This document shows positions 1-64,000 of a stretch of 64,000 bases of DNA, one piece after another (within the stretch, counting starts at the first letter, position 1; each line of letters starts with the position of its first letter). The notes under the pieces were generated by a model. It searched no databases. It worked only from the letters and a program-made list of their open reading frames with translations, and had not been told where the DNA came from. The stretch is taken from assembly GCA_963662795.1 (NCBI GenBank), contig OY759746.1:1728001-1792000 (forward strand), read 5' to 3'. The stretch is from Spirochaetia bacterium (GTDB taxonomy: Bacteria; Spirochaetota; Spirochaetia; CADAEX01). The position numbers were made by a program, and so were the translations under genes.

Positions 1-582
1 AACGACGGGCTCTGGTACAGGTCAAACATGCACAAAACGCCGTTTCTTGATATCAGGCTTCCGCAGAATTATTTCTTTTTCATACTGATTGTTCTGCTTA
101 TCGCCCTATACCTTTACAGAAAAATTGACAAATCAGCTCTTGGAACAGTGCTGAAGGCGGCAAGTACCAATCCGAGAAAAATGAGATTTCTCGGATATAA
201 TGTTTTTGGAATCAGATGGCTGGCTTTTACAATTTCAGTCGTTTTTTCCACGGTAGCTGGTGCTCTTTACTCGGTTAACTTCGGATTTGTCAATCCGAGC
301 CTCGGGGAAAATTCAAGGGCAATTGAGGTTCTGCTTGCAACTCTTATCGGCGGAATCGGAACAGTATACGGCCCTTTCTTTGGTGCGCTGGGTTTTCTGG
401 GCATGAAGGATTTTGTCAGCAGCTTTCTCTCAAGATGGGAGTTTGTTGTTGGAATAATGACCCTGATTGTTCTTTTTAGATTCAACAGGGGCCTCTGGGG
501 AATGATTCAGGATGCAGGAAGTTTTCTTGCAGATACAGGCAGAAAATTTAAAAAGAACAGCATCAAAACTGCAGCAAAATAA
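1..582 (+). CDS. livM: Branched-chain amino acid-type ABC transporter permease, LivM-like (5' truncated by window edge)
   Basis: Frame is open from position 1 (NDGLWYRSNM...). Hydrophobic protein with LivM C-terminal motifs (LGTVLKAA..NPRKMRFLGYN, LIGGIGTVYGPFFG). Confidence 0.85.
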   Translation, partial: NDGLWYRSNMHKTPFLDIRLPQNYFFFILIVLLIALYLYRKIDKSALGTVLKAASTNPRKMRFLGYNVFGIRWLAFTISVVFSTVAGALYSVNFGFVNPSLGENSRAIEVLLATLIGGIGTVYGPFFGALGFLGMKDFVSSFLSRWEFVVGIMTLIVLFRFNRGLWGMIQDAGSFLADTGRKFKKNSIKTAAK

Positions 583-598
583 ATATTGAGAGGAAATT

Positions 599-1474
599 AT
601 GGAAACCTGGTTTACAGCGGTTATATACGGCCTTAGCACAAGCGGAATATTGTTTCTTGTTTCACTTGCATTATCTATCGGTTATGGACTTATGAGAATC
701 GTCAATATGGAAGCTATGCTCTATTATTCTTTCGGAGCATATGTCACCTATTCAATAGTTACACTGACTGGCAGTTTTTTCCTCGGCGCAGCAGGAGCTA
801 CTGTTGTCGGGGGTTTGCTGGGCCTTATTGTTGAGACAACACTGCTCAGAAAAGTCTACCACCGGAATATGATGTTTACCATGGTAGTAACATTCAGTGT
901 TTTTATGATAGGGATTGGAGTTATTCAATTTATTTACGGCCTTGATCCAAAGCCGCTTGCTTCCCCGACTTCGGCAATTATCAGATTCATGAATGTTCAG
1001 ATTCCCCTGTACAGGCTGATTATCATAGTAGTAGCAGTGGTTGCCTATATTCTTATACAGCTGCTTATGAATAAGACAATAACCGGCAAGGCGCTCCGGG
1101 CAGGAATTGAGAACCGCGAAAATGTCGAAGGCCTGGGTGTAAATATCAACAGAATTTTTACAACTACATTTGTAATTGCAAGTGCTTTTGCCGGACTTGG
1201 CGGAGCTCTAAATGCGCCTCTGGTTATGGTAGGCCCCTATATGGGTTTTGATATGCTCCTGACAGCATTTATAACAGTTATTCTTGGCGGCCTCGGAAGT
1301 ATAAAGGGAACCATGGTGGCGGCCCTTATTCTGGGGCAGGTTGTCAGTGTAGGCGGAACGATCTGGGCGCCTCTCGCGTTTGTTGGTCCTTTCATAGTCA
1401 TGTTTATCACTATTCTTATAAGACCTACAGGTCTTTACGGAGTTAAGGGAACAGCATTCGGATTCAATGATTAG
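599..1474 (+). CDS. livH: Branched-chain amino acid-type ABC transporter permease, LivH-like
   Basis: GLSTSGILFLVSLALSIGYGLMRIVNM, TGKALRA...ENVEGLGVN and ILGGLGSIKG motifs; GAGG RBS. Confidence 0.88.
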   Translation: METWFTAVIYGLSTSGILFLVSLALSIGYGLMRIVNMEAMLYYSFGAYVTYSIVTLTGSFFLGAAGATVVGGLLGLIVETTLLRKVYHRNMMFTMVVTFSVFMIGIGVIQFIYGLDPKPLASPTSAIIRFMNVQIPLYRLIIIVVAVVAYILIQLLMNKTITGKALRAGIENRENVEGLGVNINRIFTTTFVIASAFAGLGGALNAPLVMVGPYMGFDMLLTAFITVILGGLGSIKGTMVAALILGQVVSVGGTIWAPLAFVGPFIVMFITILIRPTGLYGVKGTAFGFND

Positions 1475-1479
1475 ATAAA

Positions 1480-1507
1480 CCTCCCTGCTGTAACAGCAGG
1501 CGGGAGT
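1480..1507 (+). terminator. Intergenic hairpin after livH (possible mRNA stabiliser or weak terminator)
   Basis: CTCCCTGCTGTAACAGCAGGCGGGAG inverted repeat; no strong U-tract. Confidence 0.3.
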
Positions 1508-1534
1508 AAATAATAAAAATACGGGAGTGAGAAA

Positions 1535-2575
1535 GTGGATAAAACAATGAAGGCCTTTGTCCTTGAAAGATATAACAGCCCATTGGTGTTGAAAGATGTT
1601 CCAATGCCGCAGATCGGCGATGATGATGTTCTTGTAAGGGTGAGGGCCGCAGGCATTTGCGGCACAGATTTGAAGATATATACAGGCAAACTTGACGGTA
1701 TTATAAAACTGCCGCATATACCGGGTCATGAAGGGGCAGGTGAGATAGTTAAAACTGGAAAGAATGTTAAAAACATAAAACCCGGGGACCGCGGGATTGT
1801 ATACCACTACATCCCGTGCAGGGACTGTGAGCTCTGCAGAACAGGAAAAGAGAATATCTGTTTTGAAATCAAAAGGACAGGGTTTGAACTTGACGGCGCT
1901 TTCGCTGAGTATATGGCAATCCCGGCATACAATTTCTGCCCTGTTGATGATGAAAAAATGTCATGGTCTGAAATGGCAGTTCTCCCTGATGCGGCCCTTA
2001 CCCCGTATCATGCGTTAAAAACCCTTGGCAAGGTGAAAAAAGGGGCTAAAGTATTAATTATCGGGCTTGGAGGACTTGGCCTTCATGCGGTTATGCTTGG
2101 TAAAATGCTCGGCGCTGATGTTGCCGGCGCTGATATCAGGGATAACTCTCTCACTGAGGCTTTAAAGTATAAAGCGGATATTGTTTTTAACCCTGTTTCA
2201 CAGGACCCAGTTTCTGTGATCAGGGAATGGACAGGCGGACACGGCGCTGATGTTGTGCTTGACGGGGTCGGAACCGGTTCCACATTTCCATGGGCTCTCA
2301 AAAGCCTTAAAAAAGGCGGCAAGCTTGTTTTAATGGGATATGATCCGATTAATCCGGTCCCTCTTGACGCTCTTGGGATGCACTATAACGAATGGGAGAT
2401 AATTGGGGCCCGGCTTGGCACAAAGCAGGAATTAATTGAGCTGATAAATTATACAAAAAATGGTACTTTAAAACCGATTGTTTCGTCTGAGTTTGAAATG
2501 GCCTCGCTTAACCGGGTTTTTACAGAATCGCTGCTTGACAGCATTTACGGAAGGATAGTCTTTAAGGGGCTTTGA
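1535..2575 (+). CDS. Zn-dependent medium-chain alcohol dehydrogenase
   Basis: GICGTD, GHEGAG, structural Zn motif CRDCELC..C and Rossmann GLGGLG. Confidence 0.92.
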   Translation: MDKTMKAFVLERYNSPLVLKDVPMPQIGDDDVLVRVRAAGICGTDLKIYTGKLDGIIKLPHIPGHEGAGEIVKTGKNVKNIKPGDRGIVYHYIPCRDCELCRTGKENICFEIKRTGFELDGAFAEYMAIPAYNFCPVDDEKMSWSEMAVLPDAALTPYHALKTLGKVKKGAKVLIIGLGGLGLHAVMLGKMLGADVAGADIRDNSLTEALKYKADIVFNPVSQDPVSVIREWTGGHGADVVLDGVGTGSTFPWALKSLKKGGKLVLMGYDPINPVPLDALGMHYNEWEIIGARLGTKQELIELINYTKNGTLKPIVSSEFEMASLNRVFTESLLDSIYGRIVFKGL

Positions 2576-2658
2576 TTTTGTCGGATTCCCTGCATCAGAC
2601 AGTGCGAATGGTAATCCCTGTTCTTCCGCCTTTGCTGACAGGGCTGATATTATTCAGC

Positions 2659-2702
2659 TTGACAATTCTGTAAAATGATGGTACAGTAGTATTGTCATAC
2701 AA
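2659..2702 (+). promoter_or_regulatory. Sigma70-type promoter with overlapping FadR-type operator
   Basis: TTGACA (2659-2664), 17-bp spacer, TACAGT (2682-2687). The palindrome TTGT-CAT-ACAA (2692-2702) lies over the predicted +1, just upstream of the GntR/FadR gene. Confidence 0.6.
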
Positions 2703-2720
2703 GGTATAATTTTAAAAAAG

Positions 2721-3422
2721 GTGATGATAATGGATTTTAAAAAAATTGACCGCGTGAGTATGTCAGAAGAGATTGTTGAATATCTCAAAAATGAAATTTT
2801 AAGCAGAAAACTTAAATCAGGGCAGCGACTTCCTGCTGAAGAATCTCTGGCGGAAAGTATGGGAGTGGGCCGCGGAACTGTACGTGAAGCGCTAAAGGTT
2901 CTGATCCATATGGGGCTTGTAGAAAGAAAAAGAAACGGGACCTTTGTAACAGAGGGTAAACTGAAGCCCGATGTAGAGTTCAGACTTGATGAATACAGGG
3001 ATCTGGTTGAGATAATTGAAGTCAGAAAAGTCATTGAACCTGCGCTTGCCGGTTTTGCGGCTAAAAGGGCAGATAAAAAAACTATTGATAAAATTGCCCT
3101 TGAACTGGATGAAATGAAAAACGGTACAAAAAATGTTGAAGATTTTATACTTCATGACAGCCGTTTCCATGATTTTATTTTTGATGCATCAGGAAATACA
3201 ATTCTTGAGAATTTTATAAAAAGTTTTAAAGACCTTATGATGAAAAACCAGGCAGTAGTTCTTATGGAAAGGTACAGCAATATAATGCCTAAATCCCTGG
3301 ACTATCATGAAAAAATATACAAGGCAATAAGTATTGGAGATGAACATCTGGCTTTTTCATATATGTATGAGCATATTGTGGATGTCGAGAATGAGTTCAA
3401 GATAATAATTGAAGGAGAATAA
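2721..3422 (+). CDS. GntR family, FadR subfamily transcriptional regulator
   Basis: wHTH GQRLPAEESLAESMGVGRGTVREAL; FCD domain (EVRKVIE, DSRFH, SGN, H..I..AI). Confidence 0.93.
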   Translation: MMIMDFKKIDRVSMSEEIVEYLKNEILSRKLKSGQRLPAEESLAESMGVGRGTVREALKVLIHMGLVERKRNGTFVTEGKLKPDVEFRLDEYRDLVEIIEVRKVIEPALAGFAAKRADKKTIDKIALELDEMKNGTKNVEDFILHDSRFHDFIFDASGNTILENFIKSFKDLMMKNQAVVLMERYSNIMPKSLDYHEKIYKAISIGDEHLAFSYMYEHIVDVENEFKIIIEGE

Positions 3423-3428
3423 AATCTG

Positions 3429-4505
3429 ATGGTTAATATACCTGAACATATGAAAGCGGTAGTTCTTATGGGGCCTGACAAACTTGAGGTTAGGGACATG
3501 AAGGTTCCCGTTCCCGGGCCTGTGGATGTCCTTATCAGGGTCCAGTCATGCGCATTGTGCGCTTCGGATACAGGGCTGATACACAAGCCTTTTCCGGGCC
3601 AGCCTCCATACGGGGAATTTATTATCGGACATGAGTATTCAGGTACAGTTGCAGCCCTTGGCGGGACTGTTGATGAGTTTGCAGTGGGCGACAGGGTAAC
3701 GGTGGAAGCGCATAACGGATGCGGAAGGTGCAGAAACTGCCGTCTTGGAAACTATACAGGCTGTCTTAATTACGGGGATACCGCCAAAGGCCACAGGGCC
3801 AACGGATTTACAACAAACGGCGGCAATGCCCAGTATGTGATAAACCATATAAATACGGTTCACAAAATAGCGGATAATGTCTCATTCGATGAAGCTTCCC
3901 TTGCGACAAACCTGGGATGTGTATTATACGGATTTGAGACGCTCGGCGGATTCATAGCGGGCGATACAATTGTTATTGTCGGCCCGGGTCCTTTGGGCCT
4001 TAGCGCTGTACAGGCTGCAAGGGCACTTGGTGCCGGGAAGATAATACTGCTTGGAACAAGGGACTCAAGACTCAGGATTGCAGAGAATACAGGCGCCGAT
4101 ATTATCATCAATACAAAAAAACAGGATCCCATGGAAGTAATAATGAGGGAAACAGGCGGAAAGGGGTGCGATATCGCGATAGAGGCATCCGGTTCCGAGG
4201 CAGGACTTGGGCTTTCAATCAAATCAACAAAGAGAATGGGAAAAATCCTGCTTCTGGCTTTCCCCCATAAACCCTTTCCTGCTGATTTTGAAGACCTTGC
4301 GCTTAACAATAAACATATCTTTACAGTAAGAGGGGAAGGATGGGCGAATGTAGGAAGGGCGGCTGTCTTTTTGAATAAGGGCATTGTTGACCTTAAACCG
4401 CTCATTACACACACATTTCCTCTTGCAAAAATAAATGAAGCGTTTGACACATTCAACAACAGAATTGACGGCGCGATAAAAGTAATTTCAAAACCCCAGG
4501 AGTAG
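3429..4505 (+). CDS. Zn-dependent dehydrogenase (threonine/sorbitol/inosose dehydrogenase-like MDR)
   Basis: CASD, GHEYSG, CGRCRNC..C, GPGPLG and ITHTFPL motifs. Confidence 0.9.
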   Translation: MVNIPEHMKAVVLMGPDKLEVRDMKVPVPGPVDVLIRVQSCALCASDTGLIHKPFPGQPPYGEFIIGHEYSGTVAALGGTVDEFAVGDRVTVEAHNGCGRCRNCRLGNYTGCLNYGDTAKGHRANGFTTNGGNAQYVINHINTVHKIADNVSFDEASLATNLGCVLYGFETLGGFIAGDTIVIVGPGPLGLSAVQAARALGAGKIILLGTRDSRLRIAENTGADIIINTKKQDPMEVIMRETGGKGCDIAIEASGSEAGLGLSIKSTKRMGKILLLAFPHKPFPADFEDLALNNKHIFTVRGEGWANVGRAAVFLNKGIVDLKPLITHTFPLAKINEAFDTFNNRIDGAIKVISKPQE

Positions 4506-4510
4506 GTGTA

Positions 4511-5743
4511 ATGTCTTCTGTTTTACTTATTGCAACCCTTGATACCAAATCGGAAGAAGCCGCCTACGTCAGGGCTCAGATTGAAAGCCATGGAGAGCAG
4601 GTGATACTTGCGAATACAGGTGTTTTTCTCCCTTTTGAGGAAAATGCCGAAATAAAAGGGGCAGAGATAGTCAAAGCAGGATGCGGACTTACGATAGAAG
4701 AACTTAAGGCGAGGGGAGACAAGGGACTGAGCATTGAAGCGATTACTAACGGAATAAAGATAATCACTAAAAAACTGCATGAGGAAGGAAAGATCGCGGC
4801 AGTTCTTTCGATAGGCGGGGCTCAAGGAACTGATATGGGAACAGCTGCGATGAGAGAGCTTCCGTTCGGGGTTCCCAAATTCATGGTCTCAACTGTTGCC
4901 TCCGGCAAAGCCACTTTCGGCCCGTTTGTCGGGACAAAAGATATTATCATGATGCATTCGGTATGCGATATTCAGGGACTTAATATAGTCACAAGAAGTG
5001 TTTTTGACAATGCGGCATCCGCAGTATGCGGTATGGTTAAAAACAGGAAGAAGAATCAGAATAAAAGAGCGGGAAGGGCAGGATCAATCGCGGTAAGCAT
5101 GCTTGGAACGACAACCCCCGGAGCCCTTTATGCCAAGGAACTTATTGAAAAAGAGAACTATGATTTTGTAGCGTTCCATCAGAATGGAACAGGCGGTATT
5201 GCCATGGAGGAAATGATTGAAGAGGGGCTCTTTAAAGGGGTTCTTGATATCAACCTTCATGAAATCGGCGACAGGTATTTCGGGGGGCTGCACGGATCGG
5301 TAAGGGAAGGGCGTCTTGAAAGCGCAGGAAAAACCGCTCTTCCCCAGGTTATCGCCCCGGGGAGCATCAACTATACAGTACAGGGCCCGTATGCTGAAGT
5401 AAGCGAAGAACTTAAAAAAAGGCAGCACATTATACATAATTCATTTCTCACCCTTGTAAGACTTACCCCTGATGAACTTTCCGGGGTAGGGAAAATTACA
5501 GCAGAAAAAATAAATCTTTCAAGAGGCAAGGTGCATGTTTACATACCTCTTAAAGGATTTTCATTTCCTGATTCGGCCGGAAGGGAACACTGGGACCCGG
5601 AAGGGAACGCTGCTTTTACAGACGCTCTGAAGAAGAACTTAAGGAAAGATATTCCGTGTGACGAACTTGATTTACACATAAACGATACGGAATTTATTGA
5701 TATTGCGGTTAATAAGCTTTTCAGTTTTATAAAGGAAAAGTGA
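4511..5743 (+). CDS. Tm-1-like ATP-binding domain protein (UPF0261)
   Basis: N-terminal ATLDTKSEE, AAMRELPFGVPKFMVST, DIIMMHSVCDIQGLN, FHQNGTGG.AME and HIND.EF motifs of UPF0261. Confidence 0.9.
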   Translation: MSSVLLIATLDTKSEEAAYVRAQIESHGEQVILANTGVFLPFEENAEIKGAEIVKAGCGLTIEELKARGDKGLSIEAITNGIKIITKKLHEEGKIAAVLSIGGAQGTDMGTAAMRELPFGVPKFMVSTVASGKATFGPFVGTKDIIMMHSVCDIQGLNIVTRSVFDNAASAVCGMVKNRKKNQNKRAGRAGSIAVSMLGTTTPGALYAKELIEKENYDFVAFHQNGTGGIAMEEMIEEGLFKGVLDINLHEIGDRYFGGLHGSVREGRLESAGKTALPQVIAPGSINYTVQGPYAEVSEELKKRQHIIHNSFLTLVRLTPDELSGVGKITAEKINLSRGKVHVYIPLKGFSFPDSAGREHWDPEGNAAFTDALKKNLRKDIPCDELDLHINDTEFIDIAVNKLFSFIKEK

Positions 5744-5778
5744 TTTACTTTAAAGCGGATAATATGCCAGGAGGAATA

Positions 5779-6675
5779 ATGAGCAAGGCTAAGGAAATGC
5801 TTTCAGGGGTCTACTCCCCGATGTGTACTCCATTTAAAAATGATGAAGTAGACTATGCAGGAATGGAAAAAAATGTTGATTTGATGAATTCATCCGGACT
5901 CAAGGGTTATTTTGTACTTGGAACAAACGGTGAGTTCAAAACAATGTCAGAAGAGGAAAAATTCAAGCTGCTTGGTGTTGTAATAAAAAGAGCGGCGAAA
6001 GACAAGGTCGTAATGGCAGGAACCGGAGCAGAAAGCACCAGGGAAACAATCAGGCTCACAAAAAAAGCGGCAGATTTGGGGGCGGTTATGGTAAGCCTTT
6101 TGATGCCCAGTTTTTTCGCGAAGAAAATTACGGATGATGTGATAATAAGGCATATCACAGAGATTGCAGAGGCATCCCCTGTTCCTGTAGTGCTTTACAA
6201 CAATCCTTCGGTGGCGGCGGGAGTCACAATAAGACCTGCTGTTATCAAGGTTGTATCGCAGCATTCCAATGTCGCGGGAATCAAGGATTCAAGCAAGGAA
6301 ACATGGCCTTTAAACGTAGTTTTTAACAGCAGCGGTTTTTCCGTACTGGCAGGCAGCGCGGGGTACTTTTTTGACCTGCTTGACAAGGGCGGTACAGGCG
6401 GAGTGCTGTCTCTCGCGAATGTTTTCCCCGATGCGTGCGCAAAGCTTTACAACCTTTATATTTCAGGTAAAAAAGCGGAAGCGGCAGAGCTTAACAATAA
6501 GCTGCTTGATCTCAATAAAAAAGTATCAGGTACTTACGGAGTGGCGGGAGTAAAATACGCGATGGACCTTGCGGGCTTTGCAGGGGGAGTAATGCGCAGA
6601 CCGCTCGGTACCCTGAATGCTGAACAGAAAAAAACACTTGAAGCTGACCTTAGGGGCAGCGGGTTTTTAAAATAA
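5779..6675 (+). CDS. DHDPS/NAL-family class I aldolase (4-hydroxy-2-oxoglutarate aldolase-like)
   Basis: TPF, GTNGE (N as in HOGA rather than the DHDPS GTTGE), LYNNP and Schiff-base IKDSS. Start moved to ATG 5779, which follows a GGAGG RBS. Confidence 0.85.
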   Translation: MSKAKEMLSGVYSPMCTPFKNDEVDYAGMEKNVDLMNSSGLKGYFVLGTNGEFKTMSEEEKFKLLGVVIKRAAKDKVVMAGTGAESTRETIRLTKKAADLGAVMVSLLMPSFFAKKITDDVIIRHITEIAEASPVPVVLYNNPSVAAGVTIRPAVIKVVSQHSNVAGIKDSSKETWPLNVVFNSSGFSVLAGSAGYFFDLLDKGGTGGVLSLANVFPDACAKLYNLYISGKKAEAAELNNKLLDLNKKVSGTYGVAGVKYAMDLAGFAGGVMRRPLGTLNAEQKKTLEADLRGSGFLK

Positions 6676-6701
6676 TAATTATAACCAATGGAGGTTAACA
6701 G

Positions 6702-7580
6702 ATGTCATCAGACGGAATGAAAAGAGGCAAAAGTCAGAATATCCTGGATCTCGGATATACAGATGTAAGGGAACATCTTAAGAAAAACGATACAATTATC
6801 GTAAGTATGGGATCGATTGAAAAACATGGAGCGCACTGCCCGCTGGGAACAGACAGTTTTACAGCAATGGGTGTTATTGAAGAAGCTGCCAGATTAACAG
6901 ACACACTTTATACACCTTTAATACCTGTCGGATATTCCCCCCACCACATGGGAAGACAGGGCGAAGGAACAGGAACACTCACTTTTTCAGGAGATACTTA
7001 CAGAAGAATAGTATATGATCTTGCGAAAAGCCTTATATACCACGGCTACAACAAACTGGTTTTTGTTACACATCATGGAAGCAACTCCAAGGTAATTGAT
7101 GATGTACTTAGAAAAATCAGGTATGAAACCGGATGTTTTGTCGGATGGTTTAAAACTCCGACAGAAAGAAATTACAGATTTATCGCAGATATCCTTGAGG
7201 GAACACCTGAGGAAACACCGGGCTGGCACGCAGGGGAGCTTGAGACATCAACAGCATGGGCATACAATCCTGAATCTGTTGCAATGGAACTCGCAAAAGA
7301 AGACAGAACACATGCGCCGAAGTGGATGACAAAAGAGTTTACAAAACATGACGGGTCAGGTTTTGTAACATTCAGGGGCGATGAATGCATGTGGGTACCG
7401 ATGGAACACCATGAATATTCAGATACAGCAACAATTGGAAATCCTTTAAGAGCTTCCAGGGAAAAGGGAGAGAAAATCCTTAAGAGAGGCGGAGAACTTC
7501 TCGCGGCTCTTATCGAAGAAATTAAAAAATTCGATATCAAGGTTCCGGAAGAAAAAAGAGCTTTCAACAACCGCGCGTAG
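6702..7580 (+). CDS. Creatininase/amidohydrolase family protein
   Basis: GSIEKHGAHCPLGTD, G.SPHH, HHGSN and HAGELETS metal-binding motifs. Confidence 0.92.
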   Translation: MSSDGMKRGKSQNILDLGYTDVREHLKKNDTIIVSMGSIEKHGAHCPLGTDSFTAMGVIEEAARLTDTLYTPLIPVGYSPHHMGRQGEGTGTLTFSGDTYRRIVYDLAKSLIYHGYNKLVFVTHHGSNSKVIDDVLRKIRYETGCFVGWFKTPTERNYRFIADILEGTPEETPGWHAGELETSTAWAYNPESVAMELAKEDRTHAPKWMTKEFTKHDGSGFVTFRGDECMWVPMEHHEYSDTATIGNPLRASREKGEKILKRGGELLAALIEEIKKFDIKVPEEKRAFNNRA

Positions 7581-7611
7581 TAATCGAGGTTTTTGTAAAT
7601 AATCGACAATA

Positions 7612-7644
7612 CAGATACCCCGAGCCGCAAGGTCGGGGTATCTG
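7612..7644. repeat. GC-rich REP-like palindrome with GNRA loop
   Basis: CAGATACCCCGA-G-CC-GCAA-GG-TCGGGGTATCTG; 12-bp perfect outer stem; no U-tract. Confidence 0.55.
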
Positions 7645-7775
7645 ACTGTTAAGAGGCATATCTTTCAGCCGGTCAGATATACTTTAAAAAATCCTGATTC
7701 AACTTGCCGAACCGGTGAGGATTTATATAGATGAATCCTGGTTAATCTTTAAGAAAATATCCTTAGGAGAAAAAT

Positions 7776-8546
7776 ATGAAAAGACTTGAAGGAAGGGTTG
7801 CAATTGTAACCGGATCAGCGCAGGGAATGGGTCTTGCCATCGCAAAAGCGCTTGGCAATGAAGGCGCAACAATAATAATAACAGACATAAACAGCGAACA
7901 GGTTCAAAAAACTGTTTCAGCTCTTAAAACAGAAGGATATACCGCAGACGGATACAGCATGAACGTTACTGTTGATGCGCAGGTTGGGGAAGTATTTGAC
8001 GCGGTTAAAAATAAATACGGCAAACTGGACATTCTGGTTAATAACGCGGGAGGTGCGCTTAACACCCCGTACAAACTAAATGAGATAGAGGAAAAACACT
8101 GGAATCTTGTCCTTGATGTAAACCTTAAAGGGGCTTTTTTCTGCTGCAGAAAAGCCATCAATATAATGGCAGAGCAGGGAGGCGGCGCAATTGTAAACAT
8201 TTCAGCTCTTGCGGCTCACTACAGGGCAAGCCTCGCAGGCGTCCAGTATACAGCAGCAAAGGCCGGGGTTGAAGGACTTACGAGGCAGCTTGCCTACGAC
8301 TGGGGCGAAAAAAATATCCGGATAACCGGAGTCGCGCCGACTATCACCATGACAGGGGCGCGGGTTAAAGGGCTCTGGGATGACAAGGGTAAGGATGAGC
8401 AGGATAAGACACTTAAAAATATCCCGCTCCGCAGGCTCAGCACACCGCAGGAAATCGCAGCTGCTGTTGTATTCCTGGCATCTGATGAAGCATCATACAT
8501 AACAGGAATTACACTTGATGTCAGCGGCGGCAGATATCTCAGATAA
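7776..8546 (+). CDS. Short-chain dehydrogenase/reductase (FabG-like, probably NAD-dependent)
   Basis: TGSAQGMG, DILVNNAG, catalytic YTAAK; acidic residue after beta-2 (ITDIN). Confidence 0.93.
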   Translation: MKRLEGRVAIVTGSAQGMGLAIAKALGNEGATIIITDINSEQVQKTVSALKTEGYTADGYSMNVTVDAQVGEVFDAVKNKYGKLDILVNNAGGALNTPYKLNEIEEKHWNLVLDVNLKGAFFCCRKAINIMAEQGGGAIVNISALAAHYRASLAGVQYTAAKAGVEGLTRQLAYDWGEKNIRITGVAPTITMTGARVKGLWDDKGKDEQDKTLKNIPLRRLSTPQEIAAAVVFLASDEASYITGITLDVSGGRYLR

Positions 8547-8572
8547 CATAAGTCAATAATGGAGTCAAATAA

Positions 8573-9553
8573 ATGAGCGGAAAACACAAGGTATTGCTTC
8601 CTCAGCCTATTGAAAAGGAAGCCCATGATTATCTTCTTGATAACAATTTTGAAGTTGTTGTATGTTCAAAATGTGAACATGATGAAGTTGCTGAAAAAAT
8701 CGCCGATGCGGAAGCTGTGGTTTTAAGAACAGGAATTAAAATAACCCGCGATCTTATGGAAAGAGGAAAAAAACTTAAAACAATCAGCCGGACAGGCGCG
8801 GGAGTGGATAACGTTGATCTTGATGCTGCAACTGACGCCGGAGTGGTTGTTACGTCAAGCCTCGGGGCAAATACCACAAGCGTTATTGAGCATGCGCTCA
8901 TGTTTATTCTTTCTCTTTCAAAGAATACCATAAAAATTGATTCCGAAGTTCGTAAAGGCAATTTCAGGGTGAGGTATCAGAACCTCTCGAGCGATGTAAG
9001 GGAAAAGACACTTGGACTTATCGGGTTCGGGAGAATAGGATCAGGGCTTGCCAAAATTTGCCGCGACAGTTTTGCGATGAAAATAGTTGCGAATGATGAT
9101 TTTCTCCCGCCGGAAGCCAAGAAAACATTTTCCGACTGGGTTGAATTTACAGATATTGATACAGTGCTTGCCAAATCAGATTATATATCAATCCATGTAC
9201 CGCTTACAAAGGAAACAAAAAATCTTCTTGACTATGACAGAATCAAAAAAATGAAGAAAAACGCTTTCCTGATAAATACTTCAAGAGGCGGCATAATAAA
9301 TGAAAAAGACCTGGTTAAAGCGCTGAAAGAGGGCATAATCGCCGGAGCAGGGCTTGATGTATTTGAAAATGAACCCATCGAGATGGAAAGTGAGCTGCTT
9401 AAAATGGAAAGTGTAATTCTTTCTCCCCACACTGCGGCTCTTACTGTAGAATGTACACTCAGAATGGCAATGGAAGGGGTAAAGAGGGTTGTAAAGTTTT
9501 TTAACGGAGAGAAGCCGGAAAACGTTGCCAATACTGCGGTTTTGGATTTATAA
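8573..9553 (+). CDS. D-2-hydroxyacid dehydrogenase (phosphoglycerate dehydrogenase-like, no ACT domain)
   Basis: RTGAGVDNVD, GFGRIG, INTSRGG, GLDVFENEP and SPHTA motifs. Confidence 0.92.
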   Translation: MSGKHKVLLPQPIEKEAHDYLLDNNFEVVVCSKCEHDEVAEKIADAEAVVLRTGIKITRDLMERGKKLKTISRTGAGVDNVDLDAATDAGVVVTSSLGANTTSVIEHALMFILSLSKNTIKIDSEVRKGNFRVRYQNLSSDVREKTLGLIGFGRIGSGLAKICRDSFAMKIVANDDFLPPEAKKTFSDWVEFTDIDTVLAKSDYISIHVPLTKETKNLLDYDRIKKMKKNAFLINTSRGGIINEKDLVKALKEGIIAGAGLDVFENEPIEMESELLKMESVILSPHTAALTVECTLRMAMEGVKRVVKFFNGEKPENVANTAVLDL

Positions 9554-9612
9554 TAAAAATCTGTTAAATCATATTTCTTTTGGAAATAAATACTAAAAAT
9601 TACGGAGTCATA

Positions 9613-10161
9613 ATGGGATGCACCTGCTGTAAGAACGGTAATTCTGCGCTTAATGCCGAAGCAAAAGACATTATCAGCATTACCGGAAAAGAAAAAGAGA
9701 AGACTATACCCATATTACAGGAAATTCAGAGCAGAAAAGGGTATATACCTGAAGATCTTCTAAATGAGGTTTCTGAAGTTACGGGGATTGCTGTAAGCGA
9801 CTTTTACAGTGTTGCTACATTTTATTCACAGTTCAGATTTACACCGCTCGGAAAACACCTTATCAGGGTCTGCAACGGAACTGCCTGTTTTGTTTCAGGT
9901 GCGGATATACTGTTTGATACACTTTCTGATCTTCTGAAAGTCGGTGACGGCGAGACAACCGAAGACGGGCTTTTTACTCTTGAAACTGTTGCATGCCTGG
10001 GCTGCTGTTCGCTTGCCCCTGTTGTGATGATAAGCGGAAGGGTTTACGGCAAGCAGAACTCTGACAGCATCCGGAAACTTGTCAATTCAATAATAGCTGA
10101 TGAGGCAAAAGGTGAAAAAGCAGCGGCAGCCGCCGCCGGACAAACAGGAGGGACAGCTTGA
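9613..10161 (+). CDS. NuoE/HydC/StnA-like [2Fe-2S] subunit
   Basis: VATFYSQF, CNGTAC and CLGCC..AP motifs; ATG 9613 follows GGAG. Confidence 0.9.
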   Translation: MGCTCCKNGNSALNAEAKDIISITGKEKEKTIPILQEIQSRKGYIPEDLLNEVSEVTGIAVSDFYSVATFYSQFRFTPLGKHLIRVCNGTACFVSGADILFDTLSDLLKVGDGETTEDGLFTLETVACLGCCSLAPVVMISGRVYGKQNSDSIRKLVNSIIADEAKGEKAAAAAAGQTGGTA

Positions 10162-11951
10162 ACAATCAATTGCTGAAAGTCGGACTCGGTTCATGCGGAA
10201 TAGCGGCCGGTGCCCAGGATGTCTACAATTATCTCTTGTCAGACATTGATAAGGAAAATTATCCCGGACTGGACCTCGGAAAAACTTCATGTATAGGACT
10301 CTGTTTTGCCGAGCCTATTGTGGAGTTTCATGACGGTGATAAAAGAATTGTCTACGGCAACGTTGATGTAAAGCTCGCGGAAAAAATTCTGAAAGGGATT
10401 TCCGCCGGTTCGCTTCCTGAAGAAAACAGAATTCTTGAAGAAAAAGGTGAGGGCAACCGGGTTGCGGCTGATGATAATATTGTGAAATATACAGGCCGCC
10501 AGGTAAAACTTGCCCTTAAAAACTGCGGAATAATTGATCCTGAAAGCATTGACGAATATACAGCAAGGGGCGGCTACAAGGCGCTTGAAAAGGCTGTTGC
10601 TTCAATGCAGGGGCAGGAAATTATTGATGTAATGAAAGAATCAGGTCTTAAGGGAAGAGGCGGCGCCGGCTTCCTGACCGGGCAGAAATGGGAATTCCTC
10701 CTTAGGGCAAAGGGAGATAAAAAATACCTTGTCTGCAACGCGGACGAAGGGGACCCCGGAGCTTTTATGGACAGGGCTATCCTTGAGGGAGATCCTCATG
10801 TGGTTATCGAAGGGATGATAATCGCGGCAAAAGCGACAGGCGCCTACAAAGGGTATATCTACTGCAGGGCGGAATATCCGCTTGCCGTAAAAAGGCTCCA
10901 CAAGGCAATTGCCGACGCTAAAGAAAAAAACTTTTTAGGTGAAAATATATTCGGATCAGGTTTTTCTTTTGACATAATAGTCAAGGAAGGCGCCGGTGCG
11001 TTTGTCTGCGGAGAGGAAACAGCGCTGATTATGTCAATACAGGGCGGAAGGGGAATGCCTAACTTAAGGCCTCCGTTTCCGGCGGAATCGGGGATCCATC
11101 AGTCTCCGACAAATATTAATAACGTAGAAACATACGCGAATGTTCCGGGGATAATACTTAACGGACCGGAATCTTTCAACAAATATAAATCAGGCAACAG
11201 CACGGGAACAAAGGTTTTTGCGCTTGCCGGAAAGGTTAAAAGGGTTGGTCTTGTAGAAGTGCCGATGGGACTTACTATCCGCGAGGTAGTTGAAGAAATT
11301 GGAGGAGGCTCATCAACGGGACTTCCCCTTAAAGCTGTGCAGATGGGAGGTCCTGCCGGAGGGTGTATCCCTGAATCAATGTTTGATACTCCAATCAATT
11401 ATGATTCAATCAACGCAACCGGGGCGATAATGGGTTCCGGCGGGCTTATTGTTATGGACGCAAGTTCCTGTATGGTAGATGTAGCGAGGTATTTCCTTCA
11501 GTTTACGCAGAATGAATCATGCGGAAAATGTACTTTCTGCAGAATAGGAACAAAGAGGATGCTTGAAATCCTTGAGCGCATTACTACAGGCAGCGGCACT
11601 CTCAAAGACATCGACATGCTTGAGGAACTCGCCAACCACGTGAGAAAAACATCGCTGTGCGGACTCGGCCAGCTTGCGCCGAATCCTGTTCTTACTACAC
11701 TTAAATATTTCAGGGATGAATATCTTGCCCATGTAAACGATAAAAAATGTTCGGCAGGGGTCTGCAGATCTCTCATCGAGATTAAAATAGACCCTGACAA
11801 GTGCACAGGGTGTACGTTGTGCGCAAGAGTGTGTCCTGTTAATGCCATAACGGGTGAGAGAAAAATGACACATGTCATAGACAGCGGTATATGTACCAGA
11901 TGCGGTATGTGTATTCAGAAATGCAAATTCGACGCAATATACAGGATTTAA
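10158..11951 (+). CDS. NuoF/HydB/StnB-like FMN/NADH-binding subunit with bifurcating-type architecture
   Basis: GRGGAGF, NADEGDPGAFMDR, CGEETAL, SCGKCTFCR, C-terminal H..KKCSAGVC and two [4Fe-4S] ferredoxin motifs. TTG start overlaps the upstream TGA. Confidence 0.92.
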   Translation: MNNQLLKVGLGSCGIAAGAQDVYNYLLSDIDKENYPGLDLGKTSCIGLCFAEPIVEFHDGDKRIVYGNVDVKLAEKILKGISAGSLPEENRILEEKGEGNRVAADDNIVKYTGRQVKLALKNCGIIDPESIDEYTARGGYKALEKAVASMQGQEIIDVMKESGLKGRGGAGFLTGQKWEFLLRAKGDKKYLVCNADEGDPGAFMDRAILEGDPHVVIEGMIIAAKATGAYKGYIYCRAEYPLAVKRLHKAIADAKEKNFLGENIFGSGFSFDIIVKEGAGAFVCGEETALIMSIQGGRGMPNLRPPFPAESGIHQSPTNINNVETYANVPGIILNGPESFNKYKSGNSTGTKVFALAGKVKRVGLVEVPMGLTIREVVEEIGGGSSTGLPLKAVQMGGPAGGCIPESMFDTPINYDSINATGAIMGSGGLIVMDASSCMVDVARYFLQFTQNESCGKCTFCRIGTKRMLEILERITTGSGTLKDIDMLEELANHVRKTSLCGLGQLAPNPVLTTLKYFRDEYLAHVNDKKCSAGVCRSLIEIKIDPDKCTGCTLCARVCPVNAITGERKMTHVIDSGICTRCGMCIQKCKFDAIYRI

Positions 11952-11960
11952 GGGAAAAAC

Positions 11961-14015
11961 ATGAGTGATGTACTTGTTAAAATAAACGGGGCTGATGTAT
12001 CGGTTCCTGAAGGTTCTACAATACTGGAAGCCGCCATAAAGGCAGGCTATGACATACCGACTCTTTGTAACGCTGAGGGGTTAAAGCCTTTTACAAGCTG
12101 CTTTGTCTGCGCTGTAAAGGTTGAGGGCGGCAGGGGAAACCTTGTTCCCTCCTGCGCCACAAAGGTAAGGCCCGGCATGAGCGTTACTGTCGAATCGGAA
12201 GAAGTTGATTCCGCGAGAAAGATGTGTATAACGCTGCTTGTGTCAGACCACTGCGGCGACTGTCTTCCCCCGTGCCAGAGCGAATGTCCTGCCTCAATCG
12301 ATATTAAGGGATTTCTTGCTGCAATCGCGGACAGAAAACCGGAGAAGGCGGCGGAAATAATAAGGGACAAGGCGCCGATTCCAGGCACTCTGGGAAGGAT
12401 CTGCCCAAGGCCGTGCGAAGATCAGTGCAGAAGAACAAGGGTTGAGAAACCGATTGCCATCTGCAACATGAAACGCTTTGCTTCGGATATGGAGATAGAG
12501 AAATACGGAGAGATAAGGCTTCCTTCACCCGCCCCTGATACAGGGAAAAAAGTTGCGGTAATCGGAGCAGGACCTGCCGGAATGACCGCGGCATATTATT
12601 TAAGGCAGGCAGGGCACGCTGTAACTGTTTTTGAGAAAAACAGCAAGTCAGGCGGTATGCTGAGGTATGGAATCCCTTTTTACCGGCTTCCGGATAAGAC
12701 CCTTGCCCTTGAAATGGGCGCGATAGAGAAAACAGGCGTAAAGGTAAAATACGGCGTTGAAATCGGAAAGGATATTGATGTCAAATCGCTTGAAAAAGAC
12801 TATGACGCGCTCATGATAGCAATCGGCGCCCAGGGTGCCTCTTCAATGAGAATTGAGGGTGAGGATACTGAAGGAGTTTACGCCGGTATAGAATACCTCG
12901 GGAAAGTAGCGAGAGGCGAAAATCCGCATGTGGGCAATAAGGTACTTGTTGTCGGCGGAGGGAATACTGCCATTGATGCTTCAAGAACATCGCTCAGGGC
13001 CGGCGCCGATGTAACAATACTGTACAGAAGAACAAGGGCGGAAATGCCTGCAAGCGACTTCGAAATTGAAGAAGCCGGGGAAGAAGGGGTGAAAATTGAT
13101 TACCTTGTTGCTCCGGTTTCAATAACCAGAAGCGGTAAAATACTCAAGGTAAAATGCATAAGAATGGCTCAGGGCGAACCTGACGCATCAGGGAGAAGAA
13201 GACCGGTTCCGGTTGAAGGCTCTGAATTCGAGATAGAAGCTGATACTGTTATCGGCGCAATCGGCCAGAGAGTTATGCCTGACTGCATCAAGCCACTCGG
13301 TATTGAAATAGACAGAAGCGGCAACATTGTCGCAAACCCTGACTCTTTTGTCACAAGCCGCCCCGGCATATTTGCCGCGGGTGACTGCCAGACCGGAGCA
13401 GACATGGCGGTCCGCGCTGTCGGCAACGGAAGAAAAGCGGCAGCCGCCATAAACCAGTACATAACAGGCGAACAGGCAGCCGGCGAGAAGAAACTATTTA
13501 ATTCGAAAATGGGGCCGCTTGAAAGCGTGCCTGAATCCCTCTTCGAAGGCGTTGAAAAGGCAGACAGGATACAGATGCCCCTTATTGAGCATTCTGTAAG
13601 AGTCGGCACTTTCGATGAGATAGAAAAAGGGTTTGACTATGAAAAGGCGGTTGAAGAGGCGAAAAGATGCCTTAAGTGCGGATGCGACAAGATCGACGAC
13701 TGCAAGCTGAGGGCCTACGCAACCAGATATGATGTTGATCAGAACCTTTTCGGAGGCGACATGAGGACATATTCAAGCGATACAAGCCGGAGCGACATCA
13801 AGATGGAACAGGGCAAGTGCATAAGCTGCGGTTCCTGCGTCAGGGCCTGCGCCGAAATTAAGGGGCTTAATGTGCTTTCATTTGTCAACAGGGGATTCGC
13901 GACACGGATGACTGTTCCTTTCGGAAAGTCGCTTGTAGATTCTACCTGTGACGGATGCGGGGAGTGCGCAAAGGTGTGTCCCACCGCTGCGATAATGAAA
14001 AAAGATATCAAATAG
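11961..14015 (+). CDS. StnC/NsoC-like subunit: N-terminal [2Fe-2S], GltD/NfnB-like FAD-NADPH domain, C-terminal 2x[4Fe-4S]
   Basis: IPTLC..SCFVC..SC; PCQSECP; GRICPRPCE; GAGPAG; GGGNTAID..YRR (NADPH-type); CLKCGC..C; CISCGSCVRAC and CDGCGECAKVCP. Confidence 0.85.
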   Translation: MSDVLVKINGADVSVPEGSTILEAAIKAGYDIPTLCNAEGLKPFTSCFVCAVKVEGGRGNLVPSCATKVRPGMSVTVESEEVDSARKMCITLLVSDHCGDCLPPCQSECPASIDIKGFLAAIADRKPEKAAEIIRDKAPIPGTLGRICPRPCEDQCRRTRVEKPIAICNMKRFASDMEIEKYGEIRLPSPAPDTGKKVAVIGAGPAGMTAAYYLRQAGHAVTVFEKNSKSGGMLRYGIPFYRLPDKTLALEMGAIEKTGVKVKYGVEIGKDIDVKSLEKDYDALMIAIGAQGASSMRIEGEDTEGVYAGIEYLGKVARGENPHVGNKVLVVGGGNTAIDASRTSLRAGADVTILYRRTRAEMPASDFEIEEAGEEGVKIDYLVAPVSITRSGKILKVKCIRMAQGEPDASGRRRPVPVEGSEFEIEADTVIGAIGQRVMPDCIKPLGIEIDRSGNIVANPDSFVTSRPGIFAAGDCQTGADMAVRAVGNGRKAAAAINQYITGEQAAGEKKLFNSKMGPLESVPESLFEGVEKADRIQMPLIEHSVRVGTFDEIEKGFDYEKAVEEAKRCLKCGCDKIDDCKLRAYATRYDVDQNLFGGDMRTYSSDTSRSDIKMEQGKCISCGSCVRACAEIKGLNVLSFVNRGFATRMTVPFGKSLVDSTCDGCGECAKVCPTAAIMKKDIK

Positions 14016-14041
14016 ATTTTTATCAGCGAGTTAATAAATAT

Positions 14042-14099
14042 AAGCCTTCTGCTGTGCCATTCTCCCTGCGGGAATGAAAACACAGCGGAAGGCTTTTTT
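14042..14099 (+). terminator. Intrinsic terminator between convergent genes
   Basis: AAGCCTTCTGCTGTG...CACAGCGGAAGGCTT stem followed by a T-run. Confidence 0.75.
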
Positions 14100-14122
14100 A
14101 ATAGCACAAGGGAAAAGTCATT

Positions 14123-15133
14123 TTAATAGTGATACATCACACTTTCTCTGACTATCAGCCTTGGTTTTATCGGGTTGATTGATCCTGTTTTATTTTCTTC
14201 AGGATTGAGAATTATATTTAAAGCTTTTTGAGCGATCTGATTTATTGGTATTTCAATTGTAGATATTTTAGGATAAAACAGCTCAGTTAAATTGATATTA
14301 TCATATCCCAATACAGAAATATCTTCAGGGACCCTAAGTCCTACTTCATTGATGGCAAGAATTGCGCCTATAGCCATCATATCGTTTAATGCAAATATCG
14401 CTGTAAAGTCCCTGCTTTCTTTCAGTAAATCCAGAATAAGTTCTCTTGACCTATTAATCAGATAATCACCATAAACCAGAATTTGATCCTCAAAAGATAT
14501 TCCTTTAGACTCATATTTACTTTTAATACCTGATAATCTGTTATTAGTCGATTCAAGATTTTTTGGACCAGCGACAATTGCAATTCTAAAGTGCTGGTTA
14601 TCGAATAGATACTGTGTTCCTATCTCGCCGCCTGCAAAATCATCTGCAATAACTTTATTTCCATTGTAATTTTCAATTTTTTCATCAAGAAGTATTATGT
14701 TTGTATTCGGATTATTTTCATTTAACTGTGCAAGTTCTTCGTTTGAAAGGCCGCTGCTACATAAAAATATTCCTGAGACTTTCTGCTGGAGAAGTGTTTT
14801 TATGTACTCCTTCTCTGTATCGATGCTGTAATCAGTAGTGCAGATATAAGTAAGATAGCCGGCTTTAAAGAGTGTAGATTCAATGGAATTTGCAAGCTGG
14901 GCATAGTATAGGTTTGTATTGGTTGGCAGGATTAGTCCAATTACTCTGGTTTTGCCTGTTCTCATGGCAGAAGATATTCTGTCTGTGGTATAATTATTTT
15001 CTGAAATTATATTTTTTACCTTTATATAGGTCGCTTCGCTCATATTGCCTTTAATTTTTTCGTTGAGCACATGAGAGACTGTTGCAGTGGAGACATTTGC
15101 CATTTTTGCTATATCAGTTATTCTAAGTTTCAT
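14123..15133 (-). CDS. LacI family transcriptional regulator
   Basis: ITDIAKMANVSTATVSHVLN HTH; AIFALNDMMAIG and VPEDISVLGYD sugar-binding domain motifs. Start set at MKLRIT. Confidence 0.93.
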   Translation of the reverse strand: MKLRITDIAKMANVSTATVSHVLNEKIKGNMSEATYIKVKNIISENNYTTDRISSAMRTGKTRVIGLILPTNTNLYYAQLANSIESTLFKAGYLTYICTTDYSIDTEKEYIKTLLQQKVSGIFLCSSGLSNEELAQLNENNPNTNIILLDEKIENYNGNKVIADDFAGGEIGTQYLFDNQHFRIAIVAGPKNLESTNNRLSGIKSKYESKGISFEDQILVYGDYLINRSRELILDLLKESRDFTAIFALNDMMAIGAILAINEVGLRVPEDISVLGYDNINLTELFYPKISTIEIPINQIAQKALNIILNPEENKTGSINPIKPRLIVRESVMYHY

Positions 15134-15189
15134 TCTTACTTTTATTATAAAGAATAACAAATAAAATTTAAATACCATTTGATAAAAAC

Positions 15190-15359
15190 TTAAACGATTT
15201 AACATAAAAATATAATAATGCGATAAAAAAAGCTTGACAAATAGAAATTACCGTAGTTTAATAACTTAAACGTTTAAGTTAAAAAGGCTTTTTAATATCT
15301 TATAAGGTTAATAAATATATTCTATGAATATGTGAAGCACTAAAAGCTTAAACGTTTAA
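15190..15359. promoter_or_regulatory. Three LacI-type operators and a sigma70 promoter of the divergent operon
   Basis: Perfect 20-bp palindrome TAACTTAAACGTTTAAGTTA (15262-15281); TTAAACGTTTAA (15348-15359); variant TTAAACGATTTAA (15190-15202). Promoter TTGACA (15234-15239)-17-TTTAAT (15257-15262). Confidence 0.8.
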
Positions 15360-15391
15360 ATATAAGTTTTTAAAGATAAACAATAAGGAGT

Positions 15392-16195
15392 ATGAACTTG
15401 AGAAAAAGCATTGTCCTTGAAAAAATAAAAAAAAAGGAACCTGTTTTGGCTGTAATAACCGAGTTGTGTGACCCATGCGTAATAGAACTTGCTTCCCTTA
15501 TGGGTTTTGACGCCCTCTGGCTTGATCTTGAACATCATGCCTTAAGCGTTGAGAAAGCACAGGATCTGATGAGAGCCGCCAGAATTGGAAAATCAGATAT
15601 CATGGCGCGGCCTGGCAAAGGTGAGTTCATGAGAATGAGCCGGCTTCTTGAAGCAGGAGCACAGGGTATCATGTATCCGAGAGTCGAAAGTGTAGAAGAG
15701 GCAAAAGAGGTTGTCAAGTGGGCAAAGTTTTATCCTGAAGGTGAAAGAGGTGTAGATGGAGCAAATCCTGATGTTCCTTACGGTTCACTTCCTTATTCAA
15801 AATATATAAAAATTGCAAATCAGGAAACATTTCTTGTTGTGCAGATAGAAGATAAAAAAACTCTTAAAATTGCACCTGAAATTGCTGATATTTCCGGTGT
15901 TGATGTTATTTTTCTCGGGCCTCTTGATTTTTCAGTTTTAAACGGCTATCCGGGGGATACGACCCATAAGGATATTTTAGATGCGTTTAAGATTATGAAT
16001 AAAGCGGCAAATGATGCAGGAAAAATTTGGGGCACACTGGCTGGTTCACTTGATTATGTAAAACTTGCAAGAGAAAACGGGGCATCTTTTATATGCTACG
16101 GAGAAGATTTCATGTTTGTTAAAGAAGGGTTTGAAAAAATACAATTTGACTGCTTAAAACTTGGATTTTCATTTAAAAACTGTTTGATTCAGTAA
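15392..16195 (+). CDS. HpcH/HpaI family class II pyruvate aldolase
   Basis: GFDALWLDLEH, LLEAGAQGIMYPRV, FYPEGERG, VQIE and FLGPLD motifs. Confidence 0.92.
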   Translation: MNLRKSIVLEKIKKKEPVLAVITELCDPCVIELASLMGFDALWLDLEHHALSVEKAQDLMRAARIGKSDIMARPGKGEFMRMSRLLEAGAQGIMYPRVESVEEAKEVVKWAKFYPEGERGVDGANPDVPYGSLPYSKYIKIANQETFLVVQIEDKKTLKIAPEIADISGVDVIFLGPLDFSVLNGYPGDTTHKDILDAFKIMNKAANDAGKIWGTLAGSLDYVKLARENGASFICYGEDFMFVKEGFEKIQFDCLKLGFSFKNCLIQ

Positions 16196-16248
16196 CATTT
16201 TTTCAGTTATTGAATAACTGAATTATTTATATTTCAGAGGAGAATAAA

Positions 16249-17679
16249 ATGAATGTTTTAAAAAGTGATTTTGCAAAATACAGAGAGAGACTTAAAACAA
16301 CAGATGCAGATTTGTTTAAAAAGGTAGACGCGTCTCCTTTTGATTTTAAAACAAAGGAACTGGCAAAAAAAGCAATTAAATACGAATCAACCGGATCTAT
16401 AGGATATGCGATCTATAATATGCCTCCTGTAATTGAAAGTGGTAAAGGTGCATATTTGTATGATGCTGATGGAAAAGAATATATAGATTTTCTGGTAGGC
16501 TTCAGTGTATCAGCGCTTGGTAACAATAATCCGGAAGTTACAAAGATTATTCAAAGACAGGCCGAAAAATTAACCCATTTTTTTGATTTCCCTCACATAG
16601 AAAGGGTTAGTTTTGCTGAAGATCTCTGCAAAAACTCAAAAATGTCGGGGGATACGAAAGTTGTCTGGGGAGTTACAGGTTCTGATGCCATCGAACTTGC
16701 AACAAGGGCCGCAAGGTATTACACAGGAAAACCTTATATTCTGACTGCGTATGGTGATTATCACGGTGTAACCTATGGAACCATGGGTCTTACAAGTAAA
16801 GGTGGAATGCAGCCCTATTTTTATCCTGTAAGACCGATCAGTGATGTCGGATATTTCAACTTTCCGCATGACTACAGAAAACCAGGCGATAAATACCCTG
16901 GTTACGGTATGGAAGCAATAAAGATGCTCGAAAGGTCTCTTGACGGGAAAGAAACACCTTTCGGCGACGGCTGCAACAAGATTAATAATGTAGCAGCAAT
17001 ACTCGTAGAACCGTTTCAGAGTTCAGCAGGCTATTATATTCCTCCTGTTGCGTATCTCCAGGAGCTTAGAAGGATCTGTGACAAGTTTGGTATCCTTTTG
17101 ATAGTTGATGAAATTCAGGCAGGACTTGGAAGAAGCGGAAAGTTGTGGGCTTTTGAACATGCCGGAATTGAACCGGATATGATTTGTACTTCAAAGGCTC
17201 TTGGCGGAGGGTTGCCTCTTGCTGCTGTTATTTCAAGGGCTGAAATATTAAGTGAATGGGGAGCCGGAGCTCATGTTTCAACACAGGCAGGAAATGTACT
17301 TGCATGTGCTGCCGGGCATTATGTCTTTAATCAGATAAACAATGAGAAATTCCTTGCGAATGTAAATGAAATGGGCGCATATTTCCGTGATGGACTTAAA
17401 GCACTTCAGGAAAAGCATAAAATCATCGGTTATATCGATAATCAGGGTTTATACACAGGAATTGAGCTTATTAAAGACAGAGATACAAAAGAACCTGCAA
17501 TTGAAGCTACAACCTATGTAAGGGATGCAAGTCTCAGGGAAGGCCTCCTCTTTGAAAAAGGCGGCTATTATCACAATAGACTTCAAATTATACCTCCTCT
17601 CAACGTAACAAAAGAAGTTCTTGATAAAGCATTGGCAATTTTTGACAAGGTTTTCGGCGAAGCCGGAAAACTGATATAG
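16249..17679 (+). CDS. Class III PLP-dependent aminotransferase (GABA/omega-amine transaminase-like)
   Basis: GAYLYDADGKEYIDF, TGSDAIE, YHG, VEPFQS, IVDEIQAGLGRSG and SKALGGG (PLP lysine). Confidence 0.93.
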   Translation: MNVLKSDFAKYRERLKTTDADLFKKVDASPFDFKTKELAKKAIKYESTGSIGYAIYNMPPVIESGKGAYLYDADGKEYIDFLVGFSVSALGNNNPEVTKIIQRQAEKLTHFFDFPHIERVSFAEDLCKNSKMSGDTKVVWGVTGSDAIELATRAARYYTGKPYILTAYGDYHGVTYGTMGLTSKGGMQPYFYPVRPISDVGYFNFPHDYRKPGDKYPGYGMEAIKMLERSLDGKETPFGDGCNKINNVAAILVEPFQSSAGYYIPPVAYLQELRRICDKFGILLIVDEIQAGLGRSGKLWAFEHAGIEPDMICTSKALGGGLPLAAVISRAEILSEWGAGAHVSTQAGNVLACAAGHYVFNQINNEKFLANVNEMGAYFRDGLKALQEKHKIIGYIDNQGLYTGIELIKDRDTKEPAIEATTYVRDASLREGLLFEKGGYYHNRLQIIPPLNVTKEVLDKALAIFDKVFGEAGKLI

Positions 17680-17691
17680 GGGGGACGAACT

Positions 17692-18699
17692 ATGAAAAAA
17701 TTCATGAATAAACCTGAAAAATTTGTTGATGAAATGCTTGAAGGAATTCTTTCGGCATATCCAAAACAACTTAATCATGCCGGCAACGATCTGAGATGCA
17801 TAATAAAAAAGAATGCAGGAAACAAAAAGAAGGTTGGACTTGCGTCAGGCGGCGGCTCAGGGCATCTTCCTGTGTTTATGGGATATGTCGGAGAGGGGAT
17901 GCTTGACGGATGTGCTGTCGGAGGTGTTTTTCAGTCTCCCAGCGCCGAGCAGATGCTTGAAGTAACCAAAGCAGTTGATGCCGGTATGGGTGTTGTATAT
18001 ATCTACGGGAATTACAGCGGAGATATCATCAATTTTGAAATGGCTCAAGAAATGGCTGAAATGGAGGATATAAAGATAAAGCATGTTCTCGGGGCAGATG
18101 ATGTTGCTTCAGCACCAAAAGGTGAAGAGAAAAAACGCCGCGGGGTTGCCGGTATATTTTACATTTTTAAGATTGCCGGAGCGCTGGCTGATGAAGGGGC
18201 GGATATTGATGCTGTAACAGCTATTGCGGAAAAAACCGGCAAACATGTCAGAACAATGGGTGTGGCTCTAACCCCATGTATTATTCCGGAAGTAGGAAAA
18301 CCATCATTTATACTCGCTGAAAATGAGATGGAAATAGGTATGGGTATCCATGGTGAGCCTGGAATCCGGCGCGGAAAACTCATGCCCGCTGATGATGTTG
18401 TTGATGAGATGATGGATGCAATACTTTTTGACCATGAACTTTCTGATGGCGATGAGGTTTCGGTACTTGTAAACGGTCTAGGTGGAACACCAAAAGAGGA
18501 ACTCTTCATCATATATAGAAGAATTAATCAGATCTTAAGCAAGAAAAAAATCAGTGTTTTTAATGTGTATTCAGGTGAATACGCAACATCAATGGAAATG
18601 GCGGGATTTTCAATTTCAATTTTGAAACTTGATTCCCAGTTGAAAAAATATCTTTCAAAGCCTGCCAATACACCTTTTTTTACGCAGATACAGCTTTAA
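17692..18699 (+). CDS. dhaK: Dihydroxyacetone kinase family subunit K
   Basis: GGGSGHLP, NYSGD..NF, DDVASA, RRGVAG and GMGIHGEPG motifs. Confidence 0.92.
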   Translation: MKKFMNKPEKFVDEMLEGILSAYPKQLNHAGNDLRCIIKKNAGNKKKVGLASGGGSGHLPVFMGYVGEGMLDGCAVGGVFQSPSAEQMLEVTKAVDAGMGVVYIYGNYSGDIINFEMAQEMAEMEDIKIKHVLGADDVASAPKGEEKKRRGVAGIFYIFKIAGALADEGADIDAVTAIAEKTGKHVRTMGVALTPCIIPEVGKPSFILAENEMEIGMGIHGEPGIRRGKLMPADDVVDEMMDAILFDHELSDGDEVSVLVNGLGGTPKEELFIIYRRINQILSKKKISVFNVYSGEYATSMEMAGFSISILKLDSQLKKYLSKPANTPFFTQIQL

Positions 18700-18718
18700 G
18701 TATCAGGGAAGGCTGGAT

Positions 18719-19351
18719 TTGACAGTTATTGGAATTAAGGAAACAAAAGAGATTATCAGGCGGATTAGTTTGATCATGATTGAGAAAAAAAATTTCCTGA
18801 TCGAACTTGACAGTGTTGTGGGGGATGGAGATCTGGGCATTACAATGGAAAAGGCCTTTTTATCTGCTGATGCGCTGCAATGCGATGAGGAAAAATTCCC
18901 AGGCAGGTATTTTATGCAGGCTGGTATTGCTATGGCCAAGGCTGCCCCTTCTACAATGGGCACATTGGTCGCTACAGGGTTTATGCGGGGAGGCAAGGCT
19001 GTAAAAGACAAAGAAAAGCTTTACAGTGACGATTTGTATTATTTCTTTAAGGCTTTTATGGATGGAATAATGGAAAGGGGAAAAACAAAAACAGGTGAAA
19101 AAACAATTGTTGATGTCCTGGAGTATATTGTAAAGGCTTTAAAAGAGAACATTGATAAAACACTTGAAGAATCGTTATCCGCTGGAATAGCTGCTGCTGA
19201 AACCGGCCTTGCGGCTACAAAAAGCATGATGGCACAACATGGAAAGGCAGCAGTATTCAGAGAGAAAACAATAGGTCTGCAGGACCAGGGTGGAACTGCA
19301 TGTCTTTATATATTTCAGGGATTTAAAGAAGCAGTTCTTGAACAGGAGTAA
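18719..19351 (+). CDS. dhaL: Dihydroxyacetone kinase family subunit L
   Basis: LDSVVGDGDLG, GEKTIVD and GKA....DQG motifs; TTG start. Confidence 0.9.
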   Translation: MTVIGIKETKEIIRRISLIMIEKKNFLIELDSVVGDGDLGITMEKAFLSADALQCDEEKFPGRYFMQAGIAMAKAAPSTMGTLVATGFMRGGKAVKDKEKLYSDDLYYFFKAFMDGIMERGKTKTGEKTIVDVLEYIVKALKENIDKTLEESLSAGIAAAETGLAATKSMMAQHGKAAVFREKTIGLQDQGGTACLYIFQGFKEAVLEQE

Positions 19352-19354
19352 AAG

Positions 19355-19858
19355 ATGATGAATGAAATCAGGGTTGAAGTGATATCGAAAGATTCATTTT
19401 CAGGTCTTGGCTTTGGAACAGTAATTGAAGCAGGGGATATCAGGGCGGATACGGAAACAGGACAGTTTAACTGGTGGAATAAGCTCGCCGTTATCACACA
19501 TAAGGAATGTTCTCTTGGAATGGTAGAGGCCCAGCCTGTAGAAAAGGTTAAAAACAGCTCTTTCGAACATCATGGAAAAACAACAGAGATGTTGATACCG
19601 ACAACTACTGATGTATATCTTTTCCTTGGTAAGGGGAAAAGCGGGAAAAAAGAGGAATTGGACCTTAAAAGTGTCAAAGCTTTTAAGCTTAAGGCGGGGC
19701 AGGCTGTAGTTCTTGATCCATATATCTGGCACTGCGCTCCGATCGCCGGGGAAAAAATACCTACCAGAATATTTGTTCTTTTTGAAAACGGTACACCTGA
19801 AGATGATTTTTTTGCCTACAATACAGCTGAAAAAGAAAATATTGTTTTTAAAATATAA
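19355..19858 (+). CDS. Ureidoglycolate lyase-like cupin protein
   Basis: F..FG.VI, FEHH..TTE, AF.L..GQAV and IWH..P pattern of the AllA-like cupin family. Confidence 0.7.
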   Translation: MMNEIRVEVISKDSFSGLGFGTVIEAGDIRADTETGQFNWWNKLAVITHKECSLGMVEAQPVEKVKNSSFEHHGKTTEMLIPTTTDVYLFLGKGKSGKKEELDLKSVKAFKLKAGQAVVLDPYIWHCAPIAGEKIPTRIFVLFENGTPEDDFFAYNTAEKENIVFKI

Positions 19859-19877
19859 TTCATAAGGAGTAAACGGC

Positions 19878-21038
19878 ATGTATAGTTTTGATATTACATC
19901 CCCTACAAGAATAATTGCTGAAAAAAATGGTTATAAAAAAATTGGTGAAATAACGAAAAAATATGGAGCCGAAGCACTCCTGGTCACAGGCCGGAGTTCA
20001 CTTAAAAAAAGCGGTTTGGAAGCTGAAATAATTAAGCTTCTTGAATCCAGCGGAATCAGCATCACCCTTTTTGACGGTGTTGAGACAAATCCGACAAGAC
20101 AGAAAATGAATGAAGGCGGTAAAACTGCAAAGAAAGCGGGAATAGATGTTGTTGTCGGCGTCGGAGGCGGGAGTGTTCTTGATACTGCTAAAGGAATTGC
20201 TGCAATTGCAGGAATGGGATTGGAAGATGTATGGGATTTTGTCGGAGGGAAAAAGGCGACTGATGAGGTTTTACCGATAGTCGCAATTCCGACAACAGCC
20301 GGAACAGGAAGCGAGGTGACTCCCTATACGGTAATCAGTGATTTTGAACTTGAGTTGAAAGAGGGTTTTATGAGTCAATACACTATTCCCAAAGTTGCAA
20401 TTCTTGATCCTCTTGTTATGAAATCAGCAACACCTGAGCTTACAGCAAATGCAGGAATTGATGCCTTTGCCCACGCTGCTGAATCATACCTTACAAAGCT
20501 TGCCCATCCGCTTTCAGATATGTATGGAATGCAGGCCGTTAAGCTTATCTTTGAAAATCTTGAAAAAGCTTGCAAAGACCCTGATGATCTTGATGCTAGG
20601 ATGAATATGGCCCTGGCAAGTACTCTGGCGGGAATTGCGATTTCCTATGTTGATGTAATTATTGCCCATCATGCAAGTGAAGCAATAGGAGCAGTTTTTC
20701 ATACCCACCATGGTTTGACGGCGGGAATTCTGCTTATTCCTGCAATTGAATTTAATTATGAAGAATGTAAAGAAAAACTCTATTCATTGGGTGTCGCTAT
20801 TGATCCGTCGATTTCAGCATTGACTGTTGAGGACGGTGCGCACAGGACCATAAAATTAATTAAAAATTTATATTCAAAGATTGGAATTCCTGAAAATCTG
20901 GGATCTATTGGCGTTAACAGCGGCCAGAAAGCTAAAATTATGGCAATCATGGAAAACCGGATGGGAGACCTGAAAGCGGGAAATCCAAAAGAGATGAATA
21001 TGAAGAGTATCGATCAATTTATAACTAAAGTACTTTAA
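19878..21038 (+). CDS. Iron-containing alcohol dehydrogenase
   Basis: GGGSVLDTAK, IPTTAGTGSEVT, DAFAHAAE and H...H..HHG motifs. Confidence 0.93.
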   Translation: MYSFDITSPTRIIAEKNGYKKIGEITKKYGAEALLVTGRSSLKKSGLEAEIIKLLESSGISITLFDGVETNPTRQKMNEGGKTAKKAGIDVVVGVGGGSVLDTAKGIAAIAGMGLEDVWDFVGGKKATDEVLPIVAIPTTAGTGSEVTPYTVISDFELELKEGFMSQYTIPKVAILDPLVMKSATPELTANAGIDAFAHAAESYLTKLAHPLSDMYGMQAVKLIFENLEKACKDPDDLDARMNMALASTLAGIAISYVDVIIAHHASEAIGAVFHTHHGLTAGILLIPAIEFNYEECKEKLYSLGVAIDPSISALTVEDGAHRTIKLIKNLYSKIGIPENLGSIGVNSGQKAKIMAIMENRMGDLKAGNPKEMNMKSIDQFITKVL

Positions 21039-21066
21039 GTGCTTTGAATATTTTAGGAGGAAGGAA

Positions 21067-22068
21067 ATGAAAAAATTATTGCTGATTATGCTGGTTTTTC
21101 TGCTGACATTTGGTTCTGTCTTTGCAGGCGGGAAAAAAGAAGAAGCACAGGGAGGGCTTGATAAAATAACCCTGCGAACAAACTGGCTTTGGTACGGGTC
21201 ACATTCGGTATTTTTCCTCGGAATAAATAAAGGCTTTTATGAGGAAGAGGGAATTGATCTGACAGTAAAACAGGGGAATGGTTCCGGAAGCACAGTAAGG
21301 CTTGTCGCAAATAAGGACAGTACATTTGCGTATGCTTCAGCAGGGGCTTTAATTAACCTTGCCGCTACAGGAGCTCCTGTTGTTTCAATCGCAACAATCG
21401 ACGCTACAGGAGTTGATGCTGTTATTGCAAGGCCTGATTCAGGAATTAAAACTCCGAAAGATCTTGAAGGTAAAAAAATATTGACTACTGCGTCAGCCGG
21501 TGTAAACTTATTCTTTCCGCTTTTCTGTAAAAATGCCGGTGTTGATATAAATAAAGTTCAGTTGACCAATGTAGCTGACAGCGCAATTGTCCCCAGTTAC
21601 TTGCAGAATCTTGCCCCTGCAATTCTCGGAGGACTGGATGACAAACCAGCTGAAATAGTGGCAAATGGAGGAGCTGAACCTGTTACTTTTAATTATGCGG
21701 ATTATGGTGTAGATCAGCCGGGATATGCTCTTGTAGCACATACTGATATGGTTAAAAACAATCCTGATCTTGTACAGAGATTTGTGAGAGCAACCCTTAA
21801 ATCTGTTGCATATGCTGAAAAAAATCCGGACGAGGCAATTGACGCACTTATTGACTGGTCAGCAAATACAGGGGAAAATAAAACTCAGGCCAGAAGGGTT
21901 CTTGATGTGACCTTGTCTATTTTGTACTCGAATAATAATAAAGATAAAAAACTTGGTTTGAACGTACCAGCAGACTGGGAAAGCGCTGTTAAACTGATGA
22001 AAGAATATAATGATCTTAAAACCGATAGAAAAGTTACAGATTTTTACACAAATAAATTTATCAAATAA
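21067..22068 (+). CDS. ABC transporter substrate-binding protein, NMT1/THI5 (NitT/TauT) family
   Basis: Signal peptide ...FAGGKKE; LRTNW...H..FF.G..KGFYEEEGID; IKTPKDLEGK. Confidence 0.88.
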   Translation: MKKLLLIMLVFLLTFGSVFAGGKKEEAQGGLDKITLRTNWLWYGSHSVFFLGINKGFYEEEGIDLTVKQGNGSGSTVRLVANKDSTFAYASAGALINLAATGAPVVSIATIDATGVDAVIARPDSGIKTPKDLEGKKILTTASAGVNLFFPLFCKNAGVDINKVQLTNVADSAIVPSYLQNLAPAILGGLDDKPAEIVANGGAEPVTFNYADYGVDQPGYALVAHTDMVKNNPDLVQRFVRATLKSVAYAEKNPDEAIDALIDWSANTGENKTQARRVLDVTLSILYSNNNKDKKLGLNVPADWESAVKLMKEYNDLKTDRKVTDFYTNKFIK

Positions 22069-22074
22069 TTACAT

Positions 22075-22106
22075 GAGGGCTGGGGTTGTTTCCCCGGCCC
22101 TCTTTT
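22075..22106 (+). terminator. Hairpin after the SBP gene (attenuator or stabiliser)
   Basis: GAGGGCTGGGG-loop-CCCCGGCCCTC followed by TTTT. Confidence 0.6.
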
Positions 22107-22122
22107 AGCAGGTGGTTGAGAA

Positions 22123-22893
22123 ATGGAGAAAGGGTACATACAAATAGAAGAGTTACAGAAGATTTACAAGACAAGACTGGGCCCTGTTCATGCTCTTGGT
22201 CCGGTATCAATGAACATTGCTGAAGGAGAATTTGTTTCATTCCTGGGTCCTTCAGGATGCGGTAAAAGTACTCTTCTCATGATGATTGCAGGGCTTTTAA
22301 GTCACTCGGAAGGTAAAATTACAATAAATAATAAGGTTGTAAAGGATCCTCAGATTGATGTTGGAATAGTCTTTCAAAAACCAGTGTTGGTTGACTGGAG
22401 GGATGTTATCGGGAATGTAATGCTTCAGATTGAGATGCGCAAGCTTGACCGTGAAAAATATCTGCCAAGGGCAAAAGAGCTGCTGACATCAGTGGGTCTC
22501 GCTGATTTTATGACAAACAGGCCGTATGAACTTTCAGGCGGTATGCAGCAGAGAACTTCTTTCTGCAGGTCCTTGGTGCATGATCCTCCAATGATTTTAA
22601 TGGATGAACCGTTAGGCGCGCTTGATGCAATGACCAGAAACCAGCTTAGAGGGGATCTTGAAAAATTGTGGATGGATACCAAGAAAACATTATTGTTTGT
22701 TACACACGATATTGCTGAGGCAATACAACTGTCCGACAGAATAATTATTATTACACCTCGTCCTGGTAAGGTAGGAAAAATAATTGATATAAATCTTCCG
22801 CGGCCAAGAGACCTGGAAGTCAGGACTAGTAAGGAATTTATTGAATACGAAAAAGAGATAACAGATATTTTCATGAGCTATGGAGTTATGTGA
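22123..22893 (+). CDS. NitT/TauT family ABC transporter ATP-binding protein
   Basis: GPSGCGKST, LSGGMQQR, MDEPLGALD and FVTHD motifs. Confidence 0.93.
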   Translation: MEKGYIQIEELQKIYKTRLGPVHALGPVSMNIAEGEFVSFLGPSGCGKSTLLMMIAGLLSHSEGKITINNKVVKDPQIDVGIVFQKPVLVDWRDVIGNVMLQIEMRKLDREKYLPRAKELLTSVGLADFMTNRPYELSGGMQQRTSFCRSLVHDPPMILMDEPLGALDAMTRNQLRGDLEKLWMDTKKTLLFVTHDIAEAIQLSDRIIIITPRPGKVGKIIDINLPRPRDLEVRTSKEFIEYEKEITDIFMSYGVM

Positions 22894-23672
22894 TGGATTA
22901 TTTTCATAGAATATTAGGAAAAACAAAGGAATCCGGCGCGACAATAATTCTTTTTATAGCTCTCTTTTTCTTTTGGGAGTTTTATGTCAGAATATTCAAT
23001 GTTCAGCTCTATATTTTACCTCCGCCTTCGCTGATATTTTCAGGTCTGATAGAAAATATTGCTCTTATCTGGGAATATTCACTTGTCTCTATGACTGAAG
23101 CTTATACGGGTTTTTTTATAGCGCTTTTCATATCAATCCCTTTGTCTTTGATGATTGCCTTTTCCAAACTGTTAATGAGTACTGTATTTCCTTCGTTTGT
23201 AACACTTGAAATGGTACCAAAGATTGCTTTTGCGCCGTTGTTTATAATATGGTTTGGACTGGGGTCTCTGTCTAAATTACTTGTTGTTTTTTTGGTCTGT
23301 TTTTTCCCGATAATAATCAATGGAATTTTCGGATTTTCTTCATTGTCACAGGATCATGAATATCTTATTACATCAACCGGAGCAACTAAAATAAATGCTT
23401 TTTTTAAAATACGGCTTCCGGCAGCACTGCCGAGTTTATTTGTAGGCATTAAAGGGGCGGCTATTGCTGCTACTATCGGTGCTACAATTGCTGAATGGGT
23501 AAGCGGCAATTCAGGTCTTGGATATTATATTCAGGTTTCTTCGTCAAATTTTAAAATGGATATGGCAATAGCTGCTATTATTATGCTGACGATTATAGGG
23601 CTTGTATTATACTGGTTCGTACTAATGGTTGAAAAGCTGATAATTCCATGGCATGAATCTCAGAGAAGGTAG
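22890..23672 (+). CDS. NitT/TauT family ABC transporter permease
   Basis: ILPPPS, PKIAFAPLFIIWFG and KIRLPAALP motifs. Confidence 0.9.
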   Translation: MMDYFHRILGKTKESGATIILFIALFFFWEFYVRIFNVQLYILPPPSLIFSGLIENIALIWEYSLVSMTEAYTGFFIALFISIPLSLMIAFSKLLMSTVFPSFVTLEMVPKIAFAPLFIIWFGLGSLSKLLVVFLVCFFPIIINGIFGFSSLSQDHEYLITSTGATKINAFFKIRLPAALPSLFVGIKGAAIAATIGATIAEWVSGNSGLGYYIQVSSSNFKMDMAIAAIIMLTIIGLVLYWFVLMVEKLIIPWHESQRR

Positions 23673-23681
23673 GTTAAAATA

Positions 23682-24482
23682 ATGGAAGCAGCTAAAAAAA
23701 TAAAGTTATGGTTTGAAGAAAAAAATATAGTAATAATCTTTACGATACTATTCTTCCTTATATGGGAGATTGCAGTATTTGTTTTTAAATTACCTTCTTA
23801 TATTTTACCCTCTCCGATACATATATTGATTGAGCTTAAGAATAATATATCTATATTGATGCAGTTCACTTTTGTTACAGCCTATGAATCTTTTTTGGGA
23901 GTTTTTCTGGCTGCAATCATAGGAGTACCGCTGGCATTGTTAATAACATTTTCAGACTTTCTGAAAAAAACGGTTTATCCTCTTGTTGTTTCAATCCAGC
24001 TTGTTCCTAAAATTGCGCTTGCTCCTTTATTTGTAACCTGGTTTGGGTATGGACTTGCACCAAAGATAATCATAGTTTTTTTGTTATGTTTCTTTCCGAT
24101 TATTTTAAACAGCCTGCTTGGTTTTATGTCCATTAATAAAGAGTATGAAACATTTATCAAGTCTACAGGGGCAGGCCCCATAACCGCATTTTTCAAAATT
24201 AGATTTCCATTTGCTCTTCCTTATATATTTCTAGGGTTCAGGTGGGCTGCTGTCAATGCAACTGTTGGGGCAACAATAGGAGAATGGATCGGAGGAGATG
24301 CGGGATTGGGCTATTACATGCAAATTGCAACCGGCGACTTGAGAATGAATCTTGCTTTTGCAATTATTATCATGCTTGCGATCCTGGGATTAATTCTCCT
24401 TGAAGCAGTAAAATATCTGGAAAAAAAGGTAATCCCATGGCATTCTTCCCAGAGAAACAAAGAAGAAAAAAGATTAGTGTAA
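23682..24482 (+). CDS. NitT/TauT family ABC transporter permease (second)
   Basis: ILPSP, PKIALAPLFVTWFG and KIRFPFALP motifs. Confidence 0.9.
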   Translation: MEAAKKIKLWFEEKNIVIIFTILFFLIWEIAVFVFKLPSYILPSPIHILIELKNNISILMQFTFVTAYESFLGVFLAAIIGVPLALLITFSDFLKKTVYPLVVSIQLVPKIALAPLFVTWFGYGLAPKIIIVFLLCFFPIILNSLLGFMSINKEYETFIKSTGAGPITAFFKIRFPFALPYIFLGFRWAAVNATVGATIGEWIGGDAGLGYYMQIATGDLRMNLAFAIIIMLAILGLILLEAVKYLEKKVIPWHSSQRNKEEKRLV

Positions 24483-24502
24483 TCAAACAAGGAAATAAAT
24501 AC

Positions 24503-25252
24503 ATGAAAAATAGACTATCAGACAACAAACTACTACAGCTTAAAAGATGGAATACTCCGACAATTTACAATGGCTGGGAAATAATTACAAAGAGGGACAG
24601 AACAAAGGGTTTTAACCTTGAGGAGACACATGATTTTATGCCGAGCCTTGGGGTAATGGTCGGTTATGCTGTGACTGTCGTTTGTGAACCGTCGAATCCT
24701 GAGCATTCTAAAAAGGAAGGGGTCTGGAGCGAGTATAGAAAATATATCGCAGGCATACCCGGGCCGAAAATTGTTGTTGTTCAGGATTTGGATAAACCCG
24801 CTGTAATCGGGTCTTTCTGGGGGGAAGTGAATGCCAATACTCACAGGGCATTAGGTTGTGTCGGTACAATAACTGATGGTGCTGTAAGGGATGTTGAAGA
24901 AATGACAAATGCCGGATTTAAAGGTATCGCACGAAGAATGTGTGTGGGACATGCCTATGTAACACCGGTCAGATGGGGCTGTGAAGTTGATGTTTTTGGA
25001 TGTAAAATCAAACCCGGGGATCTCATACATGCCGATAAACATGGGTTTCTTGTTATACCGGACGAAGATCAGGAACATATAGTTGAGGCGTCTCTGTTTA
25101 TGGACAGCAATGAGTGCAATTCCGTAATTCCTGCCGCCAGATTTTCACAGTGTAAATCAAAAGATGAAGTGCTTGAAAGTCTAGATGAGGCAGATCGGAA
25201 ATTTGATAAAGCTGTAATGGATAAATTCGGAAAGGAAGGGGAGTGGAAATAG
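24503..25252 (+). CDS. RraA/HMG-CHA aldolase family protein
   Basis: GYAVT, WGEVN...H.ALG..G.ITDGAVRD and PGDLIHADKHG motifs. Start set at ATG 24503. Confidence 0.88.
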   Translation: MKNRLSDNKLLQLKRWNTPTIYNGWEIITKRDRTKGFNLEETHDFMPSLGVMVGYAVTVVCEPSNPEHSKKEGVWSEYRKYIAGIPGPKIVVVQDLDKPAVIGSFWGEVNANTHRALGCVGTITDGAVRDVEEMTNAGFKGIARRMCVGHAYVTPVRWGCEVDVFGCKIKPGDLIHADKHGFLVIPDEDQEHIVEASLFMDSNECNSVIPAARFSQCKSKDEVLESLDEADRKFDKAVMDKFGKEGEWK

Positions 25253-26209
25253 GTGAAAGCAGTTATTCTTGACGGGTTTACACTGAATCCCGGCGATATT
25301 GGATGGGGAGACCTTGAAAATGTATGCGACTTTACAATCCATGACAGAACCGATGCCGCTGATGTTGTCGAAAGATCAAAAAATGCAGAAATAATACTTA
25401 CAAATAAGACACCAATTTCAGGTGCAGATATGCAAAGACTTCCGGCGCTTAAATATATATGTGTACTTGCAACTGGATATAATGTAATAGATGTTAAAGC
25501 AGCAAAGAACAGGGGTATTATTGTTGCCAATATTCCAGCCTATGGCACACCCGCTGTTGCCCAGATGACTTTTGCACTTCTGCTTGAGTTGTGTCATCAT
25601 GTACAGAGACACTCTGATACAGTAAAGGATGGAGACTGGTCAAGAGGGCCTGATTTTTGTTATTGGAATTATCCTCTTATTGAATTAATCGAAAAAACTA
25701 TTGGAATAATCGGCTTCGGGAAAATAGGGCAGAATGTTTCGAGAATTGCAACTGCGTTCGGTATGAAAGTTATTGCCTATGATCAGGTCAGATTTGACGT
25801 AAAATCTATTGAATTTGAATGGGTAGATATTGATGCGATTTTCAGGAAATCCGATGTCCTGTCGCTTCATTGTCCGCTCTTCCCTGAAACGGAAAAAATT
25901 GTAAATAAAAAAAATATTGATAAAATGAAGAAAAGCGCTTTCCTGATCAATACCTCAAGGGGAGCACTTGTAAATGATTTTGATCTTGCTGATGCCCTTA
26001 ATAATGAAATTATTGCAGGTGCAGCCCTTGATGTTTTATCAGACAGGGAACCACCTGATATCAATAATCCTTTAATGAAGACTAAAAACTGCATAATTAC
26101 ACCGCATATTTCATGGGCGGCAAAAGAAGCCAGAATCAGGCTTTTAGATATTGCAATAAAAAATGTAAAATCATACCTTAATGGTGTGCCAATCAATACA
26201 GTAACTTAG
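25253..26209 (+). CDS. D-2-hydroxyacid dehydrogenase (glycerate dehydrogenase/hydroxypyruvate reductase-like)
   Basis: LDGFTLNPGD, LATGYNVID, GFGKIG, INTSRG and TPHISWA motifs. Confidence 0.9.
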   Translation: MKAVILDGFTLNPGDIGWGDLENVCDFTIHDRTDAADVVERSKNAEIILTNKTPISGADMQRLPALKYICVLATGYNVIDVKAAKNRGIIVANIPAYGTPAVAQMTFALLLELCHHVQRHSDTVKDGDWSRGPDFCYWNYPLIELIEKTIGIIGFGKIGQNVSRIATAFGMKVIAYDQVRFDVKSIEFEWVDIDAIFRKSDVLSLHCPLFPETEKIVNKKNIDKMKKSAFLINTSRGALVNDFDLADALNNEIIAGAALDVLSDREPPDINNPLMKTKNCIITPHISWAAKEARIRLLDIAIKNVKSYLNGVPINTVT

Positions 26210-26224
26210 GCAAGAGCCTCGAAC

Positions 26225-26685
26225 ATGATACTTGATTTACTTGAAAATCTTGACAGGTATAAATCTGTAGTACCGTTTACTGATAAGATATCGTTATATC
26301 TTAAGGGAAATGATATTAATATTCTTCCTGAAGGTAAATATCAGATTGAAGGAGAATCGATTTTTATTTTGATTCAGAAATATGATAGTCAGCCTGAATC
26401 AGAAAGAGAGGGGGAATCCCATAGGAAATATATTGATATCCAGTTTGTTCTAAACGGAGAAGAATATATTGCATATTTCCGATCCAGTATCTTGAGATCA
26501 GAGATTCGTATAATGCTGAAGAAGATATAATCATATATCAGAATGATAATAAAAACAGAAGTAAGACGTACATGACAAAGGATATCTTTGCTGTATTTTT
26601 TCCGGATGACGCTCATAAACCCGGTATTCTTGCCGGCAGGGAAAGTGCAGTAAAAGAGGCTGTAATAAAAGTAGCAGTAAAATGA
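26225..26685 (+). pseudogene. YhcH/YjgK/YiaL (NanQ-like) family gene with a 1-nt frameshift
   Basis: 5' frame gives ESHRKYIDIQFVLNGEE. The -1 frame from about 26476 gives FPIQYLEIRDSYNAEEDI...FAVFFPDDAHKPG...VIKVAVK with stop at 26683-26685. Confidence 0.82.
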
Positions 26686-26730
26686 TTTTCTGCTGTCGCT
26701 ACTGGTTGCAGAAGATCTTAGTTTAAAAAT

Positions 26731-27300
26731 TTATTCAATTATCAGGTCTTCAAGTCTTCTTTTGGGAACATGGTGTATCCACTTGTCATCCCGCCAGTAC
26801 TTGATTTCCCTGGGGTCTTTTACCTCGTCAAGCACAACTGTTTCCTTCGGCTTTCCAAGCGCTATTACAAGAATCAGTTCAAACCTGTCAGTAATTCCAA
26901 GTTCCTTTTTGAGGCCTTCCCTGTCGATTGAGCCGAACATGCATCCGCCGAAACCCTTTTCAACAGCACCCAGAAGAATGCTCTGGCAGGCTATTCCATG
27001 GTCCCAGAAGTGGTTGGCGCTGATTTCACTGTCGCCGAGCATGACAATGTAGGCTGAAGGTTTTTCCCCGTCTTTCGGCCCGTCCCAGTCCTTTAAGTAT
27101 CCTGCCCACCTGAGGTACGGGAATATCAGGCTGTTTTTCTTTTCATCACAGGAAAGGATATACTTAAGCGACTGAAGGTTTCCGCCTGTAGAGGAAAGCC
27201 TGGCAAGCTCTATAAACTCAAGGAGATCATCCCTCGGGATTTTTACATCCTGGTAAAACCGCCTGTATGTCCGGTTTTTTAAAATCAGATCCTTTATCAT
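26731..27300 (-). CDS. Nitroreductase family protein
   Basis: RTYRRF, S..NLQ.L, DHGIACQSILLGAVEKGFGGC and HHVPKR motifs. Confidence 0.9.
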   Translation of the reverse strand: MIKDLILKNRTYRRFYQDVKIPRDDLLEFIELARLSSTGGNLQSLKYILSCDEKKNSLIFPYLRWAGYLKDWDGPKDGEKPSAYIVMLGDSEISANHFWDHGIACQSILLGAVEKGFGGCMFGSIDREGLKKELGITDRFELILVIALGKPKETVVLDEVKDPREIKYWRDDKWIHHVPKRRLEDLIIE

Positions 27301-27427
27301 ATAAAAACCTCACTTAATTAAATATAATCCTGATCGGCAGAATAAGTTACTAAAATGTTTCCAGTTTTAATTAATACAGATTGTTTATCTCTTCTGGAGT
27401 TTTTCCTGCACTCTTAGGGAATTTTTC

Positions 27428-27985
27428 TCAATTCCAGCGGTTGTAGAAAAGCACTTCATCTATCGGTTTCCGGTCCCTGGGAGCTGTTTCAGAGAGAAGA
27501 TGCTTTTCATTAAGATGTTCTGTGCTGTCTCCTTTTACGCCGAGCGCAATCAGTGCTATTACTATATAAGCATCAGACACCCTGAATATTTCCTTGATTT
27601 TAAACGGATCAAAACCCGCCATGGGGTGGGCGATTAGTCCTTCTTTCTCCGCCTGCAGCATTATATTCATCACGGCAAGTCCGGTATCAAACAGTGCATA
27701 ATCCCGTCTGTCTGAAAGGCTGCACCCGAGAGAAATCTCAGTAAGGACTGCGATTATTGCCGGGCTTTTTCCTGCCCAGTAATTTGCCCCGGTAAGTGCT
27801 TCGTGAACTTTGCCGAGTGTTTCAGGATCATCCGCGGCAATAAATCTCCATGGCTGCCTGTTGAAGCAGGAAGGGGCAAGGGTAGCGGCTTTTATAAGAG
27901 TGTTTATTGTTTCCCGTGAGATTTTCTCTTCTTTTAACTTTCTTGAAGATCTTCTTTCGTAAATTTCTTTTAATATATTATTCAT
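27428..27985 (-). CDS. Nitroreductase family protein
   Basis: RRSSR, APSCFNRQPWRF and FDTGLA..N..LQA motifs. Confidence 0.9.
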   Translation of the reverse strand: MNNILKEIYERRSSRKLKEEKISRETINTLIKAATLAPSCFNRQPWRFIAADDPETLGKVHEALTGANYWAGKSPAIIAVLTEISLGCSLSDRRDYALFDTGLAVMNIMLQAEKEGLIAHPMAGFDPFKIKEIFRVSDAYIVIALIALGVKGDSTEHLNEKHLLSETAPRDRKPIDEVLFYNRWN

Positions 27986-28016
27986 ATATTAATATTAGCA
28001 CATTTTTTACCGGCCG

Positions 28017-28367
28017 CTACATATTTCTTGTCGCGACTATATTTACTCCCGTACCGAATATGTCCGCAATAACTATATCGCCCATTTTTACGGGAGAAGT
28101 AAGTTCCACCTTGTTTACAAGTTTCATAATCTCAAGCTTGTATTTTTCAGGTATCGGTTTATCTGTTTTCACAGGGATGACCTTGTGGATTCCCCCTTTT
28201 ATCTTCACGGTTGAACAGATCATCCTTGTAGGATTGGTTATTTCGTCTACCGCATAGCCGATTCCCCTTTTACATTTGTTCCCCGTTATCTGAAGATTGT
28301 CAACTTCCCCAGTTATTTTAAGCCTGCACCCGATAGGGCAGACAATACATACCAGTTCTTTTTCCAT
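28017..28367 (-). CDS. DUF1667 CxxC-containing small subunit associated with the G3P dehydrogenase complex
   Basis: CIVCPIGC...GNKCKRG..YA..E...P.R pattern; third gene of the glpA-type triad. Confidence 0.85.
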   Translation of the reverse strand: MEKELVCIVCPIGCRLKITGEVDNLQITGNKCKRGIGYAVDEITNPTRMICSTVKIKGGIHKVIPVKTDKPIPEKYKLEIMKLVNKVELTSPVKMGDIVIADIFGTGVNIVATRNM

Positions 28368-28369
28368 GG

Positions 28370-29629
28370 TTACACTAACCCCTCTGTTTCAAGTTTGATC
28401 CCGATATTGCCTGCAGCATTTTCAAATACGGATTTTTTAACTGTCTGTTTTATCATCTCGCCGGGAGTGAGATTTTTATGCCGGAACCTGGCAAGTTCCT
28501 TTTCCGAATCGCGTATAACTATCCAGGAGTCAGGATATACCTTGTCAACACGCATGAATAAATCAAGTTTTTCCAGCATGGCCGAGTATCTCAGCCTGTG
28601 AGGCACACAGTATGTCAGTCCGCCAGATACTGATGTATACATATACTCAGACTCGGTTTTTATCTCTCCCTTTACAAAACGGGCGGCATTGGCGCCGGCC
28701 CTCATGCTTTCCTCTGTAACAAAGTCAACCAGGTCGTGGACATGAACAACATTTCCGCACGCGAAAATTCCGGGGACCGATGTCTCCATGCTCTCGTTTA
28801 CTACCGGCCCGCCTGTTTTCCTGTCTATTTCTATACCCGCAAGGCGGGAGAGTTCGTTTTCCGGGATAAGCCCTACAGAAAGGAGAACAGTGTCGCATTC
28901 ATATTCTTTTTCAGTTCCCTTTATTACCTCTTTTTTAGCGTCAGTTTCCGCGATTACTACGCTTTCAACCCGCTCTTTGCCCTTTATTTCTATTATGTTG
29001 TGGTTTAAGAGCAGAGGAATATTGTAATGGTCGAGGCACTGGACAACATTGCGGGTGAGCCCTTTCGCGAATGAACTCCGTGCTATTACCGCGATAACCT
29101 CTCCCCCCTCAAGTACTATGCGCCTGGCCATAATCATCCCGATATCTCCTGACCCGAGGATTATTACCTTTTTCCCGACCATATAGCCTTCGATGTTGAT
29201 GTATCTCTGTGCTGTTCCCGCGGTAAAGATGCCGGCCGGCCTGTCTCCCGGAATAGCGATTGCTCCCCTTGTCCTTTCCCTGCACCCCATCGCAAGCACA
29301 ATTGCCCCGGCGCTTATGTTTACTATGCCGCTGCTGTTCATCGCCTTTATTTTTCTGTCTTTTGATATTGAAGTCACTATTGTGTCAAGCATTATATCGA
29401 TGTTGTCTTCATTAGCCATGTCTATGTAGCGCTGCGCGTACTCGGGGCCGGTAAGTTCTTCCTTGAATATATGAAGACCGAAGCCGTTGTGAATACACTG
29501 CTGGAGTATTCCTCCCGGTTCGACATCCCTCTCTATGATAAGTACCCTGGAAAGGCCGTTCTTTTTCGCCTCTATCGCGGCGCCGAGCCCTGCAGGCCCT
29601 CCGCCTATAACTACCGCATCGTAATCCAT
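28370..29629 (-). CDS. FAD/NAD(P)-dependent oxidoreductase, partner subunit of G3P dehydrogenase
   Basis: IGGGPAG, GGILQQCIHNGFG, ELTGPEYA, MGCRER and GNVVHVHDLVD motifs. Start set at MDYDAVV. Confidence 0.88.
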   Translation of the reverse strand: MDYDAVVIGGGPAGLGAAIEAKKNGLSRVLIIERDVEPGGILQQCIHNGFGLHIFKEELTGPEYAQRYIDMANEDNIDIMLDTIVTSISKDRKIKAMNSSGIVNISAGAIVLAMGCRERTRGAIAIPGDRPAGIFTAGTAQRYINIEGYMVGKKVIILGSGDIGMIMARRIVLEGGEVIAVIARSSFAKGLTRNVVQCLDHYNIPLLLNHNIIEIKGKERVESVVIAETDAKKEVIKGTEKEYECDTVLLSVGLIPENELSRLAGIEIDRKTGGPVVNESMETSVPGIFACGNVVHVHDLVDFVTEESMRAGANAARFVKGEIKTESEYMYTSVSGGLTYCVPHRLRYSAMLEKLDLFMRVDKVYPDSWIVIRDSEKELARFRHKNLTPGEMIKQTVKKSVFENAAGNIGIKLETEGLV

Positions 29630-29642
29630 TATGCCTCTCCTG

Positions 29643-31070
29643 TTATTTTGTTTTTCCTGTGAGGATATATGAGTGTTTTTTTTCAAGAACAACTTCCTCA
29701 AGCGGTTTTTTAAGTTCCCGTGAGATTATCTCCTGAACCCTCGGTCCGCAGAAGCCGCCCTGGCATCTTCCCATGCCGGCCCTGCACCTTCTTTTTACCC
29801 CGTCAACAGTTGTAGCTCCGGGACTGCGCCTGATCGAATCCACAATATCGCCTTCCGTGATATTCTCGCACCTGCATATAATCCTTCCGTAAAGGGGGTT
29901 TCCCCTGATTAATGCAGACTGGGCGCTTTCACTCATGTCAATGAAAAGCTTCCGTTTCACCAGCGGGTTAAAGTTTTTCTTTGCTGTAAAGGCGATGCCG
30001 GATTTTTTCATGATTTCAATCATGTAAAGCGCAACCGCGGGCGCCGCTGTAAGTCCTGGAGACTTTATTCCTGCGGCGTCAAAGAACCCGGGAGTCCCTT
30101 CCGCTTCCCTTATTATAAAATCCCCCGCGTCAGGCTCTGCCCTCATGCCCGCGAACGTTCTTATGCTGTTTCTTGTTGTAAGTTTCGGTACAAGAAGCTT
30201 TGCCCCGATTCTCGCTTTTTCAAGCAGCTCATCTGTAGTTGACAGGTCTTCCGGGTCATCAAGGTCATCGGATGACGGGCCGATCAAAAGATTTGTATGA
30301 ACTGTCGGGGTAACAAGTGTCCCTTTTCCCATCTTCGTGGGGCAGGGAAAAACCACTGAGTTTACAATATTGCCGTCGATTTTATCGAGGAGAAAGTACT
30401 GTCCCCGCCTCGGTTTGATTTTGAAAGAGGGTTTTGCCGCCATATTGTGCACTTTGTCGGCGAAAACTCCTGCGGCATTTATCACATACTTTGCCTCAAT
30501 TTTCTCACCGCCGCTTTCCAGAATATAAACTCCGCCCTCGTTTTTAATCGATTCTATATCAAAATTCAGCCTGTATTCGGCGCCGTTTTTAACAGCGCTT
30601 TCCATCATTGAAATTGTAAGGAGCATAGGGTCGATAATCCCGGCAGATTCCGCAAGCAGAGCCCCTTTCGCCTCCGGGTTCAGGGCCGGTTCCCTTTTAA
30701 GAAGTTCTTCCTGAGACAGTATGCTTAAAGCCGGTACGCCGTTATTTATCCCTCTCTGCATCAGTTTCCTGATATGGAGAAGCTGTTCATCGTCAAAGGC
30801 CACAACAAGCGAACCGTTGCGGCGGAATGGAACATCGAGTTCGGCGCAGAGTGTGTCAAACATCGCGTTTCCCTCAACATTTAATTTTGCCATCAGCGTG
30901 TTTTCTTCGGCATCATAGCCTGCATGGATTATGGCGGAATTGGCTTTTGATGTTCCGCAGGAAATATCATTTTCCCTGTCAAGGACAATAATCCTGAAAT
31001 TATATTTTGAAAGTTCTCTCGCAATTGCAGCCCCTGTTACGCCTGCGCCTATAATTGCAATATCGTACAT
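29643..31070 (-). CDS. glpA: FAD-dependent glycerol-3-phosphate dehydrogenase (GlpA-like) with C-terminal BFD-like [2Fe-2S] domain
   Basis: IIGAGVTG, GTSKANSAIIHAG, SPGLTAAPA and CRCE...R.GMGRCQGGFC motifs; lies near glpP. Confidence 0.8.
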   Translation of the reverse strand: MYDIAIIGAGVTGAAIARELSKYNFRIIVLDRENDISCGTSKANSAIIHAGYDAEENTLMAKLNVEGNAMFDTLCAELDVPFRRNGSLVVAFDDEQLLHIRKLMQRGINNGVPALSILSQEELLKREPALNPEAKGALLAESAGIIDPMLLTISMMESAVKNGAEYRLNFDIESIKNEGGVYILESGGEKIEAKYVINAAGVFADKVHNMAAKPSFKIKPRRGQYFLLDKIDGNIVNSVVFPCPTKMGKGTLVTPTVHTNLLIGPSSDDLDDPEDLSTTDELLEKARIGAKLLVPKLTTRNSIRTFAGMRAEPDAGDFIIREAEGTPGFFDAAGIKSPGLTAAPAVALYMIEIMKKSGIAFTAKKNFNPLVKRKLFIDMSESAQSALIRGNPLYGRIICRCENITEGDIVDSIRRSPGATTVDGVKRRCRAGMGRCQGGFCGPRVQEIISRELKKPLEEVVLEKKHSYILTGKTK

Positions 31071-31083
31071 TTTGAAGCCTCCT

Positions 31084-31160
31084 CAGGGCATAAAAAAACC
31101 AGATAAAAAGACACCGAACCCGTTGTCGTTTTATCTGGCTCTCTTTTATCTCCAGCCATT
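31084..31160 (-). promoter_or_regulatory. GlpP-type antitermination leader, copy 1 (upstream of glpA)
   Basis: Minus strand AATGGCTGGAGATAAAAGAGAGCC runs into stem CCAGATAAAA/TTTTATCTGG plus T7. Upstream promoter TTGACA (31214-31209)-18-TAGAAT (31190-31185). Confidence 0.75.
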
Positions 31161-31286
31161 TTTATATTCTTTATGCTTATAAATATTCTATAATAATCTG
31201 TATCTCTTTGTCAATTAATAATATACTCAAATAAACCAAAAGCGGTAAATGTTTTAACATGCATTTCCGGAAAACGGGGATTTTAC

Positions 31287-32432
31287 ATGGCTTTATTAAC
31301 TGCATCAATTATGTTCCTTATTTATCTTTATACGGTTATTTTTTTAATCAGTCATATTTTTGTCATTGCCGGGCTTCTTTCCTCATTCAGAAGGGAAAGG
31401 AATGCCGGCAGGGCTGTTATGCCTGATGTGAAAGTATCTGTGATTGTCCCTGCGAGGAATGAGGCAGAAACACTGCCCGCTCTTTTCACTTCCCTGCTCA
31501 GCCAGAGTACGGATAATTTTGAGATAATTCTCATTAATGACAGGTCGGATGACAACACCCTTGATGTGATGAAAAGTTTCAGGGATGCCAATCCGTCCCG
31601 TGTAAAGGTCATTGAAAACAGAAAGTCCTTTACCGGCAAAAACCCGAAGCAGATGGCGCTTTCTCTTGCCGAGACAATCGCCGATGGTGAAATATTCCTT
31701 TATACAGATGCTGACTGCCAGGTCCCTGTAAAATGGGTTGAATATATGATTAAGCCTTTCAGCAGACCTGAAACAGGGCTTGTTTTTGGAACTGTGACTG
31801 TAAATAACGATAAAACCCTGCTGGAAAGGTTTCAGCAGTATGATCACCTTTTGAGATACCACTATACAGCCGCCTCTGCGGGGCTTAACATTCCTACCGG
31901 CGGTTTCGGCAATAATCTTGCGGTGAGAAAAAAAGCGCTTGATGATATCGGAGGGTTCGGCGCACTTGAGTATACCGTTACAGAGGATGCCCAGCTGATT
32001 GCGAGGGTGAGGGATACCGGGAAGTGGAAGATTTTTGCCCAGACTTCAGCTGACTCCATGGTAAGTACAGTGCCTGTTAAAACCTGGAAGGAGCTGTATC
32101 TGCAGGAACTCAGGTGGAGCACAGGCGCCATCCATGCCCCTGATATTGCTTCCAGGGTCGGCTACGGGTTTATCATGTATCAGCTTCTGATCGGTATAAT
32201 CCTGTTTATACCGGCTTTTTTTAATCCCTTTTTCTTCCCTGTCTTTTTTTGCGGAATCGTTTCCATGCTTTCTGTTTCACTGACTTACGGGCTTCATCTG
32301 AAGCCGGGTCTTTCATTCTGGAAGACACTGCCTCTCTCTCTGGTGATTGCACAGTTTCTTTTCCCCATAGTCACTGCAAGGGCTTCCTTCCGGCCGTCAG
32401 TTATATGGAAGGGCAATAAACTTGATACATGA
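31287..32432 (+). CDS. Glycosyltransferase family 2, membrane-bound
   Basis: VIVPARNE, DRSDD, TDAD (DxD), TED and QELRW (QxxRW); N- and C-terminal TM helices. Confidence 0.9.
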   Translation: MALLTASIMFLIYLYTVIFLISHIFVIAGLLSSFRRERNAGRAVMPDVKVSVIVPARNEAETLPALFTSLLSQSTDNFEIILINDRSDDNTLDVMKSFRDANPSRVKVIENRKSFTGKNPKQMALSLAETIADGEIFLYTDADCQVPVKWVEYMIKPFSRPETGLVFGTVTVNNDKTLLERFQQYDHLLRYHYTAASAGLNIPTGGFGNNLAVRKKALDDIGGFGALEYTVTEDAQLIARVRDTGKWKIFAQTSADSMVSTVPVKTWKELYLQELRWSTGAIHAPDIASRVGYGFIMYQLLIGIILFIPAFFNPFFFPVFFCGIVSMLSVSLTYGLHLKPGLSFWKTLPLSLVIAQFLFPIVTARASFRPSVIWKGNKLDT

Positions 32433-32514
32433 TTTATGCTTGATCAGAGGCGATGGGTAAGCAGCGCCGGAGCGACTTACTGATTCTATGAAAAGAATAC
32501 TTAAACGGCATAAG

Positions 32515-33081
32515 TTACATAATCCAGGTGTCATGCCTGGTGGATGATACGGAACAGGCCCCGGCGTCGAGGGCTGTCATTATATCTTCCCTGTCTGTAA
32601 TAAGGCCCCCGGCTATAACCGGCATGTGTGTGGAAGCTGCAAAAAGCTTTATGACTTTAGGCATAAGACCGGGGAGGATTTCAATTGCATCCGGTTTGCA
32701 TTCCTTTATAGCCTTGAAGCCCGAGTCGATTGAAAGTGAGTCGAGGATGAAAAAACGCTGTATAACAAATATTTTTCTTTCCTTTGCAGATTTTACAAGG
32801 CTTGTCTTGGTGGTTATTATTCCGTCTGTCTGTGTCTGATCCGCAAGATAATCAAGCGCGTAAACTGATCTTGCAAGCCCTTCCACAAGATCAAAGTGGA
32901 TAAATGCAATTTTGCCTGAATCCTTGACTTTCCCTACCAGTCTTGAAATGTTGGTGATTGTCGAGGTAAGTATGAAAATAATTTCGTTGTCGGTCCTAAG
33001 TGCATCGTCAAGGTCTTTTTCATCCTTGACCGCAGGAATTATAGGATTGCTGCGGAAAGCTGCTACAATATCTGGAATCAT
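32515..33081 (-). CDS. glpP: Glycerol-3-phosphate-responsive antiterminator
   Basis: PIIPAV, FIHFDLVEGL, GIITTK, IQRFFILDS, EILPG, IAGGLI and VSST motifs. Confidence 0.95.
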   Translation of the reverse strand: MIPDIVAAFRSNPIIPAVKDEKDLDDALRTDNEIIFILTSTITNISRLVGKVKDSGKIAFIHFDLVEGLARSVYALDYLADQTQTDGIITTKTSLVKSAKERKIFVIQRFFILDSLSIDSGFKAIKECKPDAIEILPGLMPKVIKLFAASTHMPVIAGGLITDREDIMTALDAGACSVSSTRHDTWIM

Positions 33082-33146
33082 ATTGGTTAATTATTTATCA
33101 GCCTGAATACTTTGTCAAACCCTAACCCCTTTAAATAATTAAATAT

Positions 33147-33262
33147 TTGACATTCTTATATTTTAGGGATTATACTAATGTCAGTACAAGATGGCGGAGT
33201 AACAGAGAGCCGGGAAAATGAGGCACAAAGTGTTGTCTTGTTTTGCCGTTTTTTTTTGCCCT
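33147..33262 (+). promoter_or_regulatory. Promoter plus GlpP-type antitermination leader, copy 2 (upstream of the SBP gene)
   Basis: TTGACA (33147)-18-TATACT (33171). GATGGCGGAGTAACAGAGAGCC runs into stem CGG.AAAA.GAGGCA/TGTCTT.TTTT.CCG plus T9. Confidence 0.72.
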
Positions 33263-33401
33263 GATGTCTCTGGATAGACATGACTCTGTCTTGATACTTT
33301 TTTGGCTTTTATATCTTAAATAATAAATTATCACCCTTTCGATACGGGAAAAATTAATTATTAAGATGTATAATTGAATATGATTTCCAGAGGAGGAAAC
33401 A

Positions 33402-34490
33402 ATGAAAAAGTTATTATTGGTTTTTTTATGCCTTGCAGTACTTGCATCAGGCGTCTTTGCCGGCGGTAAGAAAGAAGCGGCGAAAGAAGAGAACAAGGTC
33501 CTAAGGCTCATATCCTGGACAGGATATGCTCCCGCAGACCAGATTGCGAAATTTAAAGAAGAAACAGGCATTACTGTTGAGGTTACTTTCAGCAGCAACG
33601 AAGAGATGATATCAAAGCTCAGGGCGACAAGAGGCGGCGGATTTGATCTTGCCCAGCCTTCACAGGACAGGATTTCAGCGATGGTTGAAGAATTCGGTAT
33701 ATATCAGCCTATCGATTATTCAAAGGTTAACACAGCTCAGCTTGACCCTAGCATGCTTGCAGCGACAAAAAAATATACAGAAGTTAACGGCAAATCATAT
33801 GCAGTTCCCCATGTGTTCGGAACATCAGGTCTTATTGTAAACAAGGCAAAAGCTCCTGACGTAAAAGACTACAAAGATCTTCTTGATCCCAAATATACAG
33901 GAAGAACTGCCTACAGAATGAAGAGACCGACAATCCTTGCTATGGGATTCTCACTTGGTTATGATCCCTTTGCTCTCTACAGCGACAAGGCTGCTTACCA
34001 GAAATATCTTGATGAAATAGGCGATGTTCTTATCAAGGCAAAACCGGTTGTAAGAAACTACTGGGAAAACGGAGATGCGCTTCTTGAATCAATGAGATCA
34101 GGCGAAGTATGGGCAGCAATGGGCTGGGAACAGCAGGCCTGGAAGCTTTATAAGGAAAACAAGGACATCGATTATGTTGCGCCGGCGAGCGGATCAATGG
34201 CATGGGTTGACACATTCGCAATTCCCGCAAAATCAGAAAATGTTGAAGGCGCCTACAAGTGGATCAACTTCGTACTTAAACCTGAAAATGCCGCAGCTTT
34301 CACAAATGTGGAAAATTACGGAACATCATCAAAAGACGCTGTGAAATTCCTGAATCCAGAAGCAGCTGCCAACTTCTCAAGGTGCTTTACACCGGAAGTT
34401 ATGGCAAAAATGAACTGGTATCCGACAGTTCCAGCCGGTCTTGAAGAGATGGAAGGAAAGACAATGGACAAGATCAAGGCTTCCAAGTAA
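33402..34490 (+). CDS. ABC transporter substrate-binding protein, PotD/PotF-like fold
   Basis: Signal peptide ...FAGGKKE; W.GYAP...KFKEETGI.V, SNEEMISKL, WVDTFAIP and AYKWINF motifs. Confidence 0.88.
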   Translation: MKKLLLVFLCLAVLASGVFAGGKKEAAKEENKVLRLISWTGYAPADQIAKFKEETGITVEVTFSSNEEMISKLRATRGGGFDLAQPSQDRISAMVEEFGIYQPIDYSKVNTAQLDPSMLAATKKYTEVNGKSYAVPHVFGTSGLIVNKAKAPDVKDYKDLLDPKYTGRTAYRMKRPTILAMGFSLGYDPFALYSDKAAYQKYLDEIGDVLIKAKPVVRNYWENGDALLESMRSGEVWAAMGWEQQAWKLYKENKDIDYVAPASGSMAWVDTFAIPAKSENVEGAYKWINFVLKPENAAAFTNVENYGTSSKDAVKFLNPEAAANFSRCFTPEVMAKMNWYPTVPAGLEEMEGKTMDKIKASK

Positions 34491-34515
34491 GAATTGGTCC
34501 TGAAATAATTGTAAA

Positions 34516-34608
34516 ATGCCGGCGGTTTCTGTATCGAAGCGGAGTTTTGGAACCGCGTTTCAGGGTTTCACCCTGAAGGGGCGAGTTTAAGATACACCCC
34601 GCCGGTAT
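34516..34608. repeat. Long nested hairpin containing a REP-like core
   Basis: ATGCCGGCGG/CCGCCGGTAT, TGTATC/GATACA and inner TTCAGGG-TTTCA-CCCTGAA. Confidence 0.5.
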
Positions 34609-34616
34609 CACTTTTT

Positions 34617-34688
34617 CGGCAAAGAGACATGAGAGCCGGAAGATAAGGTATTTGTTAAATGACCTTGTTTGCCGGTTTTTTTATGCCG
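34617..34688 (+). promoter_or_regulatory. GlpP-type antitermination leader, copy 3 (between SBP and ATPase genes)
   Basis: CGGCAAAGAGACATGAGAGCC runs into stem GCCGG.AGATAAGGT/ACCTTGTTT.CCGGT plus T-run, then ATGCC. Confidence 0.7.
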
Positions 34689-34868
34689 GCAGTTGCAGAT
34701 CCTTCGGTGATAAGTATATAAACCTGACGCGGTATTGGTATTTTGATCTTTAAAACCTTCATGACAGGGTTTATAATATTTATTGAGGAAAGCAATTGTG
34801 ATACATCTGCGGCTCGTCCGGGCAAAAGATTCATGTTGATAAAAAATTTATTATAGAGGTATTGAAAG

Positions 34869-35975
34869 ATGCAGATTGATTTATCGGTTAAGGAACTTAC
34901 CAGGAAATTCGGCGAATTTACAGCTGTCGACAGGGTATCTTTCAATGTTGAAAGCGGCAAATTCTTTTCAATACTCGGCCCTTCCGGCTGCGGTAAAACA
35001 ACCCTGCTTAGAATGATAGCAGGTTTCTATGAACCCACCAGTGGTGCCATAGAAATCCGGGGCGATGACATGGCAGGGGTTGAGCCCAACAGGCGACCGG
35101 TTAATCTGGTTTTTCAGCACCTGGCGCTTTTTCCCATGATGGATGTCAAGGAAAATATTGCATTCGGACTCAAGAGACGGGGAGAGAAAGGGCCGGCTGT
35201 TTACAAAAAAGTTAACGACCTGCTGGAAAGAGTAGGTCTTCCGGAACAGGCTAACAAGAAAATCAGCCAGCTTTCAGGGGGGCAGAAACAGAGGGTCGCA
35301 ATAGCAAGATGCCTTATACTTGAACCTGCCGTCCTCCTTCTTGACGAGCCGCTCGGCGCGCTTGATCTCAAACTAAGGGAGCATATGAAGGTTGAGCTCA
35401 AGAAGCTGCAGGTACAGGTCGGAACAACGTTTGTGTATATCACGCATGACCAGTCTGAGGCGATGGTTATGAGCGATTATGTAGCTGTCATGAATTCAGG
35501 CCACTTTGAACAGCTTGATACACCCCAGACCCTGTACAACAATCCCCAGTCCTCCTTTGTCGCCCAGTTTGTCGGTGACAATAATCAGTTTATAGGAATA
35601 CTTCACCGTGATGAGAACGGCTCCCATTATGTAGTAACAGATGATAAGAGAAAATATCTTGTAAGGGAATGCGACTTATCCGACGGGGAAAGGGTTGAAA
35701 TGTATATAAGGCCTGAGGCGGTCATAATTAAACCTGATGCGGGAAAAGCCAATTTCAATACTGTTAAAGTTCTTGTAAAAGCGATACTTTTCGACGGAGC
35801 CAACAGCCGTCTGCTTGTTGTGCTGGATGGGAGTGATAAAGAGCTTATAGTTTCCCTGCCCCAGAACAGGCAGTTTGACTATATCAAATCGGGCGATTCC
35901 ATTGAAATCGGCTGGGACATCAAATCTGCTGTCTGTTTCAGGGAATCAGGAGTTAAAGCTTATGCTGAACTCTAA
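34869..35975 (+). CDS. ABC transporter ATP-binding protein, PotA-like
   Basis: GPSGCGKTT, LSGGQKQR, LDEPLGALD and ITHDQSEA motifs; C-terminal TOBE-like region. Confidence 0.92.
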   Translation: MQIDLSVKELTRKFGEFTAVDRVSFNVESGKFFSILGPSGCGKTTLLRMIAGFYEPTSGAIEIRGDDMAGVEPNRRPVNLVFQHLALFPMMDVKENIAFGLKRRGEKGPAVYKKVNDLLERVGLPEQANKKISQLSGGQKQRVAIARCLILEPAVLLLDEPLGALDLKLREHMKVELKKLQVQVGTTFVYITHDQSEAMVMSDYVAVMNSGHFEQLDTPQTLYNNPQSSFVAQFVGDNNQFIGILHRDENGSHYVVTDDKRKYLVRECDLSDGERVEMYIRPEAVIIKPDAGKANFNTVKVLVKAILFDGANSRLLVVLDGSDKELIVSLPQNRQFDYIKSGDSIEIGWDIKSAVCFRESGVKAYAEL

Positions 35976-36819
35976 ACATAATAAAATCAGATGGGGTTTC
36001 TGGATTTTCTTTATACCGGTTTTTCTCTGGCTCTTTCTCCTCATTATCCTTCCCCATATCGAGCTTTTAAGGATGTCTTTTTTTGAAAGAAAATCCGGGT
36101 TTACCATTGCAAACTATGCAGCCTTTTTTACAGAGCCTATCTACTGGCTTACGTTTGTAAGAACAGCCTTGTATTCGATAATAGTAACATTTATTGTTCT
36201 TGTTGTGGCGCTGCCTGTTTCTTTCTATGTTACAAAGGTTTCAGGATTCAAGGTGCAGGGTTTTCTTATGGTGCTCCTCCTCCTGCCGTTCTGGGTAAGC
36301 GAACTGATCAGGGTTTACGGCTGGATGATACTGCTCCGGGAAAGCGGGGTAATCAACAAGATTCTTGTGGGAATGGGTTTTTGGGACCAGCCTGTCGAGA
36401 TGCTCTACAATGATGCTGTTATGATAATGGGGCTTGTATATACCTCAATACTTTTTATGGTTATCCCAATAATAGGCGTTATGGAAAGCCTTGATGATTC
36501 CTATATAGAAGCAGCCTATGATCTCGGCGCCAAAAAGATGGTAATCTGGCAGAAGATCATTATCCCTCACTGCATGCCGGGTATAATGTCGGGATCAATT
36601 GTTGTTTTCATGCTTGTTCTTGGAAGTTATCTGACTCCAAACCTTATGGGAGGCAAGAATTCCCTCTGGTTTACCCAGCAGATATATAATCAGTTTATAA
36701 CATATTTCAACTGGAATCAGGGCGCCGCTTTCGGCTTTCTCCTTCTCCTGATGTCTTCGGGAATTATATGGGTAGCTCTCCGGCTTACGGGGCAGCAGCT
36801 TAGCGAGGTGGTAAAATGA
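35962..36819 (+). CDS. ABC transporter permease, PotB-like
   Basis: LLPFWVSELIRVYGW and EAAYDLGA (EAA loop). Start at ATG 35962 after AGGAG. Confidence 0.9.
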   Translation: MLNSKHNKIRWGFWIFFIPVFLWLFLLIILPHIELLRMSFFERKSGFTIANYAAFFTEPIYWLTFVRTALYSIIVTFIVLVVALPVSFYVTKVSGFKVQGFLMVLLLLPFWVSELIRVYGWMILLRESGVINKILVGMGFWDQPVEMLYNDAVMIMGLVYTSILFMVIPIIGVMESLDDSYIEAAYDLGAKKMVIWQKIIIPHCMPGIMSGSIVVFMLVLGSYLTPNLMGGKNSLWFTQQIYNQFITYFNWNQGAAFGFLLLLMSSGIIWVALRLTGQQLSEVVK

Positions 36820-37670
36820 TAAGATCACTTCCCAGATCAACCGCATATAAAACAACCTATTCCCTGTTTATTTTCCTCTATTTTTTGTTTCTTTTCGCCC
36901 CTCTGCTTGTTACCTGTATACTTGCGTTTAACGATTCAATGTTCCCTTCCCTGCCCTGGAACGGGTTTACGCTTGACTGGTTTACAGGGGCCGGACCTGA
37001 AAAAATAGGTATTTTTAATGATAAAATAAACCTCCGCAGTATCGGAGTATCTTTCAGGGTCGCTGTTGCTGTTTCGGCACTTTCGACCGTAGTCGGCACC
37101 TGTGCCGCATTCCTGTTTGAGCAGGAGAATTTCAGATTCAAAAACCTCTTCTATTTTCTTATGCTTGCTCCCCTTGTAATACCGGGCGTTATACTGGGTA
37201 TATCTATCCTGTTGTTTTCAAATCTTGCAGGTATATTTTTTGAAGAAAAACTGGGTATGGATGTTAAATTGTTCAGCCCCGGTACATGGCTTGTTATTAT
37301 GGGGCAGTTTTCTTTTATCACGACTTTTGTCGCGCTTGTCGTCGGGGCCAGACTCAAGAAATTTGACAAAACCCTTGAAGAGGCGGCATACAACCTGGGC
37401 GCAAACAGGTTTGAGGTTATCTGGTTCATTACATTGAAATTTTTACGCCCTTCAATAATCGGAGGAGCGGCAGTAGCGTTTCTGATGTCGTTTGAAAATT
37501 TTAATACAACCCTTTTTCTTGTAGGTTCTGAAGCAACCCTGCCCATCAATCTGTATCTGCAGGTAAGGGACGGCTCAACGCCTGTAATTAACGCAATATC
37601 CTTTCTACTGATACTTTCTACTTCCATATTTGCAGTTGCCAATCTCTATTTTTCAAAGAAGGAGGAATAG
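36816..37670 (+). CDS. ABC transporter permease, PotC-like
   Basis: WNGFTLDWF, LEEAAYNLGA, SFENF and TLPI motifs. Confidence 0.9.
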   Translation: MIRSLPRSTAYKTTYSLFIFLYFLFLFAPLLVTCILAFNDSMFPSLPWNGFTLDWFTGAGPEKIGIFNDKINLRSIGVSFRVAVAVSALSTVVGTCAAFLFEQENFRFKNLFYFLMLAPLVIPGVILGISILLFSNLAGIFFEEKLGMDVKLFSPGTWLVIMGQFSFITTFVALVVGARLKKFDKTLEEAAYNLGANRFEVIWFITLKFLRPSIIGGAAVAFLMSFENFNTTLFLVGSEATLPINLYLQVRDGSTPVINAISFLLILSTSIFAVANLYFSKKEE

Positions 37671-37686
37671 AAAGGGACGGGAGATA

Positions 37687-37786
37687 TTGTTTATACTTAA
37701 GCTTGAAAATATAATAGTAAAGGCAGGATTTAAGAGAGCCGTGGTCCGTAAGGTGTTAAAATATACCGGGGATCCCGGCTTTTTTA
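37687..37786 (+). promoter_or_regulatory. Promoter plus GlpP-type antitermination leader, copy 4 (upstream of DHH and kinase genes)
   Basis: TTGTTT (37687)-17-TATAAT (37710). AAGGCAGGATTTAAGAGAGCC runs into stem AGCCG.GGTCC...GGATC.CGGCT plus T-run. Confidence 0.68.
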
Positions 37787-37900
37787 CGGAATAAGAGGAA
37801 TTGAGGACAGAAAGATAAGGCCGGATAACTGAAAACCGGTAAATCATCCGGAAAAGCTGTGCTGACCGGATCAATGGAGAAATGATAAAGGGGTGGAGCG

Positions 37901-39154
37901 ATGGATTTAAGTGACGCGATGGAAAAATATCTGAAAGACATCAGGGGCGGAATTGAAAAAATGAAAAGCTACGGATCAAAAGAGCTTATCCTTCTGCATC
38001 ATAACGATTCTGACGGACTTACATCCGGGTCGATTCTGCTTAGGGCTTTCAAGCGCGCAGGTTTCAGTGTGAGCCGGTTTTCACTTGAAAAACCGTATCC
38101 TGCCGTTCTTGAAAAACTGTTTGATGAAAACAGCGGGAAGATCGTTGTCTTTGCGGATTTTGCCGGAAAGATTGCCCCTATAATTGCAGAAATCAACAGG
38201 GGGAGAAATCTTGTTCTTCTGCTCGATCACCACAGGGCAGAGCCGTCACCTGATGAATCTGTTCTTAATCTTGACCCGGACCTTTACGGCCTGAGGGGCG
38301 ACAGGGACATATCCGCATCGGTCGTCTGCTATTATTTTGCGGTGGAACTTGATAAGGCAAACCGCGACCTTGTTCATATCGCAGCTTTCGGCGGAATCGC
38401 AGATTTCTACTATCTTGACAGGAAGGTCCACTCATACAACAGGCTCTGCTTTGAGGAAGCTGTGAAATCTGGCCTTATGAGAAGCGATAACGCCGGAGGA
38501 GAGGAGAGGTTTTATATCACTCTGGGAGAAATGGAATTGGATGTTGTTGATTTTTATCCTCTTCTTGATATCGCAGGGGGTGTAGGTTTTTATAACGGCG
38601 GGCCTGAACTTGGTATTTCCATTCTGCTTGAAGGACTTACTCTCGGTAAACTTGAAAAAATTGAAAAGCTTAAAAAAATCAAGGACTCTCTTTTCGCGCA
38701 GGAACTTGAAACCCTTAAAAAGGGTGGGCTGCACGATACCGGCAATATCCAGTGGTTCGATACAAAAGAAAAGTTCTCTCCTATGGGAGTAAAAATGATC
38801 GGAGTTTTTTGCGAAGAGATAGCGGAACTTGATTTTCTTGACCACGGGAAATATCTCGCAGGTTTTCAGATAATACCTGATACAGTTCCCGGATTCGGTA
38901 CTGTAAAGATGGGACAGACAAAGATTTCTATGAGAAGTTCATCAGAACTCTCTAAAAAAATAATTGATAAGAAAATGCCCGGAATGAGTGATTTTCTTCC
39001 TGAAGCGACAAATAATCTGGGCGGATTCGCGGATGCCTGCCACAGCATAGCAGCTGCGACTACGATCAACGCAGGACGGGAAAGCGAGCTTATGGATGAA
39101 ACACAGAAAGTTCTGGAATCAAAAATGAAGAAAAATGGAGGATTAAATGGGTAA
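37901..39154 (+). CDS. DHH family phosphoesterase
   Basis: HHNDSDG (motif I), FADF (motif II), LDHH (motif III), G.IAD; C-terminal ISMR...H..AA resembling DHHA1. Confidence 0.85.
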   Translation: MDLSDAMEKYLKDIRGGIEKMKSYGSKELILLHHNDSDGLTSGSILLRAFKRAGFSVSRFSLEKPYPAVLEKLFDENSGKIVVFADFAGKIAPIIAEINRGRNLVLLLDHHRAEPSPDESVLNLDPDLYGLRGDRDISASVVCYYFAVELDKANRDLVHIAAFGGIADFYYLDRKVHSYNRLCFEEAVKSGLMRSDNAGGEERFYITLGEMELDVVDFYPLLDIAGGVGFYNGGPELGISILLEGLTLGKLEKIEKLKKIKDSLFAQELETLKKGGLHDTGNIQWFDTKEKFSPMGVKMIGVFCEEIAELDFLDHGKYLAGFQIIPDTVPGFGTVKMGQTKISMRSSSELSKKIIDKKMPGMSDFLPEATNNLGGFADACHSIAAATTINAGRESELMDETQKVLESKMKKNGGLNG

Positions 39155-40124
39155 GGGGACTGCTTTTGGAAAATCTATTCTTATTGGCGATCAGTTTGTT
39201 TTAAACGGGGTGCCTGCAATACTATCCGCGCTGCCGTATCAGACAGAAACAATTGTTGAAAGGACGCCTGGTCTCGGCGGAAGGGGTTTTACCGTTGTTG
39301 ACAACAGGGTTGAGGTTCCGGGATACAAAAAGAAAAAAGAGGAAGCCTGCTACAGATCGTATGAGCAGATGATAAAGGTGATGGGACTTGATCTTAAAAA
39401 GAACCCGATAAAAATTACTGTCGGAGGCGACCTGCTTGCCGGGAGCGGTGTAGGGGCGAGCGCCGCGATAAGCGTTTCATTTGCCCGTGCGTGCAACAGG
39501 GAATTCAATCTGGGCCTTGATGCGATTGAGGAGAACTATATAGGCTGGGAGGGTGAGCATGCCTACCACGGTATTCCGAGCGGTGTAGACAATACAGCAT
39601 CATCCTTCGGCGGACTCATGATGTACATGATCCGGGACGGGAAAAAAATGTATGAAAGAATTGTCCCGGCCAAACCTCTTTATATTGTTCTTGCCAACAG
39701 CGGTGTCACATATAACACTGCCCTTCTTGATGAGCATGTTGAGGGGATGATTAAAAACAATCCCGAACTTTTCTACACTACAATGAGTAAAATTACATCC
39801 CAGGTGTATGAAATGAAAAAGGCGATTGAATCAGGCGATCTTGCATCAGCCGGTAAAATCATGACAGAAAACCACAGGCTGCTGATTGATATGGATTTAA
39901 GCCAGGAAAGGCTGATTGAGCTTTGCGGAAGGTCCATAGAGATGGGCGCTTACGGCGCAAAGCTTACCGGCGGCGGGAAGGGAGGCTACATGGTCGCGCT
40001 TGTGAAAGATGCGGATATGCAGAAAAAGATAGCATCGAAATTCGAGTCTGAAGGCGTTCCTGTCATAACTGCCCAGCTTGGAATCAATGCCGCGGATAAC
40101 GTTAAGTTCAGGATCCTTAAATAA
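39147..40124 (+). CDS. Mevalonate kinase-like GHMP kinase (substrate uncertain)
   Basis: GKSILIGDQF (canonical GK.IL.GEH), GSGVGASAA ATP loop, E..YHG.PSGVD catalytic Asp and KLTGGGKGG. Overlaps the DHH gene stop. Confidence 0.82.
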   Translation: MGKGTAFGKSILIGDQFVLNGVPAILSALPYQTETIVERTPGLGGRGFTVVDNRVEVPGYKKKKEEACYRSYEQMIKVMGLDLKKNPIKITVGGDLLAGSGVGASAAISVSFARACNREFNLGLDAIEENYIGWEGEHAYHGIPSGVDNTASSFGGLMMYMIRDGKKMYERIVPAKPLYIVLANSGVTYNTALLDEHVEGMIKNNPELFYTTMSKITSQVYEMKKAIESGDLASAGKIMTENHRLLIDMDLSQERLIELCGRSIEMGAYGAKLTGGGKGGYMVALVKDADMQKKIASKFESEGVPVITAQLGINAADNVKFRILK

Positions 40125-40148
40125 AACTTACTCGCTGTTAAAGCGGGG

Positions 40149-40196
40149 AGGGCAGCCGGAACCGGAAAATACCGGAAGACGGGCTGCCCTTTTTTT
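40149..40196 (+). terminator. Intrinsic terminator
   Basis: AGGGCAGCC...GGCTGCCCT followed by a T-run. Confidence 0.7.
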
Positions 40197-41001
40197 ATTT
40201 TCTTTTGGCAAGAATTATCTGAGAAGCCTCATAAAAACCTTCCGCGTCATTCTTTTCTGTGACATACACGGGATAGTGCTTCATGATGGGAAGAAATTTT
40301 TTGATGTTTGCGACTGCAATTGTATGTTTGAGAGCTTTAAACATAGGCTCATCATTCTGGGAGTCTCCCGCGAAAATTATTTTATCCTGAAGCGCTTCAA
40401 GCTCCTTCCCTGTAAAATCCTTAAGAAGCATCCTGAAGCATGTAAGCTTGTCATAATCTCCGTACCAGCAATTTATGTGGATACTTGATATTTTATAAAC
40501 TGCTTTCTCTTCATCAAGAATACTGCAGATTTTATCCATTTCATTTTTATTCAGCGGCGGGACATCTTCGCAGAAATCAATTGCAAGGTCGGCAATCCTG
40601 AAATCCTGATCCGACGCAATACCTGCGTTCGGCACTTCCTTCAGAACCCTCTCTTTTATTTTATTGAGTCTGTCCCTGCCCTGTCTTCTATCCTCATCGC
40701 TCTGGAGATATTTTCTTATTACTTTTCTCTGCTGCGGATCATAGGAAAAATAAAAGGCGCCGTTTTCACCTACAACCCCCGCAACCGGCCACATCCTTGC
40801 GATGTGATCGCACCATCCGGCAGGACGCCCTGTTACAGGCACTATTTTTATACCTGCATCATGAAGTTTCCAGATTGCCTCAAAGGTTGATGAGGGAAGT
40901 TTCCCCCCGGTAGTGATTGTGTCATCAATATCCGTAAAAAGGTAAAGGAGGTTTTTGCAAAGGTCCTCCGGAATTTCGTTTACATGCGTTATGGGTTTCA
41001 T
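40195..41001 (-). CDS. HAD superfamily subfamily IIB hydrolase (phosphatase)
   Basis: DIDDT motif I, VTGR motif II, K and GDSQND motif IV. Start set at MKPITH after GGAGAGG. Confidence 0.9.
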   Translation of the reverse strand: MKPITHVNEIPEDLCKNLLYLFTDIDDTITTGGKLPSSTFEAIWKLHDAGIKIVPVTGRPAGWCDHIARMWPVAGVVGENGAFYFSYDPQQRKVIRKYLQSDEDRRQGRDRLNKIKERVLKEVPNAGIASDQDFRIADLAIDFCEDVPPLNKNEMDKICSILDEEKAVYKISSIHINCWYGDYDKLTCFRMLLKDFTGKELEALQDKIIFAGDSQNDEPMFKALKHTIAVANIKKFLPIMKHYPVYVTEKNDAEGFYEASQIILAKRK

Positions 41002-41090
41002 TATCCTCTCCGTTGAGAGAATATTATTTATTGAAGGATTCATCAATAGAGGGTTTGACACGGGATATTATAATTTTGTATTGTGAATTT

Positions 41091-41789
41091 ATGATAATAG
41101 CACACAGGGGGGCAAGCGCGTATGCCCCGGACAATACAATAGCCGCGATAAACAAGGCATTTGAACTAGGAGCAGACGGCATAGAAATAGATGTTCAGAT
41201 GAGCCGTGATGGTGAACTTTTTATTTTTCATGACTGGAACCTTGAAAAAGTAACAGGTGATAAAGCCTTGATTACATCAAAAAGCTCGGCGGAAATAAAA
41301 AATATTGATGCAGGAAGCTGGTTCTCTCCGGAATTCGCCGGCGAGAAAATACCAAAGCTGGATGAGGTGCTGGATATAGTGCCTAAGGGTAAGCTGGTTA
41401 ATATTGAGATAAAGAAAACTGTTTTAGACACAAGACCGGTTGAAGAAAAGGTTGTAAGGCTGGTAAGTGATAAGGGGATGACCGGGAATGTCATTATTTC
41501 ATCTTTTAATCATAGAACCATTTCAATCGTTGAGAAGATCGACGCCGAAATAAAGACAGCCCTTATCATGGCATCACAGCTGGTAAATCCGATGAAGTAT
41601 CTAAGTAATTTCAGATGCTACAGTTTCCATCCGGTTTTATATTATGCAGATGAGCAGCTTGTAAAAGAGCTCCATGCAAATAACATTAAAATATATCCCT
41701 GGGTGGTAAACGATGCTTTTTATGCAAAAGCGCTTACCGGCGCCGGCTGCGACGGGATAATTACCAATTATCCGGATCTTAAATTTTAA
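41091..41789 (+). CDS. Cytoplasmic glycerophosphodiester phosphodiesterase (GDPD, UgpQ-like)
   Basis: IIAHRGAS..APDNT, GIEIDVQ, HD, NIEIK, ISSF and GIITNYP motifs. Confidence 0.93.
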   Translation: MIIAHRGASAYAPDNTIAAINKAFELGADGIEIDVQMSRDGELFIFHDWNLEKVTGDKALITSKSSAEIKNIDAGSWFSPEFAGEKIPKLDEVLDIVPKGKLVNIEIKKTVLDTRPVEEKVVRLVSDKGMTGNVIISSFNHRTISIVEKIDAEIKTALIMASQLVNPMKYLSNFRCYSFHPVLYYADEQLVKELHANNIKIYPWVVNDAFYAKALTGAGCDGIITNYPDLKF

Positions 41790-41822
41790 GGCAAGTCGTA
41801 CCTTCCTCAGGCGACGGGATTA

Positions 41823-42743
41823 TTACCAATTATCCCGACCTTCGTTTCCAAGGAAAATTTTAACCTCTTCAAGTGACGGAATAGAAGTAATTCCCCCTCT
41901 CTTCTGTACAGAGAGGGCGGAAGCGGCGGCTGAAAAAACTATTGCTTTTTCAAGGCTATAGCCCTGTACAAGACACCACGCAAAGGCCCCGTGATAGATA
42001 TCGCCGGCCCCTGTTGTGTCTACCGCCTTAACCCTGAATGCATCAAGGCGGGTAACTTCTCCCTCTTTTTCAAATACCATCCCGTCCTCACCCATGGTAA
42101 TTACTATTGTATTTTTATTTAAACCTTTAAGCGCATTAAATGCCCTGTTATAGCCGGAACTTTCCTTTATGTTTTTTATACCGGAGACAGAACATGCGAA
42201 CCTCTCGGAACATACCAGATAATCAACCTTTGCGGCGAGGCACTCTGTTTCTTTTCTGAGAGAGCCTGCATCAAGAATAGTTTTTGCATCAGGAAATATT
42301 TCCATGGACTTAAGCGCTGTTTCAAGTTCATATCCGTCAAAGAGAAGGACAGACGGGTTATATTTTTTAAGCCCCTCTGCGGTCTGACCGCCTGTCTGTT
42401 CAAGGGTGTTCCTGTTTACAAGTGTTCTGCTTCCATTTTCAAGATTTACAATTATTATTGAAAGAGGCGTTTTAATCCCTTTCCTTTTTATCATACTGCT
42501 GCAGTCAACCCCTGATTCTGTAAGTTCATTTTCAATCAGCTGCCCGTAAATATCATCGCCTGTAACTCCAATGAATGAGGAGTCAAGTCCCCACTTTGAC
42601 AGAAGGCATGATGCGTTTGCAGCAGGGCCTCCTGTGCATTCGTTGAAATCCTGCGTCATGTACTTGAAGTTTTCCTCAGGGTATTTCTCAAAGTAAGCTG
42701 TGATATCATAAGAAGTGTTTCCGATGCAGAGTACCTGATCCAT
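41823..42743 (-). CDS. PfkB/ribokinase family carbohydrate kinase
   Basis: GGPAANA, G.D.YG, ITMGEDG and DTTGAGD motifs. Confidence 0.92.
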   Translation of the reverse strand: MDQVLCIGNTSYDITAYFEKYPEENFKYMTQDFNECTGGPAANASCLLSKWGLDSSFIGVTGDDIYGQLIENELTESGVDCSSMIKRKGIKTPLSIIIVNLENGSRTLVNRNTLEQTGGQTAEGLKKYNPSVLLFDGYELETALKSMEIFPDAKTILDAGSLRKETECLAAKVDYLVCSERFACSVSGIKNIKESSGYNRAFNALKGLNKNTIVITMGEDGMVFEKEGEVTRLDAFRVKAVDTTGAGDIYHGAFAWCLVQGYSLEKAIVFSAAASALSVQKRGGITSIPSLEEVKIFLGNEGRDNW

Positions 42744-42745
42744 AT

Positions 42746-43753
42746 TTAACCTGCCTGAAAAAAAATCGGGACAAGAAACGGGACCGCGAGTGACAGAATC
42801 GCGCCGCTTGAAATGGAAAGAGGAACTATACTGTCTCCGCAGCTCTTTTCAATAAGAGGCAGCGTTACATCCATGCTTGTCGCCCCGGCAACCCCTATCG
42901 CGATATTCGGGTACCTTGTGCGGGCAATAAAGGGAATTGTAACAAGCGCTATACTTTCCCTCATGAGGTTTATCAGAAACCCTGCCGATCCAAGCACAGG
43001 GTCTCCCATATCTGTAATGATGACCCCGGACAGCGAGTACCAGCCGAAGCCTGATACAAGCGCAAGTGCCTTGCCAGGCGTTATCATAAGCAGCGGGGCG
43101 GCGGCAAGTCCCCCGAGCAGGGAACCGATTATAGTCCCGAGCGGCAGCAGCGCGGTTTCAGGGTGGGCAAGGGTATCCTTAAGGCTTACATTGTTCTTTA
43201 CAAGCTGGGCGCCGATTAAAAACAGGAGAAGATACAAAAGCCATGTAGTAAGGTTTGAACCTGTAAATGCCGGATAAATCTTTATAAGCCAGCCTGATGC
43301 GAAGCCCGCAATTACATACGATACAAGCTTAAGGGGCTCTTTCAGGTGGTGGAAAAATCCTTCATCACCGGCACTGAAATTGTTTATGCTGACGCTTCCG
43401 GCGGCAGCAGACGCTCTGGCGCTGTTTATGCCGGACTTTACTTCATAAGGTTTAAATGACTGTGTATTTCCCCGGAAATAATCCCTGACTGAAAATATTA
43501 TGAAAAGTACTATAACAGTTCCCGCAACCGAAGCTACTGCAAAGGAAATGGAAACAATGCCAATGGTTTTAAGCGCTTTGCCTATTTCCTCGTTTCTTCC
43601 TATTCTGAACCCCATGAAGAAAAGGAGAAGGAAAAGCGAAATGTTTATCAGGGTATTGAACACCCTGCCCTCTGGGAGAATTCTGATTTTTGCTGCAGCC
43701 ATGCCTGCGAACAAAAACACGAGTATTATTCCAATTGAGATAAATGCAGACAT
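42746..43753 (-). CDS. LysO (DUF340) family lysine exporter-like membrane protein
   Basis: LLFFMGFRIG, GFGWYSLSG, N..RE and GATSMDVTLP motifs. Confidence 0.88.
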   Translation of the reverse strand: MSAFISIGIILVFLFAGMAAAKIRILPEGRVFNTLINISLFLLLFFMGFRIGRNEEIGKALKTIGIVSISFAVASVAGTVIVLFIIFSVRDYFRGNTQSFKPYEVKSGINSARASAAAGSVSINNFSAGDEGFFHHLKEPLKLVSYVIAGFASGWLIKIYPAFTGSNLTTWLLYLLLFLIGAQLVKNNVSLKDTLAHPETALLPLGTIIGSLLGGLAAAPLLMITPGKALALVSGFGWYSLSGVIITDMGDPVLGSAGFLINLMRESIALVTIPFIARTRYPNIAIGVAGATSMDVTLPLIEKSCGDSIVPLSISSGAILSLAVPFLVPIFFQAG

Positions 43754-43906
43754 GGCTAAAAACTAACATAATCCCCCTATTAGTTCAATTAGCCGCGTTA
43801 TTTATGCTTCTTATAATCTAAAAACTTGACTATTATCAATCGTATATGTAAAAATAATAAATATGTTTATGCCTATATGGCAAACATAAAATAAGGAGTA
43901 TTACAG

Positions 43907-44665
43907 ATGAAAAAGATTTTACTTGTACTGCTTGCGGCAGTTCTGGTTTTCGGAATTGCTTCATGTTCAAAGAAAGAGCAGAAAGCAGGAGAAAAAAAGG
44001 TTATAACAATTGCATCAGACGCGACATGGCCACCGATGGAGTATGTAGACGAAAATAAAAATATTGTCGGATTTGATGTTGATCTGATGAATGCCGCGGC
44101 TGAAGCAGGCGGATATGAAGTAGTAATTAAAAATACCGCATGGGACGGAATTTTTGCCGGCCTTGCCAACGGCGAATATGACGCTGTCTGCTCATCAGTT
44201 ACAATTACTGAAGAGAGAAAAGGGACAATGGATTTTTCAGTACCCTATGTTAACGCAGGGCAGGTACTTGTCGTTGAAGCAGGGAATGACACGGATAAAG
44301 TTCTCGCTGACATGAAAGGCAAGGAAGCAGGTGCACAGATCGGTACAACCGGAGCTATTGAGATCCAGAATACCGAAGGCGTTGTTCTCAAAACTTACGA
44401 CGAAATAGGGCTTGCAATTGCTGACCTTGCCAACGGAAGAATAGCAGGTGTTGTTGCTGACGCCCCCATTGCAGCTGACTTCGTACTTCAGAATGATGAA
44501 TACAAGAGCAAACTCAAAATAGTAGGAGTTCCTTTTACAGATGAATACTACGGCGTGGCTGTAAAAAAAGGAAATCAGGAAATTCTTGATCTGGTAAACG
44601 CGGGACTTAAAAAAGTCATAGACTCCGGAAAAGCAAAAGAGCTTGAAGACAAGTGGCTCAGATAA
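43907..44665 (+). CDS. Basic/polar amino acid ABC transporter substrate-binding lipoprotein
   Basis: Lipobox IASC; DATWPPME, GFDVDL, WDGIF.GL and QIGTTG motifs. Confidence 0.92.
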   Translation: MKKILLVLLAAVLVFGIASCSKKEQKAGEKKVITIASDATWPPMEYVDENKNIVGFDVDLMNAAAEAGGYEVVIKNTAWDGIFAGLANGEYDAVCSSVTITEERKGTMDFSVPYVNAGQVLVVEAGNDTDKVLADMKGKEAGAQIGTTGAIEIQNTEGVVLKTYDEIGLAIADLANGRIAGVVADAPIAADFVLQNDEYKSKLKIVGVPFTDEYYGVAVKKGNQEILDLVNAGLKKVIDSGKAKELEDKWLR

Positions 44666-45438
44666 AAACGCCCCGTTTTGAAGTTACAGATGGTACGCTG
44701 ATCCCGGATAAAGGCGAGAAATCCATATTTTCAGCCTGGAAACTCGCCTTTTTCGGGGCTATATCACTGCTTATCATTCTCCCTGTTGTCAAACCGGACC
44801 CATATTTTCAGATTATTAAATTCCTGCCGGACGGGATTATTGCGACTTTTCAGGTAACAATACTTTCGATTGTCCTTTCGTTTTTTATAGGACTGATAAC
44901 AGGCCTGGGACGGATTTCAAGAATAACGTTTTTCAACCGGATTGCAACAGTTTATGTCGAGGTGATAAGGGGGATTCCGCTTCTTGTCCAGCTTTTTTAT
45001 ATCTATTACGCGCTTGGCAAAATTGTTCAGGTTCCCCGCCTTGCCTCAGCTGTAATTGCCATGGCTGTGTGTTACGGGGCCTACATGGGAGAGATATTCA
45101 GGGCAGGTATACTTGCCATCCCGAGGGGACAGATGGAGGCAGCCCTTGCACTTGGACTTTCCAGGGGACAGGCTTTATGGAAGGTAATTCTTCCTCAGAC
45201 AATCAAGGTTATCCTGCCGCCGATCGGCAACGAGTTTATAGCGCTGCTTAAGGATTCCTCCCTTGTTTCGATCCTTGCGGTATCTGATTTACTCAGGCGT
45301 GGCAGGGAATATGCATCAACGTCATTCATGTATTTTGAAAGCTACACAATAGTAGCTCTTGTGTACCTGATTATTACCCTGTTCCTGTCAAGGCTTGTGG
45401 CAATAATGGAAGAAAGGCTGGTGAGACGTGAAAAGTAA
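44653..45438 (+). CDS. Polar amino acid ABC transporter permease
   Basis: [31 protein letters not shown] and LLKDSSL motifs. Confidence 0.92.
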
Positions 45439-46171
45439 CAACAAACCAAGAGTAAGAATTGAAAATGCGTCAAAAAATTTTGATAAAGTAACAGCGCTGA
45501 AAAACGTAAGCCTCGAAGTTAAAACCGGAGAAGTTGTCCTTATTATCGGCCCTTCCGGAAGCGGTAAAAGCACCTTGTTAAGGAGTGTAAACAGGCTTGA
45601 AAACCTTACTTCGGGAGATATCTGGGTTGATGACGATCTTTTGACTCATAACAAATCAGATATACGGAAGATTCGGGAAGAGGTTGGAATGGTTTTTCAG
45701 AGTTTCAATCTGTTTTCCCACCTTACTGCGCTTGAAAATGTAACGCTCGCGCCGCTGACAGTTAAAAAGACACCAAAAGAAGCTGCTGCAGCAAACGGGA
45801 GAGAGCTCCTTAAAAGGGTAGGCCTTTCCGATAAGGAAAACAACTATCCTGACCAGCTTTCAGGAGGACAGCAGCAGCGGGTTGCGATTGCAAGGGCTCT
45901 TGCAATGAACCCCAAGGTGATGCTGTTTGACGAACCTACAAGCGCCCTTGATCCCGAAATGATAAAGGAAGTTCTTGATGTTATGCTTCAGCTTGCAAAA
46001 GACGGAATGACAATGCTTGTTGTTTCCCACGAGATGGGTTTTGCAAGAGCGGCAGCTGATAAAGTTGTTTTTATGGACGGCGGAGAGATTATTGAAACAG
46101 GCACCCCCGATGATATTTTTGACAGGCCGAAGGAAGAGAGAACAAAAAAATTCCTCAAGCATATATTGTAA
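45428..46171 (+). CDS. Polar amino acid ABC transporter ATP-binding protein (GlnQ-like)
   Basis: [35 protein letters not shown] and HEMGFA motifs. Confidence 0.93.
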
Positions 46172-46193
46172 CAGTATTTAATAAAATAACCGG

Positions 46194-46227
46194 AAAAAGC
46201 CGCAGACTGTCAATCTGCGGCTTTTTT
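46194..46227 (+). terminator. Intrinsic terminator
   Basis: AAAAAGCCGCAGA-loop-TCTGCGGCTTTTTT. Confidence 0.85.
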
Positions 46228-46381
46228 GTAAATACATCAGAAAACGGCTGTTATAATCACAATAATGTCAAAAAATGCGTATTATTATACTTTATTTATC
46301 AATAATTGCGTGTTATAATGATTTAAATATCAAAATAGATGCGAAATATTGATAAGGACTAATGGGAGACAGGAGGGAATC

Positions 46382-47722
46382 ATGAATAAACCGCAGATGT
46401 CAGTTTATTTTCAGGCCAGGAAACCTTCGGCAATAAGGATGTCACAGATTGAATTTGCCAAACGTAAAGATAAGGTAAAAGAGATAAATACCGCAATAGG
46501 GAATGTAACCCTGCCGACGCATCCCGCAATGCAGAAGAGGATGTTTAATCTTGATGCCAAGGACTCGCCTTTTAAAGACGGAGTTGTCAAGTATACGGCT
46601 ACGGTAGGAATGAAAGAAACCAATGATGCGTTTTTGAATGTCATTGCTTCAGCTGGTTTTAAGACAGAAGGGCTTTATTCTCAGATAACAGACGGCGGAA
46701 GCCAGGCTATGGAAATCATCATACTGGGAATCTGCGGCCCCGCCGGGACTGATGAAAAACCGATTCTGCTTATTGACCCCGCCTATACAAATTATCTTTC
46801 CATGAAAGACAGGGTTGGAAGAAAAAGCGTTTCAGTTAAAAGAAAGCTTGAGAAAAATGGTAAATTCACACTTCCGGATATGAAAGAAATGGAAGAGGTA
46901 ATCGAAAAAAATAAACCCGGTGTTATGATAGTAATTCCATACGATAACCCGACAGGGCATTTCTACGACAAGGCGGCTATGGTTTCTCTCGCAAAACTCT
47001 GCGTGAAATACAACATGTGGATGGTAAGTGATGAGGCATACAGGGAGCTACTTTACAGCGGTGATAAAGTAAGCAGTATCTGGGGTATCACTGATAAGGA
47101 TGTTCCCGGAATTGAGGGGAGAAGAATCAGTATAGAAACAACTTCCAAGGTATGGAACTGCTGCGGGCTGAGGGTCGGAGCTCTTATTACTGATAATGAG
47201 GAATTTCATGCAAAGGCTGTAGCCGAAAACACTGCAAACCTGTGTTCAAGCGCTATAGGTCAGTATATTTTCGGGGCAATTGCGCACGAGTCGCATGAAG
47301 ATCTTAACAAATGGTACAGGAAAATCAGCAGTTATTACAAACCGATGCTTGCTGATTTCTGCAGCGAGCTTAAATCAAGGCTTCCGGGTGTAATTGTTTC
47401 AAGCCCCGATTCCTCGATTTATTCAGTCATAGATGTAAGGGATATAGCTCCTGCCGGTTTCAAATCCATGGATTTTGTCCTTTACTGCGCAAAAGAGGGT
47501 AAGGTTGAACTGGATGGTGAATATTACACGCTTCTTGTTGCGCCCATGTCGGGGTTCTACAGCGTTGAAAAGGGGGAGAAAAATCCGGGCGACACACAGA
47601 TGAGGGTTGCATATGTTCCTGCAAAGGAAGATATGCAAAAAGCACCGGTACTTTTCGAGAAGCTGTTTAAAGCTTACACCGCATCGATGAGAGAACCTGC
47701 ATTGGCTTCCGCTAAAAACTGA
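46382..47722 (+). CDS. Class I/II PLP-dependent aminotransferase (aspartate aminotransferase-like)
   Basis: DP.YTNY, NPTG, SDEAYREL and TSKVWNCCGLRVG motifs. Start at ATG 46382 after GGAGG. Confidence 0.88.
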   Translation: MNKPQMSVYFQARKPSAIRMSQIEFAKRKDKVKEINTAIGNVTLPTHPAMQKRMFNLDAKDSPFKDGVVKYTATVGMKETNDAFLNVIASAGFKTEGLYSQITDGGSQAMEIIILGICGPAGTDEKPILLIDPAYTNYLSMKDRVGRKSVSVKRKLEKNGKFTLPDMKEMEEVIEKNKPGVMIVIPYDNPTGHFYDKAAMVSLAKLCVKYNMWMVSDEAYRELLYSGDKVSSIWGITDKDVPGIEGRRISIETTSKVWNCCGLRVGALITDNEEFHAKAVAENTANLCSSAIGQYIFGAIAHESHEDLNKWYRKISSYYKPMLADFCSELKSRLPGVIVSSPDSSIYSVIDVRDIAPAGFKSMDFVLYCAKEGKVELDGEYYTLLVAPMSGFYSVEKGEKNPGDTQMRVAYVPAKEDMQKAPVLFEKLFKAYTASMREPALASAKN

Positions 47723-47797
47723 TCCGGGATAACTGTGAAACGCAGGATTCAATTTTATTGTTTCGTGCGTCTGTCAGGGTAACCCCGGACTATTGAT

Positions 47798-47824
47798 AAG
47801 AGGCTGCTGTTACGGCAGCCTTTA
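47798..47824. terminator. Terminator hairpin between convergent genes
   Basis: AGGCTGC-TGTTACG-GCAGCCT followed by TTT. Confidence 0.6.
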
Positions 47825-49603
47825 TTATTTTTCAGCTTCTTCCAGTTTAAATTCAATATGCAGTTCTTTCATCTGTATCCCGGAAAGTTCGGATGGTGAT
47901 GAGTCAAGGGGGGAAAGGCCTGCCGTATTTTTGGGGAATGCAATTACCTCCCTGATGGAAGGCTCTCTGCACATCAGCATTACAAGCCTGTCAAGACCGG
48001 GAGCAATGCCGCCGTGCGGTGGCGGGCCGAACCTGAATGAGTCAAGAAGAAAGCCGAACTTGCCGGTGGCCTCTTCTTCCGAGAAACCTACGATACTGAA
48101 TATTTTTTTCTGTATGACCGGATCATGCACCCTGATTGAACCGGAGGCTATCTCATAGCCGTTAAGGACAAGATCGTAAAGATCTCCTTTTACAGGGCCG
48201 GGATCCTTTTCCATGGTATCAAGATACTGCGCCTGAGGCATTGAAAACATGTGATGGGCAGGGTCCCATTTATTTTCGTCCTCATTCCATTCAAATAAGG
48301 GGAAGTCGACAATCCAGACAAATTCGAACCTGTCCCTGTCGATAAGCCCCAGGTCGGAAGCGAGACGCGTCCTTACAGCACCAAGAGAAGTACAGGCTGT
48401 TTTCCAGTTGTCGGCTGCAAAAAGCAGGAGGTCGCCGGGCTGCGCATCAGCTCTTTCCATAATTGTGCTTTCCATATCTTTAAAGAATTTGGAAATGCCT
48501 CCGTCAATGCCGGATTCTGTAACCTTCATCCAGGCAAGGCCTTTGGCTTTATATATTTTTGCCGTCTCTTCAAGATCTGTTATCTGCTTTCTGGAATATC
48601 CTGCGCATCCCTTTGCGTTAAGGAATTTGACAAATCCGCCGTTTTCAGCAGCTGCCCTGAATACAGAGAATTCAGAATCCTTAACCAGGTCTGTCATGTC
48701 TCCCATCTGAAGGTCAAAACGGAGGTCCGGTTTGTCAGTGCCGTACAGATCCATAGCCTGATGATATGTAAGCCGTCTGAAGGTCTGCGGAAGTTTTACA
48801 GCGAGTGTTTTTTCAAAGACATGGTTCATCATCCCTTCCGTAAGCGAAAGGATATCCTCCCTGTCGACAAAGCTCATTTCTATATCAATCTGGGTAAATT
48901 CAGGCTGCCTGTCGCCCCGTGCATCTTCATCCCTGTAGCATCTGGCTATCTGAAAATATTTATCAAATCCTGACACCATCAGAAGCTGCTTGTAAATCTG
49001 CGGCGACTGCGGCAGCGCGAATGCTTTCCCCGGATAAAGCCTGGACGGGACAATAAAATCGCGGGCCCCTTCCGGTGTAGTTTTGATAAATGTCGGGGTT
49101 TCTATTTCGTAAAAATTTCTGGAATTAAGATATTCCCTTACAGCGAAAGCTGTTTTGTGCCTTATCGTGATATTCCTCTGCATCCTCTCTGTCCGGAGGT
49201 CAAGGTATCTGTATTTGAGGCGCAGTTCTTCCCTGGCTTCTGCCTCTCCGTCTACCATAAAGGGGAGGGTGTCGCAGGTTGAGTGAATTATTATATCGTC
49301 TGCCGATATTTCAATTTCACCTGTACTCATATCCTTATTGATCATATTATCAGGCCTTTTTCTTACAGTGCCTGATACTGAAATACAGTATTCGAATTTA
49401 AGCCGTGAAGCTGTTTCTTTCAGTTCTGAAGGTGCATTCTCGTCGATAACAATCTGGGTTATTCCATAGCGGTCCCTGAGATCCAGGAAATGTATCCCGC
49501 CGTGATTTCTGTTTTTGTAGACCCATCCGCTTAATAATACTTTAGCTGAACCGGCGGAAGCATTGAGCTCTCCGCATGTGTGTGTGCGTTTTAAAAATTT
49601 CAT
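47825..49603 (-). CDS. aspS: Aspartate--tRNA ligase (possibly non-discriminating Asp/Asn)
   Basis: RTHTCGEL, HGG..F.DLRDRYG, RYLDLR, TPEGARDF, LPQSPQ..KQ, RQPEFTQID and PPHGGIA.GLDR. His in NHGG is typical of non-discriminating enzymes. Confidence 0.97.
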   Translation of the reverse strand: MKFLKRTHTCGELNASAGSAKVLLSGWVYKNRNHGGIHFLDLRDRYGITQIVIDENAPSELKETASRLKFEYCISVSGTVRKRPDNMINKDMSTGEIEISADDIIIHSTCDTLPFMVDGEAEAREELRLKYRYLDLRTERMQRNITIRHKTAFAVREYLNSRNFYEIETPTFIKTTPEGARDFIVPSRLYPGKAFALPQSPQIYKQLLMVSGFDKYFQIARCYRDEDARGDRQPEFTQIDIEMSFVDREDILSLTEGMMNHVFEKTLAVKLPQTFRRLTYHQAMDLYGTDKPDLRFDLQMGDMTDLVKDSEFSVFRAAAENGGFVKFLNAKGCAGYSRKQITDLEETAKIYKAKGLAWMKVTESGIDGGISKFFKDMESTIMERADAQPGDLLLFAADNWKTACTSLGAVRTRLASDLGLIDRDRFEFVWIVDFPLFEWNEDENKWDPAHHMFSMPQAQYLDTMEKDPGPVKGDLYDLVLNGYEIASGSIRVHDPVIQKKIFSIVGFSEEEATGKFGFLLDSFRFGPPPHGGIAPGLDRLVMLMCREPSIREVIAFPKNTAGLSPLDSSPSELSGIQMKELHIEFKLEEAEK

Positions 49604-49720
49604 GGGAATTAATCTATCATTAGAAAACAACATGTTCAAGCTGTTGTAATGATTGGATTTTAGCGGTATTTTTTATATATAAATTCAAAAAAGTAAAATT
49701 AAAACATGGAGATAAGCTGC

Positions 49721-50479
49721 ATGAATAAGCACAGTAATCCGCCAAAGTATGTAAAGATAATAAACTGGCTTGAAGAGCAGATTAAAGAGGGAGCAATAAC
49801 TGTTGGAGGCCGCCTGCCTACCGAAGAGAGCATAGCGGAAAAATTCGGATTCAACAGGATGACTGTAAGACAGGCTATAGATGATTTTGTAGTACGTAAA
49901 ATGGTTACAAGAAGACGCGGCCACGGCTCAACCCTTGTCAGAAATACCCCTGTGGAGTATATATGGCAGTTCAATAATATCCTGAGTTTTACGGAATCAA
50001 TGGAAAACAGCGGAATCAGTGCCCGTACGGAAAGTAACAGGATCGAAGTAATTGAAACGCCTCAAAAAACAGCAAAACTCCTTAAACTCACCTCCGGCAG
50101 CAGGGTTCTTCATACGCTGAGAACAAAATACGCGGAAAACGAACCGGTCTGCATTGAAAGCAGTTATCTGCCGTACGACAGATTCAGCAGGCTGACAGAT
50201 ATGGAAATCACCGGTTCCCTTTACAGAACGCTTGTGGAAGAGTTTGACACACATCTTGTAAAGTCAATCCAGTATTTAAGTTCAGTTATTTCCGGAAAGG
50301 ATGAGATGAAAATATTCGGCTTTGTTAAGCCTCAGCCGTGTCTGATGGTTGAAAGTCTTTCTTTTGATTCAGGCGGCAGTCCTGTTGAAGTCCTTTATTC
50401 ATGCTTCAGGGGAGACAGATACAGATTCAGGATTGAATCAGGGGAATACCAGTACCAAAAAAAACAGGACAGAATATAG
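49721..50479 (+). CDS. GntR family, HutC/PhnF subfamily regulator (UTRA domain)
   Basis: PKY..I, RLPTE..IA..FGFNRMTVRQAI, SFTE, SLY..L and FRGDRY motifs. Confidence 0.9.
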   Translation: MNKHSNPPKYVKIINWLEEQIKEGAITVGGRLPTEESIAEKFGFNRMTVRQAIDDFVVRKMVTRRRGHGSTLVRNTPVEYIWQFNNILSFTESMENSGISARTESNRIEVIETPQKTAKLLKLTSGSRVLHTLRTKYAENEPVCIESSYLPYDRFSRLTDMEITGSLYRTLVEEFDTHLVKSIQYLSSVISGKDEMKIFGFVKPQPCLMVESLSFDSGGSPVEVLYSCFRGDRYRFRIESGEYQYQKKQDRI

Positions 50480-50511
50480 TATCCTGTCCTGCCGTAATAA
50501 TAATAAAGTTA

Positions 50512-50817
50512 TTATTTCAAATAACCTGTGTAGTAAACCTTTGCCTGTCCAAGCGGTTCCATTGCTGCTGTATACATTTTCTTTTCCATATACTGCATAC
50601 CAAGAAACTGGATGCTTTCCGCTCTTCCCCAGTTGCTATTTTTTTTATCAAGACCAGCTGCAAGACATTTTGCCTGCAGATCCTGTACTTCTGCGTAAAG
50701 AGCTTTTGCTTCGGCTTCTTTCGGATCAGCAGCCGCTGCAGGTGCGCTTGATGCACATGCAACAAACATCATTCCAACAATGGCTACAAGAACAACAAGA
50801 AATAACTTTCTTTTCAT
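50512..50817 (-). CDS. Small hypothetical lipoprotein
   Basis: MKRK, hydrophobic core, FVAC lipobox and Ala-rich linker; GAGGAGG RBS. Confidence 0.8.
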   Translation of the reverse strand: MKRKLFLVVLVAIVGMMFVACASSAPAAAADPKEAEAKALYAEVQDLQAKCLAAGLDKKNSNWGRAESIQFLGMQYMEKKMYTAAMEPLGQAKVYYTGYLK

Positions 50818-51029
50818 AATTCCTCCTCTTAACAATTGAAAAGCTATCAATTTGATAAACACAACCAAACTGATTATGTATGTCAATTAACAGTAAATTA
50901 ACGCCTTTTGTAAATTATTACTTGAAATCATTTTTTTTGCAAGTAAAAATTTCTCTCAAATGTTAAAGAAATAAAATAATCTAATAGTAATCATAAGATT
51001 TGCTATTAGATGTCCAGCTATTATAAGTC

Positions 51030-52181
51030 TCAGTACTTAACCGGGACTGAAACACCTATTGATTTAAGCGCATCTTCAAGTACTTTGAAGGCGTCTTTTA
51101 TATCTGCCGGTGTCAATGCGCCCAGGTTGCAAACCCTGAATGTTTCGAGATCAGCAATTTTTCCGGGATATATTGTTACTCCATGTTCAAAAAGATAATC
51201 GTGTATTTTTTTGAAATCGAATTTCGGATCTTTTGGATACATAATTGAAACAACAAGACCGGTCTGTTTTTCAACAGGAAGGATATCCCTGAAACCGAGT
51301 TTTGTCATCTCTTCCCTTATGACTTTGAATCCGTCCATAAACCTTTTATATTTTGCCTGTTCCCCTTCGGCGAAATGTTCCTTGATTCCCTGCTGCAGCG
51401 AATAGATAATCTGTACAGGGGGTGTAAAGTGCAGCTGTTTGTTCTTTTCAAAGAAATCATACTGTCTCCAGAGATTTGTATAGTATGAACGCGCCTTGTA
51501 GTTCTTTGTCTTTTCAATTTCTGATCTTTTTCCAATGAGGAAAGAAACTCCGGTAAAAGCATTCATCCCTTTCTGTGAAGATGCCATACAGAAGTCGATG
51601 TTGTCATCATAAACATTCATCGGGATAATTCCGTAGGTTGATGTTGTGTCAGTTACAAAAACAGCATTGTATTTATGGGCAAGCGCTCCCCCTTCCCTGA
51701 TCGGGTTGCAAAGGCCTGTTCCTGTTTCCTGGTGTACCATGTAAACCAATGCGACATCCGGGTTTTCTTTAAGCGCTTTTTCAACAACAGCCATGTCGGG
51801 AAGATCCGTAACATCAAATTTGACATCGACAACCGGGATTCTGCAGTAATTACATACGTCAACCGCCCTCTGGCTGTAAGCTCCGTTGTTTACAACAAGA
51901 ACTTTTTTTCCGTCCGGCACGAGTGAACTGATGGCGACATCTATGTTGATTGTTCCTGAACCGGCATAAATAACTGCTGCATATTCGTTTGTTTTACCAT
52001 GCACAACCTTTACAAGGTCTTCGGAAATTTCCCTGACAATTTTTGCGAAAGCTTCTTCCCTGTGGCAGATGTCATCCTGAATAAGAGCGGCTTTTACAGA
52101 TTCTGTTGTAGTTGAAGGACCTGGATTTAAAAGAATAGGTCTTTTTACTGTTTTGCAAATCTTTTGTTCCTTAAGTACCAT
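51030..52181 (-). CDS. phnW: 2-aminoethylphosphonate--pyruvate transaminase-like class V aminotransferase
   Basis: ILLNPGPSTT, DICHRE, NGAY..R, HQETGTG..NP, SSQKG, FTPP and IYPGK motifs. Confidence 0.8.
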   Translation of the reverse strand: MVLKEQKICKTVKRPILLNPGPSTTTESVKAALIQDDICHREEAFAKIVREISEDLVKVVHGKTNEYAAVIYAGSGTINIDVAISSLVPDGKKVLVVNNGAYSQRAVDVCNYCRIPVVDVKFDVTDLPDMAVVEKALKENPDVALVYMVHQETGTGLCNPIREGGALAHKYNAVFVTDTTSTYGIIPMNVYDDNIDFCMASSQKGMNAFTGVSFLIGKRSEIEKTKNYKARSYYTNLWRQYDFFEKNKQLHFTPPVQIIYSLQQGIKEHFAEGEQAKYKRFMDGFKVIREEMTKLGFRDILPVEKQTGLVVSIMYPKDPKFDFKKIHDYLFEHGVTIYPGKIADLETFRVCNLGALTPADIKDAFKVLEDALKSIGVSVPVKY

Positions 52182-52329
52182 TACATTCTCCTTCGTTTAA
52201 TGATAACAATAAAATGATAGCAATAATAAATTGAATAACTGTATTCTAACATTAGCAGGATAATAGTCAATCCCGGCTATGCTGATATTTAATATAAATT
52301 TATCTAAAAATGATTTATCATGAAATATT

Positions 52330-52346
52330 GTTATGATCGTCATAAC
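52330..52346. promoter_or_regulatory. Palindromic candidate operator between phnW and the TRAP genes
   Basis: GTTATGA-TCG-TCATAAC. Confidence 0.35.
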
Positions 52347-52479
52347 CTGCCGGCTGTTAATAATAAAAAAAATCAAAAGAGAGACTGCCTGTACTGAAAA
52401 AAGGGGCAAATATTGTTTAATTTAACCGATTTAGGGCTCTCGGCAAAATAAAACTGCGAGAAATGCATGTATTATATAA

Positions 52480-52564
52480 AATGGAGATATTAAATATATT
52501 AAAAATCAATTAAAAAATAGTTAAAAATAGTTCTTGACAAAACATGGTAATAGCGCGTTAAAAT
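52480..52564 (+). promoter_or_regulatory. Promoter block A (duplicated at 56244-56328)
   Basis: AT-rich block ending CTTGACAAAACA; TTGACA (52534)-19-TAAAAT (52559). Confidence 0.55.
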
Positions 52565-52632
52565 AGTAATACTCACGGGTTAATGATATAGCTATCAGAT
52601 GTGTATTAAAAACACTCTGGCGGGGGTTAATT

Positions 52633-53622
52633 TTGCATAAGGTAATTATGCCGGCAGTGTGCCTGTTTTTATTTATAATTCAATACGGTCTGCCGGAAGG
52701 GCAAAATGAAGCTTCCATGTCTTCAGGCTATAATGCTGTAATGGGTTCTTCCGGATTTGAAAGCAGCTGGTATCCGACAGCCTCCAGAATTTCCGGGGTG
52801 TGCATGAAATACAGCGATACAATAATTGCTGTTCAGTCATCGGGGGGTGGAATAGAAAACATAAACCTGATGCGAAGCGGTAAATATGATTTGGGGATTA
52901 CGGAAGCCAATGTCATGGTTTACGGATATAAGGGAATAAAATATTTTGACGGTAAACCGTACCGCAGGATGAGGTTTGTTACAAATCTCTACCCTGTAGT
53001 TTTTCAGATGGTAGTGCAGAAAAACAGCGGTATAAACAGTGTTTACGATATGAAAGGGAAGACTTTTTCGCCGGTTAAAATTGATAATACGGATATTGGG
53101 GAAGAAAGCGCATGGAAGGAAATATTTGAAGCAGCTTTCAATATCAGCGAAAAAGAAATTATATGGCATCCACTTTCTGATGAAGAAAGGGGGATGGCTT
53201 TCAAGGCGCTGATTGTTGATGCAGTCGGTTTTGAAACATCCTGCCCTTCCGGATCTGTCCTTGAGACATCGGCCAGGATGCCTGTAAAGATTCTTTCTGT
53301 CGGCGGAATGGAGAGGAAGAATCTTGTCAATAAATACGGCTGGTATAAGCCCTGGACAATTCCTGCCGGAACATATGCAGGGCAGAAGACAGATGTTGAA
53401 ACTGTCGCAGTTGACGGTGTAATAATTTCAGATGACGGAGTAAGTGAAAAGGTTGTGTATGATTTGTTAAGGACCCTTTATGGAGAAGGCCTTGATTTAA
53501 TCAGATCTGTCCATGAAATGTCATCGTACATTAATCTTGATAATGCGCTTTCGGGGAAAGGGTCTGTACCTCTTCACCCGGGAGCTGAAAAGTATTACAG
53601 GGAAAAAGGGTTAATAAATTAA
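52633..53622 (+). CDS. TAXI family TRAP transporter solute-binding protein
   Basis: SSGGGIENINL, LYP...Q.VV...SGI, IPAGTY.GQ..DV.T and VPLHPGA.KYY.E motifs. Start codon uncertain. Confidence 0.85.
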   Translation: MHKVIMPAVCLFLFIIQYGLPEGQNEASMSSGYNAVMGSSGFESSWYPTASRISGVCMKYSDTIIAVQSSGGGIENINLMRSGKYDLGITEANVMVYGYKGIKYFDGKPYRRMRFVTNLYPVVFQMVVQKNSGINSVYDMKGKTFSPVKIDNTDIGEESAWKEIFEAAFNISEKEIIWHPLSDEERGMAFKALIVDAVGFETSCPSGSVLETSARMPVKILSVGGMERKNLVNKYGWYKPWTIPAGTYAGQKTDVETVAVDGVIISDDGVSEKVVYDLLRTLYGEGLDLIRSVHEMSSYINLDNALSGKGSVPLHPGAEKYYREKGLIN

Positions 53623-53650
53623 CCGTGAAGTTTGATACTTCAGATTTTTG

Positions 53651-53697
53651 GTCGTCGGGTTTGGGTCTTGTGGTTTCCAGTCGTCGGGTTTGAGTCT
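53651..53697. repeat. 18-bp direct repeat, 2 copies, 29-bp period
   Basis: GTCGTCGGGTTTGGGTCT (53651-53668) and GTCGTCGGGTTTGAGTCT (53680-53697). Confidence 0.6.
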
Positions 53698-53880
53698 ACA
53701 GGTATTAAAACTTCAAATTACAGATATATGATTGAAAAACGGTTTTTATTTCAATCAGGTTTTAGTAATAAATGTTCATGGAGGTATCAAATTACCCTTT
53801 TGTGGGCAGTTATTTATTCAGGGTCTTAATTCTTTGGTTCAAGGAAATAAATATTTTTGAAAAAGAAGGATAATTAACTA

Positions 53881-56103
53881 ATGAGCGACGAATTATTAAA
53901 TCTTAACACAGCTGGGATGTCGGAAGAGGAAAAGCTGGAAGCTCTTGAAATTGCGGAAAGAGCTAAAAAGATTGAAAAGGAAACTTCCGGACACAGGGAT
54001 ACCGGTGCACTTGGACTCAAGATAATTGCAGCAATTGCAATTGGTATGAGTCTCTTTCATCTTTACACCGGGGCATTTGGGCTTCTTATTGCCTTAAGGC
54101 AGAGGGCAATTCACCTTTTGTTTGCCATTATTATCTGTTTGCTGAAATTTTCAGCAAACAAGAATCAGGGGGCGGATAAGGAACCATGGGTACCTTACGT
54201 TCTTTTGGGAATTGGTATCTGGACTTCTGTTTTTCTTTATCTGCAGAGTATTGGCGCCCTTACCAATGTTATTGCAATAGTTTCATTTATTGTGATTTTC
54301 GGGCTGCTCTTTTATGCAAGGATGCTAACCCTTAAAAAGAGAATTAAAATCGGAAAGGCATATGAGTCTTTGCCAATGTGGTATGATTACATCTTTATGG
54401 CATTTGCGATAATAGGATGTTCCTATATTGCGATCTATGTTGACAAGATAATGGAAAGAGCCGGTATTGTAATGCTTGTTGACCAGATTGTAGGATTTTT
54501 CCTGATCCTGACTGTTCTTGAAGCTACGAGAAGGTCTATCGGACATACACTTATGATTATAGGTGTACTTATGCTTATTTACAGCAGGTTCGGATTCCTC
54601 TTTCCCGGAGTTTTCTGGCATCCCGGGTTCCAGGTTTCAATGATCATAAGGCATTTTATCCTTACTGACTCAGGACTCTGGTCAACACCTCTTGGAGTAT
54701 CATCAACATTTATTTCGATGTTCCTCCTGTTTGGCGCTGCACTTCATGCATCAGGGCTTGCGGAAATTCTCCTTAAAATAGCAAGAGGTATTTTCGGAAC
54801 CATGGTCGGCGGCCCTGCAAAGATGGCAGTTGTCGCAAGCAGCCTTTTCGCAATGATAAGCGGTTCTTCAACTTCCAATGTTGCAACAACCGGTATTGTT
54901 ACAATACCGCTGATGAAAAAAACAGGTATTCCTGCGCATCTCGCCGGCGCCACAGAAGCCGCGGCATCAATGGGCGGACAGATTACTCCTCCTGTAATGG
55001 GCGCAGTTGCGTTTATTATGGCAGAGTTTTTGGGAGTCAGCTACGTTGTTGTTATGGCAGCGGCGGCCCTTCCAGCTGCGCTTTACTATTCTGCTGTATA
55101 TTCAATGATACATTTTGAATCACACAGGATAGGCGCTATTGGACTTAAGAGAAGCGAAATTCCGCCATGGAAAAAAGATGCGCTTTACGGCAGCTATCTT
55201 TTTCTCCCTGTAATTGTTCTTGTATATATGCTTATTGACGGTTACACACCGATGAGGGCAGGGTTTACATCATTTATACTCGCGATCGGATTATCCATGA
55301 TAAAGAAAGATACAAGGCTTGACTTTAAAAAGTTCGGTCATGTTCTTGCTTCAGCAGCGCAGACATTAACTGTTGTTGCAATCCCTTCAGCTGTAGCCGG
55401 TTTTGTTGTAGGTACCGCGACCCTTACCGGGCTTGCGCCAAGAGTATCCGCAGCGCTTGCAATCCTCGCGAAGGACAGTCTCCTGCTTACCCTGATTATT
55501 ACACAGGTAATGTGTCTTATCCTCGGCATGGGTGTGCCGACAGTTGCGAACTATATTCTTATGACAATTCTTACCGTTCCTATAATGCTCAGGGCAGGGG
55601 TTGAGCCGATGGCTGCGCACCTTTTTGCTTTCCACTTTGGAATTATGTCTGAGCTTACACCTCCGGTAGCAATTACATCCTATACGGCATCGGCGATCGC
55701 GGGAGCCAAGTTCTGGCCCACTGCGTTTGCGGCAGTCCGCCTCGCGGCTGTTGCCTATATCGTTCCATACCTCTTTGTATTCAACACCAACCTCCTCCTT
55801 GGACAGCATCCGTTTACATTCATGACTATTGTAACTATTATCACAGCTATTGCAGGTGCGGTCATGTTCGGAGCGACAATGGCAGGATATCTTAAGCGGA
55901 AAATGTACCTGATAGAAAGGGTTATACTTGCGATGGGTGCAATTCTTATGATCCGCCCAAAGCTGGTGCCGACCCTTACCGGTATCGGTATAATTATCCT
56001 GGTATTTGCAGCACAGTTTATTTATAAGAAAAATCCTAAAAACTATGTTGTACCTGAATCTGTTAAAGCAAGAATGGCAGAAAAAGAAGCTGCAAAAAAG
56101 TAA
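53881..56103 (+). CDS. TAXI-type TRAP transporter fused 4TM/12TM permease, copy 1
   Basis: LEATRR.IG, GGPAKMAV, SGSS..NVATTG, EAAAS.GGQITPPVMGA, LGMGVPT and TPPVA motifs. Confidence 0.93.
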   Translation: MSDELLNLNTAGMSEEEKLEALEIAERAKKIEKETSGHRDTGALGLKIIAAIAIGMSLFHLYTGAFGLLIALRQRAIHLLFAIIICLLKFSANKNQGADKEPWVPYVLLGIGIWTSVFLYLQSIGALTNVIAIVSFIVIFGLLFYARMLTLKKRIKIGKAYESLPMWYDYIFMAFAIIGCSYIAIYVDKIMERAGIVMLVDQIVGFFLILTVLEATRRSIGHTLMIIGVLMLIYSRFGFLFPGVFWHPGFQVSMIIRHFILTDSGLWSTPLGVSSTFISMFLLFGAALHASGLAEILLKIARGIFGTMVGGPAKMAVVASSLFAMISGSSTSNVATTGIVTIPLMKKTGIPAHLAGATEAAASMGGQITPPVMGAVAFIMAEFLGVSYVVVMAAAALPAALYYSAVYSMIHFESHRIGAIGLKRSEIPPWKKDALYGSYLFLPVIVLVYMLIDGYTPMRAGFTSFILAIGLSMIKKDTRLDFKKFGHVLASAAQTLTVVAIPSAVAGFVVGTATLTGLAPRVSAALAILAKDSLLLTLIITQVMCLILGMGVPTVANYILMTILTVPIMLRAGVEPMAAHLFAFHFGIMSELTPPVAITSYTASAIAGAKFWPTAFAAVRLAAVAYIVPYLFVFNTNLLLGQHPFTFMTIVTIITAIAGAVMFGATMAGYLKRKMYLIERVILAMGAILMIRPKLVPTLTGIGIIILVFAAQFIYKKNPKNYVVPESVKARMAEKEAAKK

Positions 56104-56127
56104 ACCGGATTTTTTTGACTCACAATT

Positions 56128-56154
56128 AAAGGGCCGCTTAGCGGCCCTTTTTTT
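56128..56154 (+). terminator. Intrinsic terminator
   Basis: AAAGGGCCGC-TTA-GCGGCCCTTTTTTT. Confidence 0.88.
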
Positions 56155-56243
56155 GCCTTTTGTATTTTACAGTCATTGATTTAAGTATTTAATCTTATTC
56201 CGGAATCAGCATCCTGTAGCGGGATGATGGATATATTGTGTTT

Positions 56244-56328
56244 AATGGATATATTAGATATATTAAAAAATAATTAAATTTACGTTAAAAATAAGACTTG
56301 ACAAAACAGGCAGACAGGACGCTATTAT
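56244..56328 (+). promoter_or_regulatory. Promoter block B, paralogous to block A
   Basis: 53 of 65 ungapped identities (counted by eye) to 52480-52544; TTGACA (56298)-19-TATTAT (56323). Confidence 0.6.
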
Positions 56329-56658
56329 GTAGATATCCAGGGAGAACTGCGGTAATAATTTCTTTTTAAATTGTGACATGGGTTAATTCATTATGTTCCT
56401 TTGCCTGATGTCACAGGGAATTGAATTTTATTCTGAGTTTCAGGGAAAAGGTCCTGTGCCGTTTACCCCTAAACTCATATAGTTTTTATGAATAAGGAAA
56501 AAAAGAGCCGGGGTTATAATACCTTACTGTCTTAATAATATAATTTTAAATAATTCAAATCAGGAAAAATATCTCATATCCGGAAAAGTTTACTTATGAA
56601 AAAAGTATTCTTTGGTTCAAAGAATAAAAATAAATGCCAATAAAAAGGAAAGGAAATA

Positions 56659-58860
56659 ATGAGTGACGATTTGTTGAATGTCCTTGACCTGTCAAAAATG
56701 ACAGAACAGGAAAAAAAAGAAGCTCTTGAAATTGAAGCAAGGGCCAAAGAGCTTGAAAGAAAAACTTCCGGGCACAGGGATTTTGATGTACTTGCCGCAA
56801 AAATCCTTGTAGCTGTTGCAGCACTGTACGGGGTATTCCATCTTTATACGGTTTTTGTACCTTACACCGCATTGAAGCAGCGTTCCATCCACCTTGCATT
56901 CGCAATTGTAATTTGCTTAATGAAATTTGCGGCAAACAAGAACCAGGGATCGGCAAAAGAGCCGTATCTGCCTTATGCTTTTCTGGGGATTGGATTCTGG
57001 ACATCTTTTTTCCTCACAATGGATAAACTGAAAATGAATTCCACATTGATCGCAGTAGTCTCATTTTTTGTGATTTTCGGTCTGCTGTTTTATTCCAGAT
57101 ATCTTACCCTCATCTGGAGGAAAAAAACAGGAAAAGCCTATGAAACAACAGTAATCTGGTATGACTATGTGTTTATGGCATTCGGTATTATGGGTTGTGC
57201 CTATATTGCAATTTTTTCTGATAATATAATGGAGAGGGCAGGTATAGTAACACTTTTTGACCAGATAGCAGGATTCATGCTTATTATTGTGGTTCTTGAA
57301 ACTACAAGAAGATCAATTGGACATACCCTAATGATTATAGGAATCCTGATGCTTGTCTACAGCCGGTTCGGGTTTCTTTTTCCGGGAGTTTTCTGGCATC
57401 CCGGTTTTCAGGTTTCAATGATCATAAGGCACTTTATTCTCACCGATGCCGGACTCTGGTCTACTCCTCTCGGCGTATCAGCCAGTTATATTGCCCTGTT
57501 TCTTCTCCTCGGTTCCGCACTGCATGTCTCAGGACTTGCTGAAGTCCTTCTGACAATCGCAAAAGGGGTATTCGGGCATATGGTCGGAGGACCCGCAAAA
57601 ATGGCTGTTGTTGCAAGCAGCATGTTTGCCACAATCAGCGGTTCATCAACTTCAAATGTAGCGACAACAGGTATTGTAACAATACCGCTTATGAAAAGGA
57701 CAGGTATTCCGGCTCATCTTGCAGGAGCGACAGAAGCCGCCGCTTCAATGGGCGGACAGATTACACCTCCTGTTATGGGCGCTGTGGCATTTATAATGGC
57801 AGAGTTTCTCGGTGTAAGCTATCTGGAAGTTGCCACCGCGGCAGCTCTTCCTGCCCTTCTTTACTACACTTCAGTATTTTCAATGATTCATTTTGAATCG
57901 CACAGGATAGGGGCAATAGGGCTTAAAAAGAGCGAGATTCCTCCCTGGAAAAGGGAAGCTGTAATGAGAGGGTATCTGTTTCTCCCTGTTGTTTCTCTTG
58001 TTTATATGCTGATAGACGGATATACACCGATGATGGCATCTTTCTGGTCTTTTATACTCTGTCTTATTCTTGCCATGTTCAGAAAAGAAACAAGAATTAC
58101 TCCTAAAAAATTCATAACAGTTCTAAGCAACGCAGGCCAGACACTTACCGTTGTCGCGATTCCTTCAGCAATTGCAGGCTTTGTTGTAGGGACTGCGACA
58201 CTTACAGGCCTTACCCCGAGAATATCGGCATTCCTTGCTGTCCTGGCACAGGATAACCTTCTTCTCACACTTCTCATTACAATGGTAATGTGTCTTATCC
58301 TCGGCATGGGTGTCCCGACAGTTGCCAACTACATCCTTATGACAATACTTACTGTTCCGATAATGATCCGGGCAGGGGTTGAACCTATGGCAGCACACCT
58401 TTTCTGCTTCCACTTCGGAATAATGTCAGAGCTGACGCCACCGGTTGCGATTACATCCTACACAGCTTCGGCGATTGCAGGGGCGAAATTCTGGCCTACA
58501 GCATTTGCCGCGGTACGGCTTGCTGCTGTAGCATATATTGTTCCTTTTATTTTTGTATACAACACAAAACTGCTCCTCGGTCAGCATCCATTTGAATTGA
58601 TGACAATTGTAACGATAATTACAGCAATATTCGGCTCAGTAATATTCGGCTCAGTAATGGCCGGATACATGAAGAGGAAACTGTATCTTGTTGAAAGGGT
58701 TGTCCTTGCCCTGGGCGCCGTACTAATGATAAGGCCGAAACTTGGCCCGACTCTTCTTGGTATAGCGGTATTCGGAGGAGTTTTTGCTTTCCAGTTTATT
58801 TTCAGTAAACAGCCAAAAAGTTATGTTGTTCCGGAAACAATGAAAAAACGGGTTTCGTAA
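56659..58860 (+). CDS. TAXI-type TRAP transporter fused 4TM/12TM permease, copy 2
   Basis: Same motifs as copy 1, with long identical peptide stretches (e.g. GFLFPGVFWHPGFQVSMIIRHFILTD). Confidence 0.93.
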   Translation: MSDDLLNVLDLSKMTEQEKKEALEIEARAKELERKTSGHRDFDVLAAKILVAVAALYGVFHLYTVFVPYTALKQRSIHLAFAIVICLMKFAANKNQGSAKEPYLPYAFLGIGFWTSFFLTMDKLKMNSTLIAVVSFFVIFGLLFYSRYLTLIWRKKTGKAYETTVIWYDYVFMAFGIMGCAYIAIFSDNIMERAGIVTLFDQIAGFMLIIVVLETTRRSIGHTLMIIGILMLVYSRFGFLFPGVFWHPGFQVSMIIRHFILTDAGLWSTPLGVSASYIALFLLLGSALHVSGLAEVLLTIAKGVFGHMVGGPAKMAVVASSMFATISGSSTSNVATTGIVTIPLMKRTGIPAHLAGATEAAASMGGQITPPVMGAVAFIMAEFLGVSYLEVATAAALPALLYYTSVFSMIHFESHRIGAIGLKKSEIPPWKREAVMRGYLFLPVVSLVYMLIDGYTPMMASFWSFILCLILAMFRKETRITPKKFITVLSNAGQTLTVVAIPSAIAGFVVGTATLTGLTPRISAFLAVLAQDNLLLTLLITMVMCLILGMGVPTVANYILMTILTVPIMIRAGVEPMAAHLFCFHFGIMSELTPPVAITSYTASAIAGAKFWPTAFAAVRLAAVAYIVPFIFVYNTKLLLGQHPFELMTIVTIITAIFGSVIFGSVMAGYMKRKLYLVERVVLALGAVLMIRPKLGPTLLGIAVFGGVFAFQFIFSKQPKSYVVPETMKKRVS

Positions 58861-58891
58861 TATCCTGTAACTAAAAAAAGGCTGAATCCTG

Positions 58892-58950
58892 TGAACTGAC
58901 CCCCATGAAGCAGAACTTTATGGGGGTATTTTTATGGGGAAAAATCAGAA
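58892..58950 (+). mobile_element. Putative IS3-family left-end remnant
   Basis: TGAACTGACCCCCAT...ATGGGGGTATTTTTATG resembles IS3/IS150-type termini (5'-TG end, internal inverted repeat, orfA ATG). No transposase follows. Confidence 0.4.
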
Positions 58951-59000
58951 GGGGTAGAGCCTTTTTATCAGCCTGCATAAACAATGTATAAATGAAATTT

Positions 59001-59294
59001 TTACGGTTTAAACCCCGGTATTTTGATTTCCACGTCACTTTTTACATAAGTCTGGCAGGCAAGGCGCTGGTTTGCACCTGCTTTTATTGCATCAAGACGG
59101 CCTTTTTCTTTTTCAGATACGGCAGAGAGGTTTTCCATTCCTGAAATAATTGTAATCCTGCATGTTCCGCACACGGCTTTCCCTCCGCAGAGGTGGTTTA
59201 TCCTTATCCCTTCCCTTAAAAGTATGTTCAGTATTGATACTGAAGGGGATGCATTAATAGATTGTCCGGAATTTGCGATTTTTATTACCGGCAT
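59001..59294 (-). CDS. [2Fe-2S] ferredoxin (adrenodoxin/plant-type)
   Basis: CGGKAVCGTC...RLACQ; overlaps the purQ stop. Confidence 0.88.
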   Translation of the reverse strand: MPVIKIANSGQSINASPSVSILNILLREGIRINHLCGGKAVCGTCRITIISGMENLSAVSEKEKGRLDAIKAGANQRLACQTYVKSDVEIKIPGFKP

Positions 59295-60055
59295 AGGCTG
59301 TTTTTGACGTATTGCACACCGTTTTTAAATATTTCAAGACCCGAGCCATCCGTTATATTGCCGGATGCCCACCCGGGGTGGTTTTCCCTGCAGAGGAACG
59401 CTTCAGGGTGAGGCATAAGGCCCAGGATCCTGCCTGTCCTGTCTGTAAGGCCTGCGATATTGTTTACCGAACCGTTGGGGTTTCTGTCAAGATATCTTAC
59501 AGCTGCGAGATTTTCTCTTTCAATTTTATCAAGGACCTCTTCCGTTGCAGTAATAAAACGCCCTTCCCCGTGCCTGATGGGAACGTCCATTTCATCAAGC
59601 CCTTTCGTCCAGACGCAGGGTGAATTGCCGTTGAAAGAGACTGTAAGCCAGCTGTTTTCAAAAAGGCCGGTATTGTTATGGATTAGTGATACATCAGGGC
59701 TCCAGTCCCCTTCAAAATCAGGCAGCACTCCCATTTTTACAAGTACCTGGAAGCCGTTGCAGATACCGATTATAAGTTTTCCTCCATCAATAAAGGATTT
59801 CAGTTCACTCATCAGATGTTTTTTAAAAAGATGGGCAAATACAAGCCCGGAACCTATGTGGTCTCCGAAAGAAAAACCGCCGGGAAACGCCAGTATATGA
59901 AAATCTTTCAGACGGGAGGGGTTTTCTATCAAATCCTGAATATGAATTCTTTCTGCCTCTGACCCCGCAAGGATGAACGCTCTTTCAAGTTCCCTGTCCG
60001 CGTTTATGCCGTATCCTGTAATTACTGCAGTTTTTACTGTTTCCGCATTGCTCAT
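59285..60055 (-). CDS. purQ: Phosphoribosylformylglycinamidine synthase glutaminase subunit
   Basis: G.N...E, PGGFSFGD, GICNGFQ, HGEGRF, NPNGS and MPHPE motifs. Confidence 0.96.
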   Translation of the reverse strand: MSNAETVKTAVITGYGINADRELERAFILAGSEAERIHIQDLIENPSRLKDFHILAFPGGFSFGDHIGSGLVFAHLFKKHLMSELKSFIDGGKLIIGICNGFQVLVKMGVLPDFEGDWSPDVSLIHNNTGLFENSWLTVSFNGNSPCVWTKGLDEMDVPIRHGEGRFITATEEVLDKIERENLAAVRYLDRNPNGSVNNIAGLTDRTGRILGLMPHPEAFLCRENHPGWASGNITDGSGLEIFKNGVQYVKNSLCR

Positions 60056-63039
60056 TCGAAATCCTCTCTTTTCCAGGCTGCAGATATTTCACTTATCGTT
60101 ATGTCTACAGCATAACTTCCGTTCCTCTTTATTCTTAAGGAAGGGGTCTTTGTTGTTGTTCCGATCCTCTGCACAGGGAAATCCTTCATTATTGAATCAA
60201 ACCTGTCTGTCTCGTTTCTCCCGATTCCCGCAATAAACCTTGAAGGAGTTTCGCAGAACAGGATGCGCCCTGTTTCCATTTTATAAGTTGTCCCCGGGAG
60301 TATGTCGAGTGAAATATCAGCCCCGAGTCTTCCACCGAGGCATGATTCCGCAATTGCGACGGCAAGACCGCCGTCAGAGATATCGTGGCACGACTTTACA
60401 AGTCCGTTTGAAATTGCCTCATGAAGTTTTTTATAAAGCTTTACCGCTTTTTCAGTGTCTGCAGCCGGCGCGCCTCCGAGGTTTTTTCCATATAATTTTT
60501 CAAAATATGTTCCGCCAAGTTCACCATGAGTATTTCCTATAATATATACCGCATCACCTTCTTCCTTGAAATCGGTAGTAACTGCTTTTTCTATATTGTC
60601 TATGATTCCTATCAATGAAATAAGGAGGGTCGGCCTGACTGATACCTTTTTCCCGCCGATTACAGCATCGTTTTTCATTGAATCCTTGCCTGAAATAAGC
60701 GGAAGGTCATAATCCATGCTTGCCTTGTAAAGTCCTTTACAGGCCCTTACGAGCTGGGCAAGTTTATATGCTCCGTCAGGGGCTGCCTCCGATTCTACAG
60801 GATCGGGCCAGCAGAAATTATCAAGTATTGCCGCATGATCCGGATTGCCGCCCGATGCGATATGAGCCCTGTATGCTTCGTCTACTGCGCAGAGCGCCAT
60901 ATTGTATGTATCCCTGTCTCCATAGCGGGGGCATATCCCGTGTGTTACTGTAATTCCCCTGTTTGAATCAAATACAGGTTTTAATACAGCGCTGTCTGAA
61001 GGAGCGTCCGAGTCTCTCCCCGTGAACGGTTTTACAATTGATATACCGCCGACCTCATGATCATACTGCCTTACCAGCGGTTCTTTTGACGCAATATTGG
61101 GCTCATTAAGGAGTTTTTTCAGCATACCGGTGAAATCATGTTCATCAATTACTGAACTTTCCGCAGGAGGCCTTATCCACACTGCTTTAAGCTTCATTTC
61201 AGGAAGCCCCCTGTGCAGAAAATCCATTGAGAGCAGGCCTGCCTTTTTATCCCCGTATCTGATATCGATAAATCCTGTTGAGGTAAACTCGCCGACTACA
61301 GATGTCTCTACACCCCGTCTTTCGGCAAGGGCTGTGAATGCTTCAAGTTTCTCCGGTTTTACCGCAATGCTCATTCTTTCCTGGGATTCAGATACAAGTA
61401 TTTCCCAGGGCGCAAGTCCTGAATATTTTAACGGGCATTTGTGAAGATCGATCCTGATGCCGCCTGAATACTCAGCCATCTCTCCAAGTGAAGAGGAAAG
61501 GCCTCCCGCCCCGTTGTCCGTTATACCGTAATAAAGCCCCGCATCCCGTGCCTCCAGGAGAAAATCGCACATCTTTTTCTGGGTGATGGGATCGCCTATC
61601 TGGACAGCGGATGAGGGAGATTCCTCGTCAAGCGCTTTTGAGGAGAAGGTCGCTCCGTGGATCCCGTCTTTGCCAATCCTCCCCCCTGCCATTACGGCAA
61701 GATCTCCGGGATTTATATGTTTTATCCAGCTTCCTTCGCCGTTTATTTCCCTTGGGAGAATCCCCCCTGTGCCGCAGAACACGAGCGGTTTGCCCGTAAA
61801 GCTTTCATCAAAGAGGAATGCCCCTGCCACAGTTGGAATGCCGGACTGGTTTCCGCCGTCAATTATTCCGTGATGGACCCCTTTCATAACTGTTTTCGGG
61901 TGCAGGAGCCCTTCCGGTATGTCTTCCTCCGGAGTATCGGGCTCCCCGAAGCAGAGAACATTTGTATTGAAGAAAGGGCGGGCCCCTTTTCCTGTCCCCA
62001 TGATATCCCTGTTTACCCCTACAATTCCTGTTATGGAACCGCCGTAAGGGTCGAGGGCGGACGGGGAGTTATGGGTTTCAACCTTGAAACAGACAAGGTT
62101 TTCATCGTCAAAATCAATTACACCGGAATTATCGTGGAAAACTGATTTAAGGAAACCTTTTTTTTTCGATATTTCTTCCGTAGATTTTTTAATGCAGCCT
62201 GAAAAAAGCGACCTGATTGTTTCTTCAGTTCCTGTTTCTGTATCCTTATATTCAATAGTAGCGTTGAAAATCTTATGCTTGCAGTGTTCGCTCCATGTCT
62301 GGGCAATCATCTCAAGCTCGACATCTGTCGGGTCGCTGCCAAGTCCCGCTTCTTTCCTGAGTTTTATTGTACTGCTGTCTGCAAAATAGTTTCTTACCGA
62401 TTCCATCTCTTCTGTTGAAAGGGCAAGCAGCCTTTCTTTCGAAATTTTATCAAGAGCACTCTTTTCCAGTGATGCAAGATGGATTTTCTCAACTGATACA
62501 GGACTCTCCGCAACCTTGTGGGGGTATATTGAAGGAAGAGGATTTTTCTTAAGGGCAGAGATTCCTCCCTCCCTGAACTCTTCCTGCTGGACAAGCGGAT
62601 TGTAAAATATTTTTTTTAATTTTTCCTGGAGTTCTTTTTCAAGCGGAGGGGAATATACAAGATACTGAACCGCACTCTGAAAGACAGCTCCCGATTCCTT
62701 TGAGATAGTACTGCCAAGCGCTGTCTCTATTGTGTTTTTTGCGGTAATGGCAACAGGATTTGTAACTCCCGGCCTGTAGGTAATTTCAACAAGATAGTTC
62801 CAGCCTGAAAGTTCTTCGGATTCTGCGGCGCATCTGTCTGTCAGTGCTTTCTGAGCGACAGGGTCTGAAAATAATTCTTCAGAAAGGGATGATGTAAGCC
62901 GGTCGATTCCTTCTGCAATATAAACATCAATTATTGAAATGTTTTCTATGGACAGGGAAACAGACTGTCTTACCTGTTTTAAAAGCCTTTTGGCCCTCCC
63001 GTCAAGCTGCGGGTTTTTATAAAATACTTCTGTTCTCAT
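60052..63039 (-). CDS. purL: Phosphoribosylformylglycinamidine synthase synthetase subunit with N-terminal PurS-like extension
   Basis: QTWSEHCKHK, KVETHNSPS, DNGAGG, SESQERM, QYDHEV, SGKDSMKN and HDISDGG. The ORF opens at 63078, but promoter geometry favours ATG 63039. Confidence 0.95.
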   Translation of the reverse strand: MRTEVFYKNPQLDGRAKRLLKQVRQSVSLSIENISIIDVYIAEGIDRLTSSLSEELFSDPVAQKALTDRCAAESEELSGWNYLVEITYRPGVTNPVAITAKNTIETALGSTISKESGAVFQSAVQYLVYSPPLEKELQEKLKKIFYNPLVQQEEFREGGISALKKNPLPSIYPHKVAESPVSVEKIHLASLEKSALDKISKERLLALSTEEMESVRNYFADSSTIKLRKEAGLGSDPTDVELEMIAQTWSEHCKHKIFNATIEYKDTETGTEETIRSLFSGCIKKSTEEISKKKGFLKSVFHDNSGVIDFDDENLVCFKVETHNSPSALDPYGGSITGIVGVNRDIMGTGKGARPFFNTNVLCFGEPDTPEEDIPEGLLHPKTVMKGVHHGIIDGGNQSGIPTVAGAFLFDESFTGKPLVFCGTGGILPREINGEGSWIKHINPGDLAVMAGGRIGKDGIHGATFSSKALDEESPSSAVQIGDPITQKKMCDFLLEARDAGLYYGITDNGAGGLSSSLGEMAEYSGGIRIDLHKCPLKYSGLAPWEILVSESQERMSIAVKPEKLEAFTALAERRGVETSVVGEFTSTGFIDIRYGDKKAGLLSMDFLHRGLPEMKLKAVWIRPPAESSVIDEHDFTGMLKKLLNEPNIASKEPLVRQYDHEVGGISIVKPFTGRDSDAPSDSAVLKPVFDSNRGITVTHGICPRYGDRDTYNMALCAVDEAYRAHIASGGNPDHAAILDNFCWPDPVESEAAPDGAYKLAQLVRACKGLYKASMDYDLPLISGKDSMKNDAVIGGKKVSVRPTLLISLIGIIDNIEKAVTTDFKEEGDAVYIIGNTHGELGGTYFEKLYGKNLGGAPAADTEKAVKLYKKLHEAISNGLVKSCHDISDGGLAVAIAESCLGGRLGADISLDILPGTTYKMETGRILFCETPSRFIAGIGRNETDRFDSIMKDFPVQRIGTTTKTPSLRIKRNGSYAVDITISEISAAWKREDFE

Positions 63040-63172
63040 GATTGGGGGTAATTTATCAGATATGCTTTTCATACTCAATATTTACTGCCCGCTTAGAAGT
63101 AAATTAAGGCAAAGAGATGTAATAATGGGCGGTTGAGGGTGATGATTTTTCCATTTTCCTCCGCATATAAAT

Positions 63173-63198
63173 AAAACAGCCGTTTTTTAAGCGGCTGC
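63173..63198 (-). terminator. Terminator downstream of lysA (distal repeat copy)
   Basis: CAGCCG/CGGCTG stem with an adjacent A-run, which is a U-tract on the minus strand. Confidence 0.55.
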
Positions 63199-63378
63199 AT
63201 ACAGAAGGGGCATGTTAACTGATACTGTCAGAACTTTAGAGTGGAGAAATAATCTTCTACTGTTTCAGCCCTTCTTCGCCGCCGTTTTTTAAGCGGCTGC
63301 ATACAGAAGGGGCATGTTAACTGATACTGTCAGAACTTTAGAGTGGAGAAATAATCTTCTGCTGTTTCAGCCCTTCTT
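63179..63378. repeat. 98-bp tandem duplication of the lysA 3' end plus hairpin
   Basis: 63179-63276 and 63281-63378 are identical except for one base (A/G) and are separated by CGCC. Confidence 0.9.
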
Positions 63379-64000
63379 ATCAGTTTTGCGGAGCCGTCTG
63401 CTTCCAGAAGCAGCTCTGCCGACCTCAGTTTGCCGTTATAGTTGAATCCCATGGCATAACCGTGGGCTCCTGTATCGTGGATCACTATGGTGTTGCCCGG
63501 TTTTGTTTCAGGCATTTCCCTGTTAATCGCGAATTTATCATTATTCTCGCAGAGCGAACCTGTTACATCATATGTGTGATCACTCTTTCCTTCCGGATTG
63601 TTCATGTTTGTGATGTGGTGGTATGCGCCGTAAAGGGCGGGCCTCATCAGGTTTGCCATACAGGCATCAAGGCCTATATAGTTCTTGTATGTATTTTTTG
63701 TGTGGATTGCCTTTGTAACAAGATATCCGTAGGGGCCGGTTACCACCCTTCCGCATTCCATTACAATCCTGAGTGGATCGAGGGAGTTTTCCCTGATTTT
63801 CTTTTCGTAGGCCTTTTTTATCCCCTCAGATACATATTCAAGATCAACAGCCTTCTGTTCCGGCTTGTAAGGAATACCTATTCCGCCGCCGAGGTTTACA
63901 AACTCGAATTTTATTCCAAGCTTTTTTGAAATCTCTACAACAAGGTCGAAAAGAATTTCAGCTGTTTCAATAAAATAATCAGGATTCAGTTCGTTTGACG
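63330..64000 (-). CDS. lysA: Diaminopimelate decarboxylase (5' truncated by window edge)
   Basis: Frame is open to the window edge: FVNLGGGIGIPY, ECGR, RPALYGAYH, GSLCENND and GAHGYAMGFNYN. Confidence 0.93.
   Translation of the reverse strand, partial: SNELNPDYFIETAEILFDLVVEISKKLGIKFEFVNLGGGIGIPYKPEQKAVDLEYVSEGIKKAYEKKIRENSLDPLRIVMECGRVVTGPYGYLVTKAIHTKNTYKNYIGLDACMANLMRPALYGAYHHITNMNNPEGKSDHTYDVTGSLCENNDKFAINREMPETKPGNTIVIHDTGAHGYAMGFNYNGKLRSAELLLEADGSAKLIRRAETAEDYFSTLKF

Follow-up and report, generated by a model that had tools for sequence, protein, structure and literature searches.

The window that we analysed, a 64,000-nt stretch of a Spirochaetia genome, contains a glpP gene and, around it, four copies of an RNA leader element. 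Leader coordinates come from a covariance model and were converted from genome coordinates. We give leader scores for two models: R1, built from the six copies in this genome, and R2, based on 50 matches from several taxa. The features are:

28017..28367, minus: DUF1667 protein, third gene of the dehydrogenase operon (PF07892, 108 bits)
28370..29701, minus: Pyr_redox_2 flavoprotein, second gene of that operon (PF07992, 124 bits)
29643..31070, minus: GlpA/GlpD-like FAD glycerol-3-phosphate (G3P) dehydrogenase/oxidase, DAO plus BFD 2Fe-2S (PF01266, 255 bits; PF04324)
31082..31158, minus: leader 1, before the G3P dehydrogenase operon (R1 72.4 bits, R2 56.0 bits)
31185..31214, minus: promoter-like site upstream of leader 1, TTGACA-18-TAGAAT (11/12 consensus; a consensus match only)
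31287..32432, plus: GT2/GT21-type glycosyltransferase without its own leader, a syntenic neighbour (PF00535, PF13506)
32515..33081, minus: glpP, G3P-responsive antiterminator (PF04309, 214.5 bits, full length, 1-173 of 173)
33090..33118, minus: promoter-like site of glpP, TTGACA-17-AATAAT (11/12 consensus)
33147..33176, plus: promoter-like site upstream of leader 2, TTGACA-18-TATACT (11/12 consensus)
33190..33265, plus: leader 2, before the binding-protein gene (R1 67.1 bits, R2 63.6 bits)
33402..34490, plus: exported PotD-fold substrate-binding protein (SBP_bac_8; signal peptide present)
34616..34692, plus: leader 3, between the binding-protein and ATPase genes (R1 71.3 bits, R2 59.5 bits)
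34869..35975, plus: ABC ATPase with TOBE domain (PF00005, PF08402)
35875..36819, plus: ABC permease 1 (PF00528)
36816..37670, plus: ABC permease 2 (PF00528)
37687-37715, plus: promoter-like TTGTTT-17-TATAAT before leader 4 (by eye)
37719..37795, plus: leader 4, before the DHH-GHMP pair (R1 66.6 bits, R2 54.3 bits)
37901..39154, plus: DHH-family phosphoesterase, cytoplasmic, from an uncharacterised subfamily of ~400-aa proteins (PF01368, 27.0 bits, cut-off 28.1)
39147..40124, plus: GHMP kinase, a mevalonate-kinase relative with a changed substrate pocket (PF00288, PF08544)
40195..41061, minus: HAD-IIB (Cof-type) phosphatase, syntenic neighbour without a leader (TIGR01484, 75.8 bits)
41013..41789, plus: GDPD glycerophosphodiester phosphodiesterase, syntenic neighbour without a leader (PF03009, 165 bits)

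The initial annotation described four copies of one RNA element around glpP, and the covariance model finds all of them where they had been placed. In alignments every leader has GGC, 9-11 nt, an invariant GAGAGCC, and then a hairpin and a T-run. The anatomy is a 3-5 bp hairpin (P1; UGGCU/AGCCA in leader 1) whose purine loop contains two GAGA boxes and which leads directly into an intrinsic terminator. Predicted folds of the four range from -25.2 to -29.4 kcal/mol with z = -2.7 to -5.0 (leader 1, -27.6 and z = -4.6; leader 2, -25.2; leader 3, -29.4 and z = -5.0; leader 4, -27.6), and 0-3 of 200 shuffles folded as well. Three of the four window copies end in T-run-(AT)GCC, as had been reported, and so do three of the six in the genome; we give this ending no weight because it is not kept in the leaders of the sister genus. 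The leader 2 motif begins 17 nt past the -10 hexamer of its promoter-like site.

By itself the GAGAGCC heptamer shows no enrichment in the window, where it occurs 9 times (5.8 expected). For the whole element, R1 finds six matches at 66.6-74.5 bits in the 3.93-Mb genome with the next best at 25.0 bits, and R2 finds the identical six at 54.3-68.6 bits with the next at 28.2 bits. Exactly six strong copies therefore lie more than 25 bits above the next match under both models, and this wide gap argues that unrelated terminators across the genome do not commonly carry the element. The 25.0-bit runner-up is the opposite strand of leader 1. The fifth leader lies before the genes of a true UgpBAEC G3P importer, and the sixth before those of a second ABC importer. 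UgpB, A, E and C behind the leader score 546.7, 354.2, 355.4 and 492.2 bits, all above their NCBIfam cut-offs (411, 335, 297 and 432).

glpP is the sole copy in the genome (one PF04309 match genome-wide) and sits among the leaders. In NCBIfam the GlpA-like protein best matches type 2 G3P oxidase, with 345 bits, short of the cut-off of 460. Among 47 Firmicute glpP loci, 33 have a GlpA-like gene, 32 Pyr_redox_2 and 29 DUF1667. The glycosyltransferase holds the same position in four related genomes (G005, G008, G011 and G002).

The importer had been labelled a polyamine transporter, which we believe is wrong: the binding protein scores 140 bits against a PotD equivalog cut-off of 582, and acidic residues of the PotD pocket are lost. 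In PotD, E36, E171 and D257 are the acidic residues that hold spermidine (PMC4096761). Alignment gives E36G, D168K and E171T with D257 kept, and arginines at the T166 and A169 positions; on this comparison, two of the three spermidine-binding acids are lost and basic residues gained. Orthologues in three genera agree, with E36G, E171T/I, and K and R replacing T166, D168 and A169. The importer shares fold and operon type with E. coli PotABCD, whose PotD is spermidine-preferential, and its binding protein keeps, besides D257, the residues aligned with W34, Y37, S83, W229, W255 and Y293; it differs from PotABCD in the substitutions above and in its putative control by GlpP leaders. Against NCBIfam the ATPase does best with PhnT2- and PotA-type models, none of which it matches above cut-off. 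Permease 1 probably starts later than its ORF, and its orthologues are 288-289 aa long in most relatives compared.

The DHH protein matches the N-terminal domains of archaeal RecJ/GAN in the PDB (1e-13 to 9e-20). Its HHNDSDG, DHH and GGFADACH motifs do not vary across 8 orthologues, and a search for a signal peptide found none. For the GHMP kinase the label "mevalonate kinase" does not hold, because mevalonate-pocket residues are changed and pathway genes are missing. It scores 152.2 bits against the TIGR00549 cut-off of 163.05. Its best solved relative is Leishmania major mevalonate kinase (PDB 2HFS/2HFU, 184 bits), with which it shares catalytic K18 and D155, plus S152; it has D and Q in place of the strictly conserved E24 and H25, D at V202 and G at T283. 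We found neither HMG-CoA reductase nor mevalonate diphosphate decarboxylase in the genome, which encodes IspH.

The genes for the binding protein, ATPase, two permeases, DHH protein and GHMP kinase are one old operon, which recurs in relatives, including GlpP-less ones without leaders. For example, the sister genus g2 has the operon with neither GlpP nor leaders, followed by dapB-dapA, so the function of the operon is not GlpP-dependent. Metagenome loci repeatedly place the DHH-GHMP pair next to PotD-type and Ugp transporter genes and next to GDPD and HAD genes; HAD-IIB lies nearby in 7 of the 45 such loci that span at least 6 kb. G005, G011 and G002 have GDPD close to the cluster.

It could be that the leaders are real GlpP targets in front of an ordinary polyamine importer and an unrelated housekeeping DHH-GHMP pair, with G3P control reaching these genes via the shared operon only. 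The g2 arrangement would fit this, as would the best structural relatives of the binding protein (PotD, PotF and Lmo0810) and its retained D257 and aromatics at W34, W229, W255 and Y293. Across 80 metagenome loci, moreover, R2 finds a match ahead of DHH in just the two closest relatives, and the scores there are weak. However, the pocket substitutions recur in three genera, and three separate leaders were inserted into this one operon and retained in two genera. G008 carries a second glpP adjoining a paralogue of the binding protein and a GDPD gene, and it is distant metagenome lineages that place DHH-GHMP beside Ugp, GDPD and HAD genes. We consider this reading unlikely, while still one to be reckoned with.

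The initial annotation had proposed that the transporter and the DHH-GHMP pair serve glycerol or G3P in place of glpF/glpK/glpT, in which case the GHMP enzyme would be a glycerol kinase. It is true that GlpF/MIP and GlpT were not found in the genome, and the GHMP enzyme has its catalytic residues with an altered pocket. However, the genome has a canonical glycerol kinase without a leader (G000 190965-192440, 722 bits against an NCBIfam cut-off of 590), so the module is no substitute for glpK, and the canonical UgpBAEC has a leader of its own. The module also occurs in relatives without GlpP or the dehydrogenase, and Asp at V202 together with the acidic/basic pocket of the binding protein would suit a charged amine over glycerol. 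This replacement seems to us improbable.

Among 61 related genomes, R1 matched in 6 and GlpP exceeded its cut-off in 6; five genomes had both, and the other 53 had neither. The leader is almost confined to GlpP-encoding genomes here, a co-occurrence that is not independent because only two genera are involved. A sister genus keeps all four leader positions (flanking proteins 65-82% identical, GT2 56%), and the positions of leaders 1, 2 and 4 are kept in G005, G008 and G011. G041 has GlpP and no R1 match. G002 lacks GlpP and has leader remnants: leader 3 has lost its boxes and its terminator is deleted, leader 2 has a mutated second box, and leader 4 is apparently intact.

The association with glpP extends across phyla. 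R1 matches at E <= 1 in 24 of the 47 Firmicute glpP loci, with 35 of 38 matches on the strand of glpP, and a regular expression finds the element in six more, among 23 of the 47. Ten of 24 Bacillales loci have an R2 match (E <= 1) directly downstream of glpP on the same strand; these leaders have two GAGA boxes closed by GUG/CAC-type stems and a small hairpin overlapping the terminator, and score weakly with R2 (31.9 bits and below, E 1.5e-4 to 0.6). The E. coli leaders of ygcW and yqcE, next to the GlpP-family gene ygcP, follow the same plan (short stem, AGAGA-N3-4-GAGAAA loop, terminator) with different 5-bp stems (UUACC/GGUAA and UUACU/AGUAA), a sugar-type cluster as cargo, and at most 15.8 bits with R1. 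Because these scores are weak, the link to the experimentally studied leaders is one of architecture, judged by eye and with our own helix finder. Under strict filters, a whole-genome R2 scan of a sample of 101 Clostridia genomes gave a match in only 2 of the 29 with GlpP; 2 of the 72 without GlpP matched as well, at ~35 bits. Of 53 distinct instances, 52 have a P1 stem of 3 bp or more (200 5'-flank shuffles: mean 34.4, maximum 42) and 32 have one of 4 bp or more (mean 10.6, maximum 18), counts that are inflated since the windows were picked with pairing in mind. The P1 stem sequence varies between lineages and the loop boxes are constant. A protein-independent riboswitch or attenuator that senses G3P or another metabolite and merely lies near glp genes would also be a conserved leader RNA with a terminator, and GlpP contact is only predicted, but we find this very hard to credit given a conserved part (3-5 bp stem, 11-17 nt loop) smaller than a typical metabolite pocket would need, the tracking of glpP in Spirochaetia, Clostridia, Bacillales and E. 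coli, the decay of leaders 2 and 3 in GlpP-less G002, and no Rfam family matching window positions 26000-42000 at E <= 1.

We conclude, as first proposed, that the leaders are very probably GlpP/G3P antiterminator targets, because the same architecture adjoins glpP in Clostridia, Bacillales and the ygcP island and tracks GlpP in relatives; the single central glpP and the Ugp leader point the same way. According to PMC9604022, PMC10573289 and PMC7430163, G3P-bound GlpP acts on terminators in the B. subtilis glpD, glpFK and glpTQ leaders. By homology with that system, GlpP here would bind the leaders in a G3P-dependent way. We are confident that six leaders or intra-operon attenuators read by this single GlpP, with the following mechanism and regulon, are the best explanation.

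The small hairpin, P1 with its 11-17 nt purine loop and two GAGA boxes, would form first. A strong intrinsic terminator would reuse the 3' strand of P1, together with the second GAGA box, as the base of its 5' arm. Without inducer the terminator would fold and transcription would stop; with G3P, GlpP on the hairpin and loop would sequester those bases and polymerase would read through. The regulon would comprise the three-gene G3P dehydrogenase operon, UgpBAEC, the second ABC importer and the older PotD-fold/DHH-GHMP operon, the last gated by three checkpoints in series.

The system resembles that of B. subtilis in its full-length PF04309 regulator and in terminator leaders before G3P dehydrogenase and G3P uptake genes. 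It differs from the Bacillus system in its phylum (Spirochaetota), its GGC/GCC rather than GUG/CAC stem, and its six leaders, three of them serial within one operon. Its targets include the PotD-fold importer and the DHH-GHMP pair and not glpK, and glpF and glpT were not found. We found no report of a PotD-fold importer or DHH-GHMP as glp genes in the literature searched.

Judging from gene context and the changed pocket residues, the transporter and the DHH-GHMP pair may act on a glycerol-type compound. We infer that they may handle an anionic amine, for example the head group of a glycerophosphodiester, that yields G3P; our best guess for the substrate is a phospho-amine glycerophosphodiester. 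Three of the six GlpP-type leaders would put a mislabelled importer and a widespread enzyme pair under glycerol-phosphate control.

The genome studied here is a single contig of 3.93 Mb with 39.7% G+C, and its only copy of glpP lies in the window between leaders 1 and 2. We took the layout of the region from an ORF listing and family scans (window positions):

28017-31070, minus strand: three-gene operon of DUF1667, a Pyr_redox_2 flavoprotein and a DAO+BFD G3P dehydrogenase/oxidase
31287-32432, plus strand: GT2/GT21 glycosyltransferase
32515-33081, minus strand: glpP (PF04309, 214.5 bits, full length)
33402-34490, plus strand: PotD-fold binding protein
34869-37670, plus strand: ABC ATPase and two permeases
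37901-39154, plus strand: DHH-family protein
39147-40124, plus strand: GHMP kinase
40195-41061, minus strand: HAD-IIB phosphatase
41013-41789, plus strand: GDPD phosphodiesterase
41823-42743, minus strand: PfkB kinase

The initial annotation described four GlpP-type leaders here, before the dehydrogenase operon (leader 1), the binding-protein gene (leader 2), the ATPase gene (leader 3) and the DHH-GHMP pair (leader 4). All four are present as it gave them: GGC, 9-11 nt, an invariant GAGAGCC, a hairpin and a T-run. A regular expression run over the whole genome found two more copies, at genome positions 558909 and 2667782, in which the distance to the T-run is the same. The hairpin and T-run occur in 6/6 copies. 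Shuffled sequences clearly fold less stably than the leaders, whose predicted energies are -25 to -29 kcal/mol (z = -2.7 to -5.0).

As had been proposed with the annotation, we aligned the leaders and built a covariance model from the six copies (R1). On the whole genome it recovers exactly these six as strong matches, at 66.6-74.5 bits, and the next best match, at 25.0 bits, is the opposite strand of leader 1. A second model built from 50 matches in several taxa (R2) gave the same six at 54.3-68.6 bits and everything else at 28.2 bits or less. Since both models set the six copies apart from all other matches, the motif is not one that is common in unrelated terminators across this genome. The heptamer GAGAGCC alone does not have a significant count in the window, and an Rfam scan of window positions 26000-42000 at E <= 1 matched no family. 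We rejected the T-run-(AT)GCC ending as a part of the element; in some minimum-energy folds the 5' GGC is its partner, yet the sister genus (g4) does not keep it.

The boxes lie in a purine loop closed by a short stem, which we call P1. We rejected column-wise counting of P1 pairs because the MAFFT alignment placed the 5' strand of the stem out of register, so we turned to a custom helix finder and controlled it by shuffling the 5' flank. Of 53 distinct instances, 52 have an 11-17 nt loop flanked by a helix of 3 bp or more, and in 32 the helix has 4 bp or more; over 200 shuffles the corresponding averages were 34.4 (maximum 42) and 10.6 (maximum 18). The observed counts are inflated by search windows that were picked with pairing in mind. 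The sequence of P1 varies with lineage (GGC(U)/(A)GCC, GGU/ACC, GUG/CAC, UUACC/GGUAA) and the two GAGA boxes stay. Its 3' strand is also the first bases of the 5' arm of the terminator, and in minimum-energy folds the second GAGA box pairs with the first U's of the T-run (in Peptostreptococcaceae, with a perfect CUCUC). As the 3' strand and the second box build the terminator, a GlpP protein holding the loop and stem would take away the terminator's base. In B. subtilis, according to PMC9604022, PMC10573289 and PMC7430163, G3P-bound GlpP acts on terminators in the 5' UTRs of glpD, glpFK and glpTQ; binding by GlpP and dependence on G3P in our organism would follow the same logic.

The leader targets elsewhere in the genome include G3P genes. 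The copy at 2667779-2667855 (leader 6) precedes UgpB, UgpA, UgpE and UgpC, all four of which score above their NCBIfam cut-offs (546.7 against 411, 354.2 against 335, 355.4 against 297 and 492.2 against 432), and the system is a canonical G3P importer. Another ABC system follows the copy at 558907-558982; it has a weakly PhnS2-like binding protein, a fused double permease and an ATPase whose nearest family is UgpC (374 bits, below cut-off). Two of the six targets, the dehydrogenase operon and UgpBAEC, are unambiguous G3P genes, and the leaders precede genes for both G3P catabolism (the GlpA-like dehydrogenase operon) and G3P uptake.

To see how the motif and the protein are distributed, we looked at the studied genome together with 60 relatives (61 genomes). 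With a threshold of E <= 0.001, R1 finds the motif in the studied genome, G001, G002 and three genomes of the sister genus (G005, G008 and G011), and GlpP is above cut-off in the studied genome, G001, the same three and G041. In this set the motif keeps almost entirely to genomes that encode GlpP: both are found in 5 genomes, the motif only in 1 (G002, where the leaders are eroded), GlpP only in 1 (G041) and neither in 53, counts that are not independent because the positives come from two genera only. The three sister-genus genomes keep the whole arrangement with a leader at each of the four places, with flanking proteins 65-82% identical (56% for GT2), and G005 also has a leader before UgpB.

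The sister genus has some additional copies. In G005 (locus L029, ~6838) and G008 (locus L033, ~5120) the dehydrogenase operon is followed by a second Pyr_redox_2 paralogue that has an extra leader in front of it, an arrangement with no counterpart in the window. G008 also carries a second glpP (locus L034, G008:C14:15000-30000, 4554-8055) together with a binding-protein paralogue (57% identity), a GDPD gene and a 273-aa gene. Beside it is a variant leader (G008:C14:19431-19499) which keeps GGC/GCC and has GTGT...GTGA as its boxes.

We also scanned a GlpP alignment against one genome per species, which gave 52 loci, 5 from Spirochaetia and 47 from Firmicutes. The nearest GlpP proteins outside the five Spirochaetia loci are clostridial, with at most 53% identity. 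R1 at E <= 1 gave 38 matches in the 47 Firmicute loci; 35 are on the glpP strand, in 24 loci, and many come right after glpP. These matches read GGC, 1-2 bases, GAGA, 3-5 bases, GAGAGCC and then a terminator. When a relaxed expression was applied to 23 of these 47 loci, it added six further ones, with none among the Paenibacillus, Ornithinibacillus or Thermoanaerobacteraceae loci of that set. Named genomes of Paenibacillus, Ornithinibacillus, Clostridium and Romboutsia were matched by R1 only weakly. Clostridium bovifaecis (G063) has two glpP genes ~8 kb apart with four R2 matches around them (its contig C1:347106-359626, ~12 kb) and two or three more elsewhere, with seven in total at E <= 0.1, so multi-leader GlpP regulons are not confined to the spirochaete. 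Our R2 scan of 101 whole Clostridia genomes was too insensitive to say anything on association (matches in 2/29 GlpP-positive and 2/72 GlpP-negative genomes, with 46 candidates per genome scored). A local scan of 12 glpP loci gave 4 matches, all directly downstream of glpP.

Among 41 sampled Bacillales genomes GlpP is present in 33. An R2 match (E <= 1) lies directly downstream of glpP and on its strand in 10 of 24 Bacillales glpP loci, with scores of only 14-32 bits. The nine of these ten whose sequence we read have two GAGA boxes 3-4 bases apart, mostly with a GUG.../...CAC-type stem leading into the terminator. Both divergent leaders of the E. coli ygcP island score weakly with R1 (at most 15.8 bits) and have a 5-bp stem around AGAGA-N3-4-GAGAAA directly before the terminator.

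We are confident, if short of certain, that the leaders are GlpP-responsive antiterminators. The switch would work as it does with B. subtilis GlpP and agrees with it in all the features that can be computed, and the likeness to the Bacillales leaders is architectural only.

The three best promoter-like sites of the region (11/12 each) are just upstream of leader 1, glpP and leader 2, and TTGTTT-17-TATAAT, read by eye, precedes leader 4. Leader 3 has no such site upstream, and what precedes it is a hairpin where the binding-protein gene ends; for these two reasons we believe that leader 3 probably acts on read-through from the leader-2 promoter.

Three other observations concern the surroundings of leader 3. 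Directly after the binding-protein gene is a long GC-rich hairpin, CCGGCGG...CCGCCGG (window 34520-34615), which is kept in G002 with a different interior and may be an mRNA-stabilising or partial terminator structure. A promoter-like TTTAAA-17-TATAAT (10/12; window 34749-34777) sits between the leader 3 terminator and the ATPase gene, and this candidate site could drive GlpP-independent expression of the membrane components. An RNA library (X22) among the public sequencing runs has a 1937-nt contig from a ~93%-identical relative. It covers window 33344-35260, reaching through the binding-protein gene and leader 3 to 390 nt into the ATPase gene; contigs from this library show neither transcript ends nor levels and may derive from DNA in the library, so this one is not readable as a transcript.

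The transporter-DHH-GHMP unit predates its leader regulation. Within the family, 18/19 relatives have the DHH protein, 15/19 the GHMP kinase and 14/19 the binding protein. Another related genus (g2, whose genomes measure 1.2-1.8 Mb) has all six genes side by side, no more than 52 nt apart, with dapB and dapA coming next; neither GlpP nor the leader motif was found in that genus. The genes of the dehydrogenase operon occur in 29-33 of the 47 Firmicute glpP loci, and none of those loci has the DHH protein, the GHMP kinase, the PotD-fold binding protein or GT2 at E <= 1e-10. The simplest reading is that a clostridial-type system of glpP, dehydrogenase operon and leaders entered the lineage, and that leaders would then have been set at three points of the resident operon.

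G002 is a case where part of this seems to have come apart. It belongs to the same genus (78-98% protein identity, 95% completeness), but at the syntenic place (locus L127, G002:C1:1-20000, ~9564-15316) glpP and the dehydrogenase operon are missing and GT2 abuts nitroreductase genes. Both boxes and the terminator of leader 3 are gone, the second box of leader 2 is mutated and leader 4 looks intact. This partial erosion alongside the absence of glpP is suggestive but mixed.

What the regulated operon does is a separate matter, and here the labels of its proteins needed correction. The binding protein is exported and has a PotD fold, but the label 'polyamine', which the initial annotation had kept in quotation marks, is wrong: it scores far below the equivalog cut-offs (PotD NF007048 140.1 against 582; PotF 121.7 against 636) and has lost two of the three acidic residues, E36, E171 and D257, that hold spermidine in PotD (PMC4096761). 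E36 is replaced by G and E171 by T (I in genus g2), and D257 is the only one kept, in 7/7 orthologues and paralogues. D168 has become K and arginines stand at the T166 and A169 positions; orthologues from three genera share all of these changes. The aromatic residues among the contacts of PotD are kept. With these aromatics, a single acid and newly gained basic residues, the pocket suggests that the ligand has both an ammonium and an anionic group.

'Mevalonate kinase' does not fit the GHMP protein either. It falls below the cut-offs for TIGR00549 (152.2 bits against 163.05) and NF003036 (129 bits against 403). Its closest solved relative is the Leishmania mevalonate kinase (184 bits), it keeps the equivalents of K18, S152 and D155, among them the catalytic Lys/Asp pair, and with its phosphate-binding motifs it has the features of an active GHMP kinase; both PF00288 and PF08544 are above cut-off. 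In mevalonate kinase E24/H25 are strictly conserved and H25, V202 and T283 form the C3-methyl pocket (PMC1851959); at E24, H25, V202 and T283 this protein has D, Q, D and G, in 6/6 orthologues. Our search of the genome found no HMG-CoA reductase and no mevalonate diphosphate decarboxylase above 20.7 bits, and IspH of the MEP route is present (296 bits). With the pocket residues changed and the pathway absent, we dropped the idea of the operon as a mevalonate-uptake system.

The transporter and the DHH-GHMP pair had also been proposed as a substitute for glpF/glpK/glpT. This replacement idea fails, as a true glycerol kinase scores above cut-off at genome positions 190965-192440; what stands is that MIP/GlpF and GlpT were not found in the genome. 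In an apparent operon (locus L140, G000:C1:186500-197500, 3219-6526), glpK is grouped with a flavin-reductase-like gene and an Fe-alcohol dehydrogenase gene. There is no GlpP leader at glpK, and therefore glycerol and G3P catabolism seem to be separately controlled.

The DHH protein is cytoplasmic and belongs to an unnamed group of ~400 aa. The metal-binding and catalytic motifs of the family (HHNDSDG, LDHH, GGFADACH) are invariant in 8 orthologues, the Pfam score of 27.0 is just under the cut-off of 28.1, and matches to the N-domains of RecJ/GAN in the PDB reach 9e-20. The ESM Atlas places the DHH protein in unnamed DHH clusters and the GHMP kinase in 'mevalonate kinase family' clusters, drawn largely from Archaea and Thermodesulfobacteriota, which we take as leads only.

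To follow up whether the gene set recurs elsewhere, a check suggested with the initial annotation, we collected 80 metagenome loci with a DHH relative at 46-97% identity, in 78 of which the DHH gene was called. DHH and GHMP form a tightly conserved gene pair far beyond this spirochaete family: where at least 700 nt lie downstream of DHH (58 loci), GHMP follows directly on the same strand in 49, lies within two genes in 2 more and is absent in 7. In the 45 loci of at least 6 kb a PotD-type ABC system is near DHH in 15 and Ugp genes in 3; GDPD is nearby in 5, HAD-IIB in 7, and either a transporter (PotD-type or Ugp) or GDPD in 20. The commonest unnamed upstream neighbour is a HAD-IIA phosphatase (17 loci). 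R2 gave a weak match before DHH, only in the two closest relatives. A stand-alone archaeal-type ThrRS editing-domain protein is encoded just upstream in three of the metagenome loci (L141-L220).

It is plausible that the transporter-DHH-GHMP unit processes imported glycerophospho compounds, and our confidence in any specific substrate is low. We offer one fuller picture as a speculation that we think has a minority chance of being right. DHH and GHMP, usually with a HAD phosphatase, would be a widespread and hitherto unrecognised cytoplasmic salvage route for phospho-amine glycerophosphodiester head groups of the glycerophosphoethanolamine/glycerophosphocholine type, fed by a PotD-derived importer re-tooled from polyamines to phospho-amines, with GlpP acquired from Firmicutes wired in at three checkpoints. 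If this is true, G3P released from the substrate would induce that substrate's own uptake and breakdown.

To our knowledge, nearly all work on GlpP antitermination has been done in Bacillus subtilis. The open full-text literature that we searched describes neither a consensus for the GlpP RNA nor GlpP in a spirochaete; subscription papers, such as the original ones from the Rutberg laboratory, or supplements may print a consensus. The GlpP RNA target has no Rfam family, and a full-text search listing gives zero occurrences of the term GlpP for a review on RNA-binding antiterminators from 2025 (PMC12591593). The novelty lies in the phylum, in a regulon of six leaders, three of which stand as serial checkpoints within a single operon, and in its having recruited a re-tooled PotD-fold importer together with a DHH-GHMP pair that is widespread and uncharacterised.

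Taken with Clostridia, Bacillales and E. coli, the locus points to a simple GlpP target, a short stem with a two-GAGA-box loop that overlaps a terminator. The regulation also gives a physiological context, placing a routinely 'polyamine'-annotated PotD-fold importer and the DHH-GHMP pair, which many uncultured lineages conserve, in glycerol-phosphate metabolism, and this narrows the ligand and substrate screens for both. The locus would also show how an acquired regulator can capture an existing operon through leaders inserted at three points.

Follow-up and report, generated by a model that had tools for sequence, protein, structure and literature searches.

Gene arrangement at the locus

The gene of interest lies at 39147-40124 on the plus strand of the 64-kb stretch analysed here (the window). 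It is an open reading frame for 325 amino acids, and its sequence, Pfam domains, PDB matches, alignment and tree assign the product to a mevalonate kinase-derived type of GHMP kinase, in the following called GD(Q)-type. The ATG is preceded by GGAGG at a distance of 5 nt, and the start overlaps by 8 nt with the end of the upstream gene (37901-39154, plus strand; Pfam DHH), which encodes the constant partner of the kinase, a phosphoesterase of the DHH/DHHA1 type whose fold resembles archaeal RecJ/Cdc45. Directly 3′ of the kinase stop codon, a G+C-rich hairpin followed by a T-run can be read from the sequence (40150-40196), which is absent from the terminator-scan list. It probably forms the end of the operon and is common to the convergent HAD phosphatase gene on the other side.

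In the host spirochaete, the DHH-kinase pair constitutes the last two genes of an operon that encodes a PotD-derived ABC importer, all on the plus strand. The region's best match to a sigma-70-like promoter (TTGACA-18-TATACT; 11 of 12 matches) is located at 33147-33176. The genes encode a PotD/PotF-family substrate-binding protein (33402-34490; Pfam SBP_bac_8; PDB matches to PotD, PotF and Lmo0810), an ATPase similar to PotA, PhnT2 and UgpC (34869-35975; Pfam ABC_tran and TOBE_2, NCBIfam), a PotB-like permease 1 (35875-36819) and a PotC/PotI-like permease 2 (36816-37670; both assigned by Pfam and NCBIfam). The true start of permease 1 is probably located later, because the TTG listed as its start codon falls within the ATPase gene.

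The binding protein belongs to the same family as the polyamine-binding proteins PotD and PotF (E 1e-33 to 5e-38) and, like them, retains the aromatic box and the Asp257-equivalent, but the acidic ligand residues of PotD/PotF are replaced (E36->G, D168->K, E171->T/I). We take these acidic and aromatic positions of PotD to be its ligand-binding residues. In 20 of 20 orthologues, a basic patch of R172, K174 and R175 is invariant, E36 is exchanged for G and Y85 for D, and the aromatic box and D270 are retained. Judged from these residues, the binding pocket suggests a ligand combining an amine with an anionic (phosphate) group, for instance a glycerophosphodiester.

Three copies of a leader element were found within the operon. 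Copy 1 (33180-33262; GAGAGCCGG), a long hairpin with a T-run, lies ahead of the binding-protein gene (fold of -29.3 kcal/mol, z -2.75), copy 2 (34606-34688) between the binding-protein gene and the ATPase gene, in a gap of 379 nt, and copy 3 (37709-37790), with the terminator-like hairpin CCGGGGATCCCGG and a T-run, directly 5′ of the DHH-kinase pair; the terminator scan marked positions 37766-37778 within it. R1, a covariance model of this element used for a genome-wide search, scored the three plus-strand copies at 68.4, 74.2 and 68.9 bits, respectively. The genome contains six R1 leaders, these three, two before other ABC importers and one (copy 6; 31085-31169, minus strand, C1:1759085-1759169; 38.8 bits, E 1.3e-5) that lies 15 nt 5′ of a gene for a protein resembling glycerol-3-phosphate (G3P) oxidase. 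No Rfam family reached its gathering score within the window.

Divergent from the operon lies glpP (32515-33081, minus strand; PF04309, E 8.8e-64), a member of the G3P-responsive antiterminator family; GlpP is described as an antiterminator in PMC9604022. The same divergent arrangement occurs in loci L015, L018, L020 and L022, and the leader ahead of the DHH gene is retained in these four relatives and in L031. The R1 leader was seen only in this close, glpP-bearing lineage; the rumen-type loci L024-L030 gave no match. An earlier reading of this DNA from the sequence alone (the sequence-only reading) had placed the kinase gene behind a GlpP-type leader, and this was substantially right: a GlpP-family gene is linked to the operon, a hairpin with a T-run directly precedes the pair, and this terminator leader is shared with the G3P-oxidase-like gene, as in a GlpP regulon. 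We infer that GlpP binds to the leaders and controls the operon.

The G3P-oxidase-like gene (29643-31070, minus strand) encodes an FAD protein (Pfam DAO, E 1.4e-75) with a BFD-type [2Fe-2S] domain (Fer2_BFD). Its best NCBIfam match is the type 2 glycerol-3-phosphate oxidase with 345 bits, below the cut-off of 460, followed by GlpA. On its 3′ side and overlapping its end follows a gene for a Pyr_redox_2 flavoprotein (28370-29701, minus strand; PF07992, E 9.8e-36), the probable partner subunit.

On the other side of the pair follow genes for a HAD-IIB (Cof-type) phosphatase (40195-41061, minus strand; Pfam Hydrolase_3, TIGR01484), a glycerophosphodiester phosphodiesterase (GDPD; 41013-41789, plus strand; PF03009, E 4.3e-48) and a ribokinase-like PfkB-family sugar kinase (41823-42743, minus strand; Pfam, NCBIfam), the last being a neighbour only in close relatives. 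The HAD-IIB phosphatase recurs beside the pair in other lineages (seven of 27 long loci), a GDPD gene is found near it in ten of the 27, and either of these, a HAD-IIA phosphatase (PGP/G3P-phosphatase-like) or a PotD-like binding protein in 23. GDPD was considered as an obligatory partner and rejected, because just two of the 11 genomes carrying a GD(Q)-type gene have one. Given this count and the restriction of the leader to the close, glpP-bearing lineage, the G3P link is documented for part of the family only.

An altered substrate site in a mevalonate kinase fold

Both GHMP domains scored above their cut-offs (GHMP_kinases_N, PF00288, E 6.8e-12; GHMP_kinases_C, PF08544, E 7e-12). Read along the translation, the motifs are GK at 8-9, GDQ at 14-16, AGSGVGASAA at 98-107, which is an ATP loop of the PxGSGLGSSAA type, PSGVDNTA at 144-151 and KLTGGGKGG at 272-280. 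The sequence-only reading had described exactly this combination, an intact ATP loop, catalytic Lys and Asp and KLTGGG, with GDQ in the place of GEH. It had also suggested a likeness to trypanosomatid mevalonate kinases, and Leishmania major mevalonate kinase (LmMK) is indeed the top PDB sequence match (2hfs; ~40% identity over 295 residues, E 4.7e-53) and the best fold match (TM 0.88). GDQ is not a chance variant, since 118 of the 121 closest homologues carry it, the others having GDS (2) or GDA (1). The 149 more distant relatives comprise 95 with GEH, 42 without a regex match, nine GDQ fragments, two with GDA and one with GEQ.

Using PMC1851959, we mapped the LmMK pocket residues on 2hfu. 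In that study, the Glu-His of motif 1 (E24 and H25 in LmMK) is reported to be strictly conserved in mevalonate kinases and required for mevalonate binding, with His25 as a key residue sensitive to replacement. On this mapping, E24 is exchanged for D in all 125 GD-type sequences and H25 for Q in 119 of them (D15-Q16 in the kinase studied here), and the pair E-H is retained in 106 of 106 GEH-type relatives. The position of V202 (195 in the kinase) carries a charged residue (D, K or E) in 118 of the 125 GD-type sequences, in contrast to V, I or L in all 106 GEH-type sequences, and T283 is replaced by G (G276 in the kinase) in 123 of 125. Together with V28->L, these exchanges reshape the C3-methyl pocket, and the hydrophobic lining formed in LmMK by V202, V28 and the C-alpha of T283 is not preserved in the kinase.

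What the two enzymes share is the fold, the catalytic Lys and Asp, the ATP loop, motif 3 and the partner of a Lys279-type salt bridge. LmMK K18, D155, S152 and T198 are retained in the GD-type kinases; the counterparts of the first two, K9 and D148, are invariant in all 125 sequences. LmMK R169 aligns with Ile162, and a basic residue follows one position on. At this site of mevalonate carboxylate binding, Tyr160 is present in 120 and a basic residue at 163 in 111 of the 125 sequences, a combination that would be more in keeping with a negatively charged substrate than with free glycerol. Asp195 was considered as a clue to cation binding and rejected: because its column is split between Asp (63) and Lys (50 of 125), position 195 gives no consistent hint on substrate charge.

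TIGR00549 (EC 2.7.1.36) is the best-scoring NCBIfam model for the kinase, though with 152.2 bits under its curated equivalog cut-off of 163.05, and NF003036 reached 129 bits against a cut-off of 403. In the kinase tree, all 25 GD rows fall on a single branch (SH-aLRT 99) that lies within the GEH rows, so the phylogeny of GDQ-type homologues that the sequence-only reading had proposed yields a single clade inside the GEH kinases. Taken together, the sequence comparisons and the genome context described below indicate that the kinase is a descendant of mevalonate kinases that has lost the substrate signature, and is not the mevalonate kinase of the isoprenoid pathway.

Genome context and the DHH partner

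That no other mevalonate-pathway gene lies near the kinase was borne out by Pfam and NCBIfam annotation of the neighbourhood, and a complete mevalonate pathway is not present in the host genome (98% complete, single contig). HMG-CoA reductase (HMGR) was not found in the whole genome, the best matches for HMG-CoA synthase (HMGS; 30 bits) and diphosphomevalonate decarboxylase (MVD; 20.7 bits) were under their cut-offs, and Dxr was identified with 405.6 bits. HMGR is likewise absent from eight of the ten other carrier genomes. The remaining two, G145 and G245, possess HMGR and MVD and lack Dxr; besides the GDQ gene, they have a separate canonical kinase, GKVIISGEHAVV, within the mevalonate cluster. 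The kinase shares GHMP_kinases_N and GHMP_kinases_C with the TIGR00549 family, but in pathway-bearing genomes another gene with GEH occupies the mevalonate cluster. A further difference from L. major mevalonate kinase is the setting, a genome without the mevalonate pathway and a constant pairing with the DHH gene.

The search for glpK identified a canonical GlpK in the host genome (TIGR01311; best match C1:190965-192440, 722 bits), and all TIGR01311 matches, the FGGY-fold kinases, lie elsewhere than at the kinase gene. GlpK is also present in eight of the ten other carriers and thus in nine of 11 including the host (G000), which would make a plain glycerol kinase redundant there. The Bacillus subtilis GlpP regulon includes GlpK. 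A functional analogy is possible, in which both would be G3P-yielding kinases under a G3P-responsive antiterminator, but the folds are unrelated, and the host's true GlpK gene has no adjacent R1 leader match. G145 and G245, two 99%-complete relatives, have retained the operon and a G3P-oxidase-like gene of 60% identity but lack GlpK and GpsA, which speaks for a role in forming G3P. As they belong to one genus, they count as one observation, and because PlsY is absent as well, GlpK and GpsA may have disappeared along with G3P-based lipid synthesis in general instead of being replaced by the operon. The absence of PlsY also weakens the idea that lipid synthesis in these two genomes draws on G3P from the operon; the retained G3P-oxidase-like gene points to catabolism instead.

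In each of the 51 loci that extend at least 1.4 kb to both sides, the kinase gene is adjacent to the DHH gene on the same strand, and 82 of 97 loci have a DHH gene within 7 kb. These loci stem from related organisms and are not independent. The two genes also adjoin in ten of the ten other carrier genomes. The functional coupling assumed in the sequence-only reading is strongly supported by this synteny. A complex prediction with a separate alignment for each protein scored 0.00 and gives no verdict either way, and a search for longer homologues yielded no DHH-kinase fusion, which is weak evidence. One protein of 575 amino acids (P0391), from a single 2.7-kb contig, joins the kinase to CO-dehydrogenase/acetyl-CoA-synthase domains.

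The AF2 model of the DHH protein (pLDDT 92.8) matched Pyrococcus furiosus RecJ best among PDB structures (5x4h, TMq 0.79), followed by 7bih and MjRecJ2. DHH motifs I-IV and the GG..H motif of the C-terminal domain are invariant in 30 partner sequences. Compared with the archaeal RecJ/GAN/Cdc45-like DHH nucleases, the fold matches over the full length (TMq 0.73-0.79), but the identity is 17-20% and the scores stay under all NCBIfam cut-offs (RecJ_archaeal, E 1e-37, 130 bits against 360). The partner is moreover bacterial, and its gene shares an operon with those of a small-molecule importer and a kinase, not with replication genes. In the ESM Atlas, its matches were unnamed DHH clusters only, many of them archaeal.

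The 120 closest of 3445 matches, together with 477 metagenome stretches, yielded hundreds of GD(Q)-type proteins. Their sources are Spirochaetota, Anaerolineales-type and Atribacteria-type organisms, and those that bear a name are annotated as "mevalonate kinase" or "hypothetical". A search of the main texts of the open literature yielded no paper on the mevalonate-kinase-like/DHH pair or on GDQ-type kinases.

Candidate function of the two-gene module

Because the RecJ-like partner is constant and the kinase lies in a putatively G3P-controlled uptake operon, the kinase most likely handles a glycerol-phosphate-type compound and not an isoprenoid precursor. The sequence-only reading of a repurposed kinase linked to glycerol phosphate is thus supported by the TIGR00549 score, the missing pathway genes, glpP, the leaders and the neighbours. 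Its more specific proposal of a glycerol kinase stands as regards the tie to G3P metabolism, whereas free glycerol as the substrate is not established, given the coexisting GlpK and the anionic-type site.

From the gene context we infer the substrate and the order of the two enzymes as follows. The gene would encode an active GHMP kinase that changed substrate after a single origin from bacterial/Leishmania-type mevalonate kinases. The catalytic Lys, Asp and ATP loop were kept, but motif 1 lost its Glu-His and the C3-methyl pocket its hydrophobic lining. With the RecJ-like DHH phosphoesterase the kinase would operate as a two-gene module. The PotD-derived importer would bring in a glycerophospho compound, which both enzymes would process, with a hydroxyl on the glycerol part as the target of the kinase. 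The resulting sn-glycerol-3-phosphate would induce the operon through GlpP and also feed the G3P oxidase/dehydrogenase. That the pair jointly converts an imported glycerophospho compound into G3P is, in our estimate, about evenly balanced between right and wrong.

It is possible, albeit unlikely, that the kinase acts on something other than the glycerol moiety, with G3P being only a co-product and regulator. Its substrate would then be a small hydroxy acid or the head-group alcohol freed from the imported compound, for which choline, ethanolamine and further amino alcohols are candidates. The binding protein points in this direction, since an amine-binding aromatic box with Asp plus a gained basic patch makes an amino-alcohol phosphate ester a plausible cargo. 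So does the presence of GlpK in nine of 11 carriers; a GDPD, where present, would give G3P directly, and the recurring HAD phosphatases may indicate a phosphorylated intermediate other than G3P. However, the recurrent neighbours include neither a cytidylyltransferase nor anything else that would consume a phospho-head-group, Tyr160 and the basic residue at 163, at the carboxylate site as mapped above, are ill-suited to a cationic amino alcohol, and G145 and G245 retain the G3P-oxidase-like gene without another recognisable G3P source.

We regard it as improbable that the pair acts on nucleic acids or nucleotides, the partner as a RecJ-like exonuclease or nanoRNase-type enzyme and the kinase on a nucleoside-like or terminal hydroxyl, with an incidental glycerol-phosphate neighbourhood. 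Archaeal RecJ/Cdc45 exonucleases for ssDNA/RNA are the partner's best folds, its DHH and DHHA1-like catalytic motifs are invariant, and a bacterial RecJ gene is nearby in five of 27 long loci. Against this stand the low identity and RecJ_archaeal score, the operon that the pair shares in several lineages with an ABC importer for small molecules, the pair's own G3P-type leader in the host and the lack of DNA-repair or nucleotide-salvage genes among the recurrent neighbours. A genuine mevalonate kinase, for example salvaging external mevalonate and tolerating GDQ as a variant, appears highly improbable. All close structural and sequence relatives are mevalonate kinases, Lys9, Asp148 and the ATP loop are intact, and some sources label members accordingly, but besides the score below the TIGR00549 cut-off, Gln replaces the His25 described in the LmMK study as key and sensitive to replacement, and the C3-methyl pocket is dismantled. 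Phosphomevalonate would also have no consumer in the host, which lacks HMGR, MVD and HMGS and uses Dxr; HMGR is missing from most other carriers, and the remaining two have their separate GEH kinase.

In a further reading, which we consider a long shot, the pair would apply the logic of nucleic-acid end-processing to glycerophosphate esters. The kinase, polynucleotide kinase-like, would add a phosphate to the free primary hydroxyl of a glycerophosphodiester or a short teichoic-acid-type oligomer, and the RecJ-like DHH enzyme would then cut as an exo-phosphodiesterase at the phosphorylated end and free sn-glycerol-3-phosphate, with a HAD phosphatase clearing the leftover phospho-head-group. Between hydroxyl and anion, the HO-CH2-CHOH-CH2-O-P unit equals mevalonate in chain length. 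Esters with an sn-1 linkage, of the lipoteichoic-acid or phosphatidylglycerol head-group type, could be used by such a route; the stereospecific GlpQ/GDPD enzymes are not known to cleave them.

Taken literally, the name "mevalonate kinase" of these proteins would introduce a false mevalonate-pathway step into organisms using the MEP route. The proposed enzymology, if true, would represent a mevalonate kinase scaffold that has taken on a new substrate and is tied to a bacterial phosphoesterase of the RecJ/Cdc45-like kind, and the locus offers a candidate GlpP regulon and leader outside of the Firmicutes. The module may constitute an unrecognised route to glycerol-3-phosphate from scavenged phospho-compounds in anaerobic fermenters, among them rumen spirochaetes whose reduced genomes have neither GlpK nor GpsA.

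Motif, pocket and clade of the GDQ kinase

The kinase gene at 39147-40124(+) is an open reading frame of 325 residues with a GGAGG 5 bases 5′ of its ATG. This ATG and the stop codon of the upstream DHH gene, which encodes a RecJ-like phosphoesterase, overlap by 8 nt (ATGGGTAA), which makes translational coupling of the two genes probable. Every kinase motif named in the sequence-only reading was found in the translation: GK (residues 8-9), GDQ (14-16, in place of the GEH of mevalonate kinase), AGSGVGASAA (98-107), PSGVDNTA (144-151) and KLTGGGKGG (272-280). Both Pfam GHMP kinase domains are matched, and the top NCBIfam model is TIGR00549 (mevalonate kinase) with 152.2 bits, below the curated cut-off of 163.05. 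The likeness to trypanosomatid-type enzymes named in the sequence-only reading is borne out by sequence and by fold: the closest solved structure is Leishmania major mevalonate kinase (LmMK, 2hfs/2hfu; E 4.7e-53), which is also the top fold match (TM 0.88) of a confident AlphaFold model (pLDDT 93.2).

We mapped the substrate pocket by HMMER alignment to 2hfu, using residue roles from the available text of PMC1851959 and an alignment of 234 sequences (121 close sequences and 113 distant matches of 285–360 residues; 3 rows are of neither D- nor EH-type). The LmMK residues K18, D155, S152, T198, K279 and Y167 are kept as K9, D148, S145, T191, K272 and Y160, the last being Tyr in 120/125 homologues reading GD(Q) at motif 1 (GD-type). 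Judged from this alignment, the catalytic machinery is intact. At LmMK E24, all 125 GD-type sequences have D and all 106 sequences with the canonical motif (GEH-type) have E; H25 is Q in 119/125 versus H in 106/106, V28 is L in 117/125 versus V in 99/106, V202 is D in 63, K in 50 and E in 5 of 125 versus V/I/L in 106/106, and T283 is G in 123/125 versus A in 49, T in 23, G in 23 and S in 10 of 106. R169 aligns with Ile162, and the following position 163 is basic in 111/125 GD-type sequences. The motif 1 His is key for mevalonate binding, according to the same available text (PMC1851959). Compared with LmMK, the kinase lacks this His and the hydrophobic C3-methyl pocket, but it still has Tyr and basic residues at the carboxylate site. 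Given these losses and retentions, its substrate would differ from mevalonate, being smaller or more polar near the branch point, and is probably still anionic.

In the query and its best 120 of 3445 homologues (54–99% identity), motif 1 reads GDQ in 118, GDS in 2 and GDA in 1. When 50%-identity representatives were searched exhaustively, the GD-type family came down to one full-length representative and fragments, and the next relatives, at ≤43% identity, carry GEH. Motif 1 among the 149 matches listed is GEH in 95, GDQ in 9 fragments, GDA in 2 and GEQ in 1, with no regular-expression match in 42. For the phylogeny of GDQ-type homologues suggested earlier, a maximum-likelihood tree of 133 rows was built (25 hand-picked GD-type representatives and 108 distant matches of 290–345 residues). 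All 25 GD rows fall on a single branch (SH-aLRT 99), which is nested within the GEH rows in the sense that these lie on both sides of it in a tree rooted at midpoint only. In these comparisons, GDQ is the mark of a clade and not a one-off variant. One GD-type protein (P0391, 575 aa, on a single 2.7-kb contig) is joined to CO-dehydrogenase/acetyl-CoA-synthase domains (PF19436, PF03598) and could be a chimera produced by assembly or gene calling.

Isoprenoid routes in the carrier genomes

A search for a mevalonate pathway elsewhere in the source genome (one contig, 3.93 Mb, 98% complete), as proposed in the sequence-only reading, revealed no HMG-CoA reductase (HMGR) and no match over cut-off for HMG-CoA synthase (best 30 bits) or diphosphomevalonate decarboxylase (MVD; best 20.7 bits). 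Dxr is clear (405.6 bits), and the isoprenoids are therefore made via the MEP route. GD-type kinases occur in 11/301 sampled Spirochaetota genomes, the source genome counted. HMGR is absent from 8/10 other carriers and present in G145 and G245, two members of one genus from the same family as the source genome (99% complete, 1.5–1.7 Mb), in which Dxr was not found. In their mevalonate cluster, the decarboxylase is accompanied by a canonical kinase distinct from the GDQ protein, reading GKVIISGEHAVV, and both genomes also keep the GDQ gene with its adjoining DHH partner. As a natural control, these two genomes argue strongly that the GDQ protein has a job other than that of the mevalonate-pathway kinase. 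The isoprenoid route is split within this one family, with Dxr and no HMGR in the source genome versus HMGR, MVD and GEH kinase and no Dxr in the two relatives. Because glycerol kinase (GlpK), GpsA (both domains) and PlsY are also all missing from G145 and G245 (loci L116–L124), lipid scavenging is suggested for them.

DHH partner, importer and leaders

The 417-aa DHH protein (37901-39154), encoded upstream of the kinase, is nearest to archaeal RecJ in NCBIfam, under cut-off. Along its entire length, its AlphaFold model (pLDDT 92.8) has the fold of archaeal RecJ/Cdc45 nucleases (P. furiosus RecJ 5x4h, TMq 0.79), although identity to them is just 17–20%. The motifs HHNDSDG, D86, DHH109-111, D168 and the C-terminal GGF.DA.H are invariant across 30 homologues. 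We surveyed 97 GD-type kinase loci (17 genome and 80 metagenome, excluding the distant matches L032 and L033 with 26–28% identity), which are phylogenetically related and not independent. A DHH gene lies ≤7 kb from the kinase in 82/97, in the order DHH-kinase in 70 and kinase-DHH in 12, and adjoins it on the same strand in all 51 loci whose flanks both extend for 1.4 kb or more. The two are adjacent in 10/10 other Spirochaetota carrier genomes. No DHH gene was found in the near-identical loci L101 and L103, within 1.2–1.4 kb of upstream sequence.

Spirochaete loci have the genes in the order binding protein, ATPase, two permeases, DHH, kinase; every contig of sufficient length keeps it, and 12 loci show it complete. 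Other lineages have this PotD-like importer after, or convergent to, the DHH/kinase pair. The set that recurs in Anaerolineales-type loci starts with a divergent GT2 glycosyltransferase, after which come DHH, kinase, a HAD-IIA phosphatase whose closest families are the PGP-type and 2-phosphoglycolate phosphatases, an AAA-like protein, a glycerophosphodiester phosphodiesterase (GDPD) and a hydrolase of family GH3. Where both flanks reach 6 kb or more (27 loci), the binding protein occurs in 11, GDPD in 10, HAD-IIA in 9, HAD-IIB in 7 and GlpP in 4, and 23 of these loci have one or more of binding protein, GDPD and HAD. GDPD as an obligatory partner was ruled out, any GDPD occurring in only 2/11 carrier genomes. 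In the Anaerolineales-type metagenome loci, three proteins are repeatedly encoded near the pair: one of 447 aa that matches AAA/P-loop models only weakly (17 loci, e.g. L064 11320-12663), a soluble GT2 of 235 aa akin to polyprenyl-phosphate glycosyltransferases (16 loci, e.g. L084 4336-5043) and a GH3 hydrolase of 948 aa (9 loci, e.g. L066 9325-12171).

The substrate-binding protein (33402-34490, PotD/PotF family) was aligned to E. coli PotD (1pot), whose pocket binds polyamines through acidic residues and an aromatic box, and 20 orthologues from surveyed loci were checked. Like PotD, it keeps the aromatics and the Asp257 equivalent (W39, Y42, W242, W/F268, D270, Y306), but it differs in E36->G, Y85->D, D168->K and E171->T/I. 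In place of the acidic residues stands a basic patch, Y-R-x-K-R-P, whose R172, K174 and R175 are invariant in the orthologues. These residues suggest a ligand that carries an amine as well as an anionic group, for which glycerophosphocholine or -ethanolamine, a phospho-amine or an aminophosphonate are candidates, and which is probably a new class for the PotD family. The ATPase (34869-35975) and first permease (35875-36819) reading frames overlap as listed by ~100 nt; the TTG start of the latter is probably set too far upstream.

A gene for a GlpP-family protein, described as an antiterminator in the available text of PMC9604022, lies at 32515-33081(-) (PF04309, E 8.8e-64). Downstream of the region's best promoter match (33147-33176) comes a leader, in which GGC..AG precedes GAGAGCCGG, the 5′ arm of a long hairpin with a T-run at its end. 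A regular expression and then a covariance model from five copies, run on the whole genome, yielded six copies: three in the operon, before the binding-protein gene (33180-33262(+)), in the gap that separates the binding-protein gene from the ATPase gene (34606-34688(+)) and directly 5′ of the DHH gene (37709-37790(+)); one 15 nt 5′ of the DAO+BFD gene (31085-31169(-)), whose top NCBIfam model is type 2 glycerol-3-phosphate oxidase (345 bits, under cut-off); and two outside the window before other ABC importers, one UgpBAEC-like (L114 2898-2978; L115 2770-2853). The covariance model found the leader 5′ of the DHH gene in L015, L018, L020, L022 and L031, none in the rumen-type loci L024–L030 and none beside glpK in the source genome; no Rfam family matches it. 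With the Bacillus GlpP system as analogy, the leaders may be under antitermination by GlpP dependent on glycerol-3-phosphate (G3P), which makes them candidate target RNAs, and their genes a candidate regulon, of a spirochaetal GlpP. Of the GlpP-type leader proposed earlier, the glpP gene and the leader before the pair are thus present, and control by GlpP is argued by analogy. The L114 leader precedes a second ABC system (L114 3038-7313; G000:C1:559037-563312) with a 419-aa binding protein, a fused two-domain 607-aa permease and an ATPase; genes for lipoate-protein ligase and lipoyl synthase come after it. Directly 3′ of the kinase stop, between the convergent kinase and HAD-IIB genes, a hairpin with T-run (40150-40196) probably ends the operon; a consensus terminator scan did not list this strong hairpin, probably due to its long loop.

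Possible functions of the module

We see an even chance that the kinase and DHH enzyme turn an imported glycerophospho compound into G3P, which would both induce the operon and be consumed by the oxidase/dehydrogenase encoded nearby. A kinase acting on the glycerol moiety is favoured by G145 and G245, where the operon and a G3P-oxidase-like gene (60% identical) persist without GlpK and GpsA; against it count their loss of PlsY, their standing for a single genus, and the coexistence of GlpK with the module in 9/11 carrier genomes. The repurposed kinase of the sequence-only reading is supported as to its non-isoprenoid, G3P-related context, but free glycerol as its substrate fares less well. In an HO-CH2-CHOH-CH2-O-P unit, the chain from hydroxyl to anion is as long as in mevalonate, so G3P/G1P or a glycerophosphodiester would sterically be as plausible as free glycerol. 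Action on a head-group or a hydroxy acid instead is a distinctly weaker contender.

RecJ prefers 5′-phosphate ends. By a route we consider improbable, the kinase would prime a glycerophosphodiester end, like polynucleotide kinase on DNA, and the RecJ-like enzyme would then free G3P; if true, this could handle sn-1-linked esters left uncleaved by GlpQ, which is stereospecific according to the available text of PMC7086022. A nucleic-acid role of the pair, to which the fold of the DHH protein would lend itself, is equally improbable in our view. That the enzyme is a true mevalonate kinase, despite its nearest model and structure, is very improbable: relative to that family it departs in four tested respects, namely model cut-off, Glu-His motif, methyl pocket and pathway context. 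Built on a mevalonate-kinase chassis, it nevertheless does not merit annotation as a mevalonate kinase.

Among the open-access papers searched, none describes the kinase/DHH pair. Within the GHMP kinases, we regard this kinase as a subfamily of new specificity, and the two-gene module to which it belongs as likewise new. The GD-type family is widespread and consistently mis-named, and it gives a testable hypothesis on glycerophosphate scavenging by anaerobes.
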